Sequence record: ON922919
Source of the DNA: Escherichia phage vB_EcoM_PD205
Direction: 5' to 3' (one strand)
Length of the DNA: 64,000 nucleotides
Part shown: piece after piece, positions 1 through 64,000 of the stretch
Layout of the letters: each line of letters opens with the position of its first letter
Position numbering within the stretch: position 1 is the first letter of the stretch
The notes under the pieces: generated by a model
What the model was told of the DNA's origin: nothing
Database searches by the model: none
What the model saw: the letters and a program-made list of their open reading frames with translations, nothing else
Made by a program: the position numbers and the translations under genes

Positions 1-1074
1 CTGACGACGCAGGTCATTACCGTAGTTAGGATGGCAACGGAAGCAGTCATGTACAGTCATTACAGGGAAAGGTTTCTTAGGCATAGTATTGAGCATAGCC
101 AGGATTACATCTGTATCTACCAATGCAATGGTTTCTGAATCCAGATAATCAAAGATACGGGTAGACAGGAATCCAGACTTCTCATAACTAGTCCATAATG
201 TATTAACCATTTCATAGTTATCATCAGAACCAACCATGTAGTCACCAGTTCCTTCACAGATGGACTTAACATAGTTCACCTGGTTCATGTCGAAGTTACA
301 ACGACGTAGCATCTCACGTACCACCATTCCATCAATAGAGTGGGTGATGTTAGCAGAGAGCATACGGGTCTTCTCTTCAGTACCCTGAACCATACGAGTG
401 ATGTCGAATGGCTTACCTAAGAAGTTAACAGTCTGTACTTCAGGAACCATGACCTTAATGACAGCATGGAAGTTGTCAGGGAGTACCCATATGTAACGGT
501 TAGCATCTGGGTTACCACATTGCAGTAAGAACTTGTTAAGTGCCCAAGGACCACTAGCAACAGTTTCCATTACATTCTCAAAAGTCTTGAGACGAATACC
601 TTCACCGAATACTTCTTTAGGCTTGGCTTCTGAACCGTAGAATGCAGTCATAACAGCCTGTTTAGTGTCACTACGTTTAATACGTGATGCTTCACCAAGG
701 ATGTCCAGCATCTTGTGATAGATGACTGTATAAGCATCACGGCGTAATGGTTTACCATTCTCGCCCATGTAGTTAACTACGTTACACAGTTCAGCAGCAG
801 AGCGGTCACCAGTCAGGCAAGCCAGTAACTGCAAGCCTGATGATGTAGCATCCAGAGCTACGGCATAACCGATAGGCTTACCAGCTTTCATATCTTTCCA
901 TGCATTTATGCCTGCAAAGAACAGAGCAGAATCTTCAGCTTCATCTACCAGATTAAGCAGGTTAGCTTCGTTCTCATCGAACCAGGCAATACGTTCATCC
1001 CATGTCTTCTTGTCTAAGCCATAGTTATTAGCGATATCTACTTTCAGGTATTCACGAGCGGTTAACAGTTGCAT
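1..1074 (-). CDS. T7-like single-subunit RNA polymerase catalytic fragment (N4 RNAP II large-subunit-like); gene runs off the window start, only N-terminal ~358 codons present
   Basis: Own translation of minus strand from ATG 1074..1072 (AAGGAA 6 nt upstream): MQLLTAREYLKVDIANNYGLDKKTWDERIAWFDENEANLLNLVDEAEDSALFFAGINAWKDMKAGKPIGYAVALDATSSGLQLLACLTGDRSAAELCN... (verified codon by codon to this point); DATSSGLQ resembles T7 RNAP motif A (DGSCSGIQ). Less carefully checked continuation shows motif B-like MTAFYGSEAKPK and motif C-like VHDCF. Not in ORF track because it is open at the window edge. Confidence 0.8.
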   Translation of the reverse strand, partial: MQLLTAREYLKVDIANNYGLDKKTWDERIAWFDENEANLLNLVDEAEDSALFFAGINAWKDMKAGKPIGYAVALDATSSGLQLLACLTGDRSAAELCNVVNYMGENGKPLRRDAYTVIYHKMLDILGEASRIKRSDTKQAVMTAFYGSEAKPKEVFGEGIRLKTFENVMETVASGPWALNKFLLQCGNPDANRYIWVLPDNFHAVIKVMVPEVQTVNFLGKPFDITRMVQGTEEKTRMLSANITHSIDGMVVREMLRRCNFDMNQVNYVKSICEGTGDYMVGSDDNYEMVNTLWTSYEKSGFLSTRIFDYLDSETIALVDTDVILAMLNTMPKKPFPVMTVHDCFRCHPNYGNDLRRQ

Positions 1075-1118
1075 TTTATGTTCCTTAGCGTCTTGAGCCA
1101 CTCGGCTCGCATAGTGGA

Positions 1119-1625
1119 TTAATAGTTATTAAGTTCTTTGTTTGTTTTGGCGAACTCACCAAAGTATTTAATTGCGGCATCATCATATGCTTTAGCAGCC
1201 TCCACTGGGTCAGTGAATGAACCTAATGCTATTTTGGTGCCTTTAACTTGAATTTGGGCTAGGTATTTACCATTACGAATACGCACACCTTTAAATCCAG
1301 AAGTGTTATTCTTGTTCATAGTTCTATTGCACATGTTCTGTGCATGAGTTGCCTCACGTAGGTTACACCAACGGTTATTGGCCCGGTTTGTATCATTATG
1401 ATCTACCTGTTCGGGCCATGAACCAGTCATGATACACCAGGCTATGTGGTGAGCCTTGTATTCCTGTTTATTAATGACAATCTTTCGATGTCCTCTGGAG
1501 CCTGATAAGCCAGTCTCCTTACCCCTTACGTTGATGTACACCAAAGGACTATGAGTCCAATGAAATGTTCCATTCACTGGGTCATAGTCGATTAGTTCCA
1601 TCAACTCTGCTTGAGTTGGTTTCAT
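1119..1625 (-). CDS. HNH homing endonuclease with C-terminal AP2-like DNA-binding domain
   Basis: 168 aa ORF; HNH-type core (GHRKIVINKQEYKAHHIAWCIMTGSWPEQVDHNDTNRANNRWCNLREATHAQNMCN) and AP2-like tail (GFKGVRIRNGKYLAQIQVKGTKIALGSFTDPVEAAKAYDDAAIKYFG); start overlaps upstream stop (TAATG). Confidence 0.75.
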   Translation of the reverse strand: MKPTQAELMELIDYDPVNGTFHWTHSPLVYINVRGKETGLSGSRGHRKIVINKQEYKAHHIAWCIMTGSWPEQVDHNDTNRANNRWCNLREATHAQNMCNRTMNKNNTSGFKGVRIRNGKYLAQIQVKGTKIALGSFTDPVEAAKAYDDAAIKYFGEFAKTNKELNNY

Positions 1626-2440
1626 TAGTCCTCTACTGGTTCTTTGTCTGCAAATTCAATAACAGCTTTGTTATAGGAAGTGCCTTGGTAGGATATATGG
1701 TATCCGGAACAGTAAGTACGTCCTCTCTTATCGTAACGGTGAGCCAGTGAGAAGTTATTACCTTCTTTGGTCACTAACTCCATTACTTCCTTAGCTGTAC
1801 GGCTGTACTTCTCAAAGGCTTTAACACGTTTCTCGTAGTCCTGACGGGTTTCACCTTCTTTGGGTTTATCCATATTAGGACGAGAGTCTTTTACATAGTT
1901 AGCAACGTCCCAGTTAATGCAGAGACGTTGATTGTTCATACGGTTGATGTGGTCAAGACAGACATCCATCTCATGATGGTTCTTCTTGAGGATGATGCTA
2001 CCTCTGCTTTCGTAGTAACCAGTATCACGGTTACACAGAACAGGCTTAGGAGCACTTACGATAGGCAATGGATACTGGAATGCTTCCAGTTCCATCTGAA
2101 CATCTTCACTAATCTCATAAATAACACCGAACTTGTCGATGGTAGGGTCATAGTTGAAGCAGTCATTCTCTGCCATCTTATACAGACAGTCAGCAATGTA
2201 CTGAGCATCATCTGAGTGACTCATGAGTGAGCCAATCATAGTTTGGATGTCAGCACGTTTATGTAGGGCAATCTGCACCATTGCATCAATGAGCAGCTTA
2301 TAATCAATTTCTAAATAGGCAGCGAATGCCTTAAAGTCAATTTCTTCGGAGTCCTCGAATTCCTTCCTCATGCGAGGGAGTAATTGATTTTTGTTGAAAA
2401 GGATTTCAAGTTGCTTCTGATGTTCAATAGATGAGTACAT
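1625..2440 (-). CDS. T7-like RNA polymerase N-terminal catalytic-domain fragment (N4 RNAP II small-subunit-like)
   Basis: 271 aa; AHRYDKRGRTYCSGYHISYQG resembles T7 RNAP DxRGR motif region (MDWRGRVYAV); AGGAG RBS 9 nt upstream of ATG 2440; directly upstream of the large-subunit fragment. Confidence 0.65.
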   Translation of the reverse strand: MYSSIEHQKQLEILFNKNQLLPRMRKEFEDSEEIDFKAFAAYLEIDYKLLIDAMVQIALHKRADIQTMIGSLMSHSDDAQYIADCLYKMAENDCFNYDPTIDKFGVIYEISEDVQMELEAFQYPLPIVSAPKPVLCNRDTGYYESRGSIILKKNHHEMDVCLDHINRMNNQRLCINWDVANYVKDSRPNMDKPKEGETRQDYEKRVKAFEKYSRTAKEVMELVTKEGNNFSLAHRYDKRGRTYCSGYHISYQGTSYNKAVIEFADKEPVED

Positions 2441-2473
2441 CGCTTATTCTCCTAAATGTGATTAATAACCAAA

Positions 2474-2488
2474 AGCTGCGGAGCAGCT
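2474..2488 (-). promoter_or_regulatory. N4 vRNAP-type hairpin promoter (AGCTGC-GGA-GCAGCT, 6 bp stem, 3 nt loop); predicted +1 near 2470, transcription leftward
   Basis: Perfect inverted repeat with GGA loop on plus (template) strand, core GCGGAGC; 35 nt upstream of RNAP II gene start (2440); -11 G at loop centre and -8 G in stem; predicted +1 template base is C. Confidence 0.55.
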
Positions 2489-2493
2489 ATTAC

Positions 2494-2754
2494 CTAACGC
2501 TTAGTCCAAAAGGTAATACGAATACTATTTTCATTACCAATGTAGTCGATACGTACATGCAGACCATTACCATTAAACTCATTACTTTTCTTCTGATAAG
2601 GCCAGACTAGGCTAGTCATAGGTATTTTAACTAAGCCGGATATGTGACCCAGCTTAGTACGACTCTTTAATTCGTTCTGTAATGCACAATAGATGTCATG
2701 TCGTGTAAGTGCTCTAGCTCTGACTTGGGCAGACCACAGTTCTTCATAAGTCAT
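2494..2754 (-). CDS. hypothetical early protein
   Basis: ORF track 2494..2766 begins at TTG; in-frame ATG 2754..2752 preceded by TTGGAG (part of conserved CAACTATTGGAG motif) chosen as start. Confidence 0.4.
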   Translation of the reverse strand: MTYEELWSAQVRARALTRHDIYCALQNELKSRTKLGHISGLVKIPMTSLVWPYQKKSNEFNGNGLHVRIDYIGNENSIRITFWTKR

Positions 2755-2756
2755 TA

Positions 2757-3107
2757 TTAACTCCAATAGTTGTAAGCATTACCTAAGTATTTACACCATG
2801 CTTCTGGCAATAGCACATTGCCAGTGACATTATTGAACGGGTATGGGTCCAGAAAGTCATCTCCCATTACTTTGAAATCCCATTGAGGATTAACAGATGC
2901 ATAGGCAATAAAGCCTTCAACGAAGCCATAGATAGCACCCTCTTTAATTCGGTTACCATTGCCATCTCTTACTGGAATGGCAAAGCTATTACCATAATGT
3001 CCATAGGCCATACCCCAGCGAGCACCATGCTTCTTATAAGCTAATTTGGCAGCAGCATTAGTATGTTGTCCAAGTGTATTGGTAGTGAATACTAAGATCT
3101 CTTTCAT
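2757..3107 (-). CDS. hypothetical protein (Rossmann-like small protein, family not assigned)
   Basis: 116 aa ORF, ATG start, tightly packed in same-strand operon; Gly-rich motifs (GARWGMAYGHYGNSFAIP). Confidence 0.4.
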   Translation of the reverse strand: MKEILVFTTNTLGQHTNAAAKLAYKKHGARWGMAYGHYGNSFAIPVRDGNGNRIKEGAIYGFVEGFIAYASVNPQWDFKVMGDDFLDPYPFNNVTGNVLLPEAWCKYLGNAYNYWS

Positions 3108-3298
3108 TTGTATAACTTCCTTAAGCCCATATAGGCTTCTTTTTCAGTCATATTAAATTCAGGTCGACCTGCAATATAGAGATCTAGCTCTTTTAATGCT
3201 AACTCATGGTCACGTTGTTCTTTCTTGGTTCGGCAATGTCCACATTTACCATCCCATTGGGATACATAGCCTTTACCACATTTACATTGTTGGTTCAT
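3104..3298 (-). CDS. hypothetical zinc-ribbon protein
   Basis: 64 aa; CxC...CxxC arrangement (CKCGKG...CGHC); ATGA-type overlap with neighbours. Confidence 0.35.
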   Translation of the reverse strand: MNQQCKCGKGYVSQWDGKCGHCRTKKEQRDHELALKELDLYIAGRPEFNMTEKEAYMGLRKLYK

Positions 3299-3543
3299 TT
3301 AAAAGTACTCCATGGTATGGATTCCAAGTAATTAATTTTGTAAATAATCTTACTTCTTATTTCTCCACCAACATCTTGTACATGGATTAGGTTTAACCTT
3401 TGTGCTTGAGTTATTGTAGCTGCAAGGGTTCTTCCTATAATATTTGATATTTCTATAAAAGATTTATTAGATTCTACTAATATCCTTAAATTAGTATTAT
3501 CTAAATTACTCCACTCTTTGGAGTGGTTTGCTGGCTTATCCAT
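3295..3543 (-). CDS. hypothetical small protein, possible HTH DNA-binding, in AT-rich islet
   Basis: ORF track start 3558 is TTG; in-frame ATG 3543 with GGAG 9 nt upstream; body lies in conspicuously AT-rich stretch 3300..3530. Confidence 0.35.
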   Translation of the reverse strand: MDKPANHSKEWSNLDNTNLRILVESNKSFIEISNIIGRTLAATITQAQRLNLIHVQDVGGEIRSKIIYKINYLESIPWSTFK

Positions 3544-3916
3544 TAGGATTCTCCACAAAGTATTTGTACATAGCTTTTACTAGCTTCTCTTTAATAACCT
3601 CACCATGACATGGTTTTGGATAACAGAAGCATTGTAAAGCTAATCCTTTTTCATCAATGGCTTTATTACCAAGACGATTTAATTCATCCAGTACAATTGG
3701 ATTCTTTCTCATTATTTGCTCATTAAGCCATACTCGATACTTGGCTATAACTTGTTCTCTCGAACCGTCTTTACCAATAACGAATGGATTACCTAATGGT
3801 GAGCCACGTCCAATATACTCACCTGATTTACCATGATGTTTATTAACAATGATGATTGGACGTGCAGATACACCAAGCAAAGCATTGGTGTCATCACCTA
3901 AAGAGATATTCTTCAT
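3536..3916 (-). CDS. DUF4326-like protein
   Basis: 126 aa; motifs GRGSPLGNPF ... YRVWL ... CFCYPKPCHG recalled as characteristic of DUF4326; family name from memory, not searched. Confidence 0.45.
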   Translation of the reverse strand: MKNISLGDDTNALLGVSARPIIIVNKHHGKSGEYIGRGSPLGNPFVIGKDGSREQVIAKYRVWLNEQIMRKNPIVLDELNRLGNKAIDEKGLALQCFCYPKPCHGEVIKEKLVKAMYKYFVENPNG

Positions 3917-4227
3917 GGTTTAAGTACCTGGAATGCGAACACGGGACGTTTACTACGCCATTGGTTCATAGCTAGTTCACTAGTTTCAGAACCATCATGT
4001 AAGTCATAGATAAATGAGATTACATAGTCTGGTTCTTCCGGGAAGTTCTCTGTAGAGAAGGGTAGCCCTGATTCCTTAAGAATAGGAACCAGTGGAGATT
4101 CAGCATTACAGTACAGAGTAAACTCTTCATTGAATGCTTGGCTTGTCTGAGATACATAATCAATATTACGCATCATCTTATCTACATCAGTAAACGTAGA
4201 ATCATGGATTACTAGAATAGTTTTCAT
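3913..4227 (-). CDS. hypothetical protein
   Basis: 104 aa ORF, ATG, 4 nt overlaps with both neighbours. Confidence 0.4.
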   Translation of the reverse strand: MKTILVIHDSTFTDVDKMMRNIDYVSQTSQAFNEEFTLYCNAESPLVPILKESGLPFSTENFPEEPDYVISFIYDLHDGSETSELAMNQWRSKRPVFAFQVLKP

Positions 4228-4415
4228 ACTGGCTCCTTGCCTGTAAATGCTACTACTTTTCCTGACATATTCCGTAGGGTTACCTGTGCTGAGTTAACAT
4301 CAGCAAATTGCTCTGCAACCCAGTTAAGCATCTCAGGGTCATTATTTAATTGTTTGTTAATCACAGTTTTACTGTCTGCTGTTACTAAAGTGATTTCATA
4401 ATTTTCAATATTCAT
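4224..4415 (-). CDS. hypothetical protein
   Basis: 63 aa ORF, ATG, overlapping-stop operon arrangement. Confidence 0.3.
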   Translation of the reverse strand: MNIENYEITLVTADSKTVINKQLNNDPEMLNWVAEQFADVNSAQVTLRNMSGKVVAFTGKEPV

Positions 4416-4669
4416 GCTACTTTCTCCAGCGTTAGGTAAACGTTATTATTGACAATACTCAAATCACAGAAACCAATCTCTTCTTGTCTCCCAGAGGATA
4501 CCCAAATATTGTTTTTTGTTAGCTTAGGCTTCTTAGAGAAACCTATTAGTGAGGTATTAGCGCTCTTATATTGACGAGTATATAGAGCTATATACTTAAC
4601 CCAGTGAGGCACTTGAATAGTATGCTTCATATATTCCACAGTCTTACCTGTAGGATATGTAATAATCAT
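4412..4669 (-). CDS. hypothetical protein
   Basis: 85 aa ORF, ATG, overlapping-stop operon arrangement. Confidence 0.35.
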   Translation of the reverse strand: MIITYPTGKTVEYMKHTIQVPHWVKYIALYTRQYKSANTSLIGFSKKPKLTKNNIWVSSGRQEEIGFCDLSIVNNNVYLTLEKVA

Positions 4670-4887
4670 TTCTGATAACCTTCTATGAAGTTAGTACGAC
4701 GAATGAGCTGAGTGGATGCTTTAACAGCCGTCTTCTTGAACTCATCTTTGTGTTGGTTTTCCAATATCTTATCCCATTCTTTCTGGTTCCGTCGTTTCTG
4801 TAGGATACGACTACACTTTTTATGATTAGCAACTCCTTTACGTTTGTTACATACAGGGCAAATACCATAATTAGTGCTGTACATCAT
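4666..4887 (-). CDS. hypothetical protein with CxxC...C motif
   Basis: 73 aa; CPVCNKRKGVANHKKC; GGAGG upstream. Confidence 0.35.
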   Translation of the reverse strand: MMYSTNYGICPVCNKRKGVANHKKCSRILQKRRNQKEWDKILENQHKDEFKKTAVKASTQLIRRTNFIEGYQK

Positions 4888-5192
4888 TGGCTTAAAGCCT
4901 CCATTAATATTTTACGAATAACATTTACATCAGATTCAGTACCAATTAAGCCAACAGGCTTACCTGTACTATCTGTTACAAAGGTTGCAATCCTTTCCAT
5001 CTCTGCTGTAATTAATTTGTCCCCACTAATAAGACGATTACGAAGGTAAGCTTCATAAGCTACCTCTACATCTTCTACTGTGGTTCTTTCATTACGAGTG
5101 AATGGATTACTTAATGGGAATGGTAAGTGGATACGTATATTCCGGTCAGCTATCTTAGCTGATTGAGGAAGTATACAAACAATTTCATTCAA
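4884..5192 (-). CDS. hypothetical protein (weak DUF4326-like PLSNPF motif, lacks Cys/His tail)
   Basis: 102 aa; TTG start at 5192 with AGGAG 9 nt upstream (no in-frame ATG near); HLPFPLSNPF...AYEAYL resembles the GNPF...Y.WL core of the 3536..3916 protein. Confidence 0.35.
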   Translation of the reverse strand: MNEIVCILPQSAKIADRNIRIHLPFPLSNPFTRNERTTVEDVEVAYEAYLRNRLISGDKLITAEMERIATFVTDSTGKPVGLIGTESDVNVIRKILMEALSQ

Positions 5193-5270
5193 GATAATTT
5201 CTCCTATTTAAATACATATCTAACTATTCAAGAATAAAAAATAGAAGCCCCCCTAATGGAGCACTCCTTG

Positions 5271-5447
5271 TTATTTGATACATGGATGATTGAAGGTTAC
5301 GATACGAGCTTTACTTTGTTTAAGTCCTGCATCAATGAACTCTTTCAGCTGTTCATTGGTCATGCTGAGTGCCCGTTTACTTGCTACATTACGATTACGC
5401 ATACGAGTAACGTCTTCTTTGGTTCCCATGATTAATGACTTACGCAT
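5271..5447 (-). CDS. hypothetical protein
   Basis: ORF track 5271..5462 starts at GTG; first in-frame ATG at 5447; no clear RBS; low confidence. Confidence 0.25.
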   Translation of the reverse strand: MRKSLIMGTKEDVTRMRNRNVASKRALSMTNEQLKEFIDAGLKQSKARIVTFNHPCIK

Positions 5448-5610
5448 GATTTGGTTGTCCACATAAAGTTAAAAGGTTTATTGTTACGTACAATTCTTAC
5501 AACCATTTGATAGCCATTGAGTTGCACAACACCATAGTGTCGTTTCTGTACACCAGTGTGATACCTACGAAAGATACATTCTTCAATGGCATCATCTATG
5601 TTAGTGAATA

Positions 5611-5799
5611 TCACTGGTTCCTCTTTGCAAACTCTTCTGCTTGTTGCTTGTAGTACTGAGTCATTGCTTTCTTGTGTTTAACACTAGCAATGAGACACTC
5701 GATAGTAACGAATGGCAGCTTAGCAATAAGCAACCATTTATGACGTAATTTCCAACCCAGAAAGTAGAAGATTACACAGAAAGCGATGAAGTCTAACAT
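5611..5799 (-). CDS. hypothetical small membrane protein
   Basis: 62 aa; hydrophobic N-terminus (MLDFIAFCVIFYFLGW); GAGGA RBS. Confidence 0.3.
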   Translation of the reverse strand: MLDFIAFCVIFYFLGWKLRHKWLLIAKLPFVTIECLIASVKHKKAMTQYYKQQAEEFAKRNQ

Positions 5800-5900
5800 G
5801 GTTAATTCCTCTTCTAATATAAATCTATATCTATCTGGTTACTGTTTCAGTACCCTTCGTCTAAAGATACTCAAAAAGTAGAAATAGCTTATCGTCTAGT

Positions 5901-5930
5901 TAAAAATAAAAGACTCCCCGAAGGGAGTCT
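5901..5930 (-). terminator. rho-independent terminator (AGACTCCC-CGAA-GGGAGTCT; RNA loop UUCG) with U-tract
   Basis: 8 bp perfect stem 5911..5930; on minus strand followed by UUUAUUUUUA (5901..5910); 10 nt after stop of gene 5940..6320. Confidence 0.7.
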
Positions 5931-5939
5931 AGTAGTTGA

Positions 5940-6320
5940 TTAGAAAGTCAGTTTACGAGCATATTTATTCTCGTCTGCTGGGATGTCAGCAGCCTCTGCT
6001 TTCACACGACGAAGTTGAACTTGCAGGTTAATGATACCCTCTTCGCCTGGTTCCAGGTTCTGAGCATATTCAATTAACTGTTCCAGCAAGTCGTTCTGTG
6101 CACAACGCATTGCACGGAAGTCTTCGTTAGAGGAATTGGTTGGCAGATGCTCCTGAGTATCCAGTGGAATACCAGTAGGCAGAGAGATGAAACGTTCATC
6201 TTCAGTGCCTTCATTAGCAACATAACCAATGTTCAGCCAGAACTGAGCTTTAGGTTTATCAGCTTTAGCAGTGGTAGCAGCAGCGTTAGATTGACCGAAA
6301 GTGAATTTTTGAATAGACAT
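5940..6320 (-). CDS. hypothetical early protein (compact promoter-gene-terminator unit)
   Basis: ORF track 5940..6413; internal ATG 6320 with GGAGAG RBS chosen; hairpin promoter 6425..6439 upstream and terminator 5911..5930 downstream. Confidence 0.45.
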
Positions 6321-6424
6321 TTTGTACTCTCCAGATTTATGTGATTTACGGGTGAACTCGTCGGTGAGAACACCCAAACAAAAGGATAAAAGTTCAATGA
6401 TTAGTGGATGCATTTACATCCTTT

Positions 6425-6439
6425 AGACGCGGAGCGTCT
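6425..6439 (-). promoter_or_regulatory. N4 vRNAP-type hairpin promoter (AGACGC-GGA-GCGTCT); predicted +1 near 6421
   Basis: Perfect 6 bp stem with GGA loop, core GCGGAGC; intergenic between stop of 6446..6724 and gene 5940..6320; predicted +1 template base C. Confidence 0.55.
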
Positions 6440-6445
6440 TGATAA

Positions 6446-6724
6446 TTACTTGAAGAAATGTGGGTAGTCTTCTATGAATTGAGCTAAGTCATGTACATGC
6501 TCAATGACAGCTTTACGCTTGCACTGGCGTACTTGTTTAGCCGTAGGCTTAGATGTGAAAGCATACTGATGTACAGATGCAGTCATAGGGTTATCATCAA
6601 CTGATATCTCTACATCTACGGCCCATTGTGCAGGATTAGAAGTGTACATCATTCGAGATTTAGTAAATGTAGTTGAATGATTAAATGGTGATACATAGTG
6701 GATTGAGGTGTGAATAGTACGCAT
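6446..6724 (-). CDS. hypothetical early protein
   Basis: 92 aa ORF; ATG 6724 preceded by conserved CAACTATTGGAG motif; hairpin promoter 35 nt upstream. Confidence 0.4.
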   Translation of the reverse strand: MRTIHTSIHYVSPFNHSTTFTKSRMMYTSNPAQWAVDVEISVDDNPMTASVHQYAFTSKPTAKQVRQCKRKAVIEHVHDLAQFIEDYPHFFK

Positions 6725-6757
6725 AGCTTAATCTCCAATAGTTGAATGATATCCTAT

Positions 6758-6772
6758 AGATGCGGAGCATCT
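6758..6772 (-). promoter_or_regulatory. N4 vRNAP-type hairpin promoter (AGATGC-GGA-GCATCT); predicted +1 near 6754
   Basis: Perfect 6 bp stem with GGA loop; intergenic; predicted +1 template base C. Confidence 0.55.
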
Positions 6773-6777
6773 GGTTT

Positions 6778-7137
6778 TTAAGACAAGCGTTTAAGTAACT
6801 CTGCTTTAGCAGATTCATACTTTTCAGTAGCTTTAGAGTGGTCAATATCTGACTCACCGTATTCAAGGATGTCCCTTTCATACGTTGCAAGAACATCTAC
6901 TGCATCTTCAAAGCGTTCCAGTAGTTCATCCTTGTCTAGTTCTCCTTCACAGGATTCCCATTGCCATACATAACCTATTAACGGAATTGTTTCTTCTTTC
7001 TTAAAGTAAGGATTATTGCCACCATCTTTGACAGTAGAATCTTTAGTAAGACAGATACGTTCTCCTTCCAATTTTCCTACGATAATTGTTCCAACAGGAA
7101 CAGCAGCAGAACCTTTGATACAACGGAATTTAGTCAT
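6778..7137 (-). CDS. hypothetical protein with acidic C-terminus
   Basis: 119 aa ORF; AGGA RBS; C-terminal LERFEDAV motif shared with the small ORF 7150..7329. Confidence 0.4.
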   Translation of the reverse strand: MTKFRCIKGSAAVPVGTIIVGKLEGERICLTKDSTVKDGGNNPYFKKEETIPLIGYVWQWESCEGELDKDELLERFEDAVDVLATYERDILEYGESDIDHSKATEKYESAKAELLKRLS

Positions 7138-7149
7138 GATTTCCTATCC

Positions 7150-7329
7150 TTATGGTATGTAAGACATCCAGGTTAACATTTCAGCTTTGGCTTCTTGGTA
7201 TTCAGCTTCAACTACTTGAGGGTCAAATTGATTTCTATCATTTTGTAAACCCTCATGTGTTCTTACAGCTTCTTCGAATCTTTCCAGAGCTTCTTGTGGT
7301 GATTTAGCTTTGCAATCTGTCAGGGACAT
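7150..7329 (-). CDS. hypothetical small protein (59 aa, below ORF-track cutoff)
   Basis: Own translation: MSLTDCKAKSPQEALERFEEAVRTHEGLQNDRNQFDPQVVEAEYQEAKAEMLTWMSYIP; GGAG RBS; fills gap between annotated ORFs. Confidence 0.3.
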   Translation of the reverse strand: MSLTDCKAKSPQEALERFEEAVRTHEGLQNDRNQFDPQVVEAEYQEAKAEMLTWMSYIP

Positions 7330-7380
7330 TTTACTTCTCCTAAAGTAGATAACTATCTACTTAGTTGAACTATCTAATCT

Positions 7381-7408
7381 TTATAAAAGGAGACTCCGAA
7401 GAGTCTCC
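7381..7408 (-). terminator. rho-independent terminator (GGAGACTC-CGAA-GAGTCTCC; RNA loop UUCG) with U-tract
   Basis: 8 bp perfect stem 7389..7408 followed on minus strand by UUUUAUAA; 9 nt after stop of gene 7417..7740. Confidence 0.65.
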
Positions 7409-7416
7409 TATGTGGT

Positions 7417-7740
7417 TTAGTCTTTAGTCAGGATGTCAATTACTTTGGAATATTCTGCGTTATAGATACGAGCGTTCTCTGAATCCTTGCAGAATTCCTC
7501 GATACTTTTCTTACGCAGAGTCTCAGTCATAGCTGTTTCCTCTGCCAGTTTATTAACAAAGGTATGCATTTCTAATTTAGTACGAATGGCTTGTTTCTCT
7601 GCCATTGTACTTACATATGAATTAAGCATACCTACTGCTTTAGTTGCAGTGCTGAATGTATCTGCAACAGTAGTAGCAGCTGAGTTAACAGTACCAAGTA
7701 AAGTTCCTGCGGTCATACGTACAGTAGCTTGAGTAGTCAT
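7417..7740 (-). CDS. hypothetical early protein
   Basis: ORF track 7417..7818; internal ATG 7740 chosen because it is preceded by CAACTATTGGAG motif (GGAG RBS) and the upstream part overlaps a promoter-like hairpin. Confidence 0.4.
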   Translation of the reverse strand: MTTQATVRMTAGTLLGTVNSAATTVADTFSTATKAVGMLNSYVSTMAEKQAIRTKLEMHTFVNKLAEETAMTETLRKKSIEEFCKDSENARIYNAEYSKVIDILTKD

Positions 7741-7784
7741 GATGATAGCTCCAATAGTTGATGATAGGACGACATGTCCATAAC

Positions 7785-7795
7785 ATGCGGAGCAT
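7785..7795 (-). promoter_or_regulatory. degenerate N4 vRNAP-type hairpin promoter (ATGC-GGA-GCAT, 4 bp stem); predicted +1 near 7779
   Basis: Shares 11 nt core ATGCGGAGCAT with hairpin 6758..6772 but outer stem pairs are lost; 45 nt upstream of ATG 7740; predicted +1 template base C. Confidence 0.35.
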
Positions 7796-7851
7796 CGCTG
7801 ACGAACGAAGTGAGTCAAGCATGTGTAACGTGTAAGGTGGGGTAGGGTAGT

Positions 7852-7922
7852 GGCTACACCGTCAACATACCGGGGGGGCTAGTTGAGTGTAAGGGTGTAG
7901 CCCCAGCCACACCACTGTAGCC
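7852..7922. repeat. intergenic repeat cluster: GGCTACACC (7852..7860) inverted to GGTGTAGCC (7894..7902), plus second direct copy TGTAGCC (7916..7922)
   Basis: Read directly; 9 bp inverted repeat with 33 nt spacer, alternative 7 bp pairing partner 20 nt further on; flanked by GGGTAGGGTAG and a G7 run. Confidence 0.5.
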
Positions 7923-7967
7923 ATACATAACTATGCTACTTTTCATACGCAAAATATGATAGCTATC

Positions 7968-8294
7968 TTACTTATAAGCAGTTAAATAGGAGGAAGGAAT
8001 CTGGGAGAGGATGTAGTCATAGTAATAGCAATATGCTTCACTATAGGTAGAGTTTATAGGCATACCTATGTAGTCAAACACCCATAAACAGAAATGATTG
8101 AGTTCGTGGATGAGTGTATGTAAAGGTTCCTTGAAGATACCAATCAATACACGATTACCAGAGTAAGTAGTATACCCTTTACAACCTTCCAAGTCTGGCT
8201 CATACCCTTTGAGCTTCTTGTATTTCTTAATGAAGGTATCCTGGTCGAATACTACTTCTAACTGTACCGGGTAGGGTGCTGTGTTTAGTTTCAT
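7968..8294 (-). CDS. hypothetical protein with HExxH motif (possible minimal zinc metallopeptidase-like protein)
   Basis: 108 aa; LIHELNHFCLWVFDY contains HELNH; ATG start. Confidence 0.35.
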   Translation of the reverse strand: MKLNTAPYPVQLEVVFDQDTFIKKYKKLKGYEPDLEGCKGYTTYSGNRVLIGIFKEPLHTLIHELNHFCLWVFDYIGMPINSTYSEAYCYYYDYILSQIPSSYLTAYK

Positions 8295-8575
8295 TGTCTT
8301 TCCTTATAGATTGGGGTGTTATCCTCGAAGGATAGGATGTACTTGTCTGTATTAAGATGCCAAGGACTAAAGCTACCCTGCCAGGACATAGGTGTTCCTG
8401 GCTCAAGTAGATATACTTCTGCCTTCTTATTGTATAGGAAGAGTAATCCTTGTAATTCATGCAGAGACTGCTCATCTGGAACCAAGATAAGTACATCTGC
8501 GTCTAGATTAGCTATATCTTTATGACGGTAGTAGTCATCCTCAAGTACTGCTGAATAAATTTTACTGATAACCAT
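8291..8575 (-). CDS. hypothetical protein, member of tandem paralog family
   Basis: 94 aa; shared motif DADVLILVPDEQSLHELQGLLFL...VYLLEP. Confidence 0.4.
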   Translation of the reverse strand: MVISKIYSAVLEDDYYRHKDIANLDADVLILVPDEQSLHELQGLLFLYNKKAEVYLLEPGTPMSWQGSFSPWHLNTDKYILSFEDNTPIYKERQ

Positions 8576-8892
8576 TAGAGACTCTCGTCGCTAGTTAAAT
8601 ATGAGGTAGAAGGATACAGGGTAATAAGTCTACCAGTTAAGGTAGTAACTACCTTAGGTTCACTGGAGGAATAGATATACACAACTACATTCTCTGGAAC
8701 TTCAATGGAGGTATCTATTTTAATAAAGGTAATAGGTACACCCAACATGAGGCAGGTTCCGATGAACTCATCTGCTTTTTCGCATTGTTCGTAGTACATG
8801 GTCATAGGCGTGCTTATTCTAATCCAGTGAGATTTACCTACCCCCAGATTAAGGGGACTGGTACTACGATAACTCAAACCATAGAAGCGCAT
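8575..8892 (-). CDS. hypothetical protein, possible diverged member of tandem paralog family
   Basis: 105 aa; similar size and position; TAATG overlap with downstream gene. Confidence 0.35.
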   Translation of the reverse strand: MRFYGLSYRSTSPLNLGVGKSHWIRISTPMTMYYEQCEKADEFIGTCLMLGVPITFIKIDTSIEVPENVVVYIYSSSEPKVVTTLTGRLITLYPSTSYLTSDESL

Positions 8893-8895
8893 ACC

Positions 8896-9210
8896 TTACT
8901 TCCTTACATAGTAGTAACGGGATTCACCATCCTCATAGCGACAATCCCATTGGTAATCATCAGACACCATCATGTATGGGATAGGTTCCCCGGAGTTAAA
9001 GTTGGTATAGACAGATGGAGGAACAATACATACAACCTTACGGTCATTACCTGCTAAGAAGAGTTGACCCCTTACTTCATGGTAGTCCTCTAAAGTAGGA
9101 ACCAGGATTACTTGCTGGGGGTTGCTGTCCATGACTTCTTCTAAAGTGAAGTCTCCTGCATACATAGCCCCCCTTCCAGTAAAACTAGGGATGGTCATTA
9201 TGAATTTCAT
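8896..9210 (-). CDS. hypothetical protein, member of tandem paralog family
   Basis: 104 aa; PQQVILVPTLEDYHEVRGQLFL...VVCIVPPS; AAGGAGGGAG RBS upstream of ATG 9210. Confidence 0.4.
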   Translation of the reverse strand: MKFIMTIPSFTGRGAMYAGDFTLEEVMDSNPQQVILVPTLEDYHEVRGQLFLAGNDRKVVCIVPPSVYTNFNSGEPIPYMMVSDDYQWDCRYEDGESRYYYVRK

Positions 9211-9574
9211 GATTGGTTCTCCCTCCTTTAGGGATAGGTCTGAAGTAAATGGAAAGTGTTTTATTAAAGACGTTATGGTCTGCTATCATTTCCCAACCAG
9301 CTATCTTATAGAAATGTACACCAGGGAAAAATGTTTCGAAGTTTGCATACTCGGTAAGGTCATACACCTTTGGTTCAGTAAGTATCTCAGCATTAAGTTG
9401 CAGGTTGGTTAAGAAAAAAGAACCAATAATCTCGTGGGATTCGTCGCAATCAGGAAAGAATACTGATTGTCTTGGTGATAATATCTTACTTACTACCTCA
9501 GGTTCCTCAAGATAATACGGTTCTTGTTTACGGAGTACTCCAGTAATATCAATATCAAAAGCGTAGATGCTCAT
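9185..9574 (-). CDS. hypothetical protein, member of tandem paralog family
   Basis: 129 aa; ...DCDESHEIIGSFFL...AEILTEP; GGAGG RBS; preceded by terminator hairpin. Confidence 0.4.
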   Translation of the reverse strand: MSIYAFDIDITGVLRKQEPYYLEEPEVVSKILSPRQSVFFPDCDESHEIIGSFFLTNLQLNAEILTEPKVYDLTEYANFETFFPGVHFYKIAGWEMIADHNVFNKTLSIYFRPIPKGGRTNHEIHNDHP

Positions 9575-9589
9575 ATTTGCATACCTCCT

Positions 9590-9626
9590 GAAAAAGAAAT
9601 GGGGTAGAGCCTCTCGACTCTACCCC
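9590..9626 (-). terminator. rho-independent terminator (GGGGTAGAG / CTCTACCCC, 9 bp stem) with U-tract
   Basis: Hairpin 9601..9626; on minus strand followed by AUUUCUUUUU (9590..9600). Confidence 0.6.
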
Positions 9627-9774
9627 TTACCGTTTTCTATCACGGGTCAGTTCATCACCCTAGATACATGTGTATCGTTAGCCTACTAGGTAGGAAAGGA
9701 GCCGGGCAACCCTGACTGTAGAAGTTATTAACTCTTTACGAGTACCGCCACTGTCTACTAGGCGGCATGACTAA

Positions 9775-10065
9775 TCACATCATCACCGTCATCCGAACAC
9801 TGTCTTTGCTTCGCCTGACGGAGACACTATGAGGTAATTTTGTGAAGAACACAAGAGAGGAGGGGCGTTTTTCTAAAGAGTAAGTTTCTCTTGGTTCTAA
9901 GATTTTAATGCCGGGTCGATTCTCTAAAAGCATCATCCCAGCTAATTCATGGTAGGTATTTTCATCATGTGTGATGATAATGTCATCTGAAAGAATACCA
10001 GCCTTAGTGTGGTCTAGTTCTTTGTATTCATCTTTAGAGTCATGGACTCTCATATAGATTCTCAA
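9775..10065 (-). CDS. hypothetical protein, member of tandem paralog family
   Basis: 96 aa; ...SDDIIITHDENTYHELAGMMLL...IKILEP; start codon at 10065 is TTG with AAGGAG 7 nt upstream. Confidence 0.35.
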   Translation of the reverse strand: MRIYMRVHDSKDEYKELDHTKAGILSDDIIITHDENTYHELAGMMLLENRPGIKILEPRETYSLEKRPSSLVFFTKLPHSVSVRRSKDSVRMTVMM

Positions 10066-10236
10066 AGGTTACTCCTTTTGGGAATAGGGTCATCGGAACA
10101 TTACATACTATTTAGTATCATGAACTTTTTCTATATCATGACTAAAGTGTAACTGTATGGTATCGTTTCTTCAAGGGGTATATCACCCCAAGAAAAGAAT
10201 CTTCTTTAATAGACATAACTTTGTAGCGAGATAAGT

Positions 10237-10926
10237 ATGAGTGAACTAACTAAGCAGCAGATTATTAATGCCTTACCTGCTAACTTCAAAAACAGTGTGA
10301 CCCAAGAGTTAGTAGACACAATTAACAACATAACCCAAGACCAACTGGTTGCTGAGTCCTTCCGTGAAAACTTCATCTCCTACTCTGGTGTTATGAAGGA
10401 AGGTAAGTTTAAGACCCAGGACTACATGAATGCAGTTCAGTATGTGACTTACAAACATATGGGCTACTCAAATAAGGAAGCCTACTTCAAGACATTCCCT
10501 AACCGACAAGCAGAACTTGTTGCACGAGGAACCAGTGAGAAAGATATTAGTGCCTACGTATCTGCTTACCACAGGGGTAAGTTAGTTAACCTCATCATGG
10601 AACAAAGTTTGGTTCCAGTGTGGATTGTGAACCAGGACAATTATCAGAAGGCAATCAACGTTCAGGTTGAACTGATGACTACAGCAGCAAGTGAGAAAGT
10701 AAGATGTGATGCAGCTAACTCTATCCTTACTCACTTAGCTAAACCGAAAGACCAGGTAACTAATATCAACCTGGACTTGAGAGAGAACTCCGGATTGACC
10801 GACCTCAGGGCAACACTTGCTGCATTAGCTGAACAGCAGATTAATGCAATCAACAGTGGTGTACCCACCAAAGAGGTTGCTGGTTCTAAACTAGTACGTG
10901 CAGATGAGGACATTACAGATGTCTGA
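10237..10926 (+). CDS. hypothetical protein; position immediately upstream of and overlapping terminase large subunit suggests terminase small subunit
   Basis: 229 aa ORF, first gene of plus-strand late module; function inferred from synteny only. Confidence 0.4.
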   Translation: MSELTKQQIINALPANFKNSVTQELVDTINNITQDQLVAESFRENFISYSGVMKEGKFKTQDYMNAVQYVTYKHMGYSNKEAYFKTFPNRQAELVARGTSEKDISAYVSAYHRGKLVNLIMEQSLVPVWIVNQDNYQKAINVQVELMTTAASEKVRCDAANSILTHLAKPKDQVTNINLDLRENSGLTDLRATLAALAEQQINAINSGVPTKEVAGSKLVRADEDITDV

Positions 10927-12508
10927 GTTAATTAAGCAGGAACTGGATGAATGGCTAGACCAGGTGGATTACTCCCACCTTAATTCATCTAACTATGTTC
11001 CTAGTCAGTTTGCTCTTACCTTTGCCAACTTTATTAAGTTGGTTAACGGCAAAGAGGGTGAGTCCAACAAAACACCTCCAGTTCACTTGAAGATGCTGGA
11101 TAAGATGATTAGTCCGAACCAGTATGTAGTTAACCTGTGCTTCCGTGGTGCAGGTAAGACTGCTGTGTTCATGGAATACTTTACTTTGTTCCTGGCAGTG
11201 TTTGGTCACTTACCAAGTTTGGGTAAGGTAGAGGGAATGATTTACGTATCTGACTCAATGGATAACGGTGCTAAGTCTGCACGTAAGAACATCGAGTTCC
11301 GTTACAAGAATAGTGAGTTTCTTCAGCAATGGATACCTGAAGCTACTTTTACAGATAACCTGTTAGAGTTTCGTAATGTAGAAGGGCATCGACTAGGTGT
11401 TAAGCTGTTTGGTGCTAAGACAGGTCTTCGTGGTACGAAGATATATGGTAAACGTCCAACACTCTGCGTACTGGATGACTTGATTAGTGATGGTGATGCT
11501 AACTCCAAGACGAGCATGGAAGCTATTAAAGACACCGTTTATAAAGGTGTGAACCATGCTCTTGACCCTACTCGTCGTAAAGTAATCTTCAACGGTACTC
11601 CCTTTAATAAGGAAGACATTATCATTGAAGCTGTTGAGTCTGGTGCATGGGATGTCAACGTATGGCCTGTATGTGAGAAGTTCCCTTGCAGTAGAGAAGA
11701 ATTTCAGGGTGCATGGGATGACCGTTTCTCTTACGACTACATTAAAGCCCAATATGACATGGCAGTTAAGACTGGTAAGCTGGCAGGTTTCTATCAGGAA
11801 CTTATGCTCCGTATCAGTTCTGAAGATGAGAGACTGGTTCAGGATAGTGAAATTAGATGGTATAGCAGACAGCAACTATTAAGGATGAAGTCTTGCTATA
11901 ACTATTACATCACAACCGACTTTGCTACATCGGAGAAACAGACCAGTGACTACAGTGTCATATCAGTTTGGGCTTATAGTTCTAATGGAGATTGGTTCTG
12001 GGTTGATGGTGTGGCTAATCGTCAGCTTATGGATAAAAACTTTGATGACCTGTTCCGTCTGGTTCAAGAATACCAACCACAAAACGTTGGGGTCGAAATC
12101 ACAGGGCAGCAAGGTGGATTCATTTCACTCCTTCAGAAGGAAATGATTAACCGTAATGTCTTCTTTAACTTTGCATCTTCTGAGGGTGGTAAGCCAGGCA
12201 TCCGTCCTGTAACTTCTAAGCTGTCACGCTTTAACCTGGTAGTTCCATGGTTCAAAGCTGGTAAGATGTATTTCCCGGAAGAGTTGAGAGACTCAACTAT
12301 TATGGGTCTGTTCATGGGTCAGATTAAACTAGCTACCATTAATGGAATCAAAGGCAAGGATGACTGTATTGATACTATCTCCATGCTGGGTTATCTCAAT
12401 CCTTGGAAGCCGCAAGCAGGTATGACTATGGTGGATAATAAGGGTGACCCAATGTGGGATGACGAAGAAGAAGATAGTGTTAACCCACTACGTTCATACA
12501 TTGTGTGA
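10919..12508 (+). CDS. terminase large subunit
   Basis: ORF track 10898..12508; ATG 10919 preferred (GAGGA RBS, ATG overlaps upstream stop); Walker A-like LCFRGAGKTAV, Walker B-like LCVLDDLISDGD, C-terminal nuclease-like region. Confidence 0.8.
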   Translation: MSELIKQELDEWLDQVDYSHLNSSNYVPSQFALTFANFIKLVNGKEGESNKTPPVHLKMLDKMISPNQYVVNLCFRGAGKTAVFMEYFTLFLAVFGHLPSLGKVEGMIYVSDSMDNGAKSARKNIEFRYKNSEFLQQWIPEATFTDNLLEFRNVEGHRLGVKLFGAKTGLRGTKIYGKRPTLCVLDDLISDGDANSKTSMEAIKDTVYKGVNHALDPTRRKVIFNGTPFNKEDIIIEAVESGAWDVNVWPVCEKFPCSREEFQGAWDDRFSYDYIKAQYDMAVKTGKLAGFYQELMLRISSEDERLVQDSEIRWYSRQQLLRMKSCYNYYITTDFATSEKQTSDYSVISVWAYSSNGDWFWVDGVANRQLMDKNFDDLFRLVQEYQPQNVGVEITGQQGGFISLLQKEMINRNVFFNFASSEGGKPGIRPVTSKLSRFNLVVPWFKAGKMYFPEELRDSTIMGLFMGQIKLATINGIKGKDDCIDTISMLGYLNPWKPQAGMTMVDNKGDPMWDDEEEDSVNPLRSYIV

Positions 12509-12514
12509 GGAACC

Positions 12515-13225
12515 ATGCAAAAATTATCGGAAGTATATCGTGGCCTGGCACTAAGTACCTTGAAAGGTACTGGTGCAGTCACTGATGACAGATTAGATAT
12601 TGAACCAGATAGTAAGCCTGAGATATTAGCTGCTATTAATGAGGGACTGGTACGACTGCATAGTCGTTTCCCTCTTAGAACTAATAGCTGCATTGTGGAG
12701 ATGAAGGAAGGTCGCACTGATTATCCCCTTCAATCTAAGTATGCTTACTCCAGATTTACTAAGCCTACTCTTGAGATTCAATACCCGTATATCATGGATG
12801 GGTTCATGAAACCTTTCCAGGATGACGTTATTAAAATCTTAAATGTGTTTGATAACTCAGGGAATCGACGTAGACTGAACGACGATTCAGACCCCCATGC
12901 AATCTTCACCCCAAGACCGGATACTATTCAGTGTATGCGACCTCGACACTTCGAGGCACTTAACGTAACTTATCAAGCTAAGCACCCTGTACTTACGGGT
13001 GATGAAGAACAGGAAGTTGACTTAGCAGACACGCTAATGACAGCACTTCATAACTGGGTGGGTTATCGTTACCACACTGGTTTAAATACTCCGGAAGCTA
13101 ATGCTAAGGCAGCAGAGTATCTGCAAACGTATGAAAGCATCTGTGGTGAGGTTGTTGATTATGACCTGGCTAATGGAAGTATTTCAATTACCGAAACTAA
13201 ATTTGAACAACGAGGATGGCGATGA
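12515..13225 (+). CDS. hypothetical virion protein
   Basis: 236 aa; GAGGAA RBS; between terminase and tail fibre genes. Confidence 0.4.
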   Translation: MQKLSEVYRGLALSTLKGTGAVTDDRLDIEPDSKPEILAAINEGLVRLHSRFPLRTNSCIVEMKEGRTDYPLQSKYAYSRFTKPTLEIQYPYIMDGFMKPFQDDVIKILNVFDNSGNRRRLNDDSDPHAIFTPRPDTIQCMRPRHFEALNVTYQAKHPVLTGDEEQEVDLADTLMTALHNWVGYRYHTGLNTPEANAKAAEYLQTYESICGEVVDYDLANGSISITETKFEQRGWR

Positions 13226-15930
13226 ACGCACATACCCCCTTTGATGCAAATCAGGATTGGACCAATCCTTACTGCCAGAATAGTTCCAACGACCCAATGG
13301 TAGATGCACTACTTGGTAATGCTTACCATGTGGTTCGTACTGTGTACTGCAACCTAGGTAACCTTAAACTCATTTATGATTTCTTGAATAAATATGGAAT
13401 GGTGTTAGGTGTTCAATCAGAAACTGAACTGAAGGCCATGCCTACCAGTGCATCCTATGTACGACTGTATGGTTTTGATAATACCAATAAGAGAGTTGTT
13501 ACAGACTATCTGTATGTAGATGGGGATCGTACAGGTGTAATTCCGGATGACCCTTCCGCTACTGGTTCCTGGATTTTGGTTGCTACTTCTAATTCAGATA
13601 GTGGTGGAGATGATGGTGAAGGTAAAGCATCACCACCATACATTCCATACTCATATAATAATGGTTCTGCTATCGGGGGAGAAACCACTATTGCAGTACC
13701 TGTTGGTACGGTTGGCGTGCCAATGATTGTAATTGATGGCTATACCAACTTGGTTGGTTATGGTTTTACTTATGATGCATCTACACTAACTGTTACCCTG
13801 GCTCAACCATTGGAACCAGGTGATGAAGTACATCTGTTCTTGACAGGTACTCCAGCAGTTCCTGATAACCCTAATGTAACTGACTGGGTTCAGATTAACT
13901 GGTTATACAATGGTGGTTATGCTTCTGGCGGTGAACAGGTAATTCAGATTCCATACACCTTCCAATCTGTGCCTGCTATTTATAAGAATGGTGCTCGTTA
14001 TTATGCTGGTCTGGTAGAGAACTCATATACTGCTGATGCTGATAACCAACGTATTCTGTTAACTGAGCCACTGGCAACTAATGACCGTCTTATCGTTACT
14101 ATCGGCGGTGAGTCTGAGACATTGATTATGACTGACCGTACCATTCAGGAAGTGGCACGTTCAGCTAATGTTAAAGATACTGAAATTATTCTGAGTACTA
14201 ATACTACCCAGTACCTCAATGGTATGAAGGTTGTCTATGACGTAGTTGCTCAAAAGATTTATGGTCTGCCGACGTTACCGACCAATGTCTATATTAATTC
14301 TGTATCTAATGGTCAGTTAACTTACTCACCAGGAAGTATTACCGTAAACCTGTTACCTGTTCCAGGCTCCATGGAAGAATTTGAAAATAAACTAGCTTTG
14401 GATGTAGGAGCTTCTACTATTGGAACTGAGTCCGGTAAGACTGTCCAAGAAGAGTTGGATACTTTAGAAGAAACATCAACGATTCTTGCGAATAGTATCT
14501 ATAAGCCCATACCTGTTAAATATTCCCCAAATTATTCTCAGGTAATGGTGGCATCAGTTAATCCGCAAGGTCTAGCCCAGGATGCTACTTATTGGTACAT
14601 TACAGAAGATACCTCTTCTGGTGGTGCTTACACTTGTACCCTAAGTCGTATTAATAAGGTTACCAATACCAAAGAATCATTCCCAGGTACGTTTGGTACA
14701 CATGGGCAAGGCATCGGTATTCTCCCCTCTGGCGAAGTATTCATTGGAGGGGCTACTAACAGTTTTATCACAGTAATTAACTTCGCAGCAGGTACTTCTT
14801 ACCAGGTAGCCTGTACTGGTTTTATGAAAGATTTTCCTTTCTGCTATGACAGTAAAACTGATTTGATTTACCAGTTACAGGATGCTGATGGTACATCAGC
14901 TAATATTACTCGTATTGCTGTACTTAGCCGTACCGCTGGTTTTATCTCTGATAACTCTATTGACCGTAAGTTAGTCAAGCCAGGGTATCCACAAGGTATT
15001 ACTACAGATGGAAGTTTTCTGTATGTTACCTGTGGTAATTCTTGGTCTGCTGCTTCTACTGGTACATGGAATGATTACTGGGCTTGCTTTAAAGTTTCCT
15101 TGACAGGACAAGTTATAGAGCGAGCAATGTTCCGTAGAACCTCTATGGGTGTTTTGGCAGGTGGTATTACAGTTACTTCTCACGAACCACAAGCAGTATC
15201 TTGGTTTGAGGGTAAGCTGTCTTTCCTACAGTGTATTGGAAGTTCTTCAGCAACTAATGCTGTAATTTTTACTGAAGATGCTGAAGGTAGTGCAATACGT
15301 GCTGTACCAAAAAACCTTTGGGTAAGCTACTACTCCCTGGATGAACTTGGTATTAATGCTGCATCCTTAGTTGCTGGTTCTGCTCTGTCCACAATTGCAG
15401 CAGCAATGCCTGATAACTCTGATGTAACCTTCTCCCTAAGTAATGAAGCAGCATTACTTGCTGATACAGGTATTGGGTATGGTGTATGTAAGATTACTCG
15501 CGTAAATGCTAACCGAATTAATGCAGTAACTACAGAAGCCAGTTCCGGTTTAACTTCGTCGCAGGTATGTGCTGTATCATACGTTGGTATCTACGGGTCT
15601 GTGCAAAGTGCTCCTAAGCTTTTACGTGGTGTTAAACCAGTAGCACTTGCTTATGAGGGGACTACTGTTGCAACAGCACCCTCTACAATAACAGTTTCCG
15701 GTATTGCAAACTGTAATGAGTTGGTAATCCATATCACTCATACCAGTGGGACTAATCCAGTAACCCCACATAAATTCACAAGAGATGAGATTAGTTATTA
15801 CGTTACAAATGCTACAACTCTCTATCTTGGTGATGGTACTGGGTTTATGTCTTGCCAGTTTACATCTACCGGGTTATCCATTACAGGTGTCACTGGTTCT
15901 CCGATTGTTAGACGTGTTCTAACTATTTAA
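13216..15930 (+). CDS. tail fibre / appendage-like structural protein
   Basis: 904 aa; Gly/Ser/Thr-rich repetitive sequence typical of fibre proteins; alternative start ATG 13222 (GAGG RBS). Confidence 0.45.
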   Translation: MAMNAHTPFDANQDWTNPYCQNSSNDPMVDALLGNAYHVVRTVYCNLGNLKLIYDFLNKYGMVLGVQSETELKAMPTSASYVRLYGFDNTNKRVVTDYLYVDGDRTGVIPDDPSATGSWILVATSNSDSGGDDGEGKASPPYIPYSYNNGSAIGGETTIAVPVGTVGVPMIVIDGYTNLVGYGFTYDASTLTVTLAQPLEPGDEVHLFLTGTPAVPDNPNVTDWVQINWLYNGGYASGGEQVIQIPYTFQSVPAIYKNGARYYAGLVENSYTADADNQRILLTEPLATNDRLIVTIGGESETLIMTDRTIQEVARSANVKDTEIILSTNTTQYLNGMKVVYDVVAQKIYGLPTLPTNVYINSVSNGQLTYSPGSITVNLLPVPGSMEEFENKLALDVGASTIGTESGKTVQEELDTLEETSTILANSIYKPIPVKYSPNYSQVMVASVNPQGLAQDATYWYITEDTSSGGAYTCTLSRINKVTNTKESFPGTFGTHGQGIGILPSGEVFIGGATNSFITVINFAAGTSYQVACTGFMKDFPFCYDSKTDLIYQLQDADGTSANITRIAVLSRTAGFISDNSIDRKLVKPGYPQGITTDGSFLYVTCGNSWSAASTGTWNDYWACFKVSLTGQVIERAMFRRTSMGVLAGGITVTSHEPQAVSWFEGKLSFLQCIGSSSATNAVIFTEDAEGSAIRAVPKNLWVSYYSLDELGINAASLVAGSALSTIAAAMPDNSDVTFSLSNEAALLADTGIGYGVCKITRVNANRINAVTTEASSGLTSSQVCAVSYVGIYGSVQSAPKLLRGVKPVALAYEGTTVATAPSTITVSGIANCNELVIHITHTSGTNPVTPHKFTRDEISYYVTNATTLYLGDGTGFMSCQFTSTGLSITGVTGSPIVRRVLTI

Positions 15931-15938
15931 TATCAATT

Positions 15939-15954
15939 CCCCTCTTCGGAGGGG
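15939..15954 (+). terminator. terminator-like hairpin (CCCCTC-UUCG-GAGGGG) after tail fibre gene
   Basis: 6 bp stem with UUCG tetraloop 9 nt after stop; followed by AUUCUU. Confidence 0.45.
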
Positions 15955-15980
15955 GATTCTTAGAATAAAACGAGGCATAT

Positions 15981-18314
15981 ATGAAAGACATGTTCGCTCA
16001 AGGTGGTTCTGGTTCTGCTGGAATCAAAACCAACAAACAAGCTATAGCTAGACACTTTGGTGTTAAGCAATCTGATGTTGTTTATTTCTCTCCCGGTGTT
16101 CCTCTTACCGGATACAAAGTTATTTACGACAAAGAGTCGCAGCGTGCTTACTCATTACCTACTGACATTGGTTCTAGGGTTACTGCTGTAAGTCTTAGTA
16201 CTGCTGGGGTATTGGTTCACTCTGCTGGTAATGTGGACTTGGGTGAATTGGCTGTTACTCGTGGGGAGTATGTGACCTTACCTGGTTCATTCGATACAGG
16301 TGTAACTGTTAATACTAAGAATGAATTGGTTGTCTTTGCTGATGGTAAGTATCGCTGGGACGGGGAGCTTCCCAAAGTAGTGCCTGCTGATTCAACTCCA
16401 GACAGCACTGGTGAGGTTAAATTAGGAGCGTGGGTTGGTGTTGGTGATGCTGCTTTGAGAGGTGATATAGCAAAATTTGATTATAAAGATAAATCATTTG
16501 AAGACTCACTATTAAAAAGACCTTACATTTTTGAGTCAGTATCGGAAATGATTGCTGCTGATTTCACTGGCGTCAAAGATGGCGCTGTAGTTAAAACTTT
16601 AAAAAATGAATTTGGTTTAACATGTGAATCAACATGGCGAATAGCATCTTCTCAATTAGAAACCACCTATAACGTTAGCGTTTCAGGAGGCAGATACGCA
16701 CAACTAGTCATTGAACCTGAAATGTCTTTTGCATCTTTCGGATTTGGTGGCAACGACATACAAAATGCGGCTGCCGTTACAGAGGGCAACCGAGTAGCTA
16801 GGGCGAACCCTATTATGCACACACTGCGATTCCCTGCTGGTGCATTTAATATTGGAGCGTTCACTCTTGATGTGGACCGTCGTGGATTTACTTGGGACGG
16901 GGCTGGATGGGATGGTACATACCTAACTTCTACGTCAAACGGTATATCCATGCATCATATTCTTATCGACCCTAGAAACCGTGCTAGAGACCGAGACCAT
17001 TATTACCAAACAGTTAAAGGTTTTACTATTGACGGCAATATCTCCGGCGTGGGGTCAGCCGCCGCTCAACGAACTGTGTGTTCAGCGCACTACTCTAATA
17101 TTGCGTACAAATCCGTAGGCCATATTTTGTCTAACGTTGACCTTTGTGGATTAGTAATTAATTGGAGGGGACTCACTGGAGGCAGAACTGTCGGCGCCAC
17201 TAGAACCAGTAGGAGTGTGCGCGCAAGGTATAACTCCATAAAGATTGATGGATATATCGGAGGTTCCACTGATAATGCGGTGGCTCTTGAGATAAACGGC
17301 CCGATCACCACTTTGGCTGCTGCCGCAAATATCGGCGATACTACGATAACGGTGTCCTCCGCGGTTGGATTTAGCGTCCACGACATCATCGAGATTGCTG
17401 GCGGAACACTTGACGCCAAAATAATCATCGGGATTTCCGGCAACACACTTACACTTGATAGTGGACTGAATAACGCCCACACTAACGCGGCAACTGTGAG
17501 AGTCCCTGTATTCGGCACATCGGTTACCGGAACCATAGAGGTAGGGCAGATTCAGATAGGTAACTCAAACGGCACTGAATTACGGGGCGCTTACGCAGAA
17601 CAGAGTAAAATCTACATTTACGGATGGCCGAGCGCACTGGAAATCCACGGTAACACACTTGGCCAAGCTGCGCCGCAGATTCAAATTGACCAAGTTAATC
17701 GCCTGTCAACCATCAGGATTGTTTGTAACGATACAGCGTTTCCTATAGCCGTTAACGTTGCGGAGAGAGCCACTGGTGCGGTTAATGCTAACTTAGACCT
17801 TTATAACTTCCCTGAACTTGATATTAGTCAGAACACTCGCGCTCAAAGCAGTATCCTGGTAAATGGAATTTATCCGTTTAAATCACTGCGTACTGAGCGA
17901 TTCTATGATTCGTCAATAAATGACCGCGCTTTCACTAGTTTTAAATTCACTGGGTTTTCGGCAACACAAAACCCGGCGACATCGACGGAGATATTACGAT
18001 TCGCACAAGACGCTGCCCTACGTGGATATGACGGTCACTCATATAGTATCAGTGCCACAATTAGACGTAACACAGGTCTTTCTGGGCTTATAGAGCGTAA
18101 AGGACAAACATCCAATATAGGTGGCGTTATCTCAGATACGACCACAGAAGCATCAAGGACGCTCAGTAGCTATGCGTTCTTCGACCCCACTAATGGCATG
18201 GATATTTTAATCGGCAGTAACACAGGTAGGATGGGAATTGTGCTTAAAGGGGAGCCTTCCAGTGGGCAAGCAATTAAGGCCATGATTAGTGGTGAAATTG
18301 TGAGTGTCATTTAA
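15981..18314 (+). CDS. tailspike / receptor-binding protein with probable right-handed beta-helix C-terminal domain
   Basis: 777 aa; repetitive Gly/Asn/Thr-rich segments (GFTIDGNISGVG, IKIDGYIGGSTDNAV, IEIAGGTLDAKIIIGISGNTLTLDSG) typical of beta-helix spikes; C-terminal two thirds looks GC-richer by eye. Confidence 0.5.
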   Translation: MKDMFAQGGSGSAGIKTNKQAIARHFGVKQSDVVYFSPGVPLTGYKVIYDKESQRAYSLPTDIGSRVTAVSLSTAGVLVHSAGNVDLGELAVTRGEYVTLPGSFDTGVTVNTKNELVVFADGKYRWDGELPKVVPADSTPDSTGEVKLGAWVGVGDAALRGDIAKFDYKDKSFEDSLLKRPYIFESVSEMIAADFTGVKDGAVVKTLKNEFGLTCESTWRIASSQLETTYNVSVSGGRYAQLVIEPEMSFASFGFGGNDIQNAAAVTEGNRVARANPIMHTLRFPAGAFNIGAFTLDVDRRGFTWDGAGWDGTYLTSTSNGISMHHILIDPRNRARDRDHYYQTVKGFTIDGNISGVGSAAAQRTVCSAHYSNIAYKSVGHILSNVDLCGLVINWRGLTGGRTVGATRTSRSVRARYNSIKIDGYIGGSTDNAVALEINGPITTLAAAANIGDTTITVSSAVGFSVHDIIEIAGGTLDAKIIIGISGNTLTLDSGLNNAHTNAATVRVPVFGTSVTGTIEVGQIQIGNSNGTELRGAYAEQSKIYIYGWPSALEIHGNTLGQAAPQIQIDQVNRLSTIRIVCNDTAFPIAVNVAERATGAVNANLDLYNFPELDISQNTRAQSSILVNGIYPFKSLRTERFYDSSINDRAFTSFKFTGFSATQNPATSTEILRFAQDAALRGYDGHSYSISATIRRNTGLSGLIERKGQTSNIGGVISDTTTEASRTLSSYAFFDPTNGMDILIGSNTGRMGIVLKGEPSSGQAIKAMISGEIVSVI

Positions 18315-18327
18315 CTAGATAAAACTA

Positions 18328-18352
18328 AGGCCCCAAATGGGGCCTTTTCTTA
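18328..18352 (+). terminator. rho-independent terminator (AGGCCCC-AAAU-GGGGCCU + UUUUCUU)
   Basis: 7 bp GC-rich stem 18328..18345 followed by T-tract; 14 nt after tailspike stop. Confidence 0.65.
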
Positions 18353-18565
18353 TATAGAGTTTACTGTTTGCATTACCCTAACCGATACTGCTGTTAGGAT
18401 GATTACTTGCCCAAATATGTTAAACATGCCCAATTGAATACCATCTACCACGGATTGATACCAGACACTATGTCTGGATGTACCTCATCATACTAAGTAT
18501 TATCTAAGAGTCATCTTATGATATGACCCTATTGGGGATTCTAACTACACAACTACGGTAATATT

Positions 18566-18895
18566 ATGAATGAATCTGGTGAGCTGCTCCTAGTCAGACT
18601 GGAGGAACGATTGAAGACTCTGTTTGAGAACCAGACGAGAGACAGGCAGGACCGAGAGAAACTGGAGGAAACTCTGGTAGAACTACGGGATTCAATCAAC
18701 GACATAGGCAATAGACTAAAAAATGTGGAGGATAGTTTAGCTAAGAACGAACCTACTATTGAAGAGTTCATCACCATTAAGCATAAAGTTGTTGGTGCAG
18801 GAATTTTTGGTAAGTGGGTGTGGGCTGGGGCAGGTGCAATTATTGGTGTATTAGCTGCTGCAAGACGGGAGATATTCGCATGGTTCGCAGGCTGA
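18566..18895 (+). CDS. hypothetical membrane protein (N-terminal coiled-coil, C-terminal TM helix); possible lysis-associated protein
   Basis: 109 aa; C-terminal VGAGIFGKWVWAGAGAIIGVLAAA hydrophobic segment; first gene of lysis cluster. Confidence 0.35.
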   Translation: MNESGELLLVRLEERLKTLFENQTRDRQDREKLEETLVELRDSINDIGNRLKNVEDSLAKNEPTIEEFITIKHKVVGAGIFGKWVWAGAGAIIGVLAAARREIFAWFAG

Positions 18896-19140
18896 AAAGA
18901 AAGGTAGAGTTAGTACCTAACTGGAAAAGATGCTGGAAGTGGGCATCCATTCAGATTAGTACGCTTGGGTTAATTATGTTTTCTGCCATAGATATCATTC
19001 AACCAATGCTGACAGGATTACCTCGTCACATCCTGGAAGATATTCCCCATGGTTCCAATATTGCAATCGCACTGTTTGCCCTAAATATTGTAGGCAGATT
19101 AATACGATTCCGACCAAAGGAAGATTCACATGAAAGCTAA
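18880..19140 (+). CDS. putative holin (two predicted TM helices)
   Basis: In-frame ATG 18880 within ORF-track ORF 18814..19140 (GGGAG RBS; overlaps upstream stop); hydrophobic stretches WKWASIQISTLGLIMFSAIDIIQP and IAIALFALNIVGRLIRF; immediately upstream of endolysin. Confidence 0.4.
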   Translation: MVRRLKRKVELVPNWKRCWKWASIQISTLGLIMFSAIDIIQPMLTGLPRHILEDIPHGSNIAIALFALNIVGRLIRFRPKEDSHES

Positions 19141-19765
19141 ACAGAAACTTGCTGCGAAAGGTGGTGCAGTGGGAGGAGTTGTCGCTGCTATCCTGGGGGC
19201 AGTGTTTTATATGGAAGGGGGATACGTAAACAACCCTCGTGACCCAGGTGGAGAAACTAATCATGGCATTACCCAATCGGTAGCTAAGACTCATAAAGAA
19301 GTTCTGGCTACTGAGTATGGTTGGGATGGTTCTATGAAAGGTTTATCTAAAGAGATGGCTGCTGAGATATACATTGATGACTACGTACTTAAGCCTAATT
19401 TCGTAGCCTTCGCTGATATATCTCCTGCTGTAACACACAAGCTGGTAGATGCTGGTGTTAACACTGGTGTAACCCGTCCTGCTAAGTGGTTGCAGCAATC
19501 TCTTAATGAAATGTCCCGTGATGGCAAAGACTACCCTAAAATACAGGTTGATGGTAAAGTCGGTACAAGTACTGTTAATGCATATAAAGCATTACAGAAA
19601 AAACGAGGCAAAGTTGCAGCATGTCAGGTAATGATTAAGTTACTCGATGCCAAACAACTGAACCACTACACCTCATTAAACATGTCAGACTTTACGTATG
19701 GTTGGGTAGCTAACCGAATAGGCAATGTGCCACTGGAGGCATGTAATGAAGATGCTAATCTCTAA
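19130..19765 (+). CDS. SAR endolysin, GH108-type N-acetylmuramidase
   Basis: 211 aa; N-terminal Gly/Ala-rich weakly hydrophobic segment (KLAAKGGAVGGVVAAILGAVFY) typical of signal-anchor-release domains; EGGYVNNPRDPGGETNHGIT matches recalled GH108 motif; AAGGAAG RBS. Confidence 0.7.
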   Translation: MKAKQKLAAKGGAVGGVVAAILGAVFYMEGGYVNNPRDPGGETNHGITQSVAKTHKEVLATEYGWDGSMKGLSKEMAAEIYIDDYVLKPNFVAFADISPAVTHKLVDAGVNTGVTRPAKWLQQSLNEMSRDGKDYPKIQVDGKVGTSTVNAYKALQKKRGKVAACQVMIKLLDAKQLNHYTSLNMSDFTYGWVANRIGNVPLEACNEDANL

Positions 19766-20252
19766 AGGTTGGCCTTATCTTCTGGTGGTGGTCCTAGGGG
19801 CCACCATTTACTTTTGGGGTAACTCCAATGGACAGTCCACTGTTCAAAAGAAGTGGGATGACCAAAAGGTTGAAGATCAAAAGGCACTACAAAAATTACA
19901 GGACAAATACAATGCTCTCCAAAGAAACCATAGTTATGAAGTCGGGTTACTCACTTCCCGGTTGCAGACGGCTGAGAGTAATTATGCAAGCGAGCTTGCT
20001 CGCGTTAGCAGTGATTACGACAGCCGGATGCAACAGTCTGAAAGACGAGCATCGGTATATAAACGTCAAGCCGAAGCCGGAACCTTTGAGTGCAGAAGTC
20101 TTGCAAGCCATGCAGCCAGACTCGACAACAGTCTTGAAGAAGGCAGACGTTTGGTTGAAGAACTCAGGGCAACTGTTAGACTCCGTGACAGCCAACTAAT
20201 TGAGTTGGGTAAACAGATTCAGGCTGACCGTAAACTTTTTGAACAGGAATAA
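19746..20252 (+). CDS. i-spanin (Rz-like)
   Basis: ORF track 19725..20252; ATG 19746 with GGAGG RBS; N-terminal TM ([25 protein letters not shown]) followed by coiled-coil-like charged region. Confidence 0.55.
19936..20199 (+). CDS. o-spanin (Rz1-like lipoprotein) embedded in +1 frame of i-spanin
   Basis: Within ORF 19828..20199; lipoprotein signal with lipobox ([12 protein letters not shown]); alternative start ATG 19984; GC-rich local composition. Confidence 0.5.
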   Translation: MKSGYSLPGCRRLRVIMQASLLALAVITTAGCNSLKDEHRYINVKPKPEPLSAEVLQAMQPDSTTVLKKADVWLKNSGQLLDSVTAN

Positions 20253-20254
20253 CT

Positions 20255-22525
20255 ATGGAACACCAAGACACTTTTAAGCCTTTACCAGACCCGGCTCAAT
20301 CAGAGAAGTTAACGGACTGGAAGAAGGAACCAAGTATCCAATTACTGAAAGGTGATTTGGAATCAGCTAAACCTGCTCACGATGCAATCATGGCACAGAT
20401 TCGTGAATGGAATGACTTGATGGAAGTTAAGGGTAAGGCTAAACCCCCAAAGGTTAAGGGTCGCTCACAAGTCCAACCTAGACTGGTTCGCCGTCAGGCA
20501 GAATGGCGTTATGCACCATTGTCTGAACCATTCCTCTCATCTAATAAACTCTTTAAGGTAACTCCTGTTACTTTTGAGGATGAGTTGGCTGCTCGTCAGA
20601 ATGAATTAGTTCTTAACTACCAATTCCGTACCCAGCTTAATAAAGTAAAACTGGTGGATGATTACGTACATAGTGTCGTAGATGACGGTACTGGTATTGC
20701 TCGTATTGGTTGGGAACGTAAGACTGTTAAGATTAAAACAGAAACCCCAGTATTCCAGCTGTATCCAATTGAGAACCAGGAACAAGCAGATATTCTTCAG
20801 CAGGCTTTACAGCTTCAGGCAGAGAATCCCCGTGAGTATGATGAAACAATGCCGGAAGATATTAAGGAAGCTGTTAATTACTTCAATGAAACTGGAGAAG
20901 CTACTTATGCAATCCAGACTGGAGTTACTGAGGTAGAAGTAGAGAAGGCACTGGTTAACAGACCTACTGTTGAAATGCTTAATCCTAATAACGTAGTTAT
21001 TGACCCGAGTTGTAATGGGGATTTGGATAAGGCTCTATATGCAGTTATCTCATTTGAGACATGCAAAGCAGACCTCATGAAGAACAAAGATCGTTACCAT
21101 AACCTGGATAAGATTGACTGGGAAAGTTCTAGTCCTATGACTGACCCAGACCATGAAAGTAAAACACCAAGTGACTTCCAATTTAAAGATGCACTTCGTA
21201 AGAAAGTAGTTGCTTATGAGTACTGGGGATTCTACGACATTAACGATGATGGTTCACTGGAACCGATTGTTGCTACCTGGATTGGTTCTACTCTTATTCG
21301 TATGGAGAAGAACCCATTCCCGGATGGTAAGTTGCCTTTGGTAGTTGTTCCTTATATGCCACGTAAACGTGAACTCTTTGGTGAAGCTGATGCTGAACTA
21401 CTAGGAGATAACCAAGCAATTCTTGGTGCAACCATGCGTGGGATGATTGACCTGTTAGGTCGAAGTGCAAATGGACAGCGTGGTTATCCTAAGGGGATGT
21501 TAGATACCCTAAACCGTCGTCGATATGATGATGGACAAGACTATGAATACAACCCAATGCAGGGCAATCCTAGTCAGGCCATTATAGAACATAAGTTCCC
21601 TGAGTTACCTCAGTCGGCAATAGTAATGACTCAGATGCAGAACCAGGAAGCAGAAGCACTAACTGGTGTTAAAGCATTCTCAGGTGGTGTAACTGGTGCA
21701 GCTTACGGAGATGTAGCTGCTGGTATTCGTGGTGCACTCGATGCAGCATCCAAACGTGAGATGGCAATCCTTCGTCGATTAGCTAAGGGTATGGCAGACA
21801 TTGGTACTAAGATTTGTGCAATGAATGCTGTGTTCTTATCTGAGAAGGAAGTAGTACGTATTACTAATGAACAGTATGTAGAAATTAACCGAGAAGACCT
21901 TAAAGGTAACTTCGATATTGAAGTTGATATTAATACTGCTGAAATTGATAACCAGAAGTCACAGGACTTGAGCTTCATGGTTCAAACATTAGGTAATACA
22001 GTTGACCAGTCTATTACGTTATCTCTTGTAGCTAAGATTGCAGAACTCAAACGTATGCCTGACCTTGCTCATGAATTACGTACCTGGCGACCACAACCAG
22101 ACCCTATGGAAGAACAGCTTAAGCAGTTGGCAATTCAGAAAGCCCAGCTTGAGAATGAAGAGTTGAAAAGTAAAATTGCACTTAATAATGCTAAGGCTAA
22201 AGAAGCTATTTCTAGTGGTGACCTTAAAGACCTGGATTATCTTGAACAGGAATCTGGTACTAAACATGCTCGTGATATGGAGAAACAAAAAGCACAATCA
22301 CAAGGAAACCAGAACCTTCAAATAACTAAGGCGTTGACAACACCTACTAAAGAAGGTGAAACTACCCCCAACATATCTGCTGCTGTCGGATATAACGCTT
22401 TGACTAACGGGAACTCTTTACAGGAACGTGACTTAGCTGCACAGCAAGACCCGACTTATTCACTTAGTTCCCAACATTATGACCCTAGCCAAGACCCAGC
22501 ATCGGCTCTTGGTATGAACTTATAA
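20255..22525 (+). CDS. portal protein
   Basis: 756 aa; AGGAA RBS; size and position (between lysis genes and scaffold/capsid) fit N4-like portal; assignment by synteny and size, no search run. Confidence 0.7.
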
Positions 22526-22538
22526 GGCAGACCTTCAC

Positions 22539-22883
22539 ATGAGTAAAGAATCAACAATCGCAGGACTGGAACATCGACTGGAAGCTGCTAAAGGTGCAGT
22601 TGCACACGCAGAGGATGTACGTAAACTTCTGGAGAATCCACTGTTCCGTAAAGTAATCCTTCGCCAGTTCTGTGTAGAAGATTGTGCACGTTACGTGCAG
22701 GAGTCTGGTGACCCACTGCTTGAACCTAATAACCGTGCAGATGCACTGAATATGGCCCAAGCTGCTGGTCACTTACGTCGTTGGCTCGACCTCGCCATTC
22801 GTATGGGTGAGAATGAGGCTGACGTTATTCTACAGGTAGAAGAAGAACTCGACGCAGTTCGTGCTGAACCTGAAGACGAATAA
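22539..22883 (+). CDS. hypothetical protein
   Basis: 114 aa ORF between portal and scaffold. Confidence 0.4.
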   Translation: MSKESTIAGLEHRLEAAKGAVAHAEDVRKLLENPLFRKVILRQFCVEDCARYVQESGDPLLEPNNRADALNMAQAAGHLRRWLDLAIRMGENEADVILQVEEELDAVRAEPEDE

Positions 22884-22902
22884 TTAACCGGAGATATTTC
22901 CT

Positions 22903-24123
22903 ATGACTACGGAAGCTGCAACCACAGCTTCCGACATTCTCGCAATGTCGGATGATGAGATTCTGAATATGGAAGCCCCAGCTATTATTGCTGAGGAAGA
23001 TACTTCCACTCAGAACAACCCAGAAACCAACGGCGTACAGACTCCTGATGAAGAAGTTGACCCCTCTGCTGTTGAAGACCTACCAACCGAAGAAACCTCC
23101 ACTGAAACTGAACCAGTTGAAGATGATTCAGCAAATTCTTTAACTTCTGATAAAGTTGATGATAAAGTTGTTGACACAGAAGTTGATAGTAACGGTAAGC
23201 CGATTACTAAAGCTGAACCTTCTACTGCTGAACCAGGCCAGGAACAGAAAGAAGAAGGCAAACAGTCTGAAGGTCTGCCTGCTGACTTCAACTATAAGGA
23301 AGGTTATGAGAAGTTGATGGCTCCTTTTAAAGCTAACGGCAAAATGATTACTCCCCGTTCACCGGAGGAGGCCATTAGCCTGATGCAGATGGGTGCTAAC
23401 TATACTCGTAAGATGCAAGAACTTCAGCCGTACCGTAAGGTAATGCTGATGTTACAGAACAACGGTTTAATGGATGAGGAAAAACTTTCTTTCCTGATTG
23501 ACCTGGATAAGAAGAATCCTGAAGCCATTAAAAAGTTGTTGAAAGACTCTGGTACAGATCCTCTGGACTTTAATCCAGAAGAGGAAATTAACTACCAGGG
23601 TGGCAAACACCGTGTTACAGACACCGAAGCAGATTTTGCAACCGAAATTGACGACTTAAAGTCTACTCAAGAAGGACAAGCTACATTAGGTGTTATTAGT
23701 TCGACATGGGATGCTGCCAGTAAAGATGCTCTTTATCAGAATCGTGGCTTACTCCACACCATTCACGAACAGCGTGAGAATGGTATTTATGACACCATTG
23801 CTAATGAAGTGAATCGTCTTCAGGTGTTAGGTCAGATTCCGGTAGGTACTCCGTTTATTCAGGCTTATAACTATGTTGGTAACCTCCTTGCACAGCAAGG
23901 AGCATTTAACCAAGTAGCTAAGCCTGAACCGGTACAAGCAGTTAAACCAGCAGTTCAGCCGGTAGTGCGTGTAGCACAACCTAAGCAGACTCTGGCTAAC
24001 AGTGAGCAAGCTAAAGCAGCTTCCCTTAATCGGGCTGCTACACGTAAAGCAACACCTATTGTAAACCCACTCGCTATGAGTGATGAAGATTTCGCTAAAC
24101 TCCCAGTACCGGGTAGTCTTTAA
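22903..24123 (+). CDS. putative scaffolding protein
   Basis: 406 aa, highly acidic N-terminal half, immediately upstream of major capsid gene; GGAGA RBS. Confidence 0.45.
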   Translation: MTTEAATTASDILAMSDDEILNMEAPAIIAEEDTSTQNNPETNGVQTPDEEVDPSAVEDLPTEETSTETEPVEDDSANSLTSDKVDDKVVDTEVDSNGKPITKAEPSTAEPGQEQKEEGKQSEGLPADFNYKEGYEKLMAPFKANGKMITPRSPEEAISLMQMGANYTRKMQELQPYRKVMLMLQNNGLMDEEKLSFLIDLDKKNPEAIKKLLKDSGTDPLDFNPEEEINYQGGKHRVTDTEADFATEIDDLKSTQEGQATLGVISSTWDAASKDALYQNRGLLHTIHEQRENGIYDTIANEVNRLQVLGQIPVGTPFIQAYNYVGNLLAQQGAFNQVAKPEPVQAVKPAVQPVVRVAQPKQTLANSEQAKAASLNRAATRKATPIVNPLAMSDEDFAKLPVPGSL

Positions 24124-24139
24124 ACAGGAATGAGATGAT

Positions 24140-25342
24140 ATGTTAAACTATAACGCTCCAATTGACGGTCAGAAATCTAGCATTGATGGTGCTGGCTCCG
24201 ACCAGATGAATACCTATTACTGGCTGAAGAAAGCTATTATTCAGTCCCGTAAAGACCAGTATTTCATGCCTCTGGCTAACACCGTTAACATGCCGAAGAA
24301 CTACGGTAAGACTGTTAAGGTGTATGAGTACGTTCCTCTGCTCGACGATAAGAACATTAATGACCAGGGTATTGATGCTAATGGTGCTACCATCGTTAAC
24401 GGTAACCTGTACGGTTCTTCCAAAGACGTTGGTAACATCACTTCTAAACTGCCCCTGCTGTCAGAGAACGGTGGTCGTGTTAACCGTGTAGGCTTTACTC
24501 GTCTGGCTCGTGAAGGTTCTATTCACAAGTTCGGCTTCTTCTACGAATTTACCCAAGAGTCTCTGGACTTTGATTCTGATGACCAACTGAAAGAACACCT
24601 GTCCCGTGAACTGATGAACGGTGCCGTACAGTTGACTGAAGCTGTTCTCCAGAAAGATCTGCTGGCTGCTGCTGGTACTGTACTGTATGCAGGTGCTGCT
24701 GTCTCTGATGCTACCATCACCGGTGAAGGTTCTACCCCGTCTGTAGTTTCTTATAAGAACCTGATGCGTCTTGACCAGATTCTTACTGAGAACCGTACCC
24801 CGACCCAGACTACTATCATCACTGGTTCTAAACTGACAGATACCAAAGTACTTGGTGGTACTCGTGTAATGTACGTAGGTTCTGAACTGGTTCCAGAACT
24901 GAAAGCGATGAAAGACTTGTTCGGTAACAAAGCATTCATCGAAGTTCAGCACTATGCTGATGCTGGTACTCTGATGAATGGTGAAATCGGTTGTATTGAT
25001 AAGTTCCGTATTATCCAGGTTCCAGAGATGCTGCATTGGGCAGGTGCTGGTGCACAGGTTACTACTAACCCGGGTTACCGTACTTCTATGGTATCTGGTC
25101 AGGAGCACTATGACGTGTTCCCGATGCTGGTAGTTGGTGATGACTCCTTCTCTACCATTGGCTTCCAGACTGATGGTAAGTCTGTTAAGTTCACCATCAT
25201 GACTAAGATGCCGGGTAAAGAAACTGCTGACCGTAATGACCCGTATGGTGAAACTGGCTTCAGTTCTATCAAGTGGTACTATGGTATTCTGGTTAAACGT
25301 CCAGAACGTCTGGCTCTGATTAAGACTGTTGCTCCTCTGTAA
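24140..25342 (+). CDS. major capsid protein
   Basis: 400 aa; AGGAA RBS; strongly biased codon usage (long open antisense frame is a by-product); followed by hairpin; position after scaffold. Confidence 0.75.
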
Positions 25343-25360
25343 TAGTCCGAAATAAAACAA

Positions 25361-25378
25361 GGGGGACATAAGTCCCCC
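25361..25378 (+). terminator. terminator-like hairpin (GGGGGAC-AUAA-GUCCCCC) after capsid gene
   Basis: 7 bp stem 19 nt after stop; weak U-tract. Confidence 0.4.
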
Positions 25379-25409
25379 TCTTAATAAAACTAAATGAACC
25401 ACAGGAAAT

Positions 25410-26051
25410 ATGAACATGAGCATTAACGATAAACCGACCACTGACGTAGAAGTAAACGTACAGGGCAACGAAGATACCGTTAACGATATTGCAATGCCTA
25501 GCGAACTTGAAGTTCTTAAGCAACGTGCAACGTTGATGAATATCAAGTTCTCTAACAACATTTCCGTTGAGAAGCTTCGTGAGAAGATTGAAGCTGCACA
25601 AGTAAAAGATGAACCAGTAGTAGAAGAAGCTGCTGTTAACCCACTGGGTGCTAATCAAGAAGCCGGTGTTAAGAAGATGACACTAGGTCAGAAGATTCGT
25701 GCAGAACAGACTCGACTGATTCGTGTACGTATTCAGAACCTTGACCCTAAGAAGAAAGACCTGCCGGGTGAGATTATCACCGTAGCTAACGAATATATGG
25801 GTACTGTACGTAAGTTTGTTCCATTCGGTGAAGTGACCGACAATGGTTATCATATTCCGTACTGTATCTACGAGTTCCTTAAAGAACGTAAGTTCATCAA
25901 CATTACGACTCGTAAAGGTAAGAATGGCTTACCGGATATCCGTGCAACAGAAGCGCGTGAGTTCTCCATTGAAGTGCTGCCTCCGTTGACTGAAGCAGAA
26001 CTGGCTCAACTGGCTCAAGCACAGATTGCTGCTGGTAGCCTTAACGATTAA
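25410..26051 (+). CDS. hypothetical virion protein
   Basis: 213 aa; AGGAAA RBS. Confidence 0.4.
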   Translation: MNMSINDKPTTDVEVNVQGNEDTVNDIAMPSELEVLKQRATLMNIKFSNNISVEKLREKIEAAQVKDEPVVEEAAVNPLGANQEAGVKKMTLGQKIRAEQTRLIRVRIQNLDPKKKDLPGEIITVANEYMGTVRKFVPFGEVTDNGYHIPYCIYEFLKERKFINITTRKGKNGLPDIRATEAREFSIEVLPPLTEAELAQLAQAQIAAGSLND

Positions 26052-26072
26052 CGTATAAGCTACAGTTCAACA

Positions 26073-26109
26073 CGGCTCACTGGGGTAACTCCGTGGGCCG
26101 TTTCTTTTT
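26073..26109 (+). terminator. terminator-like hairpin (8 bp stem with one G-U pair) plus UUUCUUUUU
   Basis: CGGCTCAC ... GTGGGCCG followed by T-tract 26101..26109. Confidence 0.5.
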
Positions 26110-26127
26110 GAACCAAGAGGAATAACT

Positions 26128-26964
26128 ATGTCTTGTTCTGCTGAGGTAGAAGCTAACCGACTCCTAGAAGAGTTAACTAAGGGTGATGACTTTACCCTTC
26201 CTGATATTGATATGTCCGGCCCTGAATGGGATATCCCTGGTGGTGATGGTTCCCCAATCTTTGGTGCTATTGATAAAATATCTAATGAATCCCTTACTAC
26301 CCGTGAAGTAGGTGGTAGTGGTACGTTTGATGCATTAATGGAATCTGCACACAATCACCTTAAAGCTGAGTTTAAAGCTAACCGTATTACAGGTGGTGAA
26401 TATACCAAAGCATATATTGCTATGATGGAATCATGCATGAGCAATGCTGTACAGTTCTTACTTGGTCGTGACCAGGCATACTGGGCTGCTGCACTAGCAC
26501 AGATTCAGGCAGTTACTGCTCGTGTTACATTGGCAACCTCTAAGGCTCAGTTTGTACTAGCTAAGATTCAGACACTGTCTGCTAAGAGTGAATATGCTCT
26601 TACTAAGATGAAGATTGCTACTGAGTCTGAAACATACTGTGCTGCATTGTTTAACGCCAGTCAGATGTTACCTCAACAGCTTAAGCTGGTTACTGAGCAG
26701 ACCGAAGCACAACGTGCACAGACACTGGATACCCGTAGTGATGGAACCACTGTTACTGGTTCTGTAGGTAAACAGAAAGAGTTGTACTCCCAACAGATTA
26801 CTTCTTATCAACGGGATGCAGAAGTTAAAGCATCTAAGCTGTTTACTGATGCATGGATTACTCAGAAGACTATTGATGAAGGCTTGAATCCTCCTAATGG
26901 TTTCACTAACGCAAGTATTGATACCATTCTGACCAAGCTGAAGTCTAACAACGGGCTGAACTAA
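26128..26964 (+). CDS. hypothetical virion structural protein
   Basis: 278 aa; GAGGAA RBS. Confidence 0.4.
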
Positions 26965-26965
26965 T

Positions 26966-29620
26966 ATGGGCTTATTCAGTGGGAAGACCAAAGTATACGT
27001 AGCATCCTCTGTCTATAACATGGCAGGGGATATACACAAACGTCCTAACTATATGAAGACTGTAGTCATTGGTAACATTGTTTCCAATACAGGATTCACT
27101 ATGGCAGACACTATCTCAGATAGTTATATGAATGGACCTGGTATTCGTATGCGACTGTTCTCCAGCTGGAGTAAGAACCACTATGATTCAGTAGTTGGTA
27201 TGGCTGGTTCTTCATTAGGTGTACTGGCTAAGATTGACCCTACTGTTATAGAGGGTCAAATTACACCCCCTGCTGGAGAATCTGTTTATGTTCAGGCAGC
27301 AGAGATTGGTTTTGCTGACTTTGAACAGTGGTGTGACCAGTATCTTTATGAGAATGCTCCAAGTCGAATCATGGAACGATTCGACATAGACATTGATGAA
27401 GATACCAATGAAATTACTATGACCTCCTTGGATGGAGGTTCTACTATTAAATTCACACCTACTAACTTTGAACCAGGTGCTTTGTATCTCTATGCTGATT
27501 ACTCTTTCTATAAATCCCCATCTACCAATCCACCAGTAGTAGGACCAACTACTGTCTATGATAATGAGGATGACTTACCATCCACTTTGTTATGGACTAC
27601 CGTCTCAAGTGATACGACGGCTAACACAACCAATCTTACCAAGACGATACATACTCATTCTGTTTACTCTGATGGTAGACCGGATGAAGATAGTACTGTC
27701 ACGGAACCAAGTGTGGATAACTGGAACTCTTACGTTAAGGTTTATCGTAGAGGGTTCACAGAGAAACCTAATGATGTAACTGTGGTTGTATCTGACAGGG
27801 TAATGACTCATAAAAAGTTTGGTGAGGTTCAATCCAGTACTACTGTAACTACCAATGTAGTTGATATAGGTGGGGGTGTTACTCGTACTGACACAATCAC
27901 TACAACCACAGAGATACTGGTTCGTAAGTATTCATCCCAGACCACCCGTACTGATACTGAGATGACTGCTGTTGGTACACCCAAGATGCTTATCTATAAG
28001 CAGAACTCTGGTAACGTTGTACTGGATTCACTGTTTGAAACTGAGGCTACTGATAACCGATTCTATCCATTCATCCCAATCAGGAATGATAAACAATGGG
28101 TAGAGAATGACCCAATCTACCCTCACTGTAAGAAGGCTCTTTATAAAGCTACTGGTGGGAAAATTGATAAGGTAGTGACAGAGCTTAAGAAGAATGATGA
28201 CATAGGTGATATTCAGTACATTTATGGCACATTCGGTGTATCTCTTAACACTCCTGAAGATACTGCTAAGGAATACATCTACCGTTTCTTTCAGATGGCT
28301 ACTGAAGCATTTCCACCTGACCCAACCTACCCGACTTTGGAAGCAGTTATTGCAGGTTATCAGGCAGCTAATGATGCAGTTGATGCATATGTAGAATGGT
28401 GGAACAGGCAAGAAGGACAGATTGTTGGAACACCTCCCCCACTGCCGGAATACCCTGTAATACCTAAGCGAGAGTTTAGGGTGCATAGTAATAAGCAGTA
28501 CAAGTACGACATGACTATTGGATGGAACTATGTATTTGAAACTACCCACTCAGGGCAAGCATGGTCTGGTGCTAAGCAAGGGCAACTCCGAGCCAGATAT
28601 GCAGGAGATATAACCCTTACTCGTAAGAATATAAGGACAGCCTCTAATTCCGGTTCTGCTAAGAAACTTGAGGTAACGTACACATTCTATTCAATGCAGG
28701 AGTATGAGTTACTTTGGCAGGATGGTAATGACACTTACCGTAAACTCAGAGTACTGGGCCTAAACCACAATAACAGGGTATATAAGAATAAGTCAGTACA
28801 CATTGATGTTGCTGAGGCAATGGGTGATGCAGAGGAGAGTGGATTCATTATCCCACTACACACCAACATCTACCGTTCAATGTCACTGGTTCGAAGTACC
28901 CAATTGTCTACTGCTTGTTCCTACTTAGTGATGAACTCATATAAGAAGGTTAAGCAGAAGTGGTATCAAACATCTGCCTTTAAGATTGTGGTGGTTGTAG
29001 TTGCAGTCGTTGTATCCGTATTCACTATGGGTACTGGTGGTGCAGGTATACTTGGAGCATATGGTGCAGTTGGTGCATCCTTGGGCTTTGTTGGATTAGC
29101 TGCCGTGATAGTTGGTGCTGTAGCAAATGCCATTGCTGGAATGATTCTGGTATCTATTATCACTAAAGTATCTGCCGCACTGTTCGGGGACAAGCTGGGC
29201 TTTATCATTGCTGCTATTGCTTCAATGGTAGCTATGAATGTTGGTACTGCTATGTCTACAGGTACATCCCTGTCTACTCTAGCTGGTGAAATGATGAATG
29301 CTCAAAACATCATGCAGCTTACCAGTTCGGTTGGTAATGGTATTAGTCAGTATATTAATGCATCCACGGCTGCTACTATTCAGAAAGCAGAGAGCGTAAT
29401 GCAGCAGTACAATACTGATATGATGGCAATCAATAAGCAGTATGAAGAGATGTTTGGTACTGCTGGACAGGGTGTAATTGACCCAATGCAATTCGTGTCA
29501 ATGGAGTCAATGGATTCATTCCTGTCACGTACTCTTATGACTGGTTCAGATATAGCTGACTTGTCTCTAGATATGATTGGCAACTACTCTGACATGACCC
29601 TTAACACAGACCTTGTTTAA
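26966..29620 (+). CDS. large virion protein with multi-helix hydrophobic C-terminal region (candidate ejection/channel protein)
   Basis: 884 aa; C-terminal approx 150 aa contains several consecutive hydrophobic Gly/Ala-rich segments (IVVVVVAVVVSVFTMGTGGAGILGAYGAVGASLGFVGLAAVIVGAVANAIAGMILVSII...). Confidence 0.45.
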   Translation: MGLFSGKTKVYVASSVYNMAGDIHKRPNYMKTVVIGNIVSNTGFTMADTISDSYMNGPGIRMRLFSSWSKNHYDSVVGMAGSSLGVLAKIDPTVIEGQITPPAGESVYVQAAEIGFADFEQWCDQYLYENAPSRIMERFDIDIDEDTNEITMTSLDGGSTIKFTPTNFEPGALYLYADYSFYKSPSTNPPVVGPTTVYDNEDDLPSTLLWTTVSSDTTANTTNLTKTIHTHSVYSDGRPDEDSTVTEPSVDNWNSYVKVYRRGFTEKPNDVTVVVSDRVMTHKKFGEVQSSTTVTTNVVDIGGGVTRTDTITTTTEILVRKYSSQTTRTDTEMTAVGTPKMLIYKQNSGNVVLDSLFETEATDNRFYPFIPIRNDKQWVENDPIYPHCKKALYKATGGKIDKVVTELKKNDDIGDIQYIYGTFGVSLNTPEDTAKEYIYRFFQMATEAFPPDPTYPTLEAVIAGYQAANDAVDAYVEWWNRQEGQIVGTPPPLPEYPVIPKREFRVHSNKQYKYDMTIGWNYVFETTHSGQAWSGAKQGQLRARYAGDITLTRKNIRTASNSGSAKKLEVTYTFYSMQEYELLWQDGNDTYRKLRVLGLNHNNRVYKNKSVHIDVAEAMGDAEESGFIIPLHTNIYRSMSLVRSTQLSTACSYLVMNSYKKVKQKWYQTSAFKIVVVVVAVVVSVFTMGTGGAGILGAYGAVGASLGFVGLAAVIVGAVANAIAGMILVSIITKVSAALFGDKLGFIIAAIASMVAMNVGTAMSTGTSLSTLAGEMMNAQNIMQLTSSVGNGISQYINASTAATIQKAESVMQQYNTDMMAINKQYEEMFGTAGQGVIDPMQFVSMESMDSFLSRTLMTGSDIADLSLDMIGNYSDMTLNTDLV

Positions 29621-29633
29621 CAGGAGAATCCCT

Positions 29634-30077
29634 ATGGATTTGTCATTCTTAACAGGCAACCAAACCCCACAGCCAGCTGCTATGTCTTGGATGTCTAATA
29701 ACAATCAGAACTTTAATACCCCGGCTATGAACTATAATCCTGGTGCAGCTATTGGTATGGGTACTAATTTGGGAGCATCTACCCCTACTTCTTTCATGTC
29801 TGGTTCAGCTAATCAGTTGGGCATGAATGTACCCACCTTCCAGTTAGGACTAGGTGCACTTGGTTCATTAGCTAATATCTATAGTGGTTTCCAGGCTAAT
29901 AAGTTAGCTAAAGACCAGTTGAACTTTGCTAAGAGTGTTACTAACACTAACCTGAATAACCAGATTAAGTCTTATAACACTGCACTAGAAGACCGTGCTC
30001 GCAGTCGTGCTGTTGCAGAAAACCGTGACCAGTCTTCAGCTGATGCTTACATTGCAGCTAATAAATTAACCCGTTAA
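29634..30077 (+). CDS. hypothetical virion protein
   Basis: ORF track start 29613 is TTG; ATG 29634 with AGGAGAA RBS chosen. Confidence 0.4.
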   Translation: MDLSFLTGNQTPQPAAMSWMSNNNQNFNTPAMNYNPGAAIGMGTNLGASTPTSFMSGSANQLGMNVPTFQLGLGALGSLANIYSGFQANKLAKDQLNFAKSVTNTNLNNQIKSYNTALEDRARSRAVAENRDQSSADAYIAANKLTR

Positions 30078-30089
30078 TAGGAAACCATC

Positions 30090-32045
30090 ATGAGTCAGAT
30101 AACATGGCGAAATGTTGATGCACCTAACTTCTCTGGAGTTGGTGACAGCATTCGCACATTTGGAAGCATGATTGGTAACGCCACCTCCGGCTTAAGTGAC
30201 GCACTGGGTAACTTCCAGAACGCTGCCAAGCAGGAGGCTGGCAATGCCGTCATGATGAATGCTATGCAATATCAAGACCCTACTGAGTATCGTAATGCTC
30301 TGGCATCCGGTGCATTGTTCCAGGGGGTTGACCCTTCACTCGTAAACCAACATACCCTGCAGAATCTGGATGAGCGAGCAGGTACTCTGTTGACCCAACA
30401 AGGTCAGCAGGGAATTAATGACTACAATGCTTATCGTTTTGGTCGTTTACAGAATACTGACTCTGCATTAGATAATGCTTCCCCAGCTATTCGTTTACTG
30501 TCTGAGGCTTATCAGTCTGGTGACCAGAACCGTATTAATGCTGCATTGAGTCAGACTCGTGAGGCACTGTCTGCACTCCCTGCTGACCAACAACTGGATA
30601 TGCTGAGTCGTCTACAAGGTCAGGGTGGTCAGGCTATTAACCAAGCCCAAAACCGTTTTGACTTGGGTGTTGCTCAACGTAATGATGCTGATAGTCAGGC
30701 AGCTATGGGTGTAATGTCACAGATTACCCGTGGTGCTGAGAACCCCAACGATGCCCGTCTGTTGGCAGAAGCATATAGTAAGAATCTGTCTCCGGTTGCA
30801 CAGGCACGTTTACAGGAAATGCTTGCACGAGCATACCCGGGTGTTTACGGTAACAATGTTGGTGCTACGTCTGCTCCAGGTACTGCCGGTACTCGTCAGG
30901 GTTCCCCTTATGATGTTACTTATCAGTTTGCTGGTACATCTACCCCTATTACTCAAATGAGTATTGGTGATGTAATTAAACACCAGGATAGTATGAAGAC
31001 GAACCAGGGTGCTTCACCTGTTGGTGCATTCCAGATTAACCAAGCTACTCTGAAAGACTTCGCTCCTAAAGTTCTTGGTTCAGATTGGCAAAGCCAGCCT
31101 CTTTCTCCCGAGAACCAGGATAAGATTGGTAAGGCTATCTTCGAGGCTCGCAAGAATGGTAACCTTAAAGATACCTGGGCTGCTTTACCTAACTCTACCC
31201 CAGGTGCTTATAAGGATATGACTTGGGAACAGATTAAGCCTGTTATTGCTCAAGCTGAGGTAGGGGCTGACCCACTAGCTATGGTTCAGAATAATCAAGG
31301 TAATCAGGCAGTATCTACTCTGGCTACCGGTATGATTGGTACTCGTTCTATGGAGGACAATGCTGGAAGTATTGCTCCTGATTATTTACCTGCCTTAAAT
31401 GACACCTCTACTGTTGGGGAAGTTGCTAATAGATTACTGGAGGGTGATTTTAAGGGGGCAGATAAAAAATGGGTTGTGGCTCGTATTAGTAATATCGCTC
31501 AACGTGCTAATGTATCCCCTGCTATGGCAGGTGTTGTTGTTCAACGTGCAATGACTAATGCACCAGAAAGTAATACAGGTCGTCTTATTGATTATCTAAC
31601 CATAGGAAAAACCCCAGAAGCCGGTAATGGCTTGCGCCTTAATGATGCTGCTGTAGACCAAATGGTTGAGGGGTTAAAACGTGGTGAACCCCTTGAAGCA
31701 AGTGTTCGTAACCTTGGACGTGCTCAGGCTATGCAGAACATTCAGGCAGCACAGACTGCATATGATGCTGCTGTAGCTGCACTGACAAATACCCAGAATA
31801 AGATTGCTACTGGGCAGACAGCACTCACTGCGTTACTTCCGTCACGACAGGAACAAGTGCGTAGAGCTGCTGAAATGCTTAAAAATGCACAAGGCCAAGT
31901 TCAGGCTGACCCACAAAACCTGGCTCCACGTAACTTTCGATCACAGGCTTCCGTAGATCGAGAGGCTGAGAAAGAAAACCAGGAGCGTGCTATACGGTAT
32001 CTACGCCAAGCCCAGGGCATACCTGGGTATGTGAAAATGCCTTAA
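30090..32045 (+). CDS. hypothetical internal virion protein
   Basis: 651 aa; AGGAAA RBS; immediately upstream of vRNAP. Confidence 0.4.
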   Translation: MSQITWRNVDAPNFSGVGDSIRTFGSMIGNATSGLSDALGNFQNAAKQEAGNAVMMNAMQYQDPTEYRNALASGALFQGVDPSLVNQHTLQNLDERAGTLLTQQGQQGINDYNAYRFGRLQNTDSALDNASPAIRLLSEAYQSGDQNRINAALSQTREALSALPADQQLDMLSRLQGQGGQAINQAQNRFDLGVAQRNDADSQAAMGVMSQITRGAENPNDARLLAEAYSKNLSPVAQARLQEMLARAYPGVYGNNVGATSAPGTAGTRQGSPYDVTYQFAGTSTPITQMSIGDVIKHQDSMKTNQGASPVGAFQINQATLKDFAPKVLGSDWQSQPLSPENQDKIGKAIFEARKNGNLKDTWAALPNSTPGAYKDMTWEQIKPVIAQAEVGADPLAMVQNNQGNQAVSTLATGMIGTRSMEDNAGSIAPDYLPALNDTSTVGEVANRLLEGDFKGADKKWVVARISNIAQRANVSPAMAGVVVQRAMTNAPESNTGRLIDYLTIGKTPEAGNGLRLNDAAVDQMVEGLKRGEPLEASVRNLGRAQAMQNIQAAQTAYDAAVAALTNTQNKIATGQTALTALLPSRQEQVRRAAEMLKNAQGQVQADPQNLAPRNFRSQASVDREAEKENQERAIRYLRQAQGIPGYVKMP

Positions 32046-32063
32046 AATACTTCATACTAATAA

Positions 32064-32088
32064 AAGCCCTACGGGGCTTTTTTCTTTA
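32064..32088 (+). terminator. rho-independent terminator (AGCCC-UACG-GGGCU + UUUUUUCUUU)
   Basis: Hairpin 32065..32078 followed by T-tract. Confidence 0.65.
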
Positions 32089-32148
32089 ACTGGCTTACTG
32101 TAGAGTAAGTTACCTATATACGATATAAGTTTGAATAGGAAACATGCT

Positions 32149-35100
32149 ATGTCAACATTTGACCGTCTGGCAGGTTTCGCAGACAGCATCACTAATGCTA
32201 AGCAAGTCGATGTCTCTACTGCAACCTCCCGGAAGCAAGCTGCACAGGGGCAAAGCCCTTTCCAATTAACCCCAGATAATGCTTACAATCTCCAGACTGG
32301 ACGAGTAGGTAATCTTGGAATCGGTGCATACGAACCAGGTTCACTTCAGGCAGATTTCACTCAAGCCTCCCCCTTAGAAATCATTAATAAGTATGGTAAT
32401 GAGCAAGGTCTACAGATTCTTAATAGTCGAGCTAATGCTGCTGATGCTGTACGTCAGGACTTATCTAAACAACGTACTAACGCAGAAGCATTTGGCGATA
32501 TTCTTTCTGGTGTTGGTCTTGGTGTTGCTAATACCCTTGGGGGCATTGCTGCTCTTGGCACAGGCTTGGTCAATGATAATGCCGGGGCATCCATTGCTTC
32601 CGGGCTTGACTGGTTGAATAAAGGTGTACACAACCTACAGTCTGATGCATTGAATGCTCGTCGTAATGTAGTACAGAACCAGAACGTAATATCTGCACAG
32701 GAGAATGATAAACTCTATAAGCAGGATATTGCTAAAGGAGAAAGTGAACTCGTTGCTTCCCTGTCTCGAATTGGTCGTGATGCTTATGATTCTGTCACTA
32801 ATACACTTGATAATGGCATGGCTGCTACAGATGGCCTGGCTGAGGGCGTTGGTTCTCTGTTTACTGGTGGTCCACTAATTCGTGGTGTATCTGCACTCGG
32901 TAAGGTAATGGTAGGTGGTGATAAAGCTGTTAAGGGCATTACCTTAGCTGCTGAGTTAGGTTCACGTCCTGCACGGATTGCACAGTCTGCTGGGCGTATT
33001 GCTGCGCCTGCTATAGCAATTGGTGGTATGGAAGCTGGTGGTGCATACCAACAAACTGCCAATGAAATTATGGAAATGCCATTCAGTGAACTGGCTGCTA
33101 AATCTCCTGTATACCAACAGCATATTAAAGACGGTCTGTCTCCTGAAGAAGCACGACGTCAGACTGCATCTGAAACAGGTATCACTGCTGCTGGCTTAAC
33201 TGCTCCAGTTGCTGCTCTTACTGCTCCACTGGTATCCAAGTTTGAACTTAACCCACTCAAGGTAGGTTCACTGGCTGGTGCTGGTTCTAACATGCTGCGT
33301 GAGACTGTAGAAGAAGGTATCCAGTCTGGTACTAGCCAGCTTGCACAGAACAAGGCAATTCAGGGTAATGTAGATGCTAAGCGTGATTTGCTTAAAGGCG
33401 TGGGTGAACAAACCGGTCTTGGTGCATTGTATGGCTTCGGTTCTGCTGGAGTTGCTCAAGCTCCTGGTACAACTGTTAAGGCTGCTGGTGCTGCCGTTGG
33501 TCCTGCTGTACGTACTACCCTGGCTGGTGCTTCTCTGGCTGGTAAGGCACTAGCAAAAGTAGCTTCCCCTATTACTACCATCCTGGTTCAACGTGGTGAA
33601 GAAGTTGCTAAGCGTAATGAACAAGCATCCCCTGTATCAGACGCTACAGTTAACGCTGCTGCACAGGAAGCCACTGCTCAGGCAGAACAAGCACAAGCAA
33701 CTGTTCAGGAAGCAGTAGATGCAATGGATATTTCTCCTGAAGAGAAAACTGCTGCTACTCAGTATGCTGCTGATTTAACTCAGGCAATGAAGTTTGACCC
33801 TGTAGAACTGGAGCAAGCTAGTCCGACAATCCGTGAAGCTGTTTCTGGTTCTACTAACCGTGTTGAAGCTATTCAGAAGATGGCTGACCTGGTTAATACT
33901 GCTGAAGACCCTAACGTTCAAATGGAAGCTGCAATCCAGATGTATGACAACATCATGTCTATGGATAGCTTCATTAACCGTGACCCAGGTGCATTAGCTA
34001 ATCTAGAACAAGGTTCTCCTGCTGCTGCAATCGTAGACCAGTTCTCCGGACTGATGGCTAACGTTCAGAATACACCGAAGGTACTCCGTGCATTCCGTGC
34101 TATCCATTCCATGATTCAGGAACAGGCAGAAGCAGGTAAACTGAAAGCCACTGAAGAAGCTAATCAAGCCCAGGCAAACAACATTGCTATGGCTGCTGAT
34201 ATGTCTCCAGAAGTACTGGATGCAGATTCAGTTAACATGGTTCTGAAACACGCAAGTGAAGGTAAGATTACACTTGGGAATCGTCAGCGTGCTGCCCTGC
34301 AATCTGCTGCTGCTTTATTGCAAGGAGCACGAGAATTTGACGCTAAAGCAGAAGAACTAGGCTTACGTCCTCAAGACATTGTTAGTAAACAGATTAAAAC
34401 CGACGAATCTCGTTCTAATGAAGGTCAGTACTCTGCGTTGCAACACGCTAAACGCATTCGTTCTGCGTACAACTCTGGTAACTTCGATTTGGCTTCCGCT
34501 TATCTCGACGACTTTATGAAGTTCGCCCAGCACATGCAGAATAAGGTCGGAGCGTTGAATGAGCATCTGATTTCTGGGAATGCGGATAAGAATAAGTCTG
34601 TCCATTATCAGGCTCTTACTCCCTCGCGTGAATGGGTACGTAGTCGTACTGGCCTCGGTGTCAATCCGTATGATACCAAGTCTGTTAAGTTTGCCCAGCA
34701 AGTAGGACTGGAAGCCAAGACCGTAGCTGATATTGCTAACGCACTTGCTACGGCTTACCCGGAGCTTAATGTTTCTCATGTGAAGGTTACCCCATTGGAT
34801 TCACGTCTGGACAAGCCTGCTGCCCAGGTAGTTAAAGAGTTCCGTCAGGGCAATCTTGATGCTGCTCAATCCCAACAGACCAATGAACCAGTGAATCAGG
34901 TTGATGAAACTCCTGTTACGAAACAGGAACCAGTTACCCCTACTGTACAGACTAAACCCTCTGTTAGTGAAGCTGTTAAAACAGAACCTACTAATAAAGA
35001 GTCTAATCCACAGACTGCAAAAGAACCTGAGAACCAGTCTGAAAAACAGGATACCATCAAGCAGTCTACTGAATCTGAAAGGGATGCTTATGTAAAAGAG

Positions 35101-38100
35101 AATACTATTTCCCAGGATACTCTTAATAAGTACGGTGACCGTAGGGAGAGTCCGTGGCTCTTTGCAGATGGTACTGTTGTTGGTTCTAATGGTGACCATA
35201 TCAGCCTGTCTGATGTATTTGGTCATGATGGTTATCGTGATATGTCATTAGATACTGGTGCTATTCGCTCCACTTTCTACAAAGGAAGTGAGCAACCATT
35301 TGTATCATTACAACTGTTTGATAATCAAAAGCTGACTCCTGAACAATTTAATACTGTTCAATCATTCGTAGAAGCAAACAATGCACTGATTCAGGTTGGT
35401 GTAGATACGTCTGGGCGTAATACCAATAACGTTAAGAAGGAAGAAGTATCACTGGCTCAACTGAAAGCAGACTATACCGTTGGTGGTAAACCTCTATCGG
35501 AAATGGAAACAGTGTTCCCTGTCTATAACAATGACAAGACACCGAACCAGTTCCTGAAAGCATTTACCCTTCCGGAAGAACCTAAGTCTCGTACCATTGG
35601 TTCTGAATCTCCTTTGACCGATGTTAAGAAAGCACTATCCTCTGTTGCTCGCTTTGAGGCATTCACTCAAAAAGAAAATAACGCTCTCACAAGTGATGTG
35701 ATTAAGCGTTACCAGGACTTGTTTGATTTTGGTGAAACTCTGAAGACTACCTTGTCTGACCGTCTTGCTAAGTTCCTTGCTAATAAGAATGTTGGTAAAC
35801 GCTTTGCAGAAGGTACTGAGGCTAATCGTTGGGTAGGTGGCAAACTGCTTAACATCGTAGAGAAAGATGGAGACACCTTTAAGTTCAATGACCAGTTGTT
35901 AGAGACTGCTGTACTTGCTGGTCTGCAATGGCGACTGACTGCTACACAGAATGCTGCCATTAAAGACATGAAAGACGTAGCTGCTATTACTGGTGTAGAA
36001 GCATCCCTGTTACCTGAAGGTATTCTGGCTGACTTCGAGAATGCTCAGACTCTGGTGGAAGCCACTAACTCTCTGGCTCAAAAGATTGAATCTTATTGGG
36101 GTTTGAATCGTAATCCTAATGCACCCCTGGGTTATACCAAGGGTATCCCAATGGCAATGGCTACAGAGATTCTGTCTTCTCTCATTGAGATGGGTGAAGT
36201 TAAAGAGTCTATGCTGGATGTGTCTGAGATTGACCCAGAATCCAATAAGACTGTTGGTCTGTATACCATTGAGAAGCTGGATGATAACGATGCCATTAAC
36301 AAATTCCCTACTGCTATTGAGGAAGCTGTCCTCGTAGAACCAGTAGAGAAACTGTACCTGGGTGATGATATTCCTTCCGTGGCTCAAACTCAGTTACGTA
36401 ACCCGGCTGTCAAGAATACCCCGGAACAGAAAGCTGCTCTTAAAGCAGAACAGGCTACTGAGTTCCGTGTACATATGCCGATGGTTAACTTCTACGAAGC
36501 ATTGGGTCGTGACAACATTCTGGAACTAATGGGTGCTGGTGCTCTTACCCCAGAATTGCTGAATGTGAATACTGCTAAATCTCTGGAAGGTAAAAACCTA
36601 TCCGTGTCTATGGCATATGATTCCTTGTTTGGTGTAATCAATCAGATTAAGGAACAAGAGAATGGACTGGATACACCTATCCACTATGGCTACAACATGA
36701 CCCGTGTAGGTCGTATGCAGATGCTTGGTAAGAACAACCCACAATCCAGCAAGCTGGTACGTGAAGCAATCCTACCAACTTTCTCTACCATCGACTTGAG
36801 TAATGAAAACAGCCAAACGTTCTCTGACTTCCAGCTTGGACTGGCTCAGGCATTGGGTATCAAAGTTCATAAAATGTCCCGTGAAGTTATGTCGGATGAG
36901 CTGACTAAAGCTCTGGAAGGTAAATTGAAACCTGCCGTTGATATGATGGTTGAGTTTGATAAGTCTGGGCACTTACCTACTGATGCTGTGGATATTCTGA
37001 AGACCTCTTTGGGTAATGATAAATCATTTGTAGCTCTCATGGCTCTGATGGAGTATGCCCGTTACTTGAACAGTGATGACCGAGCCAACTTTAATACTCC
37101 ACTGTACGTTGAAGCTGATGGTGTAACCAACGGGCCAATCAACGCAATGGTATTAATGACTGGTGGTAAGTTCACTTCAGACTGGATTAAGAATACTGCT
37201 AAGGGTGGTTTGTTCTTCGGTAAAGCAGGTAAGACCATGAACGAGCATCATTCGCATGAGGACAGTGTTGACCTGTATGAAGCATCCACTAATAGTCTAC
37301 AACAGGCACTGAATGAATTACGTAGTACTTATCGTAACAACGTTCCTGTTACGAACCAGATGAAGCATCTTCAGAAGTTAATGGACCTGTTCATTAAAGA
37401 CTTCAATCTTAATGAAGATGGTACTCTGGACCTGAAACGTGGTATCGCTAAAAACCCACTGACTATTACCATCTATGGCTCAGGTGCTCGTGGTATTGCA
37501 GGCAAGATGGTTAGTGCAATTACTGACACCATCTACGAACGCTTCAGTGACGTTCTACAAGCCCGTGCTGCTGACCCTAGCATTTCCCCAGCTATGGCTA
37601 TGTTTGGTAAGGAGGCTGCGTCTGAGGCCGATGCTCAGGCTATGCTGGATACTTTCCTTACTTCTATGGAAGCACTGACTGGTAATGTTCCAGTTATGCG
37701 TAAAGGTGAACTGTCTATTCAACAAGCAGAGGGTGCTCTGTCTGGTAAGTTAGACCCCCAGAAGTTTACCGTATCTGGCAATGCTCTGAAGAACCTGCAA
37801 GAGAATATGCTTCACCTGTTCGTTGAACCAATGCGTACTGGTATCCGAAATACCGTTGGCGAAGGTCTGATGCACTCTACTGAGAACTTGCAGAAGGCTA
37901 CTCAGATTCAATCTCTGGTATTGCAGGATATGTTCCAACAAGCAGTACAGGCTAAGCTGACAGAAAAAGAAAAAGACCCAACATGGAAGAAAGGTGATTT
38001 CTTAACACAGAAAGAACTAAATGAAATCCAGGCTTCATTATCTCCACTGGCTCCAATGATTGAGACTGGTTCTCAGACTTTCTACATTGCTGGTAGTGAG

Positions 38101-41100
38101 AATACTGATGTTGCTAACCAAGTATTGGCTACTAACTTAGATGACCGTATGCGTGTGCCAATGAGCATTTATGCTCCTTCACAGGCAGGTGTTGCAGGTA
38201 TTCCATTTATGACCATCGGTACTGGTGATGGCATGATGATGCAGACCCTTTCTACTATGAAAGGTGCTCCGAAGAATACCCTGAAAATCTTTGATGGTAT
38301 GAACATTGGCATTAATGACATCACTGATGCAAGCCGTAAAGCTAATGAGGCTGTATATACTTCCTGGCAGGGCAATCCTATCAAGAATGTTTATGATTCC
38401 TTTGCTAAGTTCATGAAGAATGTAGACTTCAGCAAACTGTCTGATGAAACCAAACAAGCTATCGCTAAGTCTGCTCTGGAGTATGACCAGCGTGAGGGTG
38501 CTACTGATGACCTGTTACGTGTTGGTGCTGAACAGATTGAACGTAACCTGCGTAACATTGCTTTAGGTGTAGATATTCGTCACAAGGTAATGGACCAGGT
38601 ACAAGTCACTGTTGACCAGATGGCTGCTGTAGGTGCTCCTTATGTGAACAACGGTAAAATCTCTTTGGAAGGTCTGACTGTAGACCAGCAAGTAGCTAAG
38701 CTGAACGAACTGTTTGATGCTGAATTAAACAAGCGTCGTGATGCAGTACGTGCTGCTAAAGCAGAACCAGTGAAAGAAGTACCAGCTATGGAACAGGTTG
38801 GTCGTGTACTGAAGTCTGGTGTACGTCTGCTGTCTAATACTGCTATCGCTAAACTGGCTAAAGAGATGTCTCCTGAACAACAAGCAGTATTAAAAGAAAT
38901 ACAGAAATCCCTTGCTGCCAAAGACTATAAGGTTGTTTACGGTACACCTTCTCAACTGGATGCTTATGCTATTGAGAAGAACATTACTCGCCCAGCACCG
39001 GAAGATATTGAAGCTGCTGAAGCAGGTAATGCATATGGCTGGACTAACTTTGAAGATAAGACCATCTACTTAGTTACCCCTTCCTTAGAGACTCTGGTTC
39101 ATGAATTGGTACATGCTTCTACTTTTGAATCTGTACTGGCTCACTATGAGGGTACTCCTAATGAAGCAGTCCAGAACATTGAAGACCTGATGAATCAGTT
39201 CCTTACTCTGGATGTTAAGGATGAATCCCCGGCAGTACGTGAAGCATATGCTGATGCACTGAATACCATTAATGGACACCTGTCTAATGGCTTCATTGAA
39301 CCAGCGATGGCTAAAGCTGCTGCGTTGAATGAGTACATGGCATGGGGCTTAACCAACCGTGAACTGATTGGTAAGCAGAAGAAAACTACTGCACTGAAAA
39401 CTATGGTTCAGGCTGTATATGAAGCAATCAAACGTCTGGTATTCGGACGTAAGAAAGCTCCAGCTAATGCAGATGATATGTTCTCTGGCTTACTGTTTAA
39501 CTCTGCTGTAGTAATGCGTGGACAAGCTCCTACTGCTGCTGTAGCCAAAGACACTACCCTGTTCCATAACAAAGCGTATGGTGAAAATACTCGTCTGGAA
39601 GGGCTAGGGAAAACCTTTGATAAGTTGATTACTGACTACATTGGTTCAGAACCAGTACAGCAAGTAATTCGTAAAGGTAAGTTCTCTGATGCAGTAGTGA
39701 ATGCAACTAAAGTAACTCGTGATGTTCAGGCACATGGCTTCACCATGAATATGCAGGAACAGCGTCTATTTACTAACATTGTTGCTGCACTAGCTACCGA
39801 GGCTGCTATTAACCCTGCTGCTTTGGCTCGTGCACAGGAATACTACACACATGTTACTAAGAACCTGACCGTTGAAGCATTCATGGCTGACCCGGATAGT
39901 ACTAACCCTGCTGACCGTTACTATGCACAGCAGAAGTTCGATACCATCATGGGTGCTAACAACATTGAGTTTGATGCACAAGGTCGTTCTTCCTTACTGC
40001 CTACCTTTGTTGGACTGGCAATGGTAAGTGAAGAGGTACGTAAAGTACTGGCTGATATTCCTGTTATGAAAGTAGATAAGAAATCAGGCAATACCGTTGA
40101 TGCAATGCTGACTAACATCGGTACTGCTGCAATGGCTAGTCTGAATGCTCGTGTAGCAGGCGATACTAAAGCTACTAACGTACAGGAAGGTATGGATGCA
40201 CTGGCTCAGACAATCATGCAGACCAGCCTTAATGCAGAATCCTTCTATGATTCCGTTGCTACTCCTACTGGTAATGCTATTGACCGTGCTAACCAGTATC
40301 TGGTGGACTCTATTGATGTACTGTCTACCCGTGCTTTGGAAGGTGCTCGTGAAGTTGCAGCTAATACCAAGAATCCATTGGTTAAAGGTGCTGCTCATGC
40401 TGCACAACTGATAGCTGCTATCGCTACAGAGAAGAATGGTTCAATCGTAGCTGAAGGTGTTATGGCTGCAATGAACCAAGGTAAAGTATGGCAACCTTTC
40501 CATGACCTGGTTAATGACTTAACTGGTCGTACTAAGAGCAATGCTTCTGTTTATGATTTGATTAAAGCAGTACGTGCACAGGTACAGGCTGACCGTCAGC
40601 AATTCCGTGAGCATTTACCTACCACTATCGCATCTAAGTTCAGTCGTAAACTGACTAATGATGAGTGGAGAGCAATGCATACTGGTATGGGTAAGACTGA
40701 CTTAGCTGTTCTGCGTGACACTATGTCTCTGGATGAAATCCGTGACCTGCTGACTGACCAGAAGATTGTTGACCGTGAGGTTAATAAACTGGAAGCAGAT
40801 TTGCAGAAACAAGCCGGACGTAACTGGCCTCTGATTAACCGTAAATCTAAGCAACTAGCTCAGTATATGATTAACGGTACGGTTGGTAATAACCTGCTGC
40901 GTAATGCTACTGCAATTTCTCGCTTGCTGGGGGAACGTAAGACTACACGTTCTGTTGTAGATGTAGCTCAACTGGATAAATTGATTACCCTGTATGCACT
41001 GGAAGCAATGAGTAAGACTGACCGTGAGATGTTATCTTCACTGGCTCAGACAGAAATTGAAGGTATGGATTTTGCTACTTCTTATCTGGTTGGTCAGCGT

Positions 41101-42903
41101 AAAGATGAAATGGCTAAAGCTAAGTCTGATAGTCGTGCAACCTTGAACCAGTACAAAGGGTATATCCCTAGCGAGAACAAACAGGGAGTTAACCTGATTG
41201 TTGCTGAAGATAGTCAGTTCTCTGATTTGATTGAGAAATCCTATGTACGTCTGGGTACTTATCAGGGTAGTTCTGCTAACCGTGGTGCAGCACGTAGTTA
41301 CTACTTTGCACCGGTACAGGCACAGGCTCCATTCTCACAGGGTATCCTACAGAACGTTCGCAATACTGCTGGTGGTGTAGACCTTGGTACAGGCTTTACG
41401 ATGGGAACCATGGTAGCTGGTCGTATCACTGACAAACCTTCCGTAGACCGTATTACTAAAGCACTGGCTCGTGGTGAACGTGGTAATGAACCACTGCTGC
41501 CTGTATATGATGCCAATGGTAATGTGATTGCTTACGAGCAATCTATTGACCCTAATATGCTGAAGCACATTGAAGGTGAGAACCATCTTGCTCGTGCAAT
41601 TGGTGTATGGCGTGGTCGTCAAGTAGAAGAAGCTAAGGCCCAGCGTTTCAACGATATTCTGATTGAGAATCTGCACAGCATGTATGAGAACGACATTAAG
41701 ATGTCTGCTTCTAATAAGTCCCAGTACGTTAACCTTCTTGGTTCTAAACTGGACCCAGTAACTGCCGATGCTCTTAAACTGATGAACAGTGAAACTCGTC
41801 AGAAAGCAGAAAGTCTGTTTGGTCCGGGTGAGTTGTGGGTACGTCGTGACATGCTTAATGATGCTTTAGGTTATCGTGCAGCTTCTGTGGGTGATGCCTG
41901 GTCTGGTAATTCTCGTTGGTCCCCAGAAACACTGGATACCTTCAAGAAAGCTATGCTTGGTGTCTTCGGTAACCGTGCCTATAAGTATGTAATGGGTGGT
42001 GAGAATCTGGTTCAAAACTTAGTTAAAGAAGCTAAGACTCTGATTGTAGTTAAATCAGTAGTCGTACCTGCTGTTAACTTCCTGGCTAACCTTTACCAGA
42101 TGGTTGCTCGTGGTGTACCTGTTAAGAATATTGCTAAGAGCATTCCACAGAAGACTGCTGAGATTAACCAGTATCTGAAATCTCGTCTGCGTCAGGTAGA
42201 TGCAGAAGCAGAGTTACGTGCAGCTACTAACCCGAACCAGATTCGTAAGCTGAAGGCCGAGATTCAGTCCATCACGGATAGCCATAAGCGTTTAAGTATC
42301 TGGCCTCTGCTGGAAGCTGGCGAGTTCTCCTCAATTGCAGATGCTGGTATTGGACGTGATGACATCCTGATTACTGAAGGTAAACTTCACGAGTACATGG
42401 ATAAGCTGGCTGATAAGCTGCCTAAGTCTGTACGTAACGCAGGACGATATGCACTTATTACTAAGGATACTGCTCTGTTTCAGGGTATCCAGAAGACGGT
42501 TGAATACTCTGACTTTATCGCTAAGGCAATCATCTATGATGAACTGACTCAGCGTAAAGGTAAGACTCGTGAAGAAGCACTTGGACGTGTAACGGAAGAG
42601 TTCATTAACTATGACCGTTTGCCAGGTCGCTTCCGTGGGTATATGGAAAGTGTTGGTCTGATGTGGTTCTACAACTTTAAGATTCGTTCTGCAAAAGTTG
42701 CAGTGTCCATGATTCGTAACAACCCAGTCCATGCTGCTATGGCTATGTTGGCCCCAACTCCTACCATGTTTGGTAATGTTGGTCTGCCTATTCAGGATAA
42801 CATCTTTAGCATTGCTGCACAGGGTAACCTTGGTTACTCCTTCGGTTTCGGTCAAGGTTTACGTGCCCATAACCTTAACCCTTGGCTCAACCTTACTAAC
42901 TAA
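32149..42903 (+). CDS. virion-encapsidated RNA polymerase (N4 vRNAP-like giant protein, about 3584 aa)
   Basis: ORF track 32131..42903 begins at TTG; ATG 32149 with AGGA RBS chosen; 10.8 kb single ORF; central region carries T7-like motifs (KRGIAKNPLTITIYGSG motif B-like, MTIGTGDGMMMQT motif C-like). Confidence 0.85.
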   Translation: MSTFDRLAGFADSITNAKQVDVSTATSRKQAAQGQSPFQLTPDNAYNLQTGRVGNLGIGAYEPGSLQADFTQASPLEIINKYGNEQGLQILNSRANAADAVRQDLSKQRTNAEAFGDILSGVGLGVANTLGGIAALGTGLVNDNAGASIASGLDWLNKGVHNLQSDALNARRNVVQNQNVISAQENDKLYKQDIAKGESELVASLSRIGRDAYDSVTNTLDNGMAATDGLAEGVGSLFTGGPLIRGVSALGKVMVGGDKAVKGITLAAELGSRPARIAQSAGRIAAPAIAIGGMEAGGAYQQTANEIMEMPFSELAAKSPVYQQHIKDGLSPEEARRQTASETGITAAGLTAPVAALTAPLVSKFELNPLKVGSLAGAGSNMLRETVEEGIQSGTSQLAQNKAIQGNVDAKRDLLKGVGEQTGLGALYGFGSAGVAQAPGTTVKAAGAAVGPAVRTTLAGASLAGKALAKVASPITTILVQRGEEVAKRNEQASPVSDATVNAAAQEATAQAEQAQATVQEAVDAMDISPEEKTAATQYAADLTQAMKFDPVELEQASPTIREAVSGSTNRVEAIQKMADLVNTAEDPNVQMEAAIQMYDNIMSMDSFINRDPGALANLEQGSPAAAIVDQFSGLMANVQNTPKVLRAFRAIHSMIQEQAEAGKLKATEEANQAQANNIAMAADMSPEVLDADSVNMVLKHASEGKITLGNRQRAALQSAAALLQGAREFDAKAEELGLRPQDIVSKQIKTDESRSNEGQYSALQHAKRIRSAYNSGNFDLASAYLDDFMKFAQHMQNKVGALNEHLISGNADKNKSVHYQALTPSREWVRSRTGLGVNPYDTKSVKFAQQVGLEAKTVADIANALATAYPELNVSHVKVTPLDSRLDKPAAQVVKEFRQGNLDAAQSQQTNEPVNQVDETPVTKQEPVTPTVQTKPSVSEAVKTEPTNKESNPQTAKEPENQSEKQDTIKQSTESERDAYVKENTISQDTLNKYGDRRESPWLFADGTVVGSNGDHISLSDVFGHDGYRDMSLDTGAIRSTFYKGSEQPFVSLQLFDNQKLTPEQFNTVQSFVEANNALIQVGVDTSGRNTNNVKKEEVSLAQLKADYTVGGKPLSEMETVFPVYNNDKTPNQFLKAFTLPEEPKSRTIGSESPLTDVKKALSSVARFEAFTQKENNALTSDVIKRYQDLFDFGETLKTTLSDRLAKFLANKNVGKRFAEGTEANRWVGGKLLNIVEKDGDTFKFNDQLLETAVLAGLQWRLTATQNAAIKDMKDVAAITGVEASLLPEGILADFENAQTLVEATNSLAQKIESYWGLNRNPNAPLGYTKGIPMAMATEILSSLIEMGEVKESMLDVSEIDPESNKTVGLYTIEKLDDNDAINKFPTAIEEAVLVEPVEKLYLGDDIPSVAQTQLRNPAVKNTPEQKAALKAEQATEFRVHMPMVNFYEALGRDNILELMGAGALTPELLNVNTAKSLEGKNLSVSMAYDSLFGVINQIKEQENGLDTPIHYGYNMTRVGRMQMLGKNNPQSSKLVREAILPTFSTIDLSNENSQTFSDFQLGLAQALGIKVHKMSREVMSDELTKALEGKLKPAVDMMVEFDKSGHLPTDAVDILKTSLGNDKSFVALMALMEYARYLNSDDRANFNTPLYVEADGVTNGPINAMVLMTGGKFTSDWIKNTAKGGLFFGKAGKTMNEHHSHEDSVDLYEASTNSLQQALNELRSTYRNNVPVTNQMKHLQKLMDLFIKDFNLNEDGTLDLKRGIAKNPLTITIYGSGARGIAGKMVSAITDTIYERFSDVLQARAADPSISPAMAMFGKEAASEADAQAMLDTFLTSMEALTGNVPVMRKGELSIQQAEGALSGKLDPQKFTVSGNALKNLQENMLHLFVEPMRTGIRNTVGEGLMHSTENLQKATQIQSLVLQDMFQQAVQAKLTEKEKDPTWKKGDFLTQKELNEIQASLSPLAPMIETGSQTFYIAGSENTDVANQVLATNLDDRMRVPMSIYAPSQAGVAGIPFMTIGTGDGMMMQTLSTMKGAPKNTLKIFDGMNIGINDITDASRKANEAVYTSWQGNPIKNVYDSFAKFMKNVDFSKLSDETKQAIAKSALEYDQREGATDDLLRVGAEQIERNLRNIALGVDIRHKVMDQVQVTVDQMAAVGAPYVNNGKISLEGLTVDQQVAKLNELFDAELNKRRDAVRAAKAEPVKEVPAMEQVGRVLKSGVRLLSNTAIAKLAKEMSPEQQAVLKEIQKSLAAKDYKVVYGTPSQLDAYAIEKNITRPAPEDIEAAEAGNAYGWTNFEDKTIYLVTPSLETLVHELVHASTFESVLAHYEGTPNEAVQNIEDLMNQFLTLDVKDESPAVREAYADALNTINGHLSNGFIEPAMAKAAALNEYMAWGLTNRELIGKQKKTTALKTMVQAVYEAIKRLVFGRKKAPANADDMFSGLLFNSAVVMRGQAPTAAVAKDTTLFHNKAYGENTRLEGLGKTFDKLITDYIGSEPVQQVIRKGKFSDAVVNATKVTRDVQAHGFTMNMQEQRLFTNIVAALATEAAINPAALARAQEYYTHVTKNLTVEAFMADPDSTNPADRYYAQQKFDTIMGANNIEFDAQGRSSLLPTFVGLAMVSEEVRKVLADIPVMKVDKKSGNTVDAMLTNIGTAAMASLNARVAGDTKATNVQEGMDALAQTIMQTSLNAESFYDSVATPTGNAIDRANQYLVDSIDVLSTRALEGAREVAANTKNPLVKGAAHAAQLIAAIATEKNGSIVAEGVMAAMNQGKVWQPFHDLVNDLTGRTKSNASVYDLIKAVRAQVQADRQQFREHLPTTIASKFSRKLTNDEWRAMHTGMGKTDLAVLRDTMSLDEIRDLLTDQKIVDREVNKLEADLQKQAGRNWPLINRKSKQLAQYMINGTVGNNLLRNATAISRLLGERKTTRSVVDVAQLDKLITLYALEAMSKTDREMLSSLAQTEIEGMDFATSYLVGQRKDEMAKAKSDSRATLNQYKGYIPSENKQGVNLIVAEDSQFSDLIEKSYVRLGTYQGSSANRGAARSYYFAPVQAQAPFSQGILQNVRNTAGGVDLGTGFTMGTMVAGRITDKPSVDRITKALARGERGNEPLLPVYDANGNVIAYEQSIDPNMLKHIEGENHLARAIGVWRGRQVEEAKAQRFNDILIENLHSMYENDIKMSASNKSQYVNLLGSKLDPVTADALKLMNSETRQKAESLFGPGELWVRRDMLNDALGYRAASVGDAWSGNSRWSPETLDTFKKAMLGVFGNRAYKYVMGGENLVQNLVKEAKTLIVVKSVVVPAVNFLANLYQMVARGVPVKNIAKSIPQKTAEINQYLKSRLRQVDAEAELRAATNPNQIRKLKAEIQSITDSHKRLSIWPLLEAGEFSSIADAGIGRDDILITEGKLHEYMDKLADKLPKSVRNAGRYALITKDTALFQGIQKTVEYSDFIAKAIIYDELTQRKGKTREEALGRVTEEFINYDRLPGRFRGYMESVGLMWFYNFKIRSAKVAVSMIRNNPVHAAMAMLAPTPTMFGNVGLPIQDNIFSIAAQGNLGYSFGFGQGLRAHNLNPWLNLTN

Positions 42904-42931
42904 ATGAAAAAGCCCCCCTAATGAGGGGCTT
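42901..42931. terminator. hairpin at convergent junction (AAGCCCC / GGGGCTT, 7 bp stem); U-tract only on minus strand
   Basis: Stem 42910..42916 / 42925..42931; overlaps vRNAP stop; on minus strand followed by UUUCAUUUA, so likely terminates the 42967..43200 transcript. Confidence 0.5.
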
Positions 42932-42966
42932 CTACTAATACTCATACTAGATGTGCTGTAAATGAT

Positions 42967-43200
42967 TTATTTACATTTTCCCCACATCTTAGGTTTACGC
43001 CCCTCGCTTGGAAATTTACCAGTCTCTTTAATCTTCCGTAATGTTTCCTCTGATGGGAACCACAGGAATGAGAAGTAAAGTTTCTTGGCTACGTAACGAG
43101 TTACTCCCAGTTTCTCTGAGATTTCATCGAATGAATATGTACGAACAGTATTGTTGAGAATGGCCTCACGAACAACAGTGGTAATAGATACTTGTGTCAT
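42967..43200 (-). CDS. hypothetical small protein, possible HTH DNA-binding
   Basis: 77 aa; FDEISEKLGVTRYVAKK HTH-like; AGGAAA RBS. Confidence 0.35.
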   Translation of the reverse strand: MTQVSITTVVREAILNNTVRTYSFDEISEKLGVTRYVAKKLYFSFLWFPSEETLRKIKETGKFPSEGRKPKMWGKCK

Positions 43201-43212
43201 GTGTATTTCCTA

Positions 43213-43254
43213 TAAATGAGAAAGCCCTCACTAGGAGGGCTTGTTTTGTTTTGG
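43213..43254. terminator. terminator-like hairpin (AGCCCTC-ACUAG-GAGGGCU) with U-rich tail on plus strand
   Basis: 7 to 8 bp stem 43222..43242 followed on plus strand by UGUUUUGUUUUGG; lies between two minus-strand genes, so strand of action is ambiguous. Confidence 0.4.
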
Positions 43255-43323
43255 CTTATAGAGCCTTACTACTTTGTCGGGTAGTTCAGTACCTTTCGGT
43301 AAAAACTACCTTACACCTTTGAA

Positions 43324-43704
43324 TCAGATTGTACAACCACCACCATCACAGGTATTGTTTTCTGCAAAGGAAGCCAGAGCTTTAGCAGTCTCTTCTTTCT
43401 CATGCAGTGCCTGACGTAGCAGGTAACCCTCTAATTCCCAAATCTTATTGAATGCATTTTCATATGCATACTGACGACCTTTTTGCTCATCATAGATAGT
43501 CGGGTCTACACAAGCAGATACGCCTTCAACTTTGAATCCATTTTCCAGGATGATAATGCAATGGGTTACCAGACCCAGGTTAGCCAAATCATCTGCTGGG
43601 ATTGCTGAAGGGTCAACGAATGCAGACTTCACTGCGTCAGCACCATTAAAATAGTAGACGCTCTTAATCTTAGCTTCGATTGCTTCTTTACTTACTGTTG
43701 CCAT
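43324..43704 (-). CDS. hypothetical protein (possibly N4 gp49-like, by position next to vRNAP)
   Basis: ORF track 43324..43716; ATG 43704 with GAGG RBS preferred; family assignment from memory and position only. Confidence 0.4.
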   Translation of the reverse strand: MATVSKEAIEAKIKSVYYFNGADAVKSAFVDPSAIPADDLANLGLVTHCIIILENGFKVEGVSACVDPTIYDEQKGRQYAYENAFNKIWELEGYLLRQALHEKEETAKALASFAENNTCDGGGCTI

Positions 43705-43760
43705 TATTAGCCTCATAGAGTGGTTTGAGTTTGTACTTAAACATGATTGTGCTTACTAAT

Positions 43761-43791
43761 ACTCAAATAAAAAAGTCCCTCCGAAGAGGGA
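43761..43791 (-). terminator. rho-independent terminator (AGTCCCTC-CGAA-GAGGGACT; RNA loop UUCG) with U6 tract
   Basis: 8 bp perfect stem 43772..43791; minus strand continues UUUUUUAUUUGA; would terminate minus-strand transcripts coming from the tRNA-like island. Confidence 0.65.
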
Positions 43792-44587
43792 CTTAGTAGC
43801 TTTAACGCAGCTAACGAGGCTTGTATGAGTGCTGGGATTTGCAACTCCCAGCATATCCCCACCGTTTTAGCTGACGGCAAACAGAGATTGATAGTCTCAG
43901 AGGATACTTTACTCAGGCTAGGATTTAAGGAGTTCCTATTCTCCAGCGAAATTCCCGTCGAGGGGAATAACAATACAATAGCAGCCACTGGACTGTCTTA
44001 CCAGTGTTGTCTTTAGAGTGCAATGCAATCAGGACTATGTTACTGCTAAATAGGTTGAGTCATGCCAGACTTTAACTGGCTCCTTCTTCGCAATCCTTAC
44101 ATACCCCTACATAATTATTGCGTTAAGCTTTTTTGTTTAAGTTTAAGTGAAGGCGTTCTTGCTGACTCATAATAGGGTGGGCGTTTGACGAATGACTAGT
44201 TCGTTACTACCCGTTTGCCATAAGTACCTGGCGACTTTGGTTTGAGGTGGGAGTCCGATTCCTGTACAGCCTTACCGTTCACACATTGGCAGCGTATCTA
44301 GAATAGCACTTCCAGCAACTGGATTTAACTGTTACACCTCAAATCTGGTAGGGGCGTCCAGAAGTCTCATCTGGTACTTACGCTGTCGTATGGTTACGAC
44401 TTACCCCCATAGTTAGTTGCTCGGATCACCCCCTTGACTAAAGTGACCTTTGAGGGGCTACGCTACACTATGTGTTTCATCCCATTACAGAGAATCATCA
44501 GGCGTATTAGTTGGTCACCCCGGATACCTACTTGCCGAGCATTGGTATCGTATGGCTCGTCCAATTAGAAGTAGCACTGTTGCAGTC

Positions 44588-44668
44588 GTCACTGCTCATA
44601 GGTAAGGATTCGAACCTTACAATACCATTGGTTTGCAACGTCGCTGTACCATTTCGCGTTCTATGCAA
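44588..44668 (-). tRNA. tRNA-like element (canonical T-arm, imperfect acceptor stem; anticodon not determined)
   Basis: Minus-strand TAAGG-TTCGAAT-CCTTA T-arm (plus 44597..44613); putative acceptor halves pair only over 5 central bp; cloverleaf not confirmed by eye. Confidence 0.25.
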
Positions 44669-44681
44669 TGCTACTTTGAAT

Positions 44682-44760
44682 TGGTTACCAGTGAGGGATT
44701 CGAACCCCCGGTTGGAGTCTATAGCTTACCGCAGCAGCCCTCCAATCTAGCGGTGTCACA
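44682..44760 (-). tRNA. tRNA-like element with encoded 3' CCA (anticodon not determined)
   Basis: Minus-strand GGGGG-TTCGAAT-CCCTC T-arm (plus 44693..44709) followed by ACTGGTA-A-CCA; matching 5' acceptor strand TACCAGT is found only 121 nt upstream, so the structure is non-canonical or interrupted. Confidence 0.3.
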
Positions 44761-44807
44761 CTTAGTCCAAACTTGAACATGTCAAGCCATCTCGTGCAAC
44801 TGGTAAT

Positions 44808-44880
44808 TGGTTCCGGCGTCTGGACTCGAACCAGAACACTCATGCCGTGCACGACACTAGTACCTACACCGGAATAAATT
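44808..44880 (-). tRNA. tRNA-like element with encoded 3' CCA (anticodon not determined)
   Basis: Minus-strand TCTGG-TTCGAGT-CCAGA T-arm (plus 44819..44835) followed by CGCCGGA-A-CCA; nearest complementary 5' acceptor (TCCGGTG) gives only about 63 nt; partial duplicate of the 3' region (CGTCTGGAC) at 44929..44937. Confidence 0.3.
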
Positions 44881-44992
44881 GCCAGGGATTCCACCTGGCT
44901 CCATCTGTTTTTATAGTCACTCAGATATCGTCTGGACTTGCTGTGGAGTGACGCACCATCTCACTCTTGAATGTTAACCCATTCCCAGCCCC

Positions 44993-45040
44993 ACAACACA
45001 CTCTACGGTTAAGATTATCGCGTGTGTTGTATGGTCTTGC
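44993..45040. repeat. inverted repeat, 9 bp stem (ACAACACAC ... GTGTGTTGT) with 30 nt loop
   Basis: Read directly; stem 44993..45001 pairs with 45032..45040. Confidence 0.5.
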
Positions 45041-45046
45041 TGGTCA

Positions 45047-45127
45047 CAACAGGTAAGAGCATTTAACAGAAGATAGGTCTGATTGCCTCGGATAATTTCT
45101 CAGTAGCCTAAATGCTCTTACCTGTTG
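45047..45127. repeat. 19 bp perfect inverted repeat (CAACAGGTAAGAGCATTTA ... TAAATGCTCTTACCTGTTG) with 43 nt spacer
   Basis: Verified base by base: 45047..45065 is the reverse complement of 45109..45127. Confidence 0.75.
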
Positions 45128-45412
45128 GTTCCCCGTTTCTAATACACGGACGGGGACACTCCATGGTCGTTTGATAATCAGGACGACTCACTCCTGACTG
45201 ACGCTTGGCTTATTAGGCTGCCATCAGAACAACATCATCGTTTGCATTTATGTTATTGGTTCGTTTCTAAAAAACCGCATAATCGCTTACGAAAACTATC
45301 AAAGAGTACACTAGCACAGGTAGCTACCCTGCCGTCTTCTCTATTTACACCGGCTACAGTGTAAACCTCCGCACGTTAGCCTAATGTACTCATTGATAGG
45401 ATGTCAGTAGGT

Positions 45413-45482
45413 CGGGGGCTGGATTCGAACCAGCGAGAGAAGTAGCGACCATCTGCACATGCCTACGTGCTACCCCGACCAT
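45413..45482 (-). tRNA. probable tRNA gene (about 70 nt; anticodon uncertain, candidates GCU or CGC depending on loop register)
   Basis: Minus strand: 7 bp perfect acceptor stem (GTCGGGG / CCCCGAC), 4 bp D-stem (GCAC / GTGC) with GG-containing D-loop, perfect T-arm GCTGG-TTCGAAT-CCAGC; anticodon stem imperfect and variable loop short, so needs tRNAscan-SE or ARAGORN confirmation. Confidence 0.45.
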
Positions 45483-45657
45483 TATAATAGGAGGGAGGGG
45501 ACGAGTCCTCCCTTTATACCCTATATTGCATGTAAGACCTAACAATTCGATGCTGTAGGTAGCTATGCTATCCGACATTTAACCCAGCCCATATAGGGGC
45601 TTATGTGATTAAAATGCTCAACATTGAGCGGTTAGTTTGATAAGGGATCTGAAGCCT

Positions 45658-45727
45658 TATCCCAAAGATACTAACCTTTGGGATATAGCCTATCATTCAG
45701 AAATGGCCCCTATAGGGAGAGGCCATT
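45658..45727. repeat. two adjacent strong hairpins (10 bp stem 45658..45685; 7 bp stem 45702..45727 whose loop reads CCTATAGGGAGA)
   Basis: TATCCCAAAG-ATACTAAC-CTTTGGGATA and AATGGCC-CCTATAGGGAGA-GGCCATT read directly; loop of second hairpin matches the T7 promoter initiation core CTATAGGGAGA. Confidence 0.5.
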
Positions 45728-46299
45728 GATTAACCCGAATGTTGCTTTACATTTGCTGTGATAACCTATTCTTAAAATAGTCTACCTGACGGATGGGCAT
45801 AAACCCTAGCGTCAGTGCCATACGGCAAAGATTAAGTTAAGAAAGGTTATGATAGGAGTTCCTATCTCAAAGGATTCTGACAGAACCCTTCACGATATTA
45901 ACTACTCTTTTTCAATGCTTCAACTTCACCCTCTTTATACCAAGCATACGGTATTAAGATTTTGCAGCCTTATGAATCAATGTGGAATGCTTTGTTTCCT
46001 TCAGCAGGTTCTCCACCCATGAAAGAACTAACCTTTCCATTGAGCCAGTGAATAGTAAATTTGTTCATATTAACCCCGGTTGAACCAATGGACTTCGGAG
46101 AGTATTAAAGCCCACTGGTTCGGTTGTTGTTATTCTGGCGGCTTGTCACCACCGTGTTTACCACTGCATTTCCACAGGATAATGACAGTGATGATAAAAG
46201 CTATGTATGGAGCCGACACGTCTATAATCCTGACCAGTAGTAGCATCAGGACTATAAACACTACCACACCTAGCAGCAGCTTCTGAGCCACCTACCAGA

Positions 46300-46779
46300 T
46301 TAACTACGTTTCAGGCCAGCGAACAGTGAAGGCTTCGCAGCAGGTTTCTCTGCTGGTTCTTCAGCCTTAACTTCCTCCTGCACAACTTCTTCTTGTGCTT
46401 CTGGTTCAGCTACTGCTTCTTCAGGTTCCGGCGTAGAACTCTCGTTCTGACCACCAACTGAGGTCGGGGCATCTACTTTCGGTCCCAGAGGTGCTCCCTC
46501 CTTTACTGATTCAGTAACAACTTGCTCACCAACCTCAGGTTCTGAGGTTGAGTCAACAGGACGATGTTTGGCTTCTTGTGGATTCTTACGAGGACGGCGG
46601 GTCTTCTTCTCTACCAAGGGTGGAGTGTCATCACTATGACCGACCTCTTCATTGATACCAATAGTGGCAGTACCATCTGCATTCACCAGGATATTAATGT
46701 CCCCGGCAAGATTAACTTGTTCATTTACATAAGCTTCAATAGCAGCTTCTACTTCAGACTGGTTCAGAACGATTTGCAT
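46300..46779 (-). CDS. hypothetical protein with highly acidic Pro/Glu-rich C-terminal half
   Basis: 159 aa ORF; first gene after the non-coding island on minus strand. Confidence 0.4.
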   Translation of the reverse strand: MQIVLNQSEVEAAIEAYVNEQVNLAGDINILVNADGTATIGINEEVGHSDDTPPLVEKKTRRPRKNPQEAKHRPVDSTSEPEVGEQVVTESVKEGAPLGPKVDAPTSVGGQNESSTPEPEEAVAEPEAQEEVVQEEVKAEEPAEKPAAKPSLFAGLKRS

Positions 46780-46780
46780 A

Positions 46781-47335
46781 TTATGCCTTTATTAATTTAA
46801 TGAGATTCTGGAAAGCTGGTAGATTTACCCCAGCGTGGATTGCACCGATTGCATCAGCTAAGTGCTCATTCTTATTCAGAAGTTTACCTTTCTTATCCGT
46901 GAGCCAGTTGGCTTCAGGATAGATAGCATGAGCAGCACGAATCATCGTGTCTTTGGATGCAGTTTTATCACCGACCAGTGCAAGTTTGTTTTCAATTGGG
47001 GATACTTCAAAGATTGGGCAACCCAATGCACGGAATGCACCGATTAATCCTACGCATACACCATAGGACTTCATACCATTAGCAGACTGAGAGCCTACTG
47101 GTACTTCTACGAATACTGCTTTAGCAGACCGTAACCATTCCTCACAACCAAGAAACAAATCATGGGCAGCTTGTATATCTTTGGAGTTGGTTCGAACTTG
47201 TTTGTTGTGGTCAACTTCAGTTTGAATCAGTTTAAGTTCGACCTGCTCGAAGACACCGGATTCAATGTCCAGCATCCCACGAGCTAATCCCCAATTGCGG
47301 AGGCTAATGTCTGCACCGACAATTGGGATTTTCAT
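46781..47335 (-). CDS. RuvC-like Holliday junction resolvase
   Basis: 184 aa; IVGADISLRNWG (N-terminal catalytic Asp), FVEVPVGSQ, EHLADAIGAIHAG resembling RuvC acidic motifs. Confidence 0.5.
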   Translation of the reverse strand: MKIPIVGADISLRNWGLARGMLDIESGVFEQVELKLIQTEVDHNKQVRTNSKDIQAAHDLFLGCEEWLRSAKAVFVEVPVGSQSANGMKSYGVCVGLIGAFRALGCPIFEVSPIENKLALVGDKTASKDTMIRAAHAIYPEANWLTDKKGKLLNKNEHLADAIGAIHAGVNLPAFQNLIKLIKA

Positions 47336-48138
47336 TAACGCTTACCGAACAGTGATTTACCACCAGCTGGAGTAGTACCTGTGCCAGCACCTGCACCTGG
47401 TTTAGGAGGCAAACCACCTTTACTATTACCACCAGTAGAACCCTTGGTCTTATCACGGGTTTTGCCTTTGTTCTTCTCTAACCATGCTGCGTAGAATACA
47501 GCTAGTTCTGGGGTCAGTTCTTTCTCAGCCTTCTCTGCTTCCTGAGCCTCGACGACTGTGACCAACAGCTCCGGATGAAACACTTTCTGAATCTCGTTTA
47601 CTTCACGAGTTTCACCGGAGTCAACATAACCGTTGTCACCCTTAACCTGCTTGGATTCCAGAACCTTTTCCAGAGCGAAGGTAACAGTCTGTCCTACCAG
47701 GTCAACTGGAACCATGACGGATTTATTAACTTCTGCTTTAGCATCGAAGTCATAGACTTTGACAATCTTCTCTTCGAAGTCTGCTTCAGGCAGTTCAGTA
47801 CCAGTAGCCATCAGCATCATGTCGTTAATGACAGTGTAGCCAGGCAGGAAGTATTCTTTACCGTTCTTCTCGTAAGTCGGCTTGTTGCCTTTAGCATTAC
47901 CAGAAGTGAAGTACACCTGAGCACGGAACTCACCGGCAGGTACGCCGTCAGAGTTTTTCAGGTCTTCAATAATTAACTGCATCCAGTCTGCACCAGAATC
48001 AGCTTTGCCTACATAGGCTACTTTTACAGTACCGGTGTAGATATCGGATTCTTTTGCACCGAATCCACCACCACCAAGGGAGTCTTTAACAGCTTCAACG
48101 TTTTTGGTTTTTTCTTTCAGATTACTGAACAATGACAT
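47335..48138 (-). CDS. putative single-stranded DNA-binding protein (N4 SSB-like by size/position) with Gly-rich C-terminal tail
   Basis: 267 aa; AGGAAAA RBS; C-terminal GGNSKGGLPPKPGAGAGTGTTPAGGKSLFGKR; identity inferred from size and synteny only. Confidence 0.35.
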   Translation of the reverse strand: MSLFSNLKEKTKNVEAVKDSLGGGGFGAKESDIYTGTVKVAYVGKADSGADWMQLIIEDLKNSDGVPAGEFRAQVYFTSGNAKGNKPTYEKNGKEYFLPGYTVINDMMLMATGTELPEADFEEKIVKVYDFDAKAEVNKSVMVPVDLVGQTVTFALEKVLESKQVKGDNGYVDSGETREVNEIQKVFHPELLVTVVEAQEAEKAEKELTPELAVFYAAWLEKNKGKTRDKTKGSTGGNSKGGLPPKPGAGAGTGTTPAGGKSLFGKR

Positions 48139-48177
48139 ATGATTTTCCTAATAAGTGATTAACAACCAGGCAAACGC

Positions 48178-48930
48178 TTAAGCGTAGTATTCAGCCAGGT
48201 GGTCTAAGAGTTTCTGGGCATCGTTATCAATGTAAGTCTCGGACTTATCGAACATACCCATTGGGGAACGAAGTCGTTTACCAACAGACTTCTTGGTTGG
48301 ACGGGTCTGGAATACGTGCTTATACCCTAAGTCACGTTCTTCTTCCGTAATTTCTAACATCTTGTTCCCATACTTCTCCAGTTCTTTAATATCTACGCGT
48401 TCTGCATAAACTACTGTAGAGAAGTAGGCTTCAAGCCCATTATTCTTCAGAGAGCCTTTCACTGGGATGAATGTTTTCATCACACCAGCAGCTTCATCCA
48501 GTTCGTCTTTAGCATGAGCAGTAATGATTACTGGCTTACCAAACTTAACGACTTTTTGTTGCAGCAGTATTTTAAAGAACTGTGCAAAGTCACCCCATGC
48601 TTTCTGCGTATTTGCAGAAGGCAGAACATACTGGGATTCCAGCATATCCATCATGAAGGTTGCTGAGTCAATGATGATACCATCAACATCGTCTGCCATT
48701 TCTCCACCAGGAGATGCAACATCAAATGCTTCCCAAATCTGGTATGGGTCTTCAATGTTGTAGGTATTGAATTTGTTACGGAAAGGCAGACGTTTACCTG
48801 CTTCAGTATTCAGATAGAGCCAGCGTTCCTGGTTCCGGATGTTACGCAGTGATGCTGATTTACCACTCGCTGAGAATCCTGCAATCAGGATTAGCTGAGT
48901 GTTCATATCATTGGGAATTACTTCGGACAT
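48178..48930 (-). CDS. P-loop NTPase (possible nucleotide kinase or recombination ATPase)
   Basis: 250 aa; Walker A LIAGFSASGKSA, Walker B-like GIIIDSATF; GAGGAA RBS. Confidence 0.45.
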   Translation of the reverse strand: MSEVIPNDMNTQLILIAGFSASGKSASLRNIRNQERWLYLNTEAGKRLPFRNKFNTYNIEDPYQIWEAFDVASPGGEMADDVDGIIIDSATFMMDMLESQYVLPSANTQKAWGDFAQFFKILLQQKVVKFGKPVIITAHAKDELDEAAGVMKTFIPVKGSLKNNGLEAYFSTVVYAERVDIKELEKYGNKMLEITEEERDLGYKHVFQTRPTKKSVGKRLRSPMGMFDKSETYIDNDAQKLLDHLAEYYA

Positions 48931-48986
48931 TATTTTTCCTCATTTAATTTAGGAGTCCTTCAAACCAAAGAAAGACTCCTGTTTGC

Positions 48987-51140
48987 TTACTTGCCAGCGA
49001 AGCGTTTAGCCACGGTGACCATTACGGTTGCATTCAATTCATCATCTGGTAATGGATTAGTCAGTTTCTTATTGAATGAGTGGACGGCTTGCTGTACTTG
49101 GGCAAAGTCCCAACCACTGTCAACCAATGCCAGTGCGTACTTAATCATTTGATTATTACGATTACCGGTAGCAATACGACTAGCGAACCAACGCTCCAGA
49201 TTATCCAACGACTGTACTTCCTTCATCTGGTTCCGGAACTGCTCGTTCTTACTAGTACGAGGAATAAAATCACGCACGTCCAACAGATTTGCTTCAAGAT
49301 TGTAATGATAGGAACCAGTCTCGCAGGACATCCACTTCTTGGCTCGTTGGTTAGCAGATTCATCTGTTTCGAACGGTAGCCAAGACATGACGTTATTCAT
49401 GAACTCTTTGTATTCCTCAGTGTCGAGGTGTAATTCATAGTTCATTGGAATAATCAGTCGGAATCGGTTCTCTTCATCAGAATGGCGTTTAGTGGTATAG
49501 GTCATGAACTTATATTCCTTCATCAGTTCATGGCACGTATGCAGAGGTACTCCACCATCACAGTCAATAACAATCATGTTAAATCCTGGAATAACGTTCT
49601 CTTCAGAACGATGCCCATTCTTCATGTGATGGTTTACCCAATGCATACCTGGAGCTTGGGTTAATACATGCAACTGGTCGAACGGTACACGTTCACCAAT
49701 GTAGTCATAAGCAAAGCTATCACTATATGCCACTATCATCTCATTGATGTCAGTCTCTTTCAGAGTCTCACCACGGAAGAACTCAATACCTTCGTTGAAG
49801 GTTTTCTTAATGATGATATGCTGTTTGTAGCCCCATGCTGTAGCAAGAGTCATCATCTCATTACGAGCTGCATTGCCACTCTTATAGAACGGTAACGACT
49901 CCACCAAGTCAGCATGAGTTACTTCTTTACCTACAGAAGCAATGTACTTAGCCAGCTTCACATAAGCCTTCTCGCGATTGAGGATTGTCTGAAATGCTGC
50001 CCCAGATTCCTCTACGAGCAGGATTGCTTGTTTAAGGTGAGACATTTCAATGAATGAACTCTGGTCAACAAACGCCAGTGCTCCAGCCAGCTTAAGAGCT
50101 TTGAAGTAACGGTGGGAAATTTCGGCCTTACGAATTTCTTCGTGGTCAGCCATAGCTTCTGCTTGTTTCTCACAATCAATCTTGTAAGTAATCAGAGCAA
50201 TACCCACAGCATCTTCCACAACCATCTTAAAGCCAAACAGGTTTGGGTCAGCCAAACTATGGAAGTGGTTGGCCCACTTGCCAAGAGACTGTACGTTATC
50301 CTGCTTAATCAGGTTACGGTAGATTTCTTCTGGAGACATTGTTGCATGTGCTCGCTTGTCTAAATGCCCAATCGCAAACAGACATCGACGTGCATACCCT
50401 GTATCCAGAAAGTCATAGAACTGATCTTCGGTCTGACCACCATCCAGTAACTTACTTGGCGTACCAAATAACAACAGGTTAGCTGGAGTCTTACCATCCA
50501 GTTCTTCACCACGAACACTTTCAGCAGTGTTCTTGGTTAACTTCTGCTTAACCTTACCCTGGTCATATAATTCCAGGAACAGGGTTAATACATCTGTGTT
50601 AGCCAACAGGTTTGAACCAATTTCATCAATCTGAAGGTTGATTGAACCACACCCAGCCATTAACAGTTTATGCCGTAGTTGTTTAACTGCTGGTGGAGTA
50701 CCTGAGTCAAACGTAAACGGATATGCCCCAGCACGCTTATACTCTGCTTCAACTTTATCAAACTCATCATTCTGGTCTGTACCTTGTCGAGCAGCACGTT
50801 CGTTAGCAATCTTCCATAAACGGTCATTTGCAATGACGGGCATGGTGTCTTCCATAAAACGTTTACGGAAGCCAGTCATAAACCCGTCTTCAATAATATT
50901 TACCGAGTGACCTTTACCGAAGCCAGACGTTGCTAATGCCATAGCGTAAATGTTGACTGGTAAGTCACCACGGTCTTTAGTGACAATGGTTGCACCCATG
51001 CAGGATGCCATTTTAGCCAGGAAGTAGGCTACTTCGACACGGAAGAATCCTCTGTCGTTGTTTTGTGTCTTGTTACACAGCACGTCTACAATTTCTTCAA
51101 TTGCAGGGTGGTGAGTGACTCCGGTCAGGTCAATACTCAT
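48987..51140 (-). CDS. putative DNA primase / replication initiation protein
   Basis: ORF track 48987..51197; ATG 51140 (MSIDLTGV...) overlapping upstream stop preferred; C-terminal region primase-C-terminal-like; assignment tentative. Confidence 0.4.
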   Translation of the reverse strand: MSIDLTGVTHHPAIEEIVDVLCNKTQNNDRGFFRVEVAYFLAKMASCMGATIVTKDRGDLPVNIYAMALATSGFGKGHSVNIIEDGFMTGFRKRFMEDTMPVIANDRLWKIANERAARQGTDQNDEFDKVEAEYKRAGAYPFTFDSGTPPAVKQLRHKLLMAGCGSINLQIDEIGSNLLANTDVLTLFLELYDQGKVKQKLTKNTAESVRGEELDGKTPANLLLFGTPSKLLDGGQTEDQFYDFLDTGYARRCLFAIGHLDKRAHATMSPEEIYRNLIKQDNVQSLGKWANHFHSLADPNLFGFKMVVEDAVGIALITYKIDCEKQAEAMADHEEIRKAEISHRYFKALKLAGALAFVDQSSFIEMSHLKQAILLVEESGAAFQTILNREKAYVKLAKYIASVGKEVTHADLVESLPFYKSGNAARNEMMTLATAWGYKQHIIIKKTFNEGIEFFRGETLKETDINEMIVAYSDSFAYDYIGERVPFDQLHVLTQAPGMHWVNHHMKNGHRSEENVIPGFNMIVIDCDGGVPLHTCHELMKEYKFMTYTTKRHSDEENRFRLIIPMNYELHLDTEEYKEFMNNVMSWLPFETDESANQRAKKWMSCETGSYHYNLEANLLDVRDFIPRTSKNEQFRNQMKEVQSLDNLERWFASRIATGNRNNQMIKYALALVDSGWDFAQVQQAVHSFNKKLTNPLPDDELNATVMVTVAKRFAGK

Positions 51141-52117
51141 GATGGAAAATATCTCTCTCTTTGTTTGCAAATGGTTGCGACAGGGCAGTATAGACAACGC
51201 TTAACCTGTCCCTCCACGACCTTGATAGCACCCTTGCCACCTTTTTCAGCCATGAAGATACGAGCAGATGCCATATCGTCAAAGTTTTTGGTACTTCTGG
51301 CTCCAGGTACATCTACCTTAGAAGCATCAGAGAAGTATTTGAATTGTGGCTCTGTTCGCCACAACTCCTCGTCAGTACATTCAGGAATTTCCTCTTCAGG
51401 AGCATTCCAGTACTTTTCAATGAGGTGAATCTTCTCTTCTACCCAACGTTCAGTCTTATCGACAGATAGCAACGGAATATCCTTATGCATAATACGATTA
51501 GCAGGATAGTTCGGATTGCTATTAGCCATGTGCTTCATGAAGTCAGTGAAGATGTAGTTAATACGAATTACATCCTCAGTAATGATGTCGTTGTGAATCC
51601 AACGATACAAGCTGCCTTGCATCTTGTGTTCATCATCACGGGAACCAGCAACCCAGGAATAGGTTGAGGTAGACTTAAAGTCCTGCAACAGACCTTCTGT
51701 TACGATGTCAAACTTACCACCGATAGTCCAACCCTTAACTACCCTGGTTCCACGTTGTTCAATGTAGATTGGGATAAGGTCAGGGTTAGCATCAAAGTCT
51801 GCTTTGGTTGGGTTAATGACTACTGCATCAATTACTCGCTGAGGATAACCTAGCTTCTTCAATGCAGTCTTGTGGCCCAGCTTCCAGGCTTTCTCGATAG
51901 AATCATGTAAACCAGTACCCATTGATGTGGAGACGAAATCCATAACATCAATTGACTGGTCACTTAAATCTACACGATGTTTCATGACGATTTGCTTAAT
52001 GGGCTTAAGCAATGTAGTAACAGACAGATACTTAGGATTGTCTACGTAATCATACTCATCATGTAATAGCCATACAGCCAGAGCCAGTGAGACATCATGA
52101 TTGTTGGTTATCTTCAT
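51137..52117 (-). CDS. PD-(D/E)XK family nuclease (RecB/Cas4-like exonuclease) with C-terminal Cys cluster
   Basis: 326 aa; FDIVTEGLLQDFK (D...D.K) and C-terminal CLYCPVATIC suggestive of Fe-S-containing Cas4/RecB-like nuclease. Confidence 0.45.
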   Translation of the reverse strand: MKITNNHDVSLALAVWLLHDEYDYVDNPKYLSVTTLLKPIKQIVMKHRVDLSDQSIDVMDFVSTSMGTGLHDSIEKAWKLGHKTALKKLGYPQRVIDAVVINPTKADFDANPDLIPIYIEQRGTRVVKGWTIGGKFDIVTEGLLQDFKSTSTYSWVAGSRDDEHKMQGSLYRWIHNDIITEDVIRINYIFTDFMKHMANSNPNYPANRIMHKDIPLLSVDKTERWVEEKIHLIEKYWNAPEEEIPECTDEELWRTEPQFKYFSDASKVDVPGARSTKNFDDMASARIFMAEKGGKGAIKVVEGQVKRCLYCPVATICKQRERYFPS

Positions 52118-52379
52118 TATAAGCCTTTTTCAATATGCGATTGGCATAGTGCACAATCTTCTCTGAGTCGTACACCGAAGAATTACCAGGTTTACCATTA
52201 CCCATACGGGCAGCAGCATTTCGCCATAGAGCTTTAAAGGCACAACCTTCATCGAAGGTCATGCCCAGTGCTTGGATAATATCCTCACACTCTGCTTGGT
52301 ATGGTTCTTGCTCTTTCCGCTGAGGGTGCTTAACTGACACTACATACCAGTTATTCAATCCACCGGAGAGCTTAGTCAT
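52095..52379 (-). CDS. hypothetical protein
   Basis: 94 aa ORF, ATG, overlapping neighbours. Confidence 0.35.
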   Translation of the reverse strand: MTKLSGGLNNWYVVSVKHPQRKEQEPYQAECEDIIQALGMTFDEGCAFKALWRNAAARMGNGKPGNSSVYDSEKIVHYANRILKKAYNEDNQQS

Positions 52380-52684
52380 TATTCCCCCTTGGGGATCATG
52401 TTTGCCTGGAACTCTGGTTCAGACATCAGACCCAGGTTGCTGAGAGACAGATAAACAATGTCTTTCAAATCAACCGAAGTGTCGAAACGTTGGTCCAGAC
52501 TAATCTTCAGGGAATGATTGGCACGAGCCAAATCTTTGTAGGTCACATAAGGTTCATCAGTGAGCAACATTGTGTTCATGGTAAGCAGGGAACCATCATC
52601 CACTTTAGGAAGTTGGAATACTACCTGTGCTGCTACCATCCAATGATATTTTTTGACTACAGTTTCTTTAGTACTTTTGGTCAT
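52379..52684 (-). CDS. hypothetical protein
   Basis: 101 aa ORF, TAATG/ATGA overlaps. Confidence 0.35.
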   Translation of the reverse strand: MTKSTKETVVKKYHWMVAAQVVFQLPKVDDGSLLTMNTMLLTDEPYVTYKDLARANHSLKISLDQRFDTSVDLKDIVYLSLSNLGLMSEPEFQANMIPKGE

Positions 52685-53511
52685 GCGAATGCCTTTTGAA
52701 TTATTTGATGAACTTCTTCTGGGGTAGCGTGATTTGGAATTTCAATCTCGTTAGCCCACGTTGGGTAGAACAAGGATAGTTCCCCACCCAAGCCAACTTC
52801 TGGATGAGCAATATCGGGATGGTCTTGCCAGTTAACGGCCTCAACCAAGTGCTTGTTCGTGAACTGCAAGGTATCCATGTTGTCACGAATCATGAAGTAC
52901 TGAGCATCGTGAATGTGAATACTAGGACGTATATCTAACCTGAACTCACTGGCTCTGACTTTACGCATAAATTCTGAACCAGCACGATTATTTAGTAGAC
53001 ACCAGCTTTGCCCTAAAGCATTACCAGCAGTTCTGCCTTCTGCTTCTGCTTCATACGGAGTCTTACATGTCCCACGTAATACTTGAGCCAGTAAAGGAGT
53101 ACGCACTCTCAAACCGAATGCGGCAGTAACATAACCAGTTTTGGCAGCTTCGTCTAGTTTAGCCTGAACCCACATGTCGCTAACTACATAGAGGTCGTGA
53201 TAACGTTTCTCTGTAGTCTTAGCCTTCTCTTCAGAGAAGCCACAGTTTTTCATTAAGCCCATATATGTACCACCATAAGTAAGCAAGAAGGTTGGAGCCT
53301 TCGAGTCACTACGTAATGATTTGTACTTATGCTGGATGGAGTTAATGGATTCTACCGTGTCTTCTATGTCTGGCATCTGCTCACCAAAGTAAGCATATGC
53401 ACGGAGACTGTGTCCATCATAGCCCGTTGAACTACCTACCTTTTTTACAGATTGAATCTTTTTGCCAGTGAAATCATGAGTTGATTTTGGCAAGTTGTCG
53501 AATTGCGACAT
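52681..53511 (-). CDS. family A DNA polymerase, C-terminal fragment (motifs B and C)
   Basis: 276 aa; GYDGHSLRAYAYFG, KAPTFLLTYGGTYMGL (motif B-like K...YG) and SIHIHDAQYF (motif C-like HD); separate ORF downstream of HNH gene. Confidence 0.7.
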   Translation of the reverse strand: MSQFDNLPKSTHDFTGKKIQSVKKVGSSTGYDGHSLRAYAYFGEQMPDIEDTVESINSIQHKYKSLRSDSKAPTFLLTYGGTYMGLMKNCGFSEEKAKTTEKRYHDLYVVSDMWVQAKLDEAAKTGYVTAAFGLRVRTPLLAQVLRGTCKTPYEAEAEGRTAGNALGQSWCLLNNRAGSEFMRKVRASEFRLDIRPSIHIHDAQYFMIRDNMDTLQFTNKHLVEAVNWQDHPDIAHPEVGLGGELSLFYPTWANEIEIPNHATPEEVHQIIQKAFA

Positions 53512-54016
53512 CTCTGCGGTTCCTCCTCATAACCTCATCCCACTTATGACGGATACCGAGTCTGTCAGCAGTGGTTCTGAGCATTTTATGCAGTGTTTCT
53601 GCACGTCTGCCTATTTCTTGGGCGAGTTCACCTACTTGCTTACCTTCCAGTACTTCAAATAGGTACTTCTCCTTGTCATTTGCAGACATATATCCAGGAC
53701 GTAATCCTGTTCGCAGGGCGTGTTCTGAATTTTGGGATGCTGTACACCATTCCAGATTATCCTTATGGGGATTCTGTTTATTCCCATCCAGATGATTTAC
53801 ATACTTGTATCCATATGGATTGGGAATAAAGTGTTTAGCTACCAGAATATGAACCAATTCCTGTTGGTGCGTACCATCCCCTTTCGCTAAACCAACCTTA
53901 AGATACCCATTAGGATTTACTGTTGGTTTAAGCGGGGAATTGTTAGCAAGATTGGTGATGGAACCATCCTCTGAAATTAGATAACGGTTCTCAAAGTAGG
54001 CTATTGGTATAGGCAT
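53474..54016 (-). CDS. HNH homing endonuclease inserted between DNA polymerase fragments
   Basis: ORF track 53474..54115; ATG 54016 with GGAGAGGA RBS; IAYFENRYLISEDGSITN (NUMOD4-like) and HNH-type region YVNHLDGNKQNPHKDNLEWCTASQNSEH; overlaps end of polymerase N fragment and start of C fragment. Confidence 0.7.
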   Translation of the reverse strand: MPIPIAYFENRYLISEDGSITNLANNSPLKPTVNPNGYLKVGLAKGDGTHQQELVHILVAKHFIPNPYGYKYVNHLDGNKQNPHKDNLEWCTASQNSEHALRTGLRPGYMSANDKEKYLFEVLEGKQVGELAQEIGRRAETLHKMLRTTADRLGIRHKWDEVMRRNRRDVAIRQLAKINS

Positions 54017-55955
54017 TATAAAATTCCTCTCCGGTAAATGTTTTCCCATCATAAACAATTGTATCATCATCTCGGATATGATGGTCAACTCCATCGATAG
54101 TAACGCTATACACAATTACCCCCATGTACACTTTGAGCTTCTGTGGGTCTTTAGTAGTTAGTGCAGAGATTCTGTCTTCCAGCGAGGCGAAATCCAAGCC
54201 GCAAAATATCCAGCCTGGAGGAGCTTCGAAGCATTTCTTAATCTTCTTGGCATATTTAGAGCCGGATGGAATTGTTTGTAGATTTGGCTCTGAAGCCGAT
54301 AGCCTACCGGAGACTGTGCCTCCCAGATTGAGGTTACCGAACAGGTAGTGCCAGCCATCCGGTCCCGGTTGGGCATTCCGGAAAGCTGGTATAAAGCTAG
54401 TGATAATCTTATCCACGAGCTTATAGTCGATAAGTGCATTGAGCAGTTCCTTAACATCTTCACTTTGCGTATGTGTACGCAGTGCTTTAATAGTGTCACC
54501 GTCAGTAGCAGGTTGCTTGCTCTTAGTAAGACCAAGAACTGGTAAGCCAATATAATCAAATAACAGCTTCTGTAGCTGCGGTCCGGAGTTAGGGTTAAAC
54601 TCGATGTCACAATCAGCAAGTGTTACTTGTTTCTTCTTGAGCTTAGCATTCTTATCGTCTACCCATTCCTGACGAAGCATCAGGGTGAAGTTCTTCATGA
54701 GCTTAGACTCACGAATAGTTTTCAGAGCCTGGTTCCTGTCAGTTTCCATCTCTTTAGCTACTTGGTTAACGGTATCCATATTCATGGGCATACCGGTTAA
54801 CTGCATCTGGATAATATCTTCACAAGCTGGCTTAAAGATGTTGTTGTAAACATCCAATTGGTCATCAGCAACGAGAGTATCCCAGTGCTTCTCATAAGTG
54901 TACCACGTACATAAACCATCAATGAGGTTGTAACGTAACAGTTGCTCATTAGGAATAAGACGAATGTCTTTAATATCATCCTGAGCATAGTTACCAGCAT
55001 ACTCCTGAGCCTGGTCTTTCAGACTAAGGTGATTACCAGCACAACTGTTAGTAGCCAGGTAGGTGATTAACTTAGTGCAATCCCAGTTACGCAGCATGAT
55101 TTCCATGCCATGTAGTAAACCTTCTGTATCAATCAGGTTATCCATGAATAACTGATAGATAAGCACATACACGTCATAGCTAATGTTGTGATACATCTGC
55201 CGTTGGGTGTACTTAATGAAGAACTCACGTAGAAGATTTCGAACAATATCATTTCTGTTGATACGCCCATAAGGTGCTTCAGTAGCTCCAGGTATCGGCT
55301 CGTAGTCCACATTAAAGGCTATGCCTTGTGTCTTACTCCAACAGAATGTAATTGTTCCTATACCGGCGTTATAGTGCTTTAAACCGAATGCTTCAATGTC
55401 TATAGCCAGTGGCTTATTCATCTCAAGCAACTGGTCTAGCCAGGCTTTAATCTTTTCTGGGGTATCCGGGTAGGCTTCAAACTCAATGATTCCTTGACCT
55501 GGTTCAGCATACTGCCCACGTATGTGGTTAAGTAATGCATCCATACCCTGAGCAATCTTGGATTTCACTACAGGAGGATCATAAAAGACCTGCCTGTAGC
55601 TAGGTGCATAGATAACTTTCTGCTTACCCCATACTGAGTCACAAACATAGCCGAGGTTAGCCTCTGCTTTTGCTTCTTTAGTCAGTATTTTAAAGTAATC
55701 AGAATCGGTACAGATTATGTATTGAGTTTCTGCATCATCCAGTACTTGTTGCAGTTCCTGCTGTATGAACTCCTTAATCTCCCTTGCAGGAGTCTTCTTC
55801 TTGCCGGGGGCAGAATGAAGTTCAATGAAGATGAAATCTTCCATGCTTAGGTCATTGGGCAGCAGGTAGGTTTTAATCATCTCCTCCCTTCGGATTTGAT
55901 GACCGAGGATAGCAATGGGGTACTTACCCGTATCTTGAGAGGTGATGTAACGCAT
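53991..55955 (-). CDS. family A DNA polymerase, N-terminal fragment (3'-5' exonuclease domain through polymerase motif A)
   Basis: 654 aa; exo motifs (LAIDIEAFG, YHNISYDVYVL, YNLIDGLCTWYTY), GRLSASEPNLQTIP and motif A FCGLDFASLEDR; ends before motif B. Confidence 0.75.
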   Translation of the reverse strand: MRYITSQDTGKYPIAILGHQIRREEMIKTYLLPNDLSMEDFIFIELHSAPGKKKTPAREIKEFIQQELQQVLDDAETQYIICTDSDYFKILTKEAKAEANLGYVCDSVWGKQKVIYAPSYRQVFYDPPVVKSKIAQGMDALLNHIRGQYAEPGQGIIEFEAYPDTPEKIKAWLDQLLEMNKPLAIDIEAFGLKHYNAGIGTITFCWSKTQGIAFNVDYEPIPGATEAPYGRINRNDIVRNLLREFFIKYTQRQMYHNISYDVYVLIYQLFMDNLIDTEGLLHGMEIMLRNWDCTKLITYLATNSCAGNHLSLKDQAQEYAGNYAQDDIKDIRLIPNEQLLRYNLIDGLCTWYTYEKHWDTLVADDQLDVYNNIFKPACEDIIQMQLTGMPMNMDTVNQVAKEMETDRNQALKTIRESKLMKNFTLMLRQEWVDDKNAKLKKKQVTLADCDIEFNPNSGPQLQKLLFDYIGLPVLGLTKSKQPATDGDTIKALRTHTQSEDVKELLNALIDYKLVDKIITSFIPAFRNAQPGPDGWHYLFGNLNLGGTVSGRLSASEPNLQTIPSGSKYAKKIKKCFEAPPGWIFCGLDFASLEDRISALTTKDPQKLKVYMGVIVYSVTIDGVDHHIRDDDTIVYDGKTFTGEEFYNAYTNSLL

Positions 55956-55964
55956 AGCTTTACC

Positions 55965-56495
55965 TTAGAAAATCAGATGGGAAGCTGCATAATACTCAAT
56001 AGAAGGCAGAATCTTCTCATACTGTTTTATTGCCATGGGATCACCAGCAAGTGTCCAGGCTGCTTCACGAGTACGTGGCAGTTCCTTGTACTTACCAGTT
56101 TGGTCTTGGGCTACCAGGCATTCAGGTAAAGCATCACGTACATCCTGATAGGACATACAACCACGAACCAGGCGATATACAGTCTGGTTCACAAGGTGTA
56201 CTTCCATAATCAGGCGACTGGAGGCTTTCAGATACTTGTCCATTGCAGGCCAAAGTTCTGGATTAAGTGTTAATCGTTCACCGTAGGTTGGAGGTCTGGC
56301 AGCATTAGAACGCTGATAGAACTCCCCTTGATAAAGAAATCCAGCCGATATATCAATACCATTGATACGGTCGTTCTTATCAATGATACCGTTTAACACA
56401 CTATCAAGACGAACCAGTTCTGCTAAGAACAGGTGTTTGACTATCTCACTGCTATTGGCAACCTGACCAATAGTCGCTGAACCAATCTGAGGCAT
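55965..56495 (-). CDS. hypothetical protein
   Basis: 176 aa; AAGGGAGGA RBS. Confidence 0.4.
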   Translation of the reverse strand: MPQIGSATIGQVANSSEIVKHLFLAELVRLDSVLNGIIDKNDRINGIDISAGFLYQGEFYQRSNAARPPTYGERLTLNPELWPAMDKYLKASSRLIMEVHLVNQTVYRLVRGCMSYQDVRDALPECLVAQDQTGKYKELPRTREAAWTLAGDPMAIKQYEKILPSIEYYAASHLIF

Positions 56496-56505
56496 ATATC
56501 CTCCC

Positions 56506-57816
56506 TTAGAAAGTTAGACCACCATACTTACTGGCAAGATTGCCATAAAACACTACTCGCTTACGGGCACGAGACACAGCGACGTAAAGCAGACGAGCAA
56601 CCATATCCGGTTGGCGACAGCTTGAGAGGTCATCTGCATCAATGAAGATTGTGTCGTAAGTAGAGCCTTGTGATTTATGGACAGTACATGCATGAGTAGC
56701 ACGTAGGTCTGGAATGGTTTCTTTAAGACGGAAGTAAGGTTCCCAGTTCTTCTCCTTACCTAGCCACTTAACCAAACGGTTGAAGTATTCTGGGTCGGTA
56801 GGTACTGGGACTTCACTTACAATACCACCATAGCCAAGGTCCAGAGTACTATCACGGACTTCCAGTTCCAGGTCACCTGTAACCTGAATCATGCGAGTAC
56901 TGCTATCCTGGTCGATGAGTTTTACGTCTTGCTCGATAGACAGACGGTCTTCCACACCTAAGCGAACAGCAGAGTTAGAAACTAACTGTTCACCGATGGA
57001 GTACTCACCCACGTAACCATTGGCTTCACGAATGTAGTTATTGTAATTAATAACCTGGTCATTTGTGTAAGCAACAATACGGCTGTTGGTGGGTTGAGTG
57101 AAGTGACTGAGAACCAGTTTCTCCATCTCTTCCCCCTGTACCCAGTCAATAATGCCTGGGATACACTTAATAGGCAGGAAACCTGTCTTACCTTCCACCG
57201 TATCACGTAATTGTTGGTTCAATGCTTTGAGTTCAGGTACATCGGTACGCATCTGTTCAGTCAGATAGTGTGTTGGGATATTACCTGCATATACCGGAGA
57301 CTTATTCTCTTTAACAGGCAGAAGCTGAGAAGCATCACCTACGAATACCAGCTTACACTGGTGAGTACCTTCACGAGCATACTTAAGTAACTGACGGTCA
57401 ATCATGGATGCTTCATCTACGAAGATGATTTTGTTCTTCTTAATATTGAATGATTTGGACGGTACGACATTAGCCTCACCAGTCTTAAAGTCATTCTTAA
57501 CAATCAATCCCTGGAAGGAATGATAGGTAGACGTTGGACGTCCAGTAGCCTGAGCCAGAACTTCAGCAGCTTTGTTCGTGGTCGCAGTCATAACAACTTC
57601 GTTATACAGGGGCTTGGTTCCCATAAGGGAGCAAGTTTCCATATATGCAGGCATTGTGTCGTCAATGAGGTGCGACATCAGGAATGTCTTGCCAGTTCCC
57701 CCAGGGCCACTAATATTGAATTCGGTAGCATTAGGGTTGAGCAGGAAGTCGAAGAACTCCTTCGCAACCGCTTCTTGCCCCTTGTTCAGTGGGGCTTTGG
57801 TAGGTTTGGAAAACAT
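56506..57816 (-). CDS. Dda/RecD-like superfamily 1 DNA helicase
   Basis: 436 aa; Walker A GPGGTGKTF, Walker B IIFVDEASMI, ATHACTVHKSQGSTYDTIFI and YVAVSRARKRVVFY helicase motifs. Confidence 0.75.
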   Translation of the reverse strand: MFSKPTKAPLNKGQEAVAKEFFDFLLNPNATEFNISGPGGTGKTFLMSHLIDDTMPAYMETCSLMGTKPLYNEVVMTATTNKAAEVLAQATGRPTSTYHSFQGLIVKNDFKTGEANVVPSKSFNIKKNKIIFVDEASMIDRQLLKYAREGTHQCKLVFVGDASQLLPVKENKSPVYAGNIPTHYLTEQMRTDVPELKALNQQLRDTVEGKTGFLPIKCIPGIIDWVQGEEMEKLVLSHFTQPTNSRIVAYTNDQVINYNNYIREANGYVGEYSIGEQLVSNSAVRLGVEDRLSIEQDVKLIDQDSSTRMIQVTGDLELEVRDSTLDLGYGGIVSEVPVPTDPEYFNRLVKWLGKEKNWEPYFRLKETIPDLRATHACTVHKSQGSTYDTIFIDADDLSSCRQPDMVARLLYVAVSRARKRVVFYGNLASKYGGLTF

Positions 57817-57849
57817 TAAAATCTCCAGTAAAAAACTCTCCGTAGAGGG

Positions 57850-58311
57850 TTAGATGTAAGGGGTTAAATCCGGGGGAGTGTAGTCTTTCCCTTTCATAAC
57901 TTTCATATTCTCATTGAAGACAGGTTCCCCATCTTCAAACTTAGAATAGTTTGAGCGATTAACTTCAGCCAATGCTCCAGGGACATTCATCCCAAGGAAA
58001 GTACCGACGCCAGTTGCTGTAACAATCTGGTCTGCCAGTGAATCCAGCAAAGCCAAGCGATTGCTATTTGCTGGGAAGATGGCCATGTGGTCTGCTTTCA
58101 TCAGCAGAGATAATTTACCCAAAGCAGCCTGTGCATCGGCTAACACTTGCATACTATCCTCGCAGGATGGGGTCAACTCATCTAACATTTCACATACTTC
58201 TTCCAGATGACAACCAATCTGGGTACTAATGTTCTTACTTGTTGGATTTGCTACTGCTTTCCGGAACCAGGCTTCCGTATTTGCCAGCGTACAAACGGAT
58301 GAACTTGTCAT
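57850..58311 (-). CDS. hypothetical protein (weak resemblance to all-alpha NTP pyrophosphohydrolase, EExxE-type)
   Basis: ORF track start 58317 is GTG; ATG 58311; HLEEVCEMLDEL motif; overlaps 3' end of upstream gene. Confidence 0.25.
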   Translation of the reverse strand: MTSSSVCTLANTEAWFRKAVANPTSKNISTQIGCHLEEVCEMLDELTPSCEDSMQVLADAQAALGKLSLLMKADHMAIFPANSNRLALLDSLADQIVTATGVGTFLGMNVPGALAEVNRSNYSKFEDGEPVFNENMKVMKGKDYTPPDLTPYI

Positions 58312-58630
58312 GCTCACTCTCTTGGTTAAGGTGGCGATTATTATATGCCTCCAGAATCAAGTCTCTTACATATGAGCGAATCTCATAAGCAGGACCAACT
58401 TGTTCTGACAGCCAATCAGCCACATGGGTTGGTAAAGGTCGTAATACGTTTTCCATGAACGTCCGACGTGTGTCGGCTGGTTCAATGTTTAGAGAACGCA
58501 ATCGCAAAGTGACTGTGGTTGGGTGAACCCCCAACGTCTTAGCGATAGTTGCGAGGGACAGACCAACAGCATTCATACGAATGATGTCTTCATCAGTTGC
58601 TTTGCGATTACTTCTGAATACTTTAGACAT
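58235..58630 (-). CDS. hypothetical HTH DNA-binding protein
   Basis: 131 aa; LSLATIAKTLGVHPTTVTLRLRSL helix-turn-helix-like. Confidence 0.4.
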   Translation of the reverse strand: MSKVFRSNRKATDEDIIRMNAVGLSLATIAKTLGVHPTTVTLRLRSLNIEPADTRRTFMENVLRPLPTHVADWLSEQVGPAYEIRSYVRDLILEAYNNRHLNQESEHDKFIRLYAGKYGSLVPESSSKSNK

Positions 58631-58692
58631 AGCTTATTTCCTCTTCAAAGATAGCCTCACTTTATTATAAGTGAGGCTATTTGAACAGGCTA

Positions 58693-60741
58693 TTACTTAA
58701 GGTGGTGCTTCAGCTTATCAATAGCTTTACACTCTTCTTCAGTAAGACCCATAGCAGCATATGACTTCTTAGCTGCACGTTTCAGGTCATGAATGGAGTG
58801 GGCTTTCTGATAATCGGACATACCACTATCTGCTAGGTAACCTCTGATGATGTTGGCATTAGTGCTATTAATAGCTGGCTTAGATTTAGTAGGTTTAACT
58901 GTCTTATCCTGCTTAACAGCTTTAGGTTTACCAATAGGCTTAGCTGTATAGGTTGCACGTACATCAGCAATCTTAGCTACTACATCATTACCCACATCGA
59001 ATAAAGCCCAAGGCTTACGAGCTTTACCACGCAGTTCTACCAGAAGGTCAGCAGCAGCTAATTTATCTTCTGGTGTTGTTGCATTAAGGAACTCTTTTAC
59101 TAGTTCCTGGATTTGTTCTTTCACAGTAGGAGCCTTCTTAATAACAGGTTTAAGGTCAGTAGCCTTCACTGGTTCAGCAGCTACAGCTTCATTCAGTGAC
59201 TCTTCCATATTCAGTGCTTCTTTACTAGCAACTGTACGAAATTGTTCTACGGAACCAGACGTGAGATTAGTGTATTTGAGGTTAGTACCATAATGACCAC
59301 CAACCATAATAAGTGTGGTAGGTGAACTATGATTCCCAACGATGGCATCATTAAGTAACTTCTTACCTACTTCTGTCTTAGACAGGTAGATACCGTTGTT
59401 AACGTTATTACGTTCCTCTTCTGGTAGTTCAGCAATAATATGATATGCAGATACACGCATCTTATCGGTGCTGTACTCAGGAACAGCAAATACATCTTCT
59501 GGTGCTACTTTACCAAGGATAGTTACATCACCACCGAAGCTACGGATATAGCTCATAGATGCTACATGTAGACCATTAGAGCAGTCCTGACGACGGTCAG
59601 GGTCTACCAGGTCTTCACGCACCTGCACTTTACAGCCTACCCATTGACGAATGTTACCTGAGTGACAGTCAACGAATACACGCTTACCACCATTTACCTC
59701 TTTATAGTTCAGACGTTTCAGGAACAGGATTGAACCATCATCAGCAATAGGTAGCTCAGCAGTCTCCATGAATTTCATCAGGTCTTCTACTGAGTGCAGA
59801 CGGTCTTTAATAACCGGAGCCAGACGCTCAAGGAACTTAGTAAAGCCCTTGTAGTCTTTCAGCTGGGCAGACTGACGTAAGTGACGATGCAGGTTTTCAA
59901 CTCCCGGGATAACCCCATTGTTGGTAACAGCAACAACCACTTCATCTTCTTTCACATCAGTGTGGAAATTAGCATCATCAGTACTGATAGCCCCCAATGC
60001 AGCCAGCTTCTCGGAAGCAGCAGCCAGCTTATCCTGGTTCGTAGTTTTAGCTACTTCCACATAGGGTAGTGGCGTTTCATCACGACTGGTAAATACAATG
60101 TGTACTCCTTTGATGTGTTTAGCTTGCTTAGCAAACTCACCCATTTCATCATCGGATACTGCACGAATTGCAATGGGCCATTCTTGTGCAAGAGTACGGT
60201 TGGTATGATCATAACCACAACGTAGCACGTCATTGATAAAACGAACCAGTGCAGGATGGTTATGGTCTTTGTCCCAACCAGTAACCCACATCAGGTTGTC
60301 ACGTTTGTCATAACAACCGTCTGCTACCGTTACTTCTGGTTCATTAGCCTGTACAGCCAGGAAGGTATCCATAGCTTTAGATACTAATGTCTTAGTAGGA
60401 TTGCCTAGCTTAATATCTGAGACGATTTGGGCAGGTTGAACACCTGTACCATCCTGGAAGAACTCTTTGAGTTTCGCTTTAGTTACCTTGAAGAAACGTA
60501 CGAATCCGTTAGTGTTCTTCTCTGCTTCCAGATATTCAGTACGCAGGCTTACTTCTGGTGCAATGTTTACTTCTATCCGGTCTTTGGTAGTTCCCAGACC
60601 TTTGGTTTGTGCTTCGGATACAATACGAGCAACTCGTGGGTCGCTCTGTGGATATACAATTGTGGAGCCATCAGGCTTCCACAGTGTAAGGTTACGACTG
60701 TCAACTGCCAGTGCGATGATAGAAATCAGTTCGATTTTCAT
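58693..60741 (-). CDS. rIIB: rIIB-like protein
   Basis: 682 aa ORF immediately downstream of rIIA-like gene (4 nt spacing); assignment by synteny and size, no motif search. Confidence 0.45.
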   Translation of the reverse strand: MKIELISIIALAVDSRNLTLWKPDGSTIVYPQSDPRVARIVSEAQTKGLGTTKDRIEVNIAPEVSLRTEYLEAEKNTNGFVRFFKVTKAKLKEFFQDGTGVQPAQIVSDIKLGNPTKTLVSKAMDTFLAVQANEPEVTVADGCYDKRDNLMWVTGWDKDHNHPALVRFINDVLRCGYDHTNRTLAQEWPIAIRAVSDDEMGEFAKQAKHIKGVHIVFTSRDETPLPYVEVAKTTNQDKLAAASEKLAALGAISTDDANFHTDVKEDEVVVAVTNNGVIPGVENLHRHLRQSAQLKDYKGFTKFLERLAPVIKDRLHSVEDLMKFMETAELPIADDGSILFLKRLNYKEVNGGKRVFVDCHSGNIRQWVGCKVQVREDLVDPDRRQDCSNGLHVASMSYIRSFGGDVTILGKVAPEDVFAVPEYSTDKMRVSAYHIIAELPEEERNNVNNGIYLSKTEVGKKLLNDAIVGNHSSPTTLIMVGGHYGTNLKYTNLTSGSVEQFRTVASKEALNMEESLNEAVAAEPVKATDLKPVIKKAPTVKEQIQELVKEFLNATTPEDKLAAADLLVELRGKARKPWALFDVGNDVVAKIADVRATYTAKPIGKPKAVKQDKTVKPTKSKPAINSTNANIIRGYLADSGMSDYQKAHSIHDLKRAAKKSYAAMGLTEEECKAIDKLKHHLK

Positions 60742-60745
60742 CAGA

Positions 60746-63310
60746 TTAGTTACCTTTCAGTTTATTTAGACGATTACGGTAGAGGGACTTAAACCCAGGA
60801 ATATCCTCTGGATTCTTCTTGAGGTGTTTGACTAAACTGCCTAAGTCCAGCGTCTGTAGGATGTCATTTTTATTCCAGCTATAACTGAATAATTCTTTGT
60901 AATCATTAAATACTTTAAAGTACTTATGGTTACGGGGATTAACCAGTTTTACATATGGCTCTAAGTCATCAACTGACTTAATACAACCCATTTCAACAAG
61001 TTTTTCTTTGTTGTCGTGTGGTCGATTTCGTAAAAAGTCATATGCCCATTCATACTCTGGTTTGAAAATCAGATTCTGTAAGGGTTTGAAGGTTAGACCC
61101 AGTATGTCGAGGATTTCCCAATACTCTCTGTCATCCAGTCCTACGTATTCCAGAATACCAATACGGTGTTCAGTAACATATTTCTTGAAGCCTTTGCTGG
61201 TAATAACAGGCATCAATTCGTTAAAGCGAACATCATCAATGTGGATAGCACCACGACGCTTAGCCTTGTTAGCTTCGATTTGATTACGGCAGACAACAGT
61301 CTCTGCTTTCATCTCATCAGATAACTCATACCATTTCCACATGGTTCCAATACTGGCAGTTACTGGGCTACCTGAACCAACCTGATTGGCTAGTACGTAG
61401 TACTTAGGTTGCTCTACTTCAATGAAACCATACTTTTCATGGCGACTTGGGTCAGCAAATTCCTTCTGAATATACGGCTTGGGTTCCCAATCTCCATTTT
61501 CATTCCGTACCTGGGTAGCACCAAGAACTGCATTCAATGAAATCAGAGCATTAGTTTTACCCCCTGCTTTGGTTTTATTGGTAGCTATCGTTTTAGCCCG
61601 TTTCTCAGCAGCTATCTTAGCCTGCTCTCTACGGAAGTTAGTTGGTTTGTCCCACTCATTGTATTGAGTAAGGTCAATTACCCGATAACCCATAGCAGTG
61701 AACTTAGCTACAGCTTCTTCTGCTGCACCCTTCTTAGGACCAACGACGTGAACAAAAGCTGTACGCTCCAGGTCACCTCGGTTGTATTCAGGGAAGTATG
61801 AGAAAGAGTCTGCACAATCAGATAAACGTCGGGTAACTACAACGTTCTTGGTAGTAAATATGCCAATACTCTGATGGGAGTTAAGATACGTCTTAAAGTA
61901 GTAAGTAAGATTACTCTTTACCAGATCTACAGTGTTACCTTGATTCATTATGTAACCAGACCACCTAACACCAGAAGCTTTTAAAGCAGCAAGCTGGGGT
62001 AAATGTAGATGACGGTATACTAAATCCTGAAATAATAATGCACTGTCTGTACGAGTATGCTTAAGAGCACGCATAGCCTTACCATACAGTTTCTTAAGAC
62101 CTGCATACTCAGGGCGAGCTAATAACGCCTTATTGGATAGGTTACGCCAGTGTTTGATGTGATGCTTACGTTGCTTAGCCCATAAACTGGAGGACATATA
62201 ACGTTGAACAATTGGGTCTGTAACAGCACTTAGGAATGATGGATATTCCCAAAAGCGAGTAGAGGATTTGGAGGCGTATTCTTCAGCTTGCTTAATAGCT
62301 TCAGGAATCTTAGCCTTAATCTCTTTCTCCATACGGTCTACTAAATCTACGCATAGAGTAGTAATACCATCGTCGGTTAACTTCTGGTTAGACAGTGTTT
62401 CACGACTAGGAGCAATAGCTAGAGTATCCGGTGCAGCCTGAACTACTAAATTAGATGCTCCAATAATATTCATGAAGTTGAGGATAAGACCTACAGCTTC
62501 TTCACTAGCTGGACTGGATACTATTGGGTACATTACGTTACCATAACGAACGAATATGTTACTGTTACCCATATAACCCTGATACCAGCTATCAGACATA
62601 TCATATGAACCGGGTTCAAATGACATACCTAGCGTATTCAGTAGAGTGTAGTCACCTTGCTGAATACTATTTCCTGCTTCTGTTTTAACTAGTTTAGGAA
62701 TGCTAAGTTCAGCTTTAATCTCACCGTTAAATACGATTGATGTGATGTAATGCACGAAGGTATTTACGTCATGCTTACCTAACTGGAATTTAACTTCCAG
62801 ACCAGATTCCTCAGTAGGAATATTGGTAACAATAGGAACAATGCCAGGCTTACCATCATTCTCAATCGCAGCCTTAGCTACGTTATATACTGACATCTTT
62901 CCTTGGTTCCATGAAGTAACCTGAAAGCTATCTGTATAAGCGAATGGAGATTTACACCCCAGACCAAAGCCACCAGTAACACTACTGTTGGACTTCTTAG
63001 TAGATGCACCATAGACACCATAAATGGAACCAATGAGTTCATCCGGGATTCCATTACCATAGTCACGGAAGGTAATAAAGTTGTCTGTATCAATGGTGAT
63101 ACGAATAGGAGTATCAGTCTTACCTGCTTCAATATGAGCATCCCAACTATTACAGATAGTTTCACGAACTACTGCCAAAGTGGGATTGTTATACAGGGAA
63201 GTACTTAATACATGAAAGAATGCCGGGTCATCAGAGATGCCAAAGGCAATTGTTTCTTTGCCACCCAGTGTCGCTGAGGTAGCTATTTCGTTGGTATCTG
63301 CAACTAACAT
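60746..63310 (-). CDS. rIIA: rIIA-like protein with N-terminal GHKL (histidine-kinase-like) ATPase domain
   Basis: 854 aa; N-box ETICNSWDA, G1-box RDYGNGIP, G2-box GGFGLGCKS. Confidence 0.65.
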   Translation of the reverse strand: MLVADTNEIATSATLGGKETIAFGISDDPAFFHVLSTSLYNNPTLAVVRETICNSWDAHIEAGKTDTPIRITIDTDNFITFRDYGNGIPDELIGSIYGVYGASTKKSNSSVTGGFGLGCKSPFAYTDSFQVTSWNQGKMSVYNVAKAAIENDGKPGIVPIVTNIPTEESGLEVKFQLGKHDVNTFVHYITSIVFNGEIKAELSIPKLVKTEAGNSIQQGDYTLLNTLGMSFEPGSYDMSDSWYQGYMGNSNIFVRYGNVMYPIVSSPASEEAVGLILNFMNIIGASNLVVQAAPDTLAIAPSRETLSNQKLTDDGITTLCVDLVDRMEKEIKAKIPEAIKQAEEYASKSSTRFWEYPSFLSAVTDPIVQRYMSSSLWAKQRKHHIKHWRNLSNKALLARPEYAGLKKLYGKAMRALKHTRTDSALLFQDLVYRHLHLPQLAALKASGVRWSGYIMNQGNTVDLVKSNLTYYFKTYLNSHQSIGIFTTKNVVVTRRLSDCADSFSYFPEYNRGDLERTAFVHVVGPKKGAAEEAVAKFTAMGYRVIDLTQYNEWDKPTNFRREQAKIAAEKRAKTIATNKTKAGGKTNALISLNAVLGATQVRNENGDWEPKPYIQKEFADPSRHEKYGFIEVEQPKYYVLANQVGSGSPVTASIGTMWKWYELSDEMKAETVVCRNQIEANKAKRRGAIHIDDVRFNELMPVITSKGFKKYVTEHRIGILEYVGLDDREYWEILDILGLTFKPLQNLIFKPEYEWAYDFLRNRPHDNKEKLVEMGCIKSVDDLEPYVKLVNPRNHKYFKVFNDYKELFSYSWNKNDILQTLDLGSLVKHLKKNPEDIPGFKSLYRNRLNKLKGN

Positions 63311-63353
63311 TTATTTACTCTCCAGATTAAATGTTGCTTCTTGGTTATGACTA

Positions 63354-63548
63354 TTAAGAATCTAATGCTGATTTACAGGATTCAAAGATTACTTTACGTA
63401 ATTCCCGTTCTTTTTCTGGTTCCTCATGAGGACTGTAACCAAAAGGACTGTTTTGCATAAAACTAGCCAGAATTAGTAAATCTTCTTCAGATAGACCATC
63501 AATAGTGATGGAGTATTGGTTTTTGCTTTTTACTGTAGCGTTAGCCAT
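63354..63548 (-). CDS. hypothetical small protein
   Basis: ORF track 63354..63605; ATG 63548 (8 nt overlap with upstream stop) preferred over 63605. Confidence 0.3.
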   Translation of the reverse strand: MANATVKSKNQYSITIDGLSEEDLLILASFMQNSPFGYSPHEEPEKERELRKVIFESCKSALDS

Positions 63549-63867
63549 TTCGTTTCCCCGCCATTGCTTGTAATACAAACACAGCCATATCTGATGCCAT
63601 GTCATCTGTTATATCGTTGACCGTCCCATAAGGAAGTGGGCCGTTCTCTTCCCAGTTATCTAATGTGTTTTGTACTTCAGCTAAACCAGCCTGAATCATT
63701 TCCTTACTTGGCTCCAGCCATAACTTGCGTTCCTCTGCCAGTGCAGCGATGCACATACATAGAGAGGCAATGTTTGCTGGACAAGCAGCAATATCACCGG
63801 TTACTGCAATCTCACTAAGTGGAACAGCCTTACCGGTTTTACTATGAATTACTTCAGGATTAATCAT
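63541..63867 (-). CDS. hypothetical protein
   Basis: ORF track 63541..63915 starts at GTG; ATG 63867 with GGAG RBS chosen. Confidence 0.3.
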   Translation of the reverse strand: MINPEVIHSKTGKAVPLSEIAVTGDIAACPANIASLCMCIAALAEERKLWLEPSKEMIQAGLAEVQNTLDNWEENGPLPYGTVNDITDDMASDMAVFVLQAMAGKRNG

Positions 63868-64000
63868 GGATTTGCTCCAGGTTATGGGCAGGGATAGGGA
63901 AGCATGGATAGTCACCTGTAGGGTCCAGTGTTACTGATACATGCAATGTATTTGTCATTTGGGTTAGCATCTGAGCAGCATTGAAATCATCCTGAATACA

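Follow-up and report, generated by a model that had tools for sequence, protein, structure and literature searches.

What occupies the boundary between the genes for the two subunits of RNA polymerase II in an N4-like phage, and how did it come to be there? The question is raised by a 64,000-nucleotide stretch of Escherichia phage vB_EcoM_PD205 (record ON922919; hereafter the window), which megablast places in Gamaleyavirus (G7C-like, Schitoviridae) and whose first 3.2 kb have phage PW8 as their closest record (94.6% over 97%). An earlier note on this DNA had described a 168-aa ORF at 1119..1625 as an endonuclease with HNH and AP2 domains wedged between the polymerase genes. The gene, here termed HEG-A, is likely to be a free-standing HNH_3+AP2 homing endonuclease gene, specific for the gp15-gp16 junction of N4-like phages.

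Gene organization at the RNA polymerase II locus

All three genes are co-oriented on the minus strand, as seen in the ORF list and the sequence. The first, gp15 (1625..2440), encodes the 271-aa small subunit of the N4-type RNA polymerase II, contains the motif YDKRGR, ends in ...HRYDKRGRTYCSGYHISYQGTSYNKAVIEFADKEPVED and matches phrog_2166 in PHROGs ('N4-like RNA polymerase', 2e-115); its counterpart in relatives is annotated RNAP1, and it is a homologue of N4 RNAP1. The large subunit is encoded by gp16 (1..1074; start ATG 1074..1072), which matches phrog_2051 in PHROGs (4e-156) and RNA_pol in Pfam (3.7e-14). The left boundary of the window truncates this gene, leaving 358 of about 405 aa visible, and the visible part ends in ...VHDCFRC. 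HEG-A (1119..1625; stop codon 1119..1121), a putative free-standing homing endonuclease gene according to the ORF list, Pfam, phrog_99, an AF2 model and dN/dS, does lie between the two, as the earlier note had it. Also, the overlap between its start and the upstream stop, reported there, is real and takes the form TAATG, in which one base is common to the gp15 stop TAA (1627..1625) and the HEG-A ATG (1625..1623).

A Shine-Dalgarno-like GAGGA (1629..1633, minus strand) is located within the last codons of gp15 (..GTA GAG GAC TAA), 3 nt upstream of the HEG-A ATG. This motif occurs in all HEG-bearing junction alleles, HEG-free alleles having GAAGA or GATGA in its place, and it probably serves a coupled start of HEG-A at TAATG. 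On the other side of HEG-A, 44 bp of the native gp15-gp16 spacer are retained (1075..1118, minus strand), 94% identical to the empty-site spacer of phiG17. They contain the gp16 ribosome-binding site AAGGAA (1081..1086, minus strand) and a short hairpin, GAGCC-GAGT-GGCTC (1095..1108), which is no more stable than shuffled sequence (z -0.2). Among relatives this spacer exists in two alternative versions, with a short, GC-rich hairpin of the form GAGCC-NNNN-GGCTC or GGCTCTCC-ATAG-TGGGGAGCC, followed in both cases by an identical gp16 ribosome-binding region. A scan of 900..2700 restricted to sigma-70 promoters, as distinct from those of N4 type, recovered no independent one for HEG-A. Just upstream of the gp15 start, between a 90-aa ORF and gp15, a terminator-like hairpin (AGCTGC-TCC-GCAGCT, then TTTGG; 2474..2488, minus strand) was noticed, which in an N4-like phage could equally be a virion RNA polymerase hairpin promoter.

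In phage N4, RNAP1 (4603..5412) and RNAP2 (5460..6674) are separate genes with a 47-bp gap and no insert, and the ORFs flanking HEG-A in the window match these separate N4 gp15 and gp16 genes. Since these two genes already stand apart in N4, with nothing between them, the two-subunit state is native and the ORF is an insertion between genes, not a disruption; an insert splitting a single polymerase gene is thereby ruled out. A native two-subunit polymerase in N4-like phages has also been reported, together with the hypothesis that homing endonucleases are linked to the origin of the split polymerase (PMC5418858). Searching 1..3000 against Rfam recovered no intron or other family at E<=1 and the flanking ORFs are complete, HEG-A being located outside any self-splicing intron or intein.

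The HEG-A protein

The domain architecture read from the letters alone is confirmed. Pfam recovers HNH_3 (PF13392) at aa 56-98 (E 2e-13; 50.2 bits against a cut-off of 24.8), and AP2 (PF00847) at aa 109-156 with a score under the Pfam cut-off (E 0.0014; 19.4 bits against 33.3); a precomputed PF00847 match is present in many HEG-A homologues. The catalytic core, with D75, H76, N88 and N97, corresponds to 1332..1460 and the C-terminal AP2 DNA-binding domain (about aa 108-168) to 1122..1304, both on the minus strand. In PHROGs the protein matches the HNH endonuclease family phrog_99 (4e-64). Across 48 aligned homologues H76 and N88 never vary, and at least 90% of the sequences keep D75, N84, L89, R90 and N97. 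Comparison with the PDB by phmmer recovered plant AP2 domains (WRI1, 3.5e-8) and, weakly, I-HmuI, with its catalytic residues in register. In the AF2 model (pLDDT 95) the predicted beta-beta-alpha-metal fold resembles that of a solved family member, and the AP2 region forms a three-stranded sheet packed on a helix that can be superposed on solved AP2 domains. Taken together, the Pfam and PHROGs matches, the conserved residues and the PDB matches identify the predicted product as an I-HmuI-like HNH nuclease with AP2 as its C-terminal DNA-binding module. Such a combination of HNH and AP2 is a recognised class of homing endonucleases (Magnani 2004, as cited in PMC10448857). For HEG-A, dN/dS is 0.05-0.16 in comparisons of lineages whose dS reaches about 2, indicating that the protein is maintained.

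Occupancy of the gp15-gp16 junction in relatives

The gp15-gp16 junction was extracted from 24 gamaleyavirus genomes; scanning IMG/VR with gp15 contributed no more than 3 further loci. In EC1-UPM and phiG17 the junction is empty and measures 55-56 bp. Relative to phiG17, HEG-A is a base-precise insertion of about 495 bp, which extends from the stop codon of gp15 to its own. Small ORFs occupy the junction in other genomes: one of 53 aa in St11Ph5, ECBP1, PhAPEC5, PhAPEC7 and PE007, one of 79 aa in UE-S5b and AN24P2, both the 53-aa and the 79-aa ORF in IME11, and ORFs of 38 and 80 aa in E20. HEG-A is found in the window, PW8, Mimir124 and one IMG/VR contig. A different 168-aa HNH_3+AP2 gene, HEG-B, only 31% identical to HEG-A over 74 aa, is present in UE-S5a and another IMG/VR contig; UE-M3 and UE-M6, which lie outside the 24-genome extraction, seem HEG-B-like by length and annotation. 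HEG-C (193 aa, NUMOD1) occupies the junction in G7C (gp15.1), Bas96, ST4 and PGN829.1, and HEG-D (204 aa, 32% identical to HEG-C) that in pSb-1 and HK2.

Thus the comparison with relatives proposed in the earlier note, which had counted a lack of insert-free alleles against its reading, does yield such alleles, those of EC1-UPM and phiG17 and the 47-bp gap of N4, and most other gamaleyaviruses hold something other than this ORF at the site. HEG-A DNA is found in only 2 of 50,697 GenBank phage records, both times at the same site: in PW8 (XLQ29955.1, 97% aa identity), where it is annotated 'hypothetical protein', and in Mimir124 (XLZ23656.1, 90.5% aa identity), where it is annotated 'HNH endonuclease'. 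The possibility that the small junction ORFs are decayed HEGs was considered and rejected, as those of 38, 53 and 79 aa have no similarity to the HEGs at E<=1; they are therefore regarded as unrelated cassettes.

Diverged flanks and chimeric junctions

The bodies of gp15 and gp16 are 92-96.5% identical whatever the junction type, and backbone similarity is unrelated to junction type, the closest backbones to the window being those of St11Ph5 (96.5%) and HK2 (96.3%), both of which lack HEG-A. Across 23 genomes nucleotide diversity is 0.02-0.08 over most of gp15 and gp16. Peaks occur at the 3' end of gp15 (0.25-0.27, last ~115 nt), at the 5' end of gp16 (0.15-0.16, first ~78 nt) and also at the 5' end of gp15 (0.12-0.13, first ~78 nt). 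A second hypervariable block is present in gamaleyavirus gp16 at nt 781-975 (about 100..294 of the window), with a diversity of 0.23-0.43 over a baseline of 0.03-0.08. It is distinct from the published g16 group I intron site (bioRxiv 10.1101/542787; QAVMTAFYGSEAK, about gp16 nt 415-450), which is uninterrupted in the window.

The tract that accompanies HEG-A, the last ~115 nt of gp15 (1625..1741, minus strand; encoding HRYDKRGRTYCSGYHIS...), is a putative co-conversion or immunity tract. It is 88-96% identical among the HEG-A genomes and ST4, and 61-73% identical to all others. Among carriers, leaving out the near-identical pairs window/PW8 and L026/L028 (the latter two metagenomic contigs), dS is 0.75-2.2 for HEG-A, 0.7-2.9 for the gp15 tail and 0.2-0.6 for the gene bodies. 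The tail thus resembles HEG-A in dS, at 2-6 times the gene-body value, which points to a deeper, separate history common to the gene and the tail. Type C presents the mirror image, with the first ~60 nt of gp16 diverged.

HEG type and gp15-tail haplotype do not correspond strictly one to one, given that ST4 and PGN829.1 are mosaics and that type B occurs with two different tails. In ST4 (OM982646, 1376..2777) an A-type gp15 tail, 94-96% identical to that of the window, is combined with HEG-C and a C-type gp16 5' end. This junction looks like a chimera in which one homing element has displaced another. At the DxRGR motif of gp15, HRYD replaces HKYD in all gamaleyavirus HEG-A alleles, and TYC replaces TYA in most of them, variant A3 being without TYC; as candidate immunity or co-conversion markers these substitutions are only a lead.

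The HEG-A lineage beyond close relatives

Protein searches recovered HEG variants 76-80% identical to HEG-A at the same junction of gamaleyavirus-like metagenomic contigs, with flanks 89-97% identical. In distant N4-like phages, where identity to the window falls to 44-48% for gp15 and gp16, the same gp15-gp16 junction is occupied by homologues 60-62% identical to HEG-A, and the overlap of stop and start codons is repeated there. Relative to its flanks, the HEG therefore diverges faster within the genus and is more conserved between genera, a pattern that is irreconcilable with vertical descent at constant relative rates. This incongruence argues for spread of the HEG-A lineage by horizontal, site-specific transfer. 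Six metagenomic contigs with an identical A4 protein share an island of ~1% mismatches that extends from about gp15 nt 615 to the end of the HEG, within flanks that have about 7% mismatches.

Related genes occur at other sites. A clade of ~45%-identical HEGs has a different fixed site, between exonuclease and primase, and an HNH-AP2 paralogue, about 41-46% identical, lies beside the exonuclease gene in many gamaleyaviruses (PhAPEC5, ZQ2, PBM-2, G7C, ECBP1 and others). In the window the exonuclease is present (51137..52117, minus strand, and neighbourhood) and tblastn recovered no HNH-AP2 paralogue there, nor any HEG-A paralogue elsewhere in the window. On metagenomic contig L026, an extra HNH_3+AP2 gene (1183..1659; 158 aa, 36% identical to HEG-A) is located immediately upstream of gp15, which is thus bracketed by two HNH_3+AP2 genes. 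N4-like early genes, namely a gp15-like gene, a HEG-A homologue and a gp16-like RNA_pol gene, the last two separated by four small ORFs, were also found on a 153-kb contig labelled as a Mesorhizobium sp. MAG (L032; GCA_004016625.1, SAJN01000019.1). The contig probably represents either phage DNA assigned to a bacterial bin or a region derived from a phage.

A homing model for HEG-A and its alternatives

The signatures of mobility recovered at this locus are a precise presence/absence polymorphism, a diverged linked flank, purifying selection, phylogenetic incongruence and use of the same site in divergent genomes. According to the homing model, HEG-A would be co-transcribed with gp15 and gp16, and its translation coupled to that of gp15 by TAATG and GAGGA. 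During co-infection with a HEG-less relative, the AP2 domain and the I-HmuI-like N-terminal region would bind the insert-free gp15 3' end and spacer, and the HNH site (D75/H76/N88/N97), judging from its fold and conserved residues, would nick or cut the insert-free allele. Among solved nucleases the closest, I-HmuI, is a nicking enzyme. Repair of the break, with the HEG-bearing genome as template, would then fall to recombination proteins of the phage itself, and genes for an exonuclease, a Sak4-like annealing protein, an SSB and a RuvC-like resolvase are present in the window. Such repair would bring in the gene (~495 bp) along with the neighbouring ~115-200 nt of gp15, the tract observed to be co-inherited. 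Carriers could be protected by the insertion, which separates the halves of the site, by the gp15 tail, about 35% diverged, or by both. That homing is 'active', as the earlier note had suggested, we infer from the same patterns.

Three alternatives were weighed, and all of them rank below homing. The junction might be a general recombination hot spot, where cassettes are swapped via the conserved gp15 and gp16 flanks and the HNH gene is a passenger whose nuclease is irrelevant to its spread. Non-nuclease ORFs of 38, 53 and 79-80 aa, with no HEG remnants, do shuffle here (53+79 in IME11, 38+80 in E20), ST4 resembles a chimera recombined exactly at the junction, and about 22 such indel or replacement loci are known in G7C-like phages (bioRxiv 10.1101/542787). 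Exchange of non-nuclease ORFs also means that cassette swapping does not strictly depend on the HEG-A enzyme, a caution that applies to the homing model itself. Furthermore, the A-type gp15 tail is not exclusive to HEG-A, as it stands next to a type-C gene in ST4, and association statistics are not independent since the compared genomes are related. A hot spot of this kind is nevertheless unlikely to be the explanation, considering that four different endonuclease-like genes are concentrated in one 55-bp spacer, that the HEG lineage occupies the same site despite flanks of 44-48% protein-level identity, probably too diverged for homologous recombination, that carriers share a low-diversity island centred on HEG-A, and that its catalytic residues are conserved with dN/dS about 0.1.

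Constraint on the protein can be read in other ways. A domesticated, host-beneficial protein would also show strong purifying selection, and HEG-A could accordingly be of benefit to the phage, as an AP2 DNA-binding regulator or as a nuclease directed against rival phages or the DNA of the host. Its purifying selection and the predicted coupling of its expression to the early polymerase operon fit such a role, AP2-domain phage proteins can be sequence-specific transcriptional silencers (CasPRs, bioRxiv 10.64898/2026.02.23.707548) and HEG-derived domains have been co-opted repeatedly (PMC10448857). Domestication is quite improbable all the same: HEG-A is distributed sporadically and is missing from most gamaleyaviruses, the closest backbones among them; unrelated HEGs are interchangeable with it at the junction; and the HNH catalytic residues, unnecessary for a pure regulator, are kept. 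Most improbable is that HEG-A is inactive, left over from an earlier invasion and unable by now to cut or to move. HEG life-cycle theory does predict decay after fixation (PMC5418858), yet HEG-A is far from fixed, near-identical copies occur in diverged backbones, the ORF is full-length with intact catalytic residues and a fold predicted with high confidence, and dN/dS remains at 0.05-0.16 over dS values up to about 2.

A broader joint reading, which goes beyond homing by HEG-A and is offered as a rather doubtful possibility, is that the 55-bp gp15-gp16 spacer is a contested landing pad on which at least four endonuclease lineages compete and displace one another, each with its own converted flank. 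ST4 would then be the footprint of HEG-C replacing HEG-A, and HEG-A would recognise the DNA encoding the gp15 DxRGR motif across Schitoviridae genera. If true, the locus would be a tractable natural system for HEG-versus-HEG competition, and would test the published idea that the N4 two-subunit RNA polymerase arose from homing-endonuclease insertion.

Relation to known systems

HEG-A reveals no new kind of element. An HNH gene between RNAP1 and RNAP2 is already known in G7C-like phages, where a 'G7C-type' RNAP1-HNH-RNAP2 layout with a different HNH gene has been described (Amgarten et al. 2017, PMC5418858). The HNH-AP2 class is likewise published (PMC10448857). In the literature searched no published analysis of the HEG-A gene was found, and the vECPW8 paper, apparently on PW8, does not discuss it. 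Within that literature, the HEG-A lineage itself, its recurrence at the gp15-gp16 junction across distant N4-like phages and the four-way occupancy of one spacer appear to be undescribed. The PW8 gene annotated 'hypothetical protein' can now be named, and in gamaleyaviruses neither the 3' end of gp15 nor its junction with gp16 is suitable as a vertical marker. A 55-bp spacer that, within a single genus, holds any of four nuclease-like genes, small-ORF cassettes or nothing at all offers a compact natural system for the study of homing-endonuclease competition, co-conversion and target recognition beside an essential polymerase motif.

Among free-standing elements, T4 SegA-G and MobE resemble HEG-A in being nuclease genes between conserved essential genes, present or absent among relatives, and SegG-style co-conversion resembles it in the co-inherited flanking polymorphisms. 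References for the T4 systems are listed in PMC10448857. The T4 Seg proteins are GIY-YIG enzymes, and experiments have demonstrated cleavage and marker exclusion by the T4 elements, whereas cleavage by HEG-A is predicted. I-HmuI (PDB 1u3e, Bacillus phage SPO1) differs in being an intron-encoded HNH nicking endonuclease, HEG-A being free-standing, and in having a helical/HTH C-terminal DNA-binding region where HEG-A has AP2; identity is only 18%. In location, HEG-A is matched by G7C gp15.1 (HQ259105), a putative HNH homing endonuclease gene of the same genus, spacer and orientation. However, the 193-aa product of gp15.1 has a NUMOD1 module and shows no similarity to HEG-A that could be detected, and gp15.1 abuts gp16 and goes with a diverged gp16 5' end, whereas HEG-A goes with a diverged gp15 3' end. 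In domain order, the 'IPA-HNH' HEGs of ICP1 (Barth et al. 2023, PMC10448857) are similar, with an N-terminal HNH and a C-terminal AP2, and they too are free-standing phage genes at boundaries of genetic exchange. Their HNH is too divergent for Pfam HNH_3, unlike the canonical HNH_3 of HEG-A, and both the host phage family and the target locus are different.

A second HNH gene in the window

The second homing endonuclease gene that the earlier note had counted in the window is indeed present, at the DNA polymerase. It is a 213-aa HNH ORF (53474..54115, minus strand; phrog_59, 2.4e-38) located between two DNA-polymerase ORFs on the same strand (53991..55955, 654 aa, and 52681..53511, 276 aa) and overlapping both. 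At this locus (52681..55955) the polymerase gene does appear to be split. Similar arrangements are the non-splicing insertion in g39 of phage 10Gb, which leaves two polymerase fragments (bioRxiv 10.1101/542787), and metagenomic locus L037, where a split DNA_pol_A is accompanied by an HNH_3/NUMOD4 ORF.

Follow-up and report, generated by a model that had tools for sequence, protein, structure and literature searches.

Four putative virion RNA polymerase promoters of the N4 type upstream of the early genes of a G7C-like coliphage

Genome context and early genes

The window analysed here, the whole 64,000-nt stretch from Escherichia phage vB_EcoM_PD205 (ON922919), comes from an N4-like phage with 87-94% DNA identity to Gamaleyavirus genomes; its sequence places it among the G7C-like (Gamaleyavirus) relatives of coliphage N4. 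Several records break near window position ~7910, where the left physical genome end was placed (Table 1), and Mimir124 is annotated with a 403-bp DTR; the window is a circular permutation in which the terminal repeat is collapsed. The minus-strand early genes include homologues of N4 gp1, gp2, gp15 and gp16. The gp15 homologue belongs to phrog_2166 ("N4-like RNA polymerase"), the gp2 homologue bears the label "RNAP1 subunit A" in G7C-type records, and the 3' part of the gp16 homologue extends beyond the window start. The terminator-like hairpin that follows gp1 has an equivalent in N4 (GGAGGCTCCTCGGAGTCTCCTTTT).

Table 1. Features of the early region and the virion RNA polymerase (vRNAP) gene, in window coordinates
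Feature	Position	Strand	Details
gp16 homologue, large subunit of middle RNA polymerase	1..1074	-	tblastn with N4 gp16 residues 1-357: 70% identity, E 1e-172
gp15 homologue, small subunit of middle RNA polymerase	1625..2440	-	tblastn with N4 gp15: 65% identity, E 2e-120
Putative early promoter, N4 P3 orthologue (site 1)	2474..2488	+	AGCTGC-GGA-GCAGCT; predicted +1 C at 2470
Terminator-like hairpin just past gp2 stop codon	5911..5930	-	AGACTCCC-TTCG-GGGAGTCT then TTTATTTTT
gp2 homologue, cofactor of N4 RNAPII	5940..6413	-	tblastn with N4 gp2: 71% identity, E 9e-77; phrog_4099
Putative early promoter, N4 P2 orthologue (site 2)	6425..6439	+	AGACGC-GGA-GCGTCT; predicted +1 C at 6421
92-aa early ORF, function unassigned	6446..6724	-	ORF list; phrog_12748, E 1.6e-19
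Putative early promoter without N4 counterpart (site 3)	6758..6772	+	AGATGC-GGA-GCATCT; predicted +1 C at 6754
Terminator-like hairpin just past gp1 stop codon	7388..7409	-	AGGAGACTC-TTCG-GAGTCTCCT then TTTTAT
gp1 homologue, early gene	7417..7740	-	ATG at 7740; tblastn with N4 gp1: 66% identity, E 1e-43; phrog_5020
Putative early promoter P1, N4 P1 orthologue (site 4)	7785..7795	+	ATGC-GGA-GCAT, 4-bp stem; predicted +1 C at 7779
27-nt insertion	7796..7822	+	CGCTGACGAACGAAGTGAGTCAAGCAT; splits upstream arm of ancestral 6-bp P1 hairpin ACATGC-GGA-GCATGT
Left physical genome end, approximate	7908..7912	.	first bases of N4, G7C and Mimir124 records align there
vRNAP, N4 gp50 homologue	32131..42903	+	ORF list; 3,590 aa; expected reader of these promoters

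Hairpin sequence, position and statistics

Both strands of the 64 kb together hold four copies of GCGGAGC, and each forms the core of a hairpin, flanked by an inverted repeat on the plus strand, which is the template for the minus-strand early genes. Direct reading and a palindrome scan recovered, at the positions given, all four plus-strand hairpins reported in the first-pass annotation together with their common core, exact in every case. As it had also proposed, all of them occupy gaps between genes upstream of minus-strand genes; they lie at most 5.4 kb from the left genome end and are oriented toward the early genes. The distance of 30 to 100 nt to the start codons given there needs correction, as the hairpin edges are 34 (2474 site), 12 (6425), 34 (6758) and 45 nt (7785) away and the predicted leaders of sites 1 to 4 measure 30, 8, 30 and 39 nt, respectively.

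The hairpins at 2474, 6425 and 6758 each pair perfectly over 6 bp around a 3-nt loop, with predicted DNA folds of -4.3 to -5.7 kcal/mol (z about -3.2 to -3.5). N4 promoters are defined by a GC-rich heptamer centred at -11 between inverted repeats, and a purine at -11 is among the listed determinants (PMC4496689). All four sites match these published determinants, each combining the heptamer with -11G, -10G, -12A, the closing pair -9C:-13G, -8G and +1C (PMC4496689). This bears out the earlier proposal of a G at the loop centre and at -8 and of a template C 11 nt from each loop centre, a +1 position predicted by homology; the next base (+2) is likewise C in all cases.

The first-pass annotation had called for a genome-wide count of the motif against shuffled sequence. 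The heptamer alone is not significant (4 observed vs 2.28 expected), whereas combined with a stem of 4 bp or more it was observed four times vs 0.164 expected, a count reached in 0 of 1000 dinucleotide shuffles; with a 6-bp stem, three were observed vs 0.010 expected (0 of 1000 shuffles). A covariance model scored the four sites at 28.6-37.8 bits, values that are high partly by construction as its 44 training sequences include these sites, and the next-best match in the window reached 12.9 bits (E 0.25). The informative result of the model is that its scan of the 64 kb yielded no further promoter candidates.

Comparison with related phages

Three of the sites are counterparts of the gp50-read N4 promoters P1-P3, with which they share the heptamer GC-GGA-GC centred at -11, -8G, the 3-nt-loop template hairpin, the +1/+2 CC at equal distance and the positions before gp1, gp2 and gp15 near the left end. 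The 2474 site is identical to N4 P3 from +2 to -18 (CCAAAAGCTGCGGAGCAGCT; N4 read from NC_008720), and its predicted leader, with an AGGAGA Shine-Dalgarno sequence, precedes the gp15 homologue. At the 6425 site the predicted RNA begins GGAUGUAA-AUG, directly entering the gp2 homologue, while N4 P2 (AAGAAGC-GGA-GCTTCTT) has a leader of 10 nt before gp2. In contrast to the three sites of N4 there are four here, the additional one at 6758 preceding, with a GGAG Shine-Dalgarno sequence, the 92-aa ORF and being absent from N4. Further, the P1 loop is GGA instead of the GAA of N4, the P1 stem is reduced to 4 bp through a 27-nt insertion, and the other stems have 6 bp compared to 5-7 bp in N4 itself.

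Equivalents of the 6758 site were found in K57alpha1.2, ST4, L015 and Jgk1. Klebsiella phage KP8 (Kaypoctavirus) has putative early promoters P1-P4 (PMC6950046 Table 1), deposited in GenBank as four "early promoter" regulatory features (MG922974), and its "P2" is annotated before a small ORF like the 6758 site. The two phages agree in the number of sites, in the core as read from the coding strand (GCTCCGC) and in the arrangement, with one site close to the genome end, one ahead of a small ORF, one directly preceding the gp2 analogue and one upstream of the gp15 analogue; the stem sequences differ, KP8 P1 has a 5-bp stem, and a small ORF separates KP8 P4 from gp15. In both phages the sites were predicted from their similarity to N4. 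Hairpin early promoters were mapped by ONT-cappable-seq in Pseudomonas phage LUZ7 (PMC9163698) and predicted in LIT1/PEV2 (PMC3715699); these share with our sites a 3-nt-loop template hairpin, a stem of at least 4 bp, G-initiated RNA and a homologous giant vRNAP. On the other hand, transcription in LUZ7 starts 13-14 nt from the hairpin centre vs the 11 nt predicted here, nine early starts are present and the vRNAP is a far more distant homologue. An annotation of these early promoters is absent from all nine annotated G7C-like records that were examined (0/9).

We scanned 24 related loci (N4, G7C-like phages, KP8, Achromobacter JWAlpha and others). All GCGGAGC copies in them have stems of 4 bp or more and, wherever gene orientation is known, lie on the early-gene template strand; C occupies +1 in all but one of them, a G7C site. 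In the window and its relatives a constant distance separates loop centre and CC, while stems range from 4 to 8 bp; the comparative table contains 3 to 5 sites per genome, i.e. stem variants around an invariant core. The 44 distinct sites of the window and the 24 loci were examined for covariation in an alignment restricted to stems of 4 bp or longer, a filter that no GCGGAGC copy failed. The pairs -6:-16 and -7:-15 occur as four and three pair types, respectively, with 0 of 44 sites unpaired, and the covariation score of 0.413 vs 0.130 in shuffles (0/500), with slid controls at 0.134 or below, indicates that the stem is conserved across relatives as a structure and not as a sequence.

Virion RNA polymerase

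The vRNAP, whose true start is likely the ATG at 32149, is 67% identical to N4 gp50 overall and 71% identical in the mini-vRNAP region. With residue numbering validated against N4 gp50 itself, the promoter-contact residues K114, R119, W129, K268, K849, K850, D901 and R904 are conserved, and so are the catalytic D559, K670, Y678 and D951. K267, one of two intercalating-hairpin lysines that enforce the stem/single-strand junction, is replaced by N, which counts against reading the hairpins as promoters of the N4 type. That reading, put forward in the first-pass annotation, is supported by orthology with N4 P1-P3, covariation and the contact residues of the polymerase.

Promoter P1 and its insertion

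P1 precedes the gp1 homologue and is located ~120 nt from the genome end, with transcription directed leftwards. In an alignment of seven sequences (the window, N4, G7C, IME11, nithesis, Mimir124 and PE007) the 27-nt insertion is present only in the window and PE007 (OQ938542). PE007 alone among the matches listed, beside which there are 25 further records, has a matched span that is not ~26 nt shorter than the query. The placement of the insertion is ambiguous by 4 nt, with GCAT repeated at 7792-7795 and 7819-7822, and a second copy elsewhere in the window was not found. Because of the insertion the P1 stem is shortened from 6 to 4 bp, below the 5 bp or more expected of a stem, and the activity of the site is uncertain given only four pairs. 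This P1 variant is the sole part of the system that was not already described.

Alternative explanations

The insertion might have destroyed the hairpin, leaving P1 as a crippled relic and early transcription to the three intact promoters, an explanation that we consider unlikely. It would account for the C:C mismatch at -5:-17, the sole unpaired case at this position among the 44 distinct sites, and for a predicted fold of -2.3 kcal/mol (z -0.7) that is not the canonical hairpin and cannot be told from shuffles, and the extended region offers no compensating structure. Nearest-neighbour energies, however, omit the special stability of a G-G-A loop with its sheared G:A pair, and the insertion itself supplies a terminal GCAT, so that the site retains its heptamer, -8G, four inner pairs, spacing and +1/+2 CC unchanged. 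Moreover, the same variant in the independently deposited PE007 shows that it is viable, and since mapped LUZ7 early promoters have stems of at least 4 bp (PMC9163698), the short stem lowers confidence in P1 but does not exclude a promoter. The N4 model has just the first ~500 bp inside the cell when transcription begins to draw in the remainder (PMC4496689), and P1 is the only one of the four sites within this stretch, which likewise speaks against a relic.

Two further explanations concern all four hairpins. Each is found just past the stop codon of the preceding gene, as would suit intrinsic terminators or RNA processing signals for read-through transcripts, and a simple scan for terminators picked out site 1 in minus-strand orientation (AGCTGCTCCGCAGCT + TTTGGTTATT). 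The hit of the same scan at site 3 falls on the plus strand, opposite to the early transcripts. Such a role is nevertheless highly improbable: the RNA-sense strand after sites 2, 3 and 4 reads AAAGGATG, ATAGGATA and GTTATGGA without a U-run, separate and much stronger TTCG-loop hairpins with T-runs follow gp1 and gp2, neither an invariant heptamer nor a fixed 11-nt distance to CC is a terminator feature, and transcription initiation has been mapped to the orthologous sites in N4 (PMC4496689). Being perfectly palindromic about a centre of 3 nt, the hairpins also resemble many double-stranded operators of dimeric DNA-binding proteins, or could have arisen by chance, though we give this scarcely any credence. 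Chance is excluded by the shuffles, and no candidate regulator was identified for operators. Furthermore, the outer stem bases vary yet stay complementary while the asymmetric G-G-A core and the one-sided CC are fixed, which fits a single folded strand and not a symmetric duplex site. The four hairpins are thus very probably single-strand promoters for the phage's own injected vRNAP with the starts predicted above, a reading based on sequence, position, statistics, orthology, covariation and the conservation of polymerase contact residues.

Proposed mechanism and significance

Hairpin extrusion, polymerase binding and exact start sites we infer by analogy with N4. Host gyrase would supercoil the incoming DNA such that each inverted repeat extrudes as a cruciform, of which the non-template hairpin would be melted by host SSB while the plus-strand template hairpin stays intact. 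The vRNAP would then bind this hairpin, with W129 stacking on -11G, K114 and R119 bonding -10G and -11G, and D901 and R904 reading -9C/-10G and -8G, and the RNA, initiated on the template CC at 11 nt from the loop centre, would begin with GG. Leftward transcription might lead from P1 (7790) into gp1, from the 6765 site into the 92-aa ORF, from P2 (6432) into gp2 and from P3 (2481) through gp15 and an intervening 168-aa ORF into gp16, and the early products would build the RNA polymerase for middle genes and its cofactors.

Taken as such, the hairpins are ordinary early promoters of an N4-like coliphage and direct counterparts of N4 P1-P3, and the understanding of the system is unchanged. Their main value lies in annotation, in that the promoters can be located by homology with single-base precision and define the early transcription units (gp1; the 92-aa ORF; gp2; gp15 through gp16), and the comparative table supplies naturally occurring stem variants of one invariant core, ready for use. 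The shortened P1 might provide a natural test of what a minimal promoter requires, and somewhat doubtfully we regard it as a natural experiment on promoter size or on the dependence of genome entry on P1. An active P1 would mean that the GC-GGA-GC core with two additional base pairs suffices for hairpin extrusion and for recognition by vRNAP in vivo; a dead P1 would mean that the phage genome enters the cell independently of this promoter, at odds with the N4 model.

Predicted hairpin promoters of the early region

The four plus-strand hairpins reported by the first-pass annotation are all found in the window, and their common core GCGGAGC occurs four times on both strands together, exactly at these sites. 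All four lie between genes, as had been described, and the intergenic share of the corresponding region is only ~9.5% in nithesis, a close annotated relative (arithmetic on its coordinates). Likewise, the predicted C on the template 11 nt from the loop centre is present in each case (predicted +1, see table) and is followed by a second C at +2 in four of four sites. The comparisons below cover 24 related loci (N4, G7C, nine other phage-collection records, eight IMG/VR contigs, Jgk1, BEU42, UCB24, KP8, and Achromobacter JWAlpha). A search for related loci with gp15 yielded only 8 close relatives; tblastn against the phage collection widened the sample.

Features of the window and the N4 promoters used for comparison (N4 sequences read directly from the record, template strand, 5' to 3')
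Feature	Coordinates	Strand	Details	Source
Site 1 (P3)	2474..2488	+	predicted +1 at 2470	
Site 2 (P2)	6425..6439	+	predicted +1 at 6421	
Site 3	6758..6772	+	predicted +1 at 6754	
Site 4 (P1)	7785..7795	+	predicted +1 at 7779	
N4 P1			GTTGC-GAA-GCAAC, ~60 nt before gp1	NC_008720
N4 P2			AAGAAGC-GGA-GCTTCTT, immediately before gp2	NC_008720
N4 P3			AAGCTGC-GGA-GCAGCTT, before gp15	NC_008720
gp1 homologue	7740..7429	-		tblastn with N4 protein
gp2 homologue	6413..5943	-		tblastn with N4 protein
gp15 homologue	2434..1631	-		tblastn with N4 protein
gp16 homologue	1074..1	-		tblastn with N4 protein
Terminator-like hairpin, TTCG loop and T-run	7409..7388	-	directly after gp1	
Terminator-like hairpin, TTCG loop and T-run	5930..5911	-	directly after gp2	
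Insertion, 27 nt	7796-7822		upstream arm of P1 hairpin	
168-aa ORF	1119-1625	-	separates gp15 and gp16 homologues	
vRNAP ORF	32131..42903		3,590 aa	
tRNA-Ala (anticodon CGC), single gene	45409-45480	-	between late and middle gene blocks	
Minus-strand genes	1..10065	-		ORF list
Late genes	10237..42903	+		ORF list
Replication genes	46300..64000	-		ORF list

In N4, the promoter of the virion RNA polymerase (vRNAP) is a template-strand hairpin with a GC-rich heptamer centred at -11 and inverted repeats on either side, a loop of G(-10), G/A(-11), and A(-12), and a closing pair -9C:-13G; the enzyme makes specific contacts at -11, -10, -8G, and +1C, and the spacing between hairpin and start is constant (PMC4496689). 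Minus-strand genes are transcribed from the plus strand as template, and GCGGAGC read 5' to 3' on that strand gives -8G, -9C, -10G, -11G, -12A, -13G, -14C, confirming the G at -11 and -8 noted earlier. Moreover, the template CC at +1/+2 fits the GG-initiated transcripts of N4. Site 1 is the orthologue of N4 P3 and identical to it from +2 to -18, site 2 is the orthologue of P2, and site 4 that of P1, as the flanking alignment confirms. Site 3 is without counterpart in N4 and precedes a 92-aa ORF (phrog_12748); both the paper and the GenBank record of Klebsiella phage KP8, from a sister genus, give four “early promoters” in the layout of the window, one of them at the position equivalent to site 3. 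No paper combining G7C with ‘hairpin’ and ‘vRNAP’ was found in the literature covered.

Across the 24 loci there are 3 to 5 such sites per genome; no GCGGAGC copy has fewer than 4 bp of stem, and the copies are always on the early-gene template strand where gene orientation is known. A C occupies +1 in every copy but one, a fourth GCGGAGC hairpin that G7C has at ~509, after gp1, with G at the predicted +1 (the sole exception among all sites). Heptamer and +2 C are the same in all copies, while the outer stem varies yet keeps pairing: pairs -7:-15 and -6:-16 show three to four pair types and are unpaired in none of 44 distinct sites, with a covariation score of 0.413 (shuffles 0.130, 0/500; slid controls no higher than 0.134). 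The distance from loop centre to CC stays at 11 nt although stems range from 4 to 8 bp, which fits the “ruler” of fixed distance known from N4 (PMC4496689).

The polymerase itself shares 67% identity with N4 gp50 overall and 71% in the polymerase domain. After the residue numbering had been checked on N4 gp50 (D559, K670, Y678, D951, and W129 at literature positions), the window vRNAP was found to retain K114, R119, W129, K268, K849, K850, D901, and R904, a change of K267 to N being the only difference among the promoter-contact residues compared. As called mechanically, the ORF has TTG 32131 as its first codon; when aligned with N4 gp50 (MSVFDRLAG versus MSTFDRLAG), it matches from ATG 32149, which points to this ATG as the real start.

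Alternative readings of the palindromes

Chance palindromes are excluded by the shuffles. The heptamer with a stem of at least 4 bp was seen four times versus 0.164 expected, and with a 6-bp stem three times versus 0.010 expected, counts that none of 1000 dinucleotide shuffles reached. Bare GCGGAGC (4 seen, 2.28 expected) was reached by 18 of 100 shuffles and is not significant; without the requirement for a flanking stem there is no significance. A covariance model built from the 44 sites scored the four window sites at 28.6-37.8 bits, and since these are model members it informs on the absence of further candidates: with filters off, no further site was found in the 64-kb window (next best 12.9 bits, 3116..3142, E 0.25). 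Variant loops (GAA, GCA, GTA) were also sought in the window and none was found.

The hairpins might alternatively be terminators, but three of the four are without any U-run on the RNA-sense strand and proper terminator-like hairpins are present separately. The strong TTCG hairpins after gp1 and gp2 are probably early terminators and, as happens in N4, mark off early transcription units that are short; N4 has an equivalent hairpin after gp1. A duplex operator would likewise be palindromic, but what is conserved here, G-G-A and the CC on one side only, lacks symmetry, and the symmetric parts show covariation rather than a conserved sequence. The reading as N4-type vRNAP hairpin promoters with predicted starts is supported by the motif, shuffles, orthology, covariation, and conserved vRNAP residues.

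Predicted leaders of the early transcripts

The placement 30 to 100 nt upstream of gene starts did not hold, as the predicted leaders measure 30, 8, 30, and 39 nt (sites at 2474, 6425, 6758, and 7785). Predicted early transcripts (window 6411-6421 and related loci) form two classes, one with leaders of 23-44 nt and an internal GGAG Shine-Dalgarno, the other with leaders of only 8-11 nt (GGAUGUAA-AUG, GGAUAAGA-AUG, GGAGAUUAACU-AUG). The gp2 message is predicted to begin with GGAUGUAA-AUG, and that of N4 alike with GGAUGAAGUA-AUG. Since the obligatory 5'-terminal GGA(G/U) is the sole Shine-Dalgarno-like element of the short leaders, the template CC at +1/+2 may be used both for initiation and for ribosome binding. 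An AUG-UAA mini-ORF at the gp2 transcript start (GGAUGUAAAUG) was rejected as a conserved trait (relatives carry GGAUAAGAAUG or GGAUUCGAUGUG).

Genome ends and layout

The first 10.2 kb of the window are 87-94% identical to Gamaleyavirus (G7C-like, Schitoviridae) coliphages. The records of N4, G7C, and Mimir124 have first bases aligning at ~7908-7912 of the window and several related records break at ~7910; hence, the assembly of the window is circularly permuted, and a ~400-bp terminal repeat is collapsed in it. Judged from these alignments, the physical left genome end is at ~7908-7912, from where the early region extends leftwards, and owing to the collapsed repeat each end of the virion DNA probably carries P1. 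This end falls within a conserved block (~7830-7912) containing a C7 run (plus-strand GGGGGGG, 7873-7879), which is longer in PE007 (OQ938542). In the Jgk1 record the P1 sequence occurs twice at a distance of 500 bp (94 and 594); this suggests that a terminal repeat was left in tandem upon deposition.

At the position of the 168-aa ORF, the Mimir124 annotation has an HNH endonuclease of equal size, and nithesis and IME11 carry other small ORFs; by analogy, this appears to be a slot for mobile homing endonucleases that separates the genes of the two RNA polymerase subunits. Within 1-10300, sigma-70-like promoter matches are rarer than chance (10 versus 30.1 +/- 6.3 in shuffles) and terminator-like hairpins commoner (19 versus 5.6 +/- 2.1). 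In the record of Klebsiella phage K57alpha1.2 (OY979416.1), the annotation (vRNAP, primase, SSB, and others, all flagged pseudogenes) is at odds with the early-region sequence matching the window there, and its feature table appears out of register with its sequence.

A truncated P1 in a known promoter class

Site 4 is indeed weaker than the others, with a 4-bp stem and a predicted fold no better than shuffles. P1 in relatives is ACATGC-GGA-GCATGT with a 6-bp stem, shortened here to 4 bp by the 27-nt insertion, which has GCAT repeated at both edges and, among relatives whose sequence was inspected, is carried by the window and PE007 only. Four stem pairs are regenerated because the insertion ends in GCAT, while -5:-17 becomes C:C, making this the sole site unpaired there (1/44). 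A larger compensating structure was sought and none found (64-nt fold, z 0.04), and the window holds no second copy of the insertion. In LUZ7, an N4-like phage, the early promoters that have been mapped carry stems of 4 bp or more (PMC9163698), and P1 alone lies inside the first ~500 bp, which according to the N4 model go into the cell ahead of the rest (PMC4496689). For both reasons, site 4 seems considerably more likely to be active than dead.

The truncated P1 is the only unusual detail of the promoter set. The four sites, as predicted N4-type vRNAP early promoters, are supported as one more example of a phage promoter class that is among the best characterised; as a set they correspond to N4 P1-P3 by orthology, and such promoters have already been annotated in the sister genus.

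Follow-up and report, generated by a model that had tools for sequence, protein, structure and literature searches.

The terminal repeat of T7 and T3 is made by site-specific staggered nicks followed by fill-in, and T7 ends also carry arrays of short repeats beside the terminal repeat. Lambda cos combines a nick site (cosN) with an array of small-terminase binding sites (cosB), and its cut gives cohesive ends. N4 is reported to have an accurate left terminus and several possible right termini, with terminal repeats of 390–440 bp (Ohmori, Haynes and Rothman-Denes 1988, cited in PMC3670811, PMC5557969 and PMC3715699). The virion RNA polymerase enters the cell along with the DNA and initiates at hairpin promoters.

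We analysed a window of 64,000 nucleotides from Escherichia phage vB_EcoM_PD205 (ON922919), which is a Gamaleyavirus genome (G7C/N4-like, Schitoviridae), focusing on an intergenic interval at 7852–7922 that an initial annotation had described as an iteron- or operator-like repeat cluster upstream of an early promoter. By homology to mapped relatives, the interval is predicted to straddle the physical left end of the virion chromosome; this left boundary of the direct terminal repeat had escaped the initial annotation (Table 1). The junction resembles the T7/T3 type in its short exact terminal repeat and fixed ends, and the PhageTerm class of relatives is ‘T7-like short DTR’, but there is no sequence similarity, the right end of N4 is heterogeneous and the terminase belongs to another family. 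An analogy with lambda cos is possible, in that the cut is flanked on one side, over ~100 bp, by short direct and inverted elements near the terminase genes; lambda differs in its cohesive ends in place of a terminal repeat and shares no homology with this end, where an IHF-type site was not identified. Iterons and promoter operators are likewise short repeats within non-coding DNA, whereas this locus has no phased array, promoter overlap or initiator/repressor context, and its conservation is anchored to the DNA end.

Table 1. Features at and around the predicted left chromosome end (window coordinates; nt, distance from the left end of the chromosome)
Feature	Position	Strand	Details
Last right-end ORF, G7C gp71.2 homologue	7968–8294		Stop borders spacer 7911–7967
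Unique right-end spacer	7911–7967	−	Outer copy GGCTACA (7922–7916) and conserved cut-proximal CAGT (7917–7914)
Predicted physical left terminus	7907–7911	− (5' end)	From mapped ends of relatives, best placed at 7909–7911; cut within CAGTGGT^G^TGGCTGGGG
Predicted direct terminal repeat, ~429 bp	7482–7910	−	Holds end module, P1 hairpin promoter and most of gp1
Enquatrovirinae terminal block GGGGCTACACCCTTACAC	7887–7904	−	nt 7–24; inner copy (7894–7902) and two YACAC
C7GGTA	7868–7878	−	G7 run of the initial annotation on the + strand; poly-C from nt 33
Lineage-variable spacer	7852–7867	−	Inverted arm GGTGTAGCC (7860–7852), left arm of the initial annotation
ACTACCCTACCCCACCTT	7834–7851	−	GGGTAGGGTAG of the initial annotation on the + strand; core CTACCCCAC at 7845–7837, nt 66–74
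Two more YACAC units	7823–7835	−	TTACAC-G-TTACAC
27-nt insertion	7796–7822	−	Degenerate hairpin cassette GACTCAC-TTC-GTTCGTC; parts end module from P1
P1-type virion-RNA-polymerase hairpin promoter	7785–7795	−	ATGC-TCC-GCAT, then TTATGG
gp1 homologue, first early gene	7417–7740	−	phrog_5020, E = 1e-44
gp69 homologue, small terminase by annotation	10237–10926	+	77% identical to N4 gp69
Large terminase (TerL)	10904–12508	+	phrog_38, E = 3e-101; Pfam Terminase_6C

A predicted left terminus and terminal repeat

Converted to window coordinates, the first bases of related genomes fall at 7910 (Mimir124, Jgk1), 7909 (G7C), 7908 (U1G) and 7907 (St11Ph5), and the PD38 and PhAPEC7 records likewise start in 7907–7910. 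Read starts of IME11 pile up at GTGGCTGGGG (240 reads), TGTGGCTGGGG (180) and TGGCTGGGG (102), with a second peak, AATCTTTGCAGAAATCTTCG, 401 bp from the left-end peak (PMC3896407). The repeat of Mimir124, annotated as 1..403, was defined with PhageTerm; its authors describe the left-end position as similar to that of G7C, the latter verified by Sanger run-off (PMC11640937). The mapped termini of G7C, IME11 and Mimir124 agree with the window in the position of the cut (within 1–3 nt) and are identical in terminal sequence, their repeats measuring 401–403 bp. G7C differs in the variable spacer, where GGGTGTA replaces GGTGTAGCC, and the label ‘contains terminal repeat’ in the G7C record covers 1160 bp.

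The second IME11 peak matches window position 7482 (AATCCTTGCAG), which is also where the UE-S5a, UE-M3 and PBM-3 records start; the Bp4 and Uz-1 records start at 7473, a minor IME11 peak. The repeat predicted from these positions contains 27 nt inserted relative to most relatives. No second copy of it lies within the 64-kb window, and its right boundary, inside the gp1 coding sequence, shows no motif similar to those of the left end. Gene layout is that of an N4-like terminus: last right-end ORF, spacer, P1 hairpin inside the repeat, gp1 (annotated in G7C as similar to N4 gp1). The terminase genes adjoin the junction at a distance of 2.3 kb and encode candidate trans-acting partners; the N4 homologue gp69 has been labelled TerS (PMC10654107).

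The N4 record starts with the homologous TGGTGGGG, and N4 nt 1–90 align block for block with window 7909–7823, in the order TGG-GGGGCTACACCC(C)TTACAC, poly-C, inverted GTGTAGCC, CCTACCCCACCTT, TACACGTTACAC and P1 hairpin. Gene context is shared too: gp1 follows downstream, and gp69/gp68 lie close to the junction on its opposite side. The two differ just outside the cut (CAGTGGTG versus CAGTATT), in the 27-nt insertion that the window carries before P1 and in the P1 stem, which is only 4 bp in the window compared with 6 bp in relatives. This stem shows compensatory changes in G7C, N4 and VLCpiP4a (GTTGC...GCAAC). A perfect version of the inserted cassette, GACGAAC-TTC-GTTCGTC, occurs in an IMG/VR contig (L006/L040).

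A conserved end module across N4-like phages

Comparison with related genomes reveals a module of ~100 bp whose parts keep their distance to the DNA end. The terminal block GGGGCTACACCCTTACAC is without substitution in 12 of 15 aligned sequences, Moovirus included; N4 and Kaypoctavirus carry one extra C, two metagenomic lineages read GAGG (mgL007) and CACCTTT (mgL013), and the block is absent from LIT1 and LUZ7. Poly-C starts at nt 29–35 from the left end in N4, G7C, KP8, LIT1, LUZ7, Axy11, Zuri, Paxi and Pylas. CTACCCCAC starts at nt 65–70 in N4, G7C, KP8 and LIT1, with variants at ~62–64 in Axy11, Zuri and Paxi, and is missing in LUZ7 and Pylas; the longer ACTACCCTACCCCACCTT stretch has at most two substitutions in all 15 aligned relatives. 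Both positions are thus kept across genera from several subfamilies although the sequence between them is unrelated. On the other side of the cut, YAGT stands 2–4 nt before the mapped 5' end in N4, LIT1, KP8, G7C and IME11. Exact CCCCCCGG and exact CTACCCCAC each occur once in the 64-kb window.

A shorter unit, YACAC, is present as four top-strand copies and one inverted copy in the first 90 nt; for the first 100 nt its window-wide rate predicts 0.13 top-strand copies. Ten left ends were compared, the predicted one of the window and those of nine end-annotated genomes; eight contain the unit, which is missing in LIT1 and LUZ7. Dinucleotide-preserving shuffles of these 100 nt make the enrichment no more than marginal (p = 0.006–0.15), and five copies of a pentamer within 80 nt are not unusual, many pentamers in the window reaching that count.

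Scanning IMG/VR with the pattern CCCCCCGG-N15-40-CTACCCCAC, we found 13 further metagenomic lineages with the same layout, each encoding TerL and gp69 homologues nearby. Module loci that encode both proteins outside the Enquatrovirinae/LIT1 group are L041, L069, L071, L078, L084, L093–L095, L107, L108 and L114. Approximately two thirds of the 85 matches examined were non-N4-like, with neither homologue pair encoded, and were discarded; two of these, L055 and L085, have a TerL match alone. TerL is 52–100% identical across the genera compared for the module, and 479 records are TerL-positive. The stretch between module and promoter hairpin tolerates insertions (27, 29 and ~190 nt in different relatives), but that between module and cut does not. 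Conserved sequence is found on both sides of the cut, at fixed distance, in phages that share the terminase, as expected of a cos/pac-type cis element.

These comparisons suggest a positional left-end signature common to N4-like phages of many genera: YAGT, cut, poly-C at approximately +30, CTACCCCAC at approximately +65 and, often, YACAC. A literature search for the motif strings returned no phage paper with the two family-wide ones, and the terminal GGGGCTACACCC only in the IME11 read table; in the searchable literature we found no description of the signature.

Flagged repeats and their chance level

All of the elements first described are present: GGCTACACC at 7852–7860 with its reverse complement GGTGTAGCC at 7894–7902, the second TGTAGCC copy at 7916–7922, GGGTAGGGTAG at 7840–7850, the G7 run at 7872–7878 on the + strand and the minus-strand P1 hairpin, which lies downstream of the repeats in minus-strand terms. 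With one flanking base, the outer copy makes an 8-nt perfect inverted match (TGGCTACA at 7851–7858, TGTAGCCA at 7916–7923). Taken as repeats, they are at chance level. When the 227-nt spacer (7741–7967) is dinucleotide-shuffled, 8.4% of the shuffles contain a perfect, non-overlapping 9-nt inverted repeat; a 7-nt direct repeat within 40 nt is found in 38% of shuffles; over the whole window, 9-mer inverted matches with a 3–60-nt spacer number 39, versus 17.6 ± 5.3 in shuffles. What makes the region non-random is its conservation between genomes and its coincidence with mapped genome ends, not the repeat statistics.

Conservation divides the three copies. The inner copy, GGCTACACC at nt 9–17 of the chromosome, is invariant in Enquatrovirinae, and the G-run and GGGTAGGGTAG are deeply conserved. 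The outer copy lies outside the terminal repeat and is poorly conserved (GGCTACA, AGCTGCA, GGCTGTA, GAGTGCT and AGCCATA in relatives), and the inverted partner occupies nt 51–59, in the variable spacer. The best explanation of the outer 7-nt copy is a lineage-specific accident overlapping the cut-proximal CAGT; that of the 9-nt inverted repeat is an inverted YACAC-containing unit between two family-wide motifs. The left arm had also been proposed to pair with either partner. Both matches exist in the sequence, but the outer copy lies beyond the predicted terminus and so would not stand beside the left arm at the left end of the mature linear genome; only the right-end copy of the repeat, or a concatemer, would bring the two together. 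As a whole, the initial interpretation is partly supported.

Alternative readings of the end module

The flagged 9-nt inverted and 7-nt direct repeats may be functionless themselves, as by-products of a YACAC-rich, constrained terminal sequence. We hold this tentatively, at somewhat less than even odds: the chance levels (8% and 38%), the poor conservation of the outer copy, the location of the inverted arm in the most variable block and the lack of the inverted repeat in most module-keeping lineages all favour it, whereas the inverted GTGTA core is kept in N4, G7C and most Gamaleyavirus despite turnover of neighbouring bases. The inverted repeat could instead form a real structure. In DNA this might be a hairpin or cruciform, used for example in fold-back priming or end processing; in RNA it might be alternative hairpins within transcripts running out of the right-end genes into the terminal repeat. 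Several observations are consistent with this: with mismatches allowed, the 9-nt inverted repeat grows to 20 nt (7841–7860 with 7894–7913); 12 of 15 Enquatrovirinae lineages, N4 (GTGTAGCC) included, retain at least 6 nt complementary to the terminal block despite differing spacers; in the LIT1-like lineage the C-run is bracketed by an 8-nt inverted repeat of unrelated sequence (p = 0.005); and the minus-strand RNA of 7822–7967 folds with a single-sequence z of −2.3, a value matched by 4 of 200 shuffles and the only hint of a structured RNA element. Structure is nevertheless very unlikely. RNAalifold on 15 relatives gives zero compensatory pairs and omits the proposed helix; pair counts on that helix exceed column shuffles because the N4 and Kaypoctavirus rows are out of register by one column, which mimics changes on both sides, and because of shared ancestry. 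The + strand folds no better than shuffles as single-stranded DNA (z = −0.19), Rfam has no match over 7300–8400 at E ≤ 1, the loop would be 33 nt and no promoter lies upstream of the left-end copy on that strand. Tested against shuffles, an inverted repeat around the C-run is significant in only 4 of 17 lineages (the window type, N4 and G7C, which are related, and, independently, the LIT1-like lineage) and is absent in at least 10 others that keep the rest of the module; as a general structural requirement it was rejected. Still less credence goes to regulatory or replication repeats, whether operators for early HTH-type proteins controlling P1 or origin iterons, as the initial annotation had suggested. 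Short repeats in non-coding DNA upstream of an early promoter, with recurring YACAC units, would suit such a role. Iterons, however, comprise at least three direct repeats of ~17–22 bp at regular spacing, with an AT-rich unwinding region and an initiator gene adjoining; here there are two short direct copies, one of them poorly conserved, in no tandem, regular or phased array (Tandem Repeats Finder returns nothing at score ≥ 30), and neither a replication initiator gene nor an AT-rich unwinding element is adjacent. An operator of the early promoter fares no better, as the sites do not overlap P1, variable insertions separate them from it, the GCTCCGC-type hairpin promoters at 2478, 6429 and 6762 all lack the end-module motifs upstream, and conservation follows distance to the terminus, not to the promoter. 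A scan for sigma-70 promoters and terminators gave one promoter-like site (7985–7956, − strand), no more than in shuffles.

A further group of explanations accepts the module as an end element and has it act after packaging, on the DNA that enters first. Its motifs would be bound by a co-ejected virion protein (candidates being the virion RNA polymerase, through its N-terminal part, and other ejection proteins) that caps the end against exonucleases, anchors it, or does both; an anchored end would supply the closed topological domain required by gyrase for extruding the P1 hairpin ~100 nt away. The module is always at the early-gene end, ~70–150 nt from the first hairpin promoter, at which type of promoter the co-injected polymerase starts; Bal31 did not attack the ends of JA1, an N4-like Vibrio phage, even following proteinase K treatment; and the 3'-ended strand is G-rich, its tracts (GGGG-TA-GGG-N24-G7 on the + strand) scoring 1.6 in G4Hunter over 25 nt, among the top few values in the window. 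We nonetheless regard this, the main rival to a terminase site, as unlikely. No sequence feature connects the polymerase with the motifs, which the remaining hairpin promoters do without, and spacing to P1 varies; the conserved YAGT lies on the concatemer side, outside the repeat, where a cleavage site fits better than an end cap; the G4 score is equalled at two other window sites, some relatives have a C-run of just 6 nt, and N4 and LIT1 have TAGG in place of TAGGG. Less likely again is that the end module is a telomere-like leading-end element rather than (or not only) a terminase site, capped by a co-ejected virion protein or by the folded G-rich strand. If true, the cap would shield and anchor the end, and the injected segment would be a closed domain for gyrase-driven P1 extrusion.

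A putative terminase recognition module

Our preferred reading, to which we assign a probability of roughly 0.6, is that the ~100-bp end module at the N4-like left end is a terminase recognition and cleavage module, ordered as CAGT just outside the cut, YACAC repeats, poly-C at approximately +30, CTACCCCAC at approximately +65 and the first early hairpin promoter. In replicative concatemers, terminase (the gp69 homologue and the large subunit) would bind the module and cut one strand within CAGTGGT^G, a set distance away. On the other strand a second nick, of lower precision, would fall ~400–430 nt downstream, near 7482, and the terminal repeat would then be duplicated by strand-displacement synthesis. 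The earlier suggestion of repeated binding sites for a protein is plausible in an altered form, with YACAC as the recurring unit and the G-run and GGGTAGGG as family-wide positional motifs; their ligand is likely to be packaging or end-handling machinery rather than an early HTH regulator. Should the usual last-in, first-out rule apply, entry would begin with the left end and packaging would finish with it; the module would then act at termination of packaging, not initiation, or may serve ejection.

Implications for N4-like phages

The true chromosome ends and the ~429-bp terminal repeat of this genome can be placed from sequence alone, and the flagged repeats need no exotic explanation. If the left-end signature holds, it would provide a simple rule to orient and trim N4-like assemblies; its positions suggest offsets of ~45 nt in the Horatius record and ~10 nt in the Presley record. 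It would also provide mutational targets for the formation of precise left and imprecise right ends in N4-type phages, a question since 1988, and the same targets would bear on how the leading end is handled during the unusual polymerase-driven entry of these genomes.

A predicted chromosome end upstream of gp1

Megablast assigns the window to Gamaleyavirus (G7C-like, N4-like; Schitoviridae), with 87–94% identity to ZQ2, Bp4, ECBP1, IME11 and others. The repeat cluster flagged in the initial annotation (7852–7922) lies inside a 227-nt gap between the stop of the gp71.2 counterpart and the ATG of the gp1 homologue, among genes on the − strand. Homology to mapped ends makes it very probable (about 0.9) that this interval holds a physical chromosome end; G7C, IME11 and N4 had already revealed the terminus of this phage group. 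Position 1 of Mimir124, which has a 403-bp repeat annotated by PhageTerm, aligns to window 7910, and its authors describe a left end positioned similarly to that of G7C, whose ends were verified by Sanger run-off (PMC11640937). The G7C, U1G, St11Ph5 and Jgk1 records begin at 7909, 7908, 7907 and 7910, respectively; in U1G and St11Ph5 the last base directly precedes the record's own start point. Published IME11 read starts pile up at GTGGCTGGGGCTACACC (240 reads), TGTGGCTGGGG (180) and TGGCTGGGG (102), with an opposite peak, AATCTTTGCAGAAATCTTCG (486 reads), 401 bp away (PMC3896407); these map to 7910, 7911 and 7909 (all −) and to 7482 (+). Three records (UE-S5a, UE-M3 and PBM-3) begin at 7482 and two (Bp4 and Uz-1) at 7473, in agreement with a minor IME11 peak. 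The N4 record start, TGGTGGGGCTACACCCC, aligns block for block to the predicted end; terminal repeats of 390–440 bp are reported for N4, the left terminus being accurate and the right one having several possible positions (PMC3670811, PMC5557969, PMC3715699).

From these mapped ends and record starts we predict a direct terminal repeat of 429 bp (401 bp plus a 27-nt insertion), present as one copy in the window. Its right boundary cuts the gp1 coding sequence, so the right-end copy would hold the hairpin promoter P1 and a 3′-truncated gp1; relatives' record starts and minor IME11 peaks give two alternative right boundaries, 7482 and 7473, 9 nt apart. Directly past the gp1 stop, a strong hairpin, AGGAGACTC-TTCG-GAGTCTCCT followed by GTTTTG, is a likely early-transcript terminator, just beyond the predicted repeat. 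In the right-end spacer, ~50 nt ahead of the cut, is a sigma-70-like TTAACT-18-TATCAT, with counterparts in G7C, N4 and others (−10 TATAAT or CATAAT, then a T-run) that in some relatives follow a GGAGGT...ACCTCC hairpin; the site may instead be a terminator tail.

Coordinates of the features discussed
Feature	Window (strand)	Chromosome nt	Remark
GGCTACACC, left arm	7852–7860		Inverted partner of 7894–7902
GGTGTAGCC	7894–7902		Reverse complement of GGCTACACC
Inner GGCTACACC		9–17	
Inverted partner		51–59	
Second TGTAGCC	7916–7922		Direct copy
Outer GGCTACA		−6 to −12	Beyond repeat, unique right-end spacer
GGGTAGGGTAG	7840–7850		
G7 run	7872–7878		
Predicted terminal repeat	7482..7910		
P1 hairpin	7785–7795 (−)		
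27-nt insertion	7796–7822 (−)		Directly upstream of P1 hairpin
Hairpin promoters	2478–2484, 6429–6435, 6762–6768, 7787–7793 (−)		Virion-RNA-polymerase type
Likely terminator	7388–7409 (−)		
Sigma-70-like site	7956–7985 (−)		
ORF 7417..7740	(−)		Downstream; homologue of N4/G7C gp1
ORF 7968..8294	(−)		Upstream; corresponds to G7C gp71.2, last gene at genome right end
TerL	10904–12508		phrog_38, Terminase_6C
gp69 homologue	10237–10926		77% identity to N4 gp69

A left-end signature across the family

The left ends of the Pseudomonas phages LIT1 and LUZ7 (Migulavirinae), mapped by run-off sequencing, are without any N4 terminal block; CCCCCCCGGT(A) begins at nt 30 in LIT1 and nt 29 in LUZ7, and CCTACCCCACCTT occupies nt 69–81 of LIT1. 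Where a terminal repeat is annotated, poly-C starts at nt 31 (Axy11, Paxi and Pylas), 33 (Zuri) or 35 (KP8), and CTACCCCAC or a close variant lies at nt 62–70 in the end-annotated genomes compared, except LUZ7 and Pylas. YAGT stands 2–4 nt ahead of the mapped 5′ end in junction sequences (CAGTATT^T in N4, CAGTACT^T in LIT1, TAGTGT^A in KP8; CAGTGGT^G in the window). Among 85 IMG/VR matches to CCCCCCGG-N15-40-CTACCCCAC, those with an N4-like layout include 13 lineages outside Enquatrovirinae, all encoding, within a few kb, homologues of both the large terminase and the gp69-like protein of the window (N4 gp69 is labelled small terminase; PMC10654107). None of the matches lacking that layout encodes the homologue pair; two loci, L055 and L085, match TerL alone. 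Each core motif occurs exactly once in the 64-kb window. The comparison identifies the G7 run and GGGTAGGGTAG as the deeply conserved elements. The searchable literature, whose reach excludes the primary N4 and G7C papers, yielded no description of this cross-family signature of positions; the pair of family-wide motif strings occurs in no phage paper there, and the IME11 read table is the only place where the terminal GGGGCTACACCC appears.

By this signature, two record starts seem to precede the true cut: that of Horatius (MN812691, nt 1–80) by ~45 nt, with a cut at TACGGATGCTCAACT^TACTAC and C6 30 nt further on, and that of Presley (NC_023581, nt 1–50) by ~10 nt. The Jgk1 record (PV292302, nt 1–700) opens with one repeat copy, then a junction and a second copy, which looks like an assembly artefact. 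One lineage (IMG/VR contigs L013, L044 and L046) carries GCTGGTGG, identical to the E. coli Chi octamer, precisely at the predicted cut (GGTGGT-GCTGGTGG-GGCTACACC); by the orientation rule for Chi, RecBCD would read it on entry from the repeat copy at the right end. In other lineages this position is taken by near-Chi strings (GCTGGGG, TGGTGG).

The flagged repeats

The repeat positions, GGGTAGGGTAG and the G7 run are all as initially annotated, and TGTAGCC at 7916–7922 plus one flanking base forms a perfect 8-nt inverted match to 7851–7858. Taken as repeats, these sequences are unremarkable: dinucleotide shuffling of the 227-nt spacer gives a perfect non-overlapping 9-nt inverted repeat 8.4% of the time, a 7-nt direct repeat at ≤40 nt arises in 38% of shuffles, and five pentamer copies per 80 nt are attained by many pentamers somewhere in the window. 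Lying outside the terminal repeat, the outer GGCTACA would not be next to the left arm at the mature left end; the two would adjoin only in concatemers or where the repeat is copied at the right end.

Enquatrovirinae alignments (17 and 15 sequences) show GTGGTGTGGC(T/A)GGGGCTACACCCTTACAC, C6-9GGTATGT and ACTACCCTACCCCACCTTACACGTTACAC kept across the Gamaleyavirus and Moovirus sequences, apart from scattered substitutions (such as ACACC in ZQ2, GTGAC in G7C, GTGTT/GAGG in mgL007); N4 and the Kaypoctavirus diverge within GGTATGT and near the cut. Conservation in relatives holds family-wide for the G7 run and GGGTAGGGTAG, whereas the GGCTACACC repeats are subfamily-specific and the outer copy varies (GGCTACA, AGCTGCA, GGCTGTA, GAGTGCT, AGCCATA). 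The most variable block is the site of the inverted arm; despite this, 12 of the 15 sequences retain at least 6 nt complementary to the terminal block (GTGTAGCC in N4; GGGTGTA, register shifted, in G7C).

The proposal of repeated protein-binding sites survives in part, as a recurring YACAC unit. Top-strand YACAC occurs four times in the first 90 nt, plus one inverted copy, against a window-wide rate of 0.13 per 100 nt per strand; YTACAC has 5 matches in 7823–7900 versus 63 window-wide. N4, G7C, KP8, Axy11 (6), Zuri, Paxi (7) and Pylas likewise have top-strand repeats at their left ends, as do loci L069 and L071 in the form TCACAC; YACAC is absent from the left ends of LIT1 and LUZ7. Enrichment is only marginal when these 100 nt are compared with conservative shuffles that preserve dinucleotides (p = 0.006–0.15).

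Function of the end module

The initial annotation had read the cluster as iteron- or operator-like, or as a source of alternative RNA structures. No tandem array of iterons was detected. Alternative RNA structures found no known RNA family match, and RNAalifold neither predicted the proposed helix nor returned any compensatory pair; an apparent covariation in explicit pair counts was rejected as a product of the N4 and Kaypoctavirus rows being shifted by one column. Genuine compensatory change does occur in the P1 hairpin (ATGC..GCAT versus GTTGC..GCAAC). An operator of P1 is contradicted by the other GCTCCGC hairpin promoters (2478, 6429 and 6762, −), all three lacking end-module motifs upstream, and by insertions of variable length separating module from P1 (27 nt in the window, 29 nt in U1G, ~190 nt in loci L006 and L040). 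Across subfamilies, poly-C and CTACCCCAC keep their distances from the cut to within a few nucleotides, which argues that the constraint is anchored on the DNA end, not the promoter.

The window's insertion, absent from most relatives, leaves P1 with a 4-bp stem (ATGC/GCAT) in place of a 6-bp one (ACATGC/GCATGT). Its GACTCAC-TTC-GTTCGTC is a degenerate copy of a perfect hairpin (7-bp stem, 3-nt loop), GACGAAC-TTC-GTTCGTC, inserted downstream of TTACAC in L006 and L040 (IMG/VR), where L040 also has GGCTTG-CAAG-CAAGCC. Other phages have independent insertions at this position, likewise with hairpins that have 3–4-nt loops, as in U1G just past CCCTACCCCACCTTA (TAGTGTGC-TCT-GCACACTA and AGCC-TTC-GGCT); promoter-like hairpin cassettes seem to have been gained here repeatedly. 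The window's four hairpin promoters, one above the three usually quoted for N4, share a GC-TCC-GC core with lineage-variable stems and WWWGG downstream.

We lean slightly towards the end module being a terminase site, given an end located by homology to mapped ends, motifs conserved in position and terminase genes close by. In the main rival reading, the module might instead serve the first-entering DNA end, for example in capping or anchoring, as would suit the family's polymerase-driven genome entry, the unexplained Bal31 resistance of JA1 ends and the G-rich 3′-ended strand, whose quadruplex potential is, however, matched elsewhere in the window and not strictly conserved. As a terminase site, the module would be recognised in concatemers by the terminase, which would nick at a set distance from it and then again, less precisely, ~400–430 nt off; fill-in synthesis would complete the terminal repeat, in line with the general scheme summarised in the literature for such repeats.

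Follow-up and report, generated by a model that had tools for sequence, protein, structure and literature searches.

A tailspike gene of the N4-like Escherichia phage vB_EcoM_PD205 very probably combines a lineage-typical anchor with an imported receptor-binding module

The window, i.e., the whole stretch of 64,000 nucleotides analyzed here (record ON922919, Escherichia phage vB_EcoM_PD205), comes from the genome of a G7C-like N4-like phage (Gamaleyavirus). It shows N4-like synteny and contains an ORF of 3590 amino acids (32131..42903), which has the size of a virion RNA polymerase. No literature on PD205 was found. The ORF reported in an earlier note on this DNA, which was made from the letters alone, is present and encodes a tailspike of 777 amino acids, identical (100%) to a hypothetical protein of vB_EcoM_PD205. 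The genes flanking it have a DNA identity of 88-96% to the Gamaleyavirus genomes pSb-1, PBM-3, and ECBP1, with synteny kept. A gp66-like adaptor spike gene adjoins it directly upstream, which in an N4-like genome is the context of a gp63.1-type spike of the branched gp66-gp63.1 complex. The following features were annotated at the locus:

13216..15930, plus strand: upstream partner spike in the gp66 position, 904 amino acids, whose N-terminal adaptor part is conserved and whose C-terminal domain has itself been swapped
15939..15954, no strand assigned: GC-rich stem-loop CCCCTCTTCGGAGGGG separating the spike genes (minus-strand match of the terminator scan, also seen in the sequence)
15981..18314, plus strand: tailspike gene in the gp63.1 / RBP2 position, 777 amino acids, ATG start
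15981..16349, plus strand: resident anchor, aa 1-123, codon usage native to the genome
16254..16448, plus strand: PF18668 Tail_spike_N domain, aa 92-156 (Pfam E 5.2e-23, 81.4 bits against a cut-off of 25)
16350..16475, plus strand: crossover zone, aa 124-165, with nucleotide similarity to both spike groups
16476..16700, plus strand: AT-rich N-terminal sub-domain of the receptor-binding module, GC 0.33, GC3 0.17 (nucleotide identity and AF2 model)
16701..17150, plus strand: beginning of the beta-helix region, aa 241-390, for which no close relative was found
17151..17510, plus strand: GC-richest beta-helix patch, aa 391-510, GC 0.50, GC3 0.49, nearest relative L010
17511..17960, plus strand: last part of the beta-helix together with the beginning of the C-terminal domain, aa 511-660, nearest relative L011
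17961..18314, plus strand: C-terminal beta-sandwich domain, aa 661-777, nearest relatives L004, L005, and L012 with 78-97% nucleotide identity
18327..18346, plus strand: intrinsic terminator AAGGCCCCAAATGGGGCCTT followed by a T-run (terminator scan), probably imported together with the module

In the upstream spike, aa 3-476 are matched by PHROG 12242 ('tail protein'). Its DNA homology to Gamaleyavirus pSb-1 stops at 14357 and restarts exactly at the stem-loop; a stem-loop conserved between the genes 63.1 and 66 has been described (bioRxiv 10.1101/542787). The positions 14133-16132, which mainly cover this upstream spike, are 86.6% identical to Agtrevirus vB_CECAV_050.

The N-terminal domain of the 777-residue spike is homologous to the N-termini of G7C gp63.1 and of CBA120 TSP1, TSP3, and TSP4. 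Residues 1-167 match CBA120 TSP1 (PDB 4oj5, E 1e-71) and residues 1-163 match G7C gp63.1 (PDB 4qnl, E 2.4e-60). Further matches are PDB 5w6f (E 4.5e-60) and, over aa 1-171, PHROG 7992 and 18484. On the nucleotide level the anchor is 68-97% identical to Gamaleyavirus PBM-3 and Kuttervirus LPST94, and its nucleotides 181-450 reach 88-97% identity to PBM-3. The native codon style claimed for the start of the gene was recovered, as aa 1-123 have a codon-fit score of +0.02 and fit the PD205 codon table best.

Homology to pSb-1 and PBM-3 is lost at 16469-16475 and is found again at 18446-18468. The only stretch similar to both spike groups is 16350..16475, with 88-93% identity to the spikes of Gamaleyavirus and Ackermannviridae and 92-94% to the siphovirus spikes L004 and L005. 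Judged by these alignments, the junction of the modules falls at roughly 16350-16475 (aa 124-165), either within the PF18668 domain or where it ends. The module thus does not start after the AT-rich stretch, as had been proposed.

The AT-rich stretch itself had been called a linker, a label which did not hold. The region 16476..16700 has a nucleotide identity of 98-100% to L004 and L005, which are Jersey-like siphovirus spikes, with 1-2 synonymous differences among 54-55 identical codons, and the AF2 model shows it as folded (pLDDT 76-95). It is a folded sub-domain that arrived with the imported module and is not part of the resident half. When the AT-rich stretch and the 3′ end were searched separately in the phage collection, no match was obtained; both are known only from assemblies.

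The composition of the spike gene and of the remaining ORFs was as follows:

46 other ORFs: GC1/GC2/GC3 0.544/0.384/0.376, overall GC 0.435
Spike aa 1-157: GC3 0.31
AT-rich stretch 16452..16649: GC3 0.17, overall GC 0.33
C part 16650..18311: GC1/GC2/GC3 0.498/0.487/0.422, overall GC 0.469

A GC-richer C part with frequent CGC, GCG, and CCG codons had been claimed from the sequence. The higher overall GC stands, as does a GC3 peak of 0.53 at aa 426-525, which belongs to the top 0.5% of windows, and the three GC-rich strings quoted in the earlier note occur once each (17193, 17215, and 17667). The GC3 of the whole C part is only modestly raised (0.42 vs. 0.376), and 9% of the same-size windows in other genes reach this value. 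GC3 alone is therefore too weak as a test of foreign origin and was rejected; synonymous codon statistics were used in its place. Moreover, the C part has a high GC2 and is rich in Gly, Thr, Ser, Ile, and Arg but poor in Lys and Glu, so that part of the GC rise is due to amino acid composition.

With synonymous codons, the difference in codon usage that had been named as a test is clear. Tested against the remainder of the genome, the C part gives a chi-square of 354 (df 40), compared to 37-130 for other long genes, and all 14 of the worst-fitting windows fall in the spike gene (639 genome-wide windows of 120 codons each). The best single change point of codon fit lies after codon 232 (position 16676), near the position 16650 given before. 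GCG is used 25.3 times per 1000 codons in the C part and 1.8 times elsewhere, which bears out the claimed excess for this codon, whereas the excess of CGC (7.2 vs. 3.0 per 1000) and CCG (9.0 vs. 5.7) comes from 4-5 codons each. GGC, GGA, AGG, and GCC are also commoner in the C part, and CGT and CCA are rarer. GCG accounts for 2% of the alanine codons of PD205, for 20.5% of those of the spike gene and for 18-31% in the siphovirus loci. Siphovirus codon tables suit each segment of the receptor-binding module better than that of PD205 does, and the anchor behaves in the opposite way. The module carries a codon signature foreign to the resident genome.

The only tRNA of the window, a candidate tRNA-Ala with the anticodon CGC (45409..45480), was considered as the server of the additional GCG codons. 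This link was rejected, because Gamaleyaviruses with other spikes share the tRNA region at 92-98% and because the candidate scores below the Rfam gathering score.

The relatives of the two parts differ in distribution and in divergence. The first ~495 nucleotides are common to 349 phage records, none of which (0/349) covers 80% of the gene. For the C part, only 9 records of the phage collection contain relatives, with an amino acid identity of 36-43% and from four unrelated phage types. The two halves are consequently not found together as a rule, as an exchange of the host-recognition module had led the earlier note to expect. A search of 5.8 billion proteins showed that relatives of the module follow PF18668, the P22-type head-binding domain PF09008 or other N-termini. 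Their carriers are siphoviruses (Jersey/Buchananvirus-like and others), a P22-like and a myovirus-like prophage, Ackermannviridae, a coliphage group with genomes of ~39 kb and a Vibrio phage. Siphovirus spikes with a different N-terminus share 74-76% of the amino acids with the C part and nucleotide tracts of 90-100% identity. In IMG/VR 11 loci were found, none of them above 61% identity. The search for a closer donor in complete E. coli genomes gave only one irrelevant match of 124 nucleotides, and among the pattern matches in GTDB representative genomes 0 were confirmed.

Inside the module the nearest relative changes from segment to segment. The region 16701..17150 does not exceed 78% nucleotide identity to any of the 8 homologous genes (best amino acid identity 80-82%). 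The following segment 17151..17510 is 81-98% identical to L010 and 51-69% to the others, and its patch of 94-98% identity coincides with the GC peak; at 17196-17512, 97 of the 102 informative sites favor L010 over L011 (chi-square 96, permutation maximum 18). Further downstream, 17511..17960 is 77-86% identical to L011 and 52-79% to the others. The max-chi-square values reach 270, 240, and 96 against permutation maxima of 18-25. Synonymous differences to the same partners amount to 2-14% in aa 124-220 and to ~60-65% in aa 261-640. By these comparisons, the imported module is a patchwork in which at least five segments differ in their nearest relatives. Most of the close relatives are known from metagenome or SRA assemblies that are unverified, and L010 is a contig of 2.4 kb, so some of the patch boundaries could reflect assembly chimeras in these contigs.

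The central domain was identified by structure prediction and fold search as a right-handed parallel beta-helix of the pectin-lyase-like type (about aa 280-615), which confirms the guess made from the repetitive sequence; the C-terminal domain is all-beta in the AF2 model (460-612 in the numbering of the model). The residues ~166-777 form a receptor-binding module composed of a small N-terminal sub-domain, the beta-helix and the C-terminal beta-sandwich. Beyond aa ~170 no family of Pfam, PHROGs or NCBIfam was matched, and a PDB sequence search with a profile of 34 sequences matched only the PF18668-type region. In the 34 homologs the Asp, Glu, and His residues D297, D299, D311, D330, D337, H340, D387, E520, and E540 are invariant (protein numbering, i.e., alignment positions plus 165).

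The nearest characterized homolog is a domain of AV101 TSP4, which recognizes E. coli O159 and clears lawns (PMC10791037). It is a true homolog of aa ~228-777 of the PD205 spike (42.9% identity over 99% of the query, E 1e-129), but in AV101 it stands behind a long TSP4-type anchor in a protein of 1092 amino acids. Since the identity is only 43%, the specificity cannot be transferred, and that of PD205 probably differs from that of AV101 TSP4. In two prophages, the homologous spikes are immediately followed by acyltransferase-type genes (SGNH, or Acyl_transf_3 plus SGNH), which are presumably O-antigen-modifying genes. From this analysis, the module is rather likely, though by no means certain, to be an O-antigen depolymerase, which would bind and cleave the O-antigen of the host and thereby let the virion reach the outer membrane.

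It is less probable, at roughly a minority chance that should be taken seriously, that the module is no depolymerase but an adhesin, an O-antigen-modifying enzyme such as the deacetylase G7C gp63.1, or a protein directed against capsule or colanic acid. A relative of the neighboring 904-residue spike is annotated with colanic-acid degradation, and conserved acidic positions are the only candidates for catalytic residues in the PD205 module. For a depolymerase speak the many invariant positions in the helix, the clearing zones of the AV101 homolog specific to the O159 O-antigen and the acyltransferase-type genes adjoining the prophage homologs. An SGNH esterase domain like that of the C part of 4qnl was not found, as the alignment stops at aa 163 and Pfam gave no SGNH match.

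Taken as a whole, the spike is very probably a mosaic which arose by horizontal exchange, with a lineage-typical anchor and an imported receptor-binding module; the codon usage and the discordant relatives of the two halves support the exchange proposed in the earlier note. That the beta-helix diverged within its own lineage without horizontal transfer, possibly at a higher rate than the anchor, with a composition set by amino acid content or structural constraint, would agree with the strong increase of GC2 (0.487 vs. 0.384) in a Gly-, Thr-, Ser-, and Arg-rich, Lys- and Glu-poor domain and with the small rise of GC3. It is contradicted by synonymous codon choice, which is independent of amino acid content and, by a wide margin, the strongest outlier of the genome, by the unrelated sequence of sister Gamaleyaviruses at 16476-18445 and by tracts of 94-100% nucleotide identity to unrelated siphovirus spikes beside synonymously saturated ones, so that its probability is close to nil. 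Hardly more credit can be given to an acquisition of anchor and module as one unit from an Ackermannviridae phage. The gene of Kuttervirus LPST94 does possess both parts (N part 82-83.5% identity in DNA, C part 42% in protein), and the C part of the upstream spike is 86.6% identical to an Agtrevirus gene, but the C part studied here is far closer to the siphovirus spikes, the anchor is shared with PBM-3 at nucleotides 181-450, and in the 5.8-billion-protein search no full 777-residue protein with >90% identity came from Ackermannviridae. The reverse transfer, with the N4-like lineage as the original home of the module and siphoviruses, prophages, and Ackermannviridae as its recipients, is quite unlikely. 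Homology alone gives no direction, and in overall GC L004 and L005 (0.445) hardly differ from the window (0.431). The direction is based on codon fit only, in which all module segments prefer siphovirus tables and the anchor that of PD205; the family is also joined to three or more further types of N-terminus and is mostly found outside N4-like genomes, and the module is absent from other Gamaleyaviruses.

In the mosaic reading, the first ~165 residues form the lineage-typical attachment module, which would dock the trimer onto the neighboring gp66-like adaptor spike (13216..15930). This docking is deduced from the literature on G7C and CBA120; in G7C the trimer docks physically on the XD3 domain of the gp66 protein (PMC8825819). 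The receptor-binding module would have entered by recombination in conserved sequences on either side of it, on the 5′ side where the PF18668 domain ends (16350-16475) and on the 3′ side at the stop codon with the terminator, up to ~18350-18445. The stop codon and the terminator differ from siphovirus locus L012 by one mismatch in 40 nucleotides, and a conserved terminator motif downstream of spikes has been described (PMC10408124). The module would keep the codon style of its source pool, resembling tailspike-bearing siphoviruses of 44-50% GC, and the patchwork would stem from homologous recombination among related spike alleles of several phage families.

The PD205 case confirms rather than extends existing knowledge, as anchor, swap, and flanking motifs are documented for G7C-like phages and Ackermannviridae. 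G7C gp63.1 (PDB 4qnl; Prokhorov et al., 2017; bioRxiv 10.1101/542787) stems from the same genome type and from a locus beside a gp66-like spike, and its ~163 N-terminal residues are homologous to those of PD205, whereas its SGNH esterase C part is unrelated. In G7C-like phages gp63.1 has a conserved N part and a swapped C part (Golomidova et al., bioRxiv 10.1101/542787); the PD205 allele differs from all gp63.1 alleles of the phage collection (best match 43% amino acid identity). Ackermannviridae like CBA120 (TSP1, PDB 4oj5) carry four spikes, whereas PD205 is a podovirus with two, and its beta-helix is only 8-12% identical to those that have been solved. Conserved recombination motifs flank the receptor-binding domains of tailspikes in Gamaleya-, Kutter-, Kaguna-, Kayfuna-, Justusliebig-, and Nouzillyviruses (PMC10408124). 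The PD205 spike fits this description, with its identity with the motifs 1-3 suggested by position only, and differs in its exchange partners, siphoviruses (Jersey/Buchananvirus-like and others) that are represented by assemblies only.

Since tailspike receptor-binding domains set the host range, spotting an imported one shows which part of the genome decides on the host. Taking a host-recognition domain, here a probably sugar-cutting one, from unrelated phages is a well-known route to host change, and PD205 is in this respect an ordinary case. Its domain adds a new allele to a family that has been poorly characterized, and because no cultured phage is >43% identical and no curated family covers it, it is a candidate for a new O-antigen specificity for typing and phage-therapy engineering.

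Only the small-scale patchwork within the beta-helix adds a little to what is usually described. Conceptually, it resembles the sub-domain shuffling of phage receptor-binding proteins in Smug et al. (2023; PMC10684548), as in PD205 likewise fragments of sub-domain size have different nearest relatives. Tentatively, and with the odds slightly against it, the patches inside the one beta-helix, with 94-100% DNA identity to spikes of at least three siphovirus lineages and synonymously saturated tracts between them, may record very recent and repeated homologous recombination between a strictly lytic N4-like podovirus and unrelated siphoviruses that co-infect its hosts. If so, exchange would be finer than the swapping of whole domains at known flanking motifs, and the spike family would constitute a natural map of the crossover points tolerated by a trimeric beta-helix, useful for the construction of chimeric spikes.

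The gene order of the window is that of an N4-like podovirus, including an ORF of 3590 amino acids at 32131..42903, and the DNA around the spike gene is 88-96% identical to Gamaleyavirus (G7C-like, Schitoviridae) genomes, e.g., Shigella phage pSb-1, ECBP1, and PBM-3. The "M" in vB_EcoM_PD205 denotes myovirus morphology; the genome itself is of the N4-like podovirus type. Two large tail genes adjoin in the gp66 and gp63.1 positions. The second one, the ORF proposed in the earlier note as a mosaic tailspike gene, is present together with the three sequence strings quoted for it, and its product (100% identical) is annotated in vB_EcoM_PD205, on a contig of 71,789 bp, only as "hypothetical protein".

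Features of the spike locus
13216..15930 (+), upstream large tail gene, 904 amino acids, gp66 position
15939..15954 (no strand assigned), stem-loop between the gp66- and gp63.1-position genes, from terminator scan and sequence
15981..18314 (+), downstream large tail gene (spike gene), 777 amino acids, gp63.1 position
aa 92-156 of the spike (+), PF18668 (Tail_spike_N) domain match, inside the resident module
16350-16475 (+), crossover zone between resident and imported modules
18327..18346 (+), terminator just 3′ of the spike gene

DNA homology to pSb-1/PBM-3 extends from 15939/15980 to 16469/16475, is then lost, and returns at 18446/18468 with 94-96% identity. The first ~495 nt are common to 349 records of the phage collection (Gamaleyavirus and Ackermannviridae) at 72-83.5%, and none of these 349 records covers 80% of the spike gene. 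Sequence matches to PHROG and PDB end at aa 163-174. From these limits, the resident module comprises aa 1-165. It matches CBA120 TSP1 (4oj5) with an E-value of 1e-71 and G7C gp63.1 (4qnl) with 2.4e-60, and may dock onto the gp66-like spike, as suggested by work on G7C and CBA120 (PMC8825819). The two-part mosaic described before stands, but its junction had been placed after an AT-rich stretch, while the homology ends by about 16475, near the start of that stretch. Relationships also change within the anchor. Over its initial ~200 nt (15981..16180), identity is higher to Kuttervirus LPST94 (72-93%) than it is to PBM-3 of Gamaleyavirus (62-75%), and from about 16180 (16181..16440) the identity to PBM-3 rises to 88-97%.

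Relatives of aa 224-777 were found in only nine records of the phage collection (36-43% identity) from four unrelated phage kinds: Ackermannviridae AV101, LPST94, and Ro121c4YLVW-type, the coliphages ST31 and RDN8.1 (~39 kb), and one phage of Vibrio. A search of 5.8 billion proteins gave 51 relatives (40-76% identity), whose alignments start at about aa 89-104, 161-176, or 1 of the query and whose N-termini carry PF18668, the P22-type head-binding domain PF09008, or no recognised domain. The distributions are discordant and the N-termini varied, so the two halves do not co-occur; a constant pairing, which the earlier note had held to speak against exchange, was not seen (349 records with the N part vs. 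nine with the C part).

Genomic context of loci bearing relatives of the C part
L004, L005: Jersey/Buchananvirus-like siphoviruses
L011-L013: other siphoviruses, with family-A DNA polymerase
L007: P22-like prophage in a 775-kb contig
L008: myovirus-like prophage

The GC1/GC2/GC3 of the 46 other ORFs is 0.544/0.384/0.376. In the spike gene, GC3 is 0.31 for aa 1-157 and 0.17 in the AT-rich stretch 16452..16649 (GC 0.33); 16650..18311 has a GC of 0.469 and GC1/GC2/GC3 of 0.498/0.487/0.422. Much of the rise in the C part is due to second codon positions, i.e., to amino acid content (Gly 10.8%, Thr 9.2%, Ile 9.7%, and Ser 9.2% vs. Lys 1.8% and Glu 3.2%). Its GC3 is only moderately high: among windows of the same size from other genes, 9% reach this value. 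The peak (0.53, aa 426-525) lies in the top 0.5%. Tested against the remaining genome, the C part has a synonymous chi-square of 354 (df 40), compared with 37-130 for ten other long genes, including that of 3590 amino acids. When codon fit was scored per codon in 639 windows of 120 codons over the entire 64-kb window, the 14 worst-fitting windows all fell within the spike gene from codon 301 onward. The best single change point follows codon 232 (position 16676), close to the switch in codon style noticed before at ~16650. The C part over-uses GGC, GGA, AGG, and GCC and under-uses CGT and CCA. The claimed excess of GCG is real, with 25 per 1000 codons vs. 1.8 elsewhere; CGC and CCG are weaker examples. 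The proposed shift in composition is therefore strongly confirmed in codon usage and to a moderate degree in GC (GC3 0.422 vs. 0.376), and synonymous codon choice, rather than GC3, is the decisive evidence for a foreign C part.

Outside the spike gene, windows with comparably low codon fit (-0.37 to -0.45) occur only where two ORFs in different frames overlap (19725..20252 with 19828..20199), in a region annotated as spanin in relatives; the gene embedded in the other frame is the likely cause. The gp66-position spike (13216..15930) is mosaic too: its homology to pSb-1 stops at 14357, and 14133..16132 shows 86.6% DNA identity to an Agtrevirus spike (Salmonella phage vB_CECAV_050) annotated for colanic-acid degradation. 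In contrast to the spike gene downstream, it shows no deviant codon usage (chi-square 55.6, p 0.06).

Nucleotide identity to L004/L005 was taken from codon-aligned sequences, and synonymous differences were counted among identical residues.

Spike gene compared with L004/L005 (nucleotide identity; synonymous differences)
aa 124-165: 92-94%; 8-14%
aa 166-220: 98-99%; 2-4%
aa 221-260: 83-84%; 27-30%
aa 261-640: 61-67%; about 60-65% (saturated)
aa 641-760: 89%; 21-23%

Being near-identical to L004/L005 over aa 166-220, the AT-rich stretch belongs to the imported module and is not the linker in front of it that had been assumed. The matching stretch in L004 is AT-rich to the same degree. In the AlphaFold2 model of the spike, the stretch is folded (pLDDT 76-95).

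Nearest relatives along the spike gene (nucleotide identity)
16341-16700: L004/L005, 87-100%
16701-17150: no close relative, at most 78%
17151-17510: L010 (a 2.4 kb contig), 81-98%
17511-17960: L011, 77-86%
17961-18311: L004/L005/L012, 78-97%

The stop codon and terminator (40 nt) show one mismatch to L012. Max-chi-square values on informative sites were 270 (L004 vs. L010), 240 (L004 vs. L011), and 96 (L010 vs. L011), with permutation maxima of 18-25, and L010 is favoured at 97 of the 102 informative sites in 17196-17512. These data support a finer patchwork, in which the nearest relative changes along the gene. Within the gene, GC is highest in the L010-like patch (GC 0.50, GC3 0.49; the L010 gene also has a GC3 of 0.49), so that the GC peak seen before corresponds to one patch.

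For the anchor (aa 1-123), the PD205 codon table fits best (-1.47 bits per codon vs. -1.66 and -1.77 for siphovirus tables). For the receptor-binding module, the siphovirus-locus tables (-1.74 and -1.78 overall) beat that of PD205 (-1.90), and do so in every segment. The share of GCG among Ala codons is 2% for PD205, against 18-31% for the siphovirus loci and 20.5% for the spike gene. Judged by codon usage, import into the N4-like genome is favoured over export. Module copies have a GC of 0.42-0.47 whether the locus around them is at 0.43 or 0.51, and the module therefore looks GC-rich against the present genome and AT-rich against the P22-like prophage. Codon fit, relatives, and the homology break support the suggested horizontal exchange of the host-recognition module, with a corrected boundary.

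Modelled by AlphaFold2 from 34 homologues (mean pLDDT 88.6, pTM 0.86), aa 166-777 form a small alpha/beta sub-domain, followed by a long series of short strands (about aa 280-615) and a C-terminal domain that is all beta (about aa 625-777). The C part is probably an O-antigen depolymerase, because the homologous domain of AV101 TSP4 (43% identity) recognises E. coli O159 and makes clearing zones (PMC10791037), and because acyltransferase-type genes lie directly downstream of homologous spikes in two prophages. The SGNH esterase of G7C gp63.1 is not a relative of the C part. The prophage genes, an SGNH gene (L007 10262..11215) and an Acyl_transf_3 plus SGNH gene (L008 10625..12460), each directly follow the spike gene on the opposite strand. 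We read them as O-antigen-modifying; spike and lysogenic-conversion acyltransferase may form a paired module there.

For G7C-like phages, gp63.1 and gp66 are described as keeping their N parts while exchanging their C parts between unrelated alleles, with a conserved stem-loop separating both genes (bioRxiv 10.1101/542787, Golomidova et al.). The same pattern is found here, including the counterpart stem-loop at 15939..15954. Many receptor-binding-protein subtypes are described for Gamaleyavirus, together with conserved recombination motifs that flank the receptor-binding domains of tailspikes (PMC10408124), and the crossover zone and the terminator agree with such motifs by position. In AV101, a short region of nucleotide identity immediately upstream of the beta-helix is a likely recombination site (PMC10791037). 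Given these precedents, the earlier note correctly recognised a mosaic of a known kind; the spike allele itself is new and uncharacterised. The mosaic reading of the gene is supported, with the corrected boundary and the finer patchwork. Just past the terminator, TATATAGAGTTTACTGTTTG (18350..18370) also occurs downstream of AV101 TSP4 (L009, about 9700-9720) and may be a further conserved flank between Ackermannviridae and Gamaleyavirus spike cassettes.

The sole tRNA call in the window, a tRNA-Ala at 45409..45480 (-), has the anticodon CGC and would read GCG, a codon nearly avoided by the genome (31 of 1533 Ala codons if the spike gene is left aside). It scores below the gathering score of the Rfam tRNA model; the region is 92-98% conserved in some Gamaleyaviruses and annotated as tRNA-Ala in St11Ph5.
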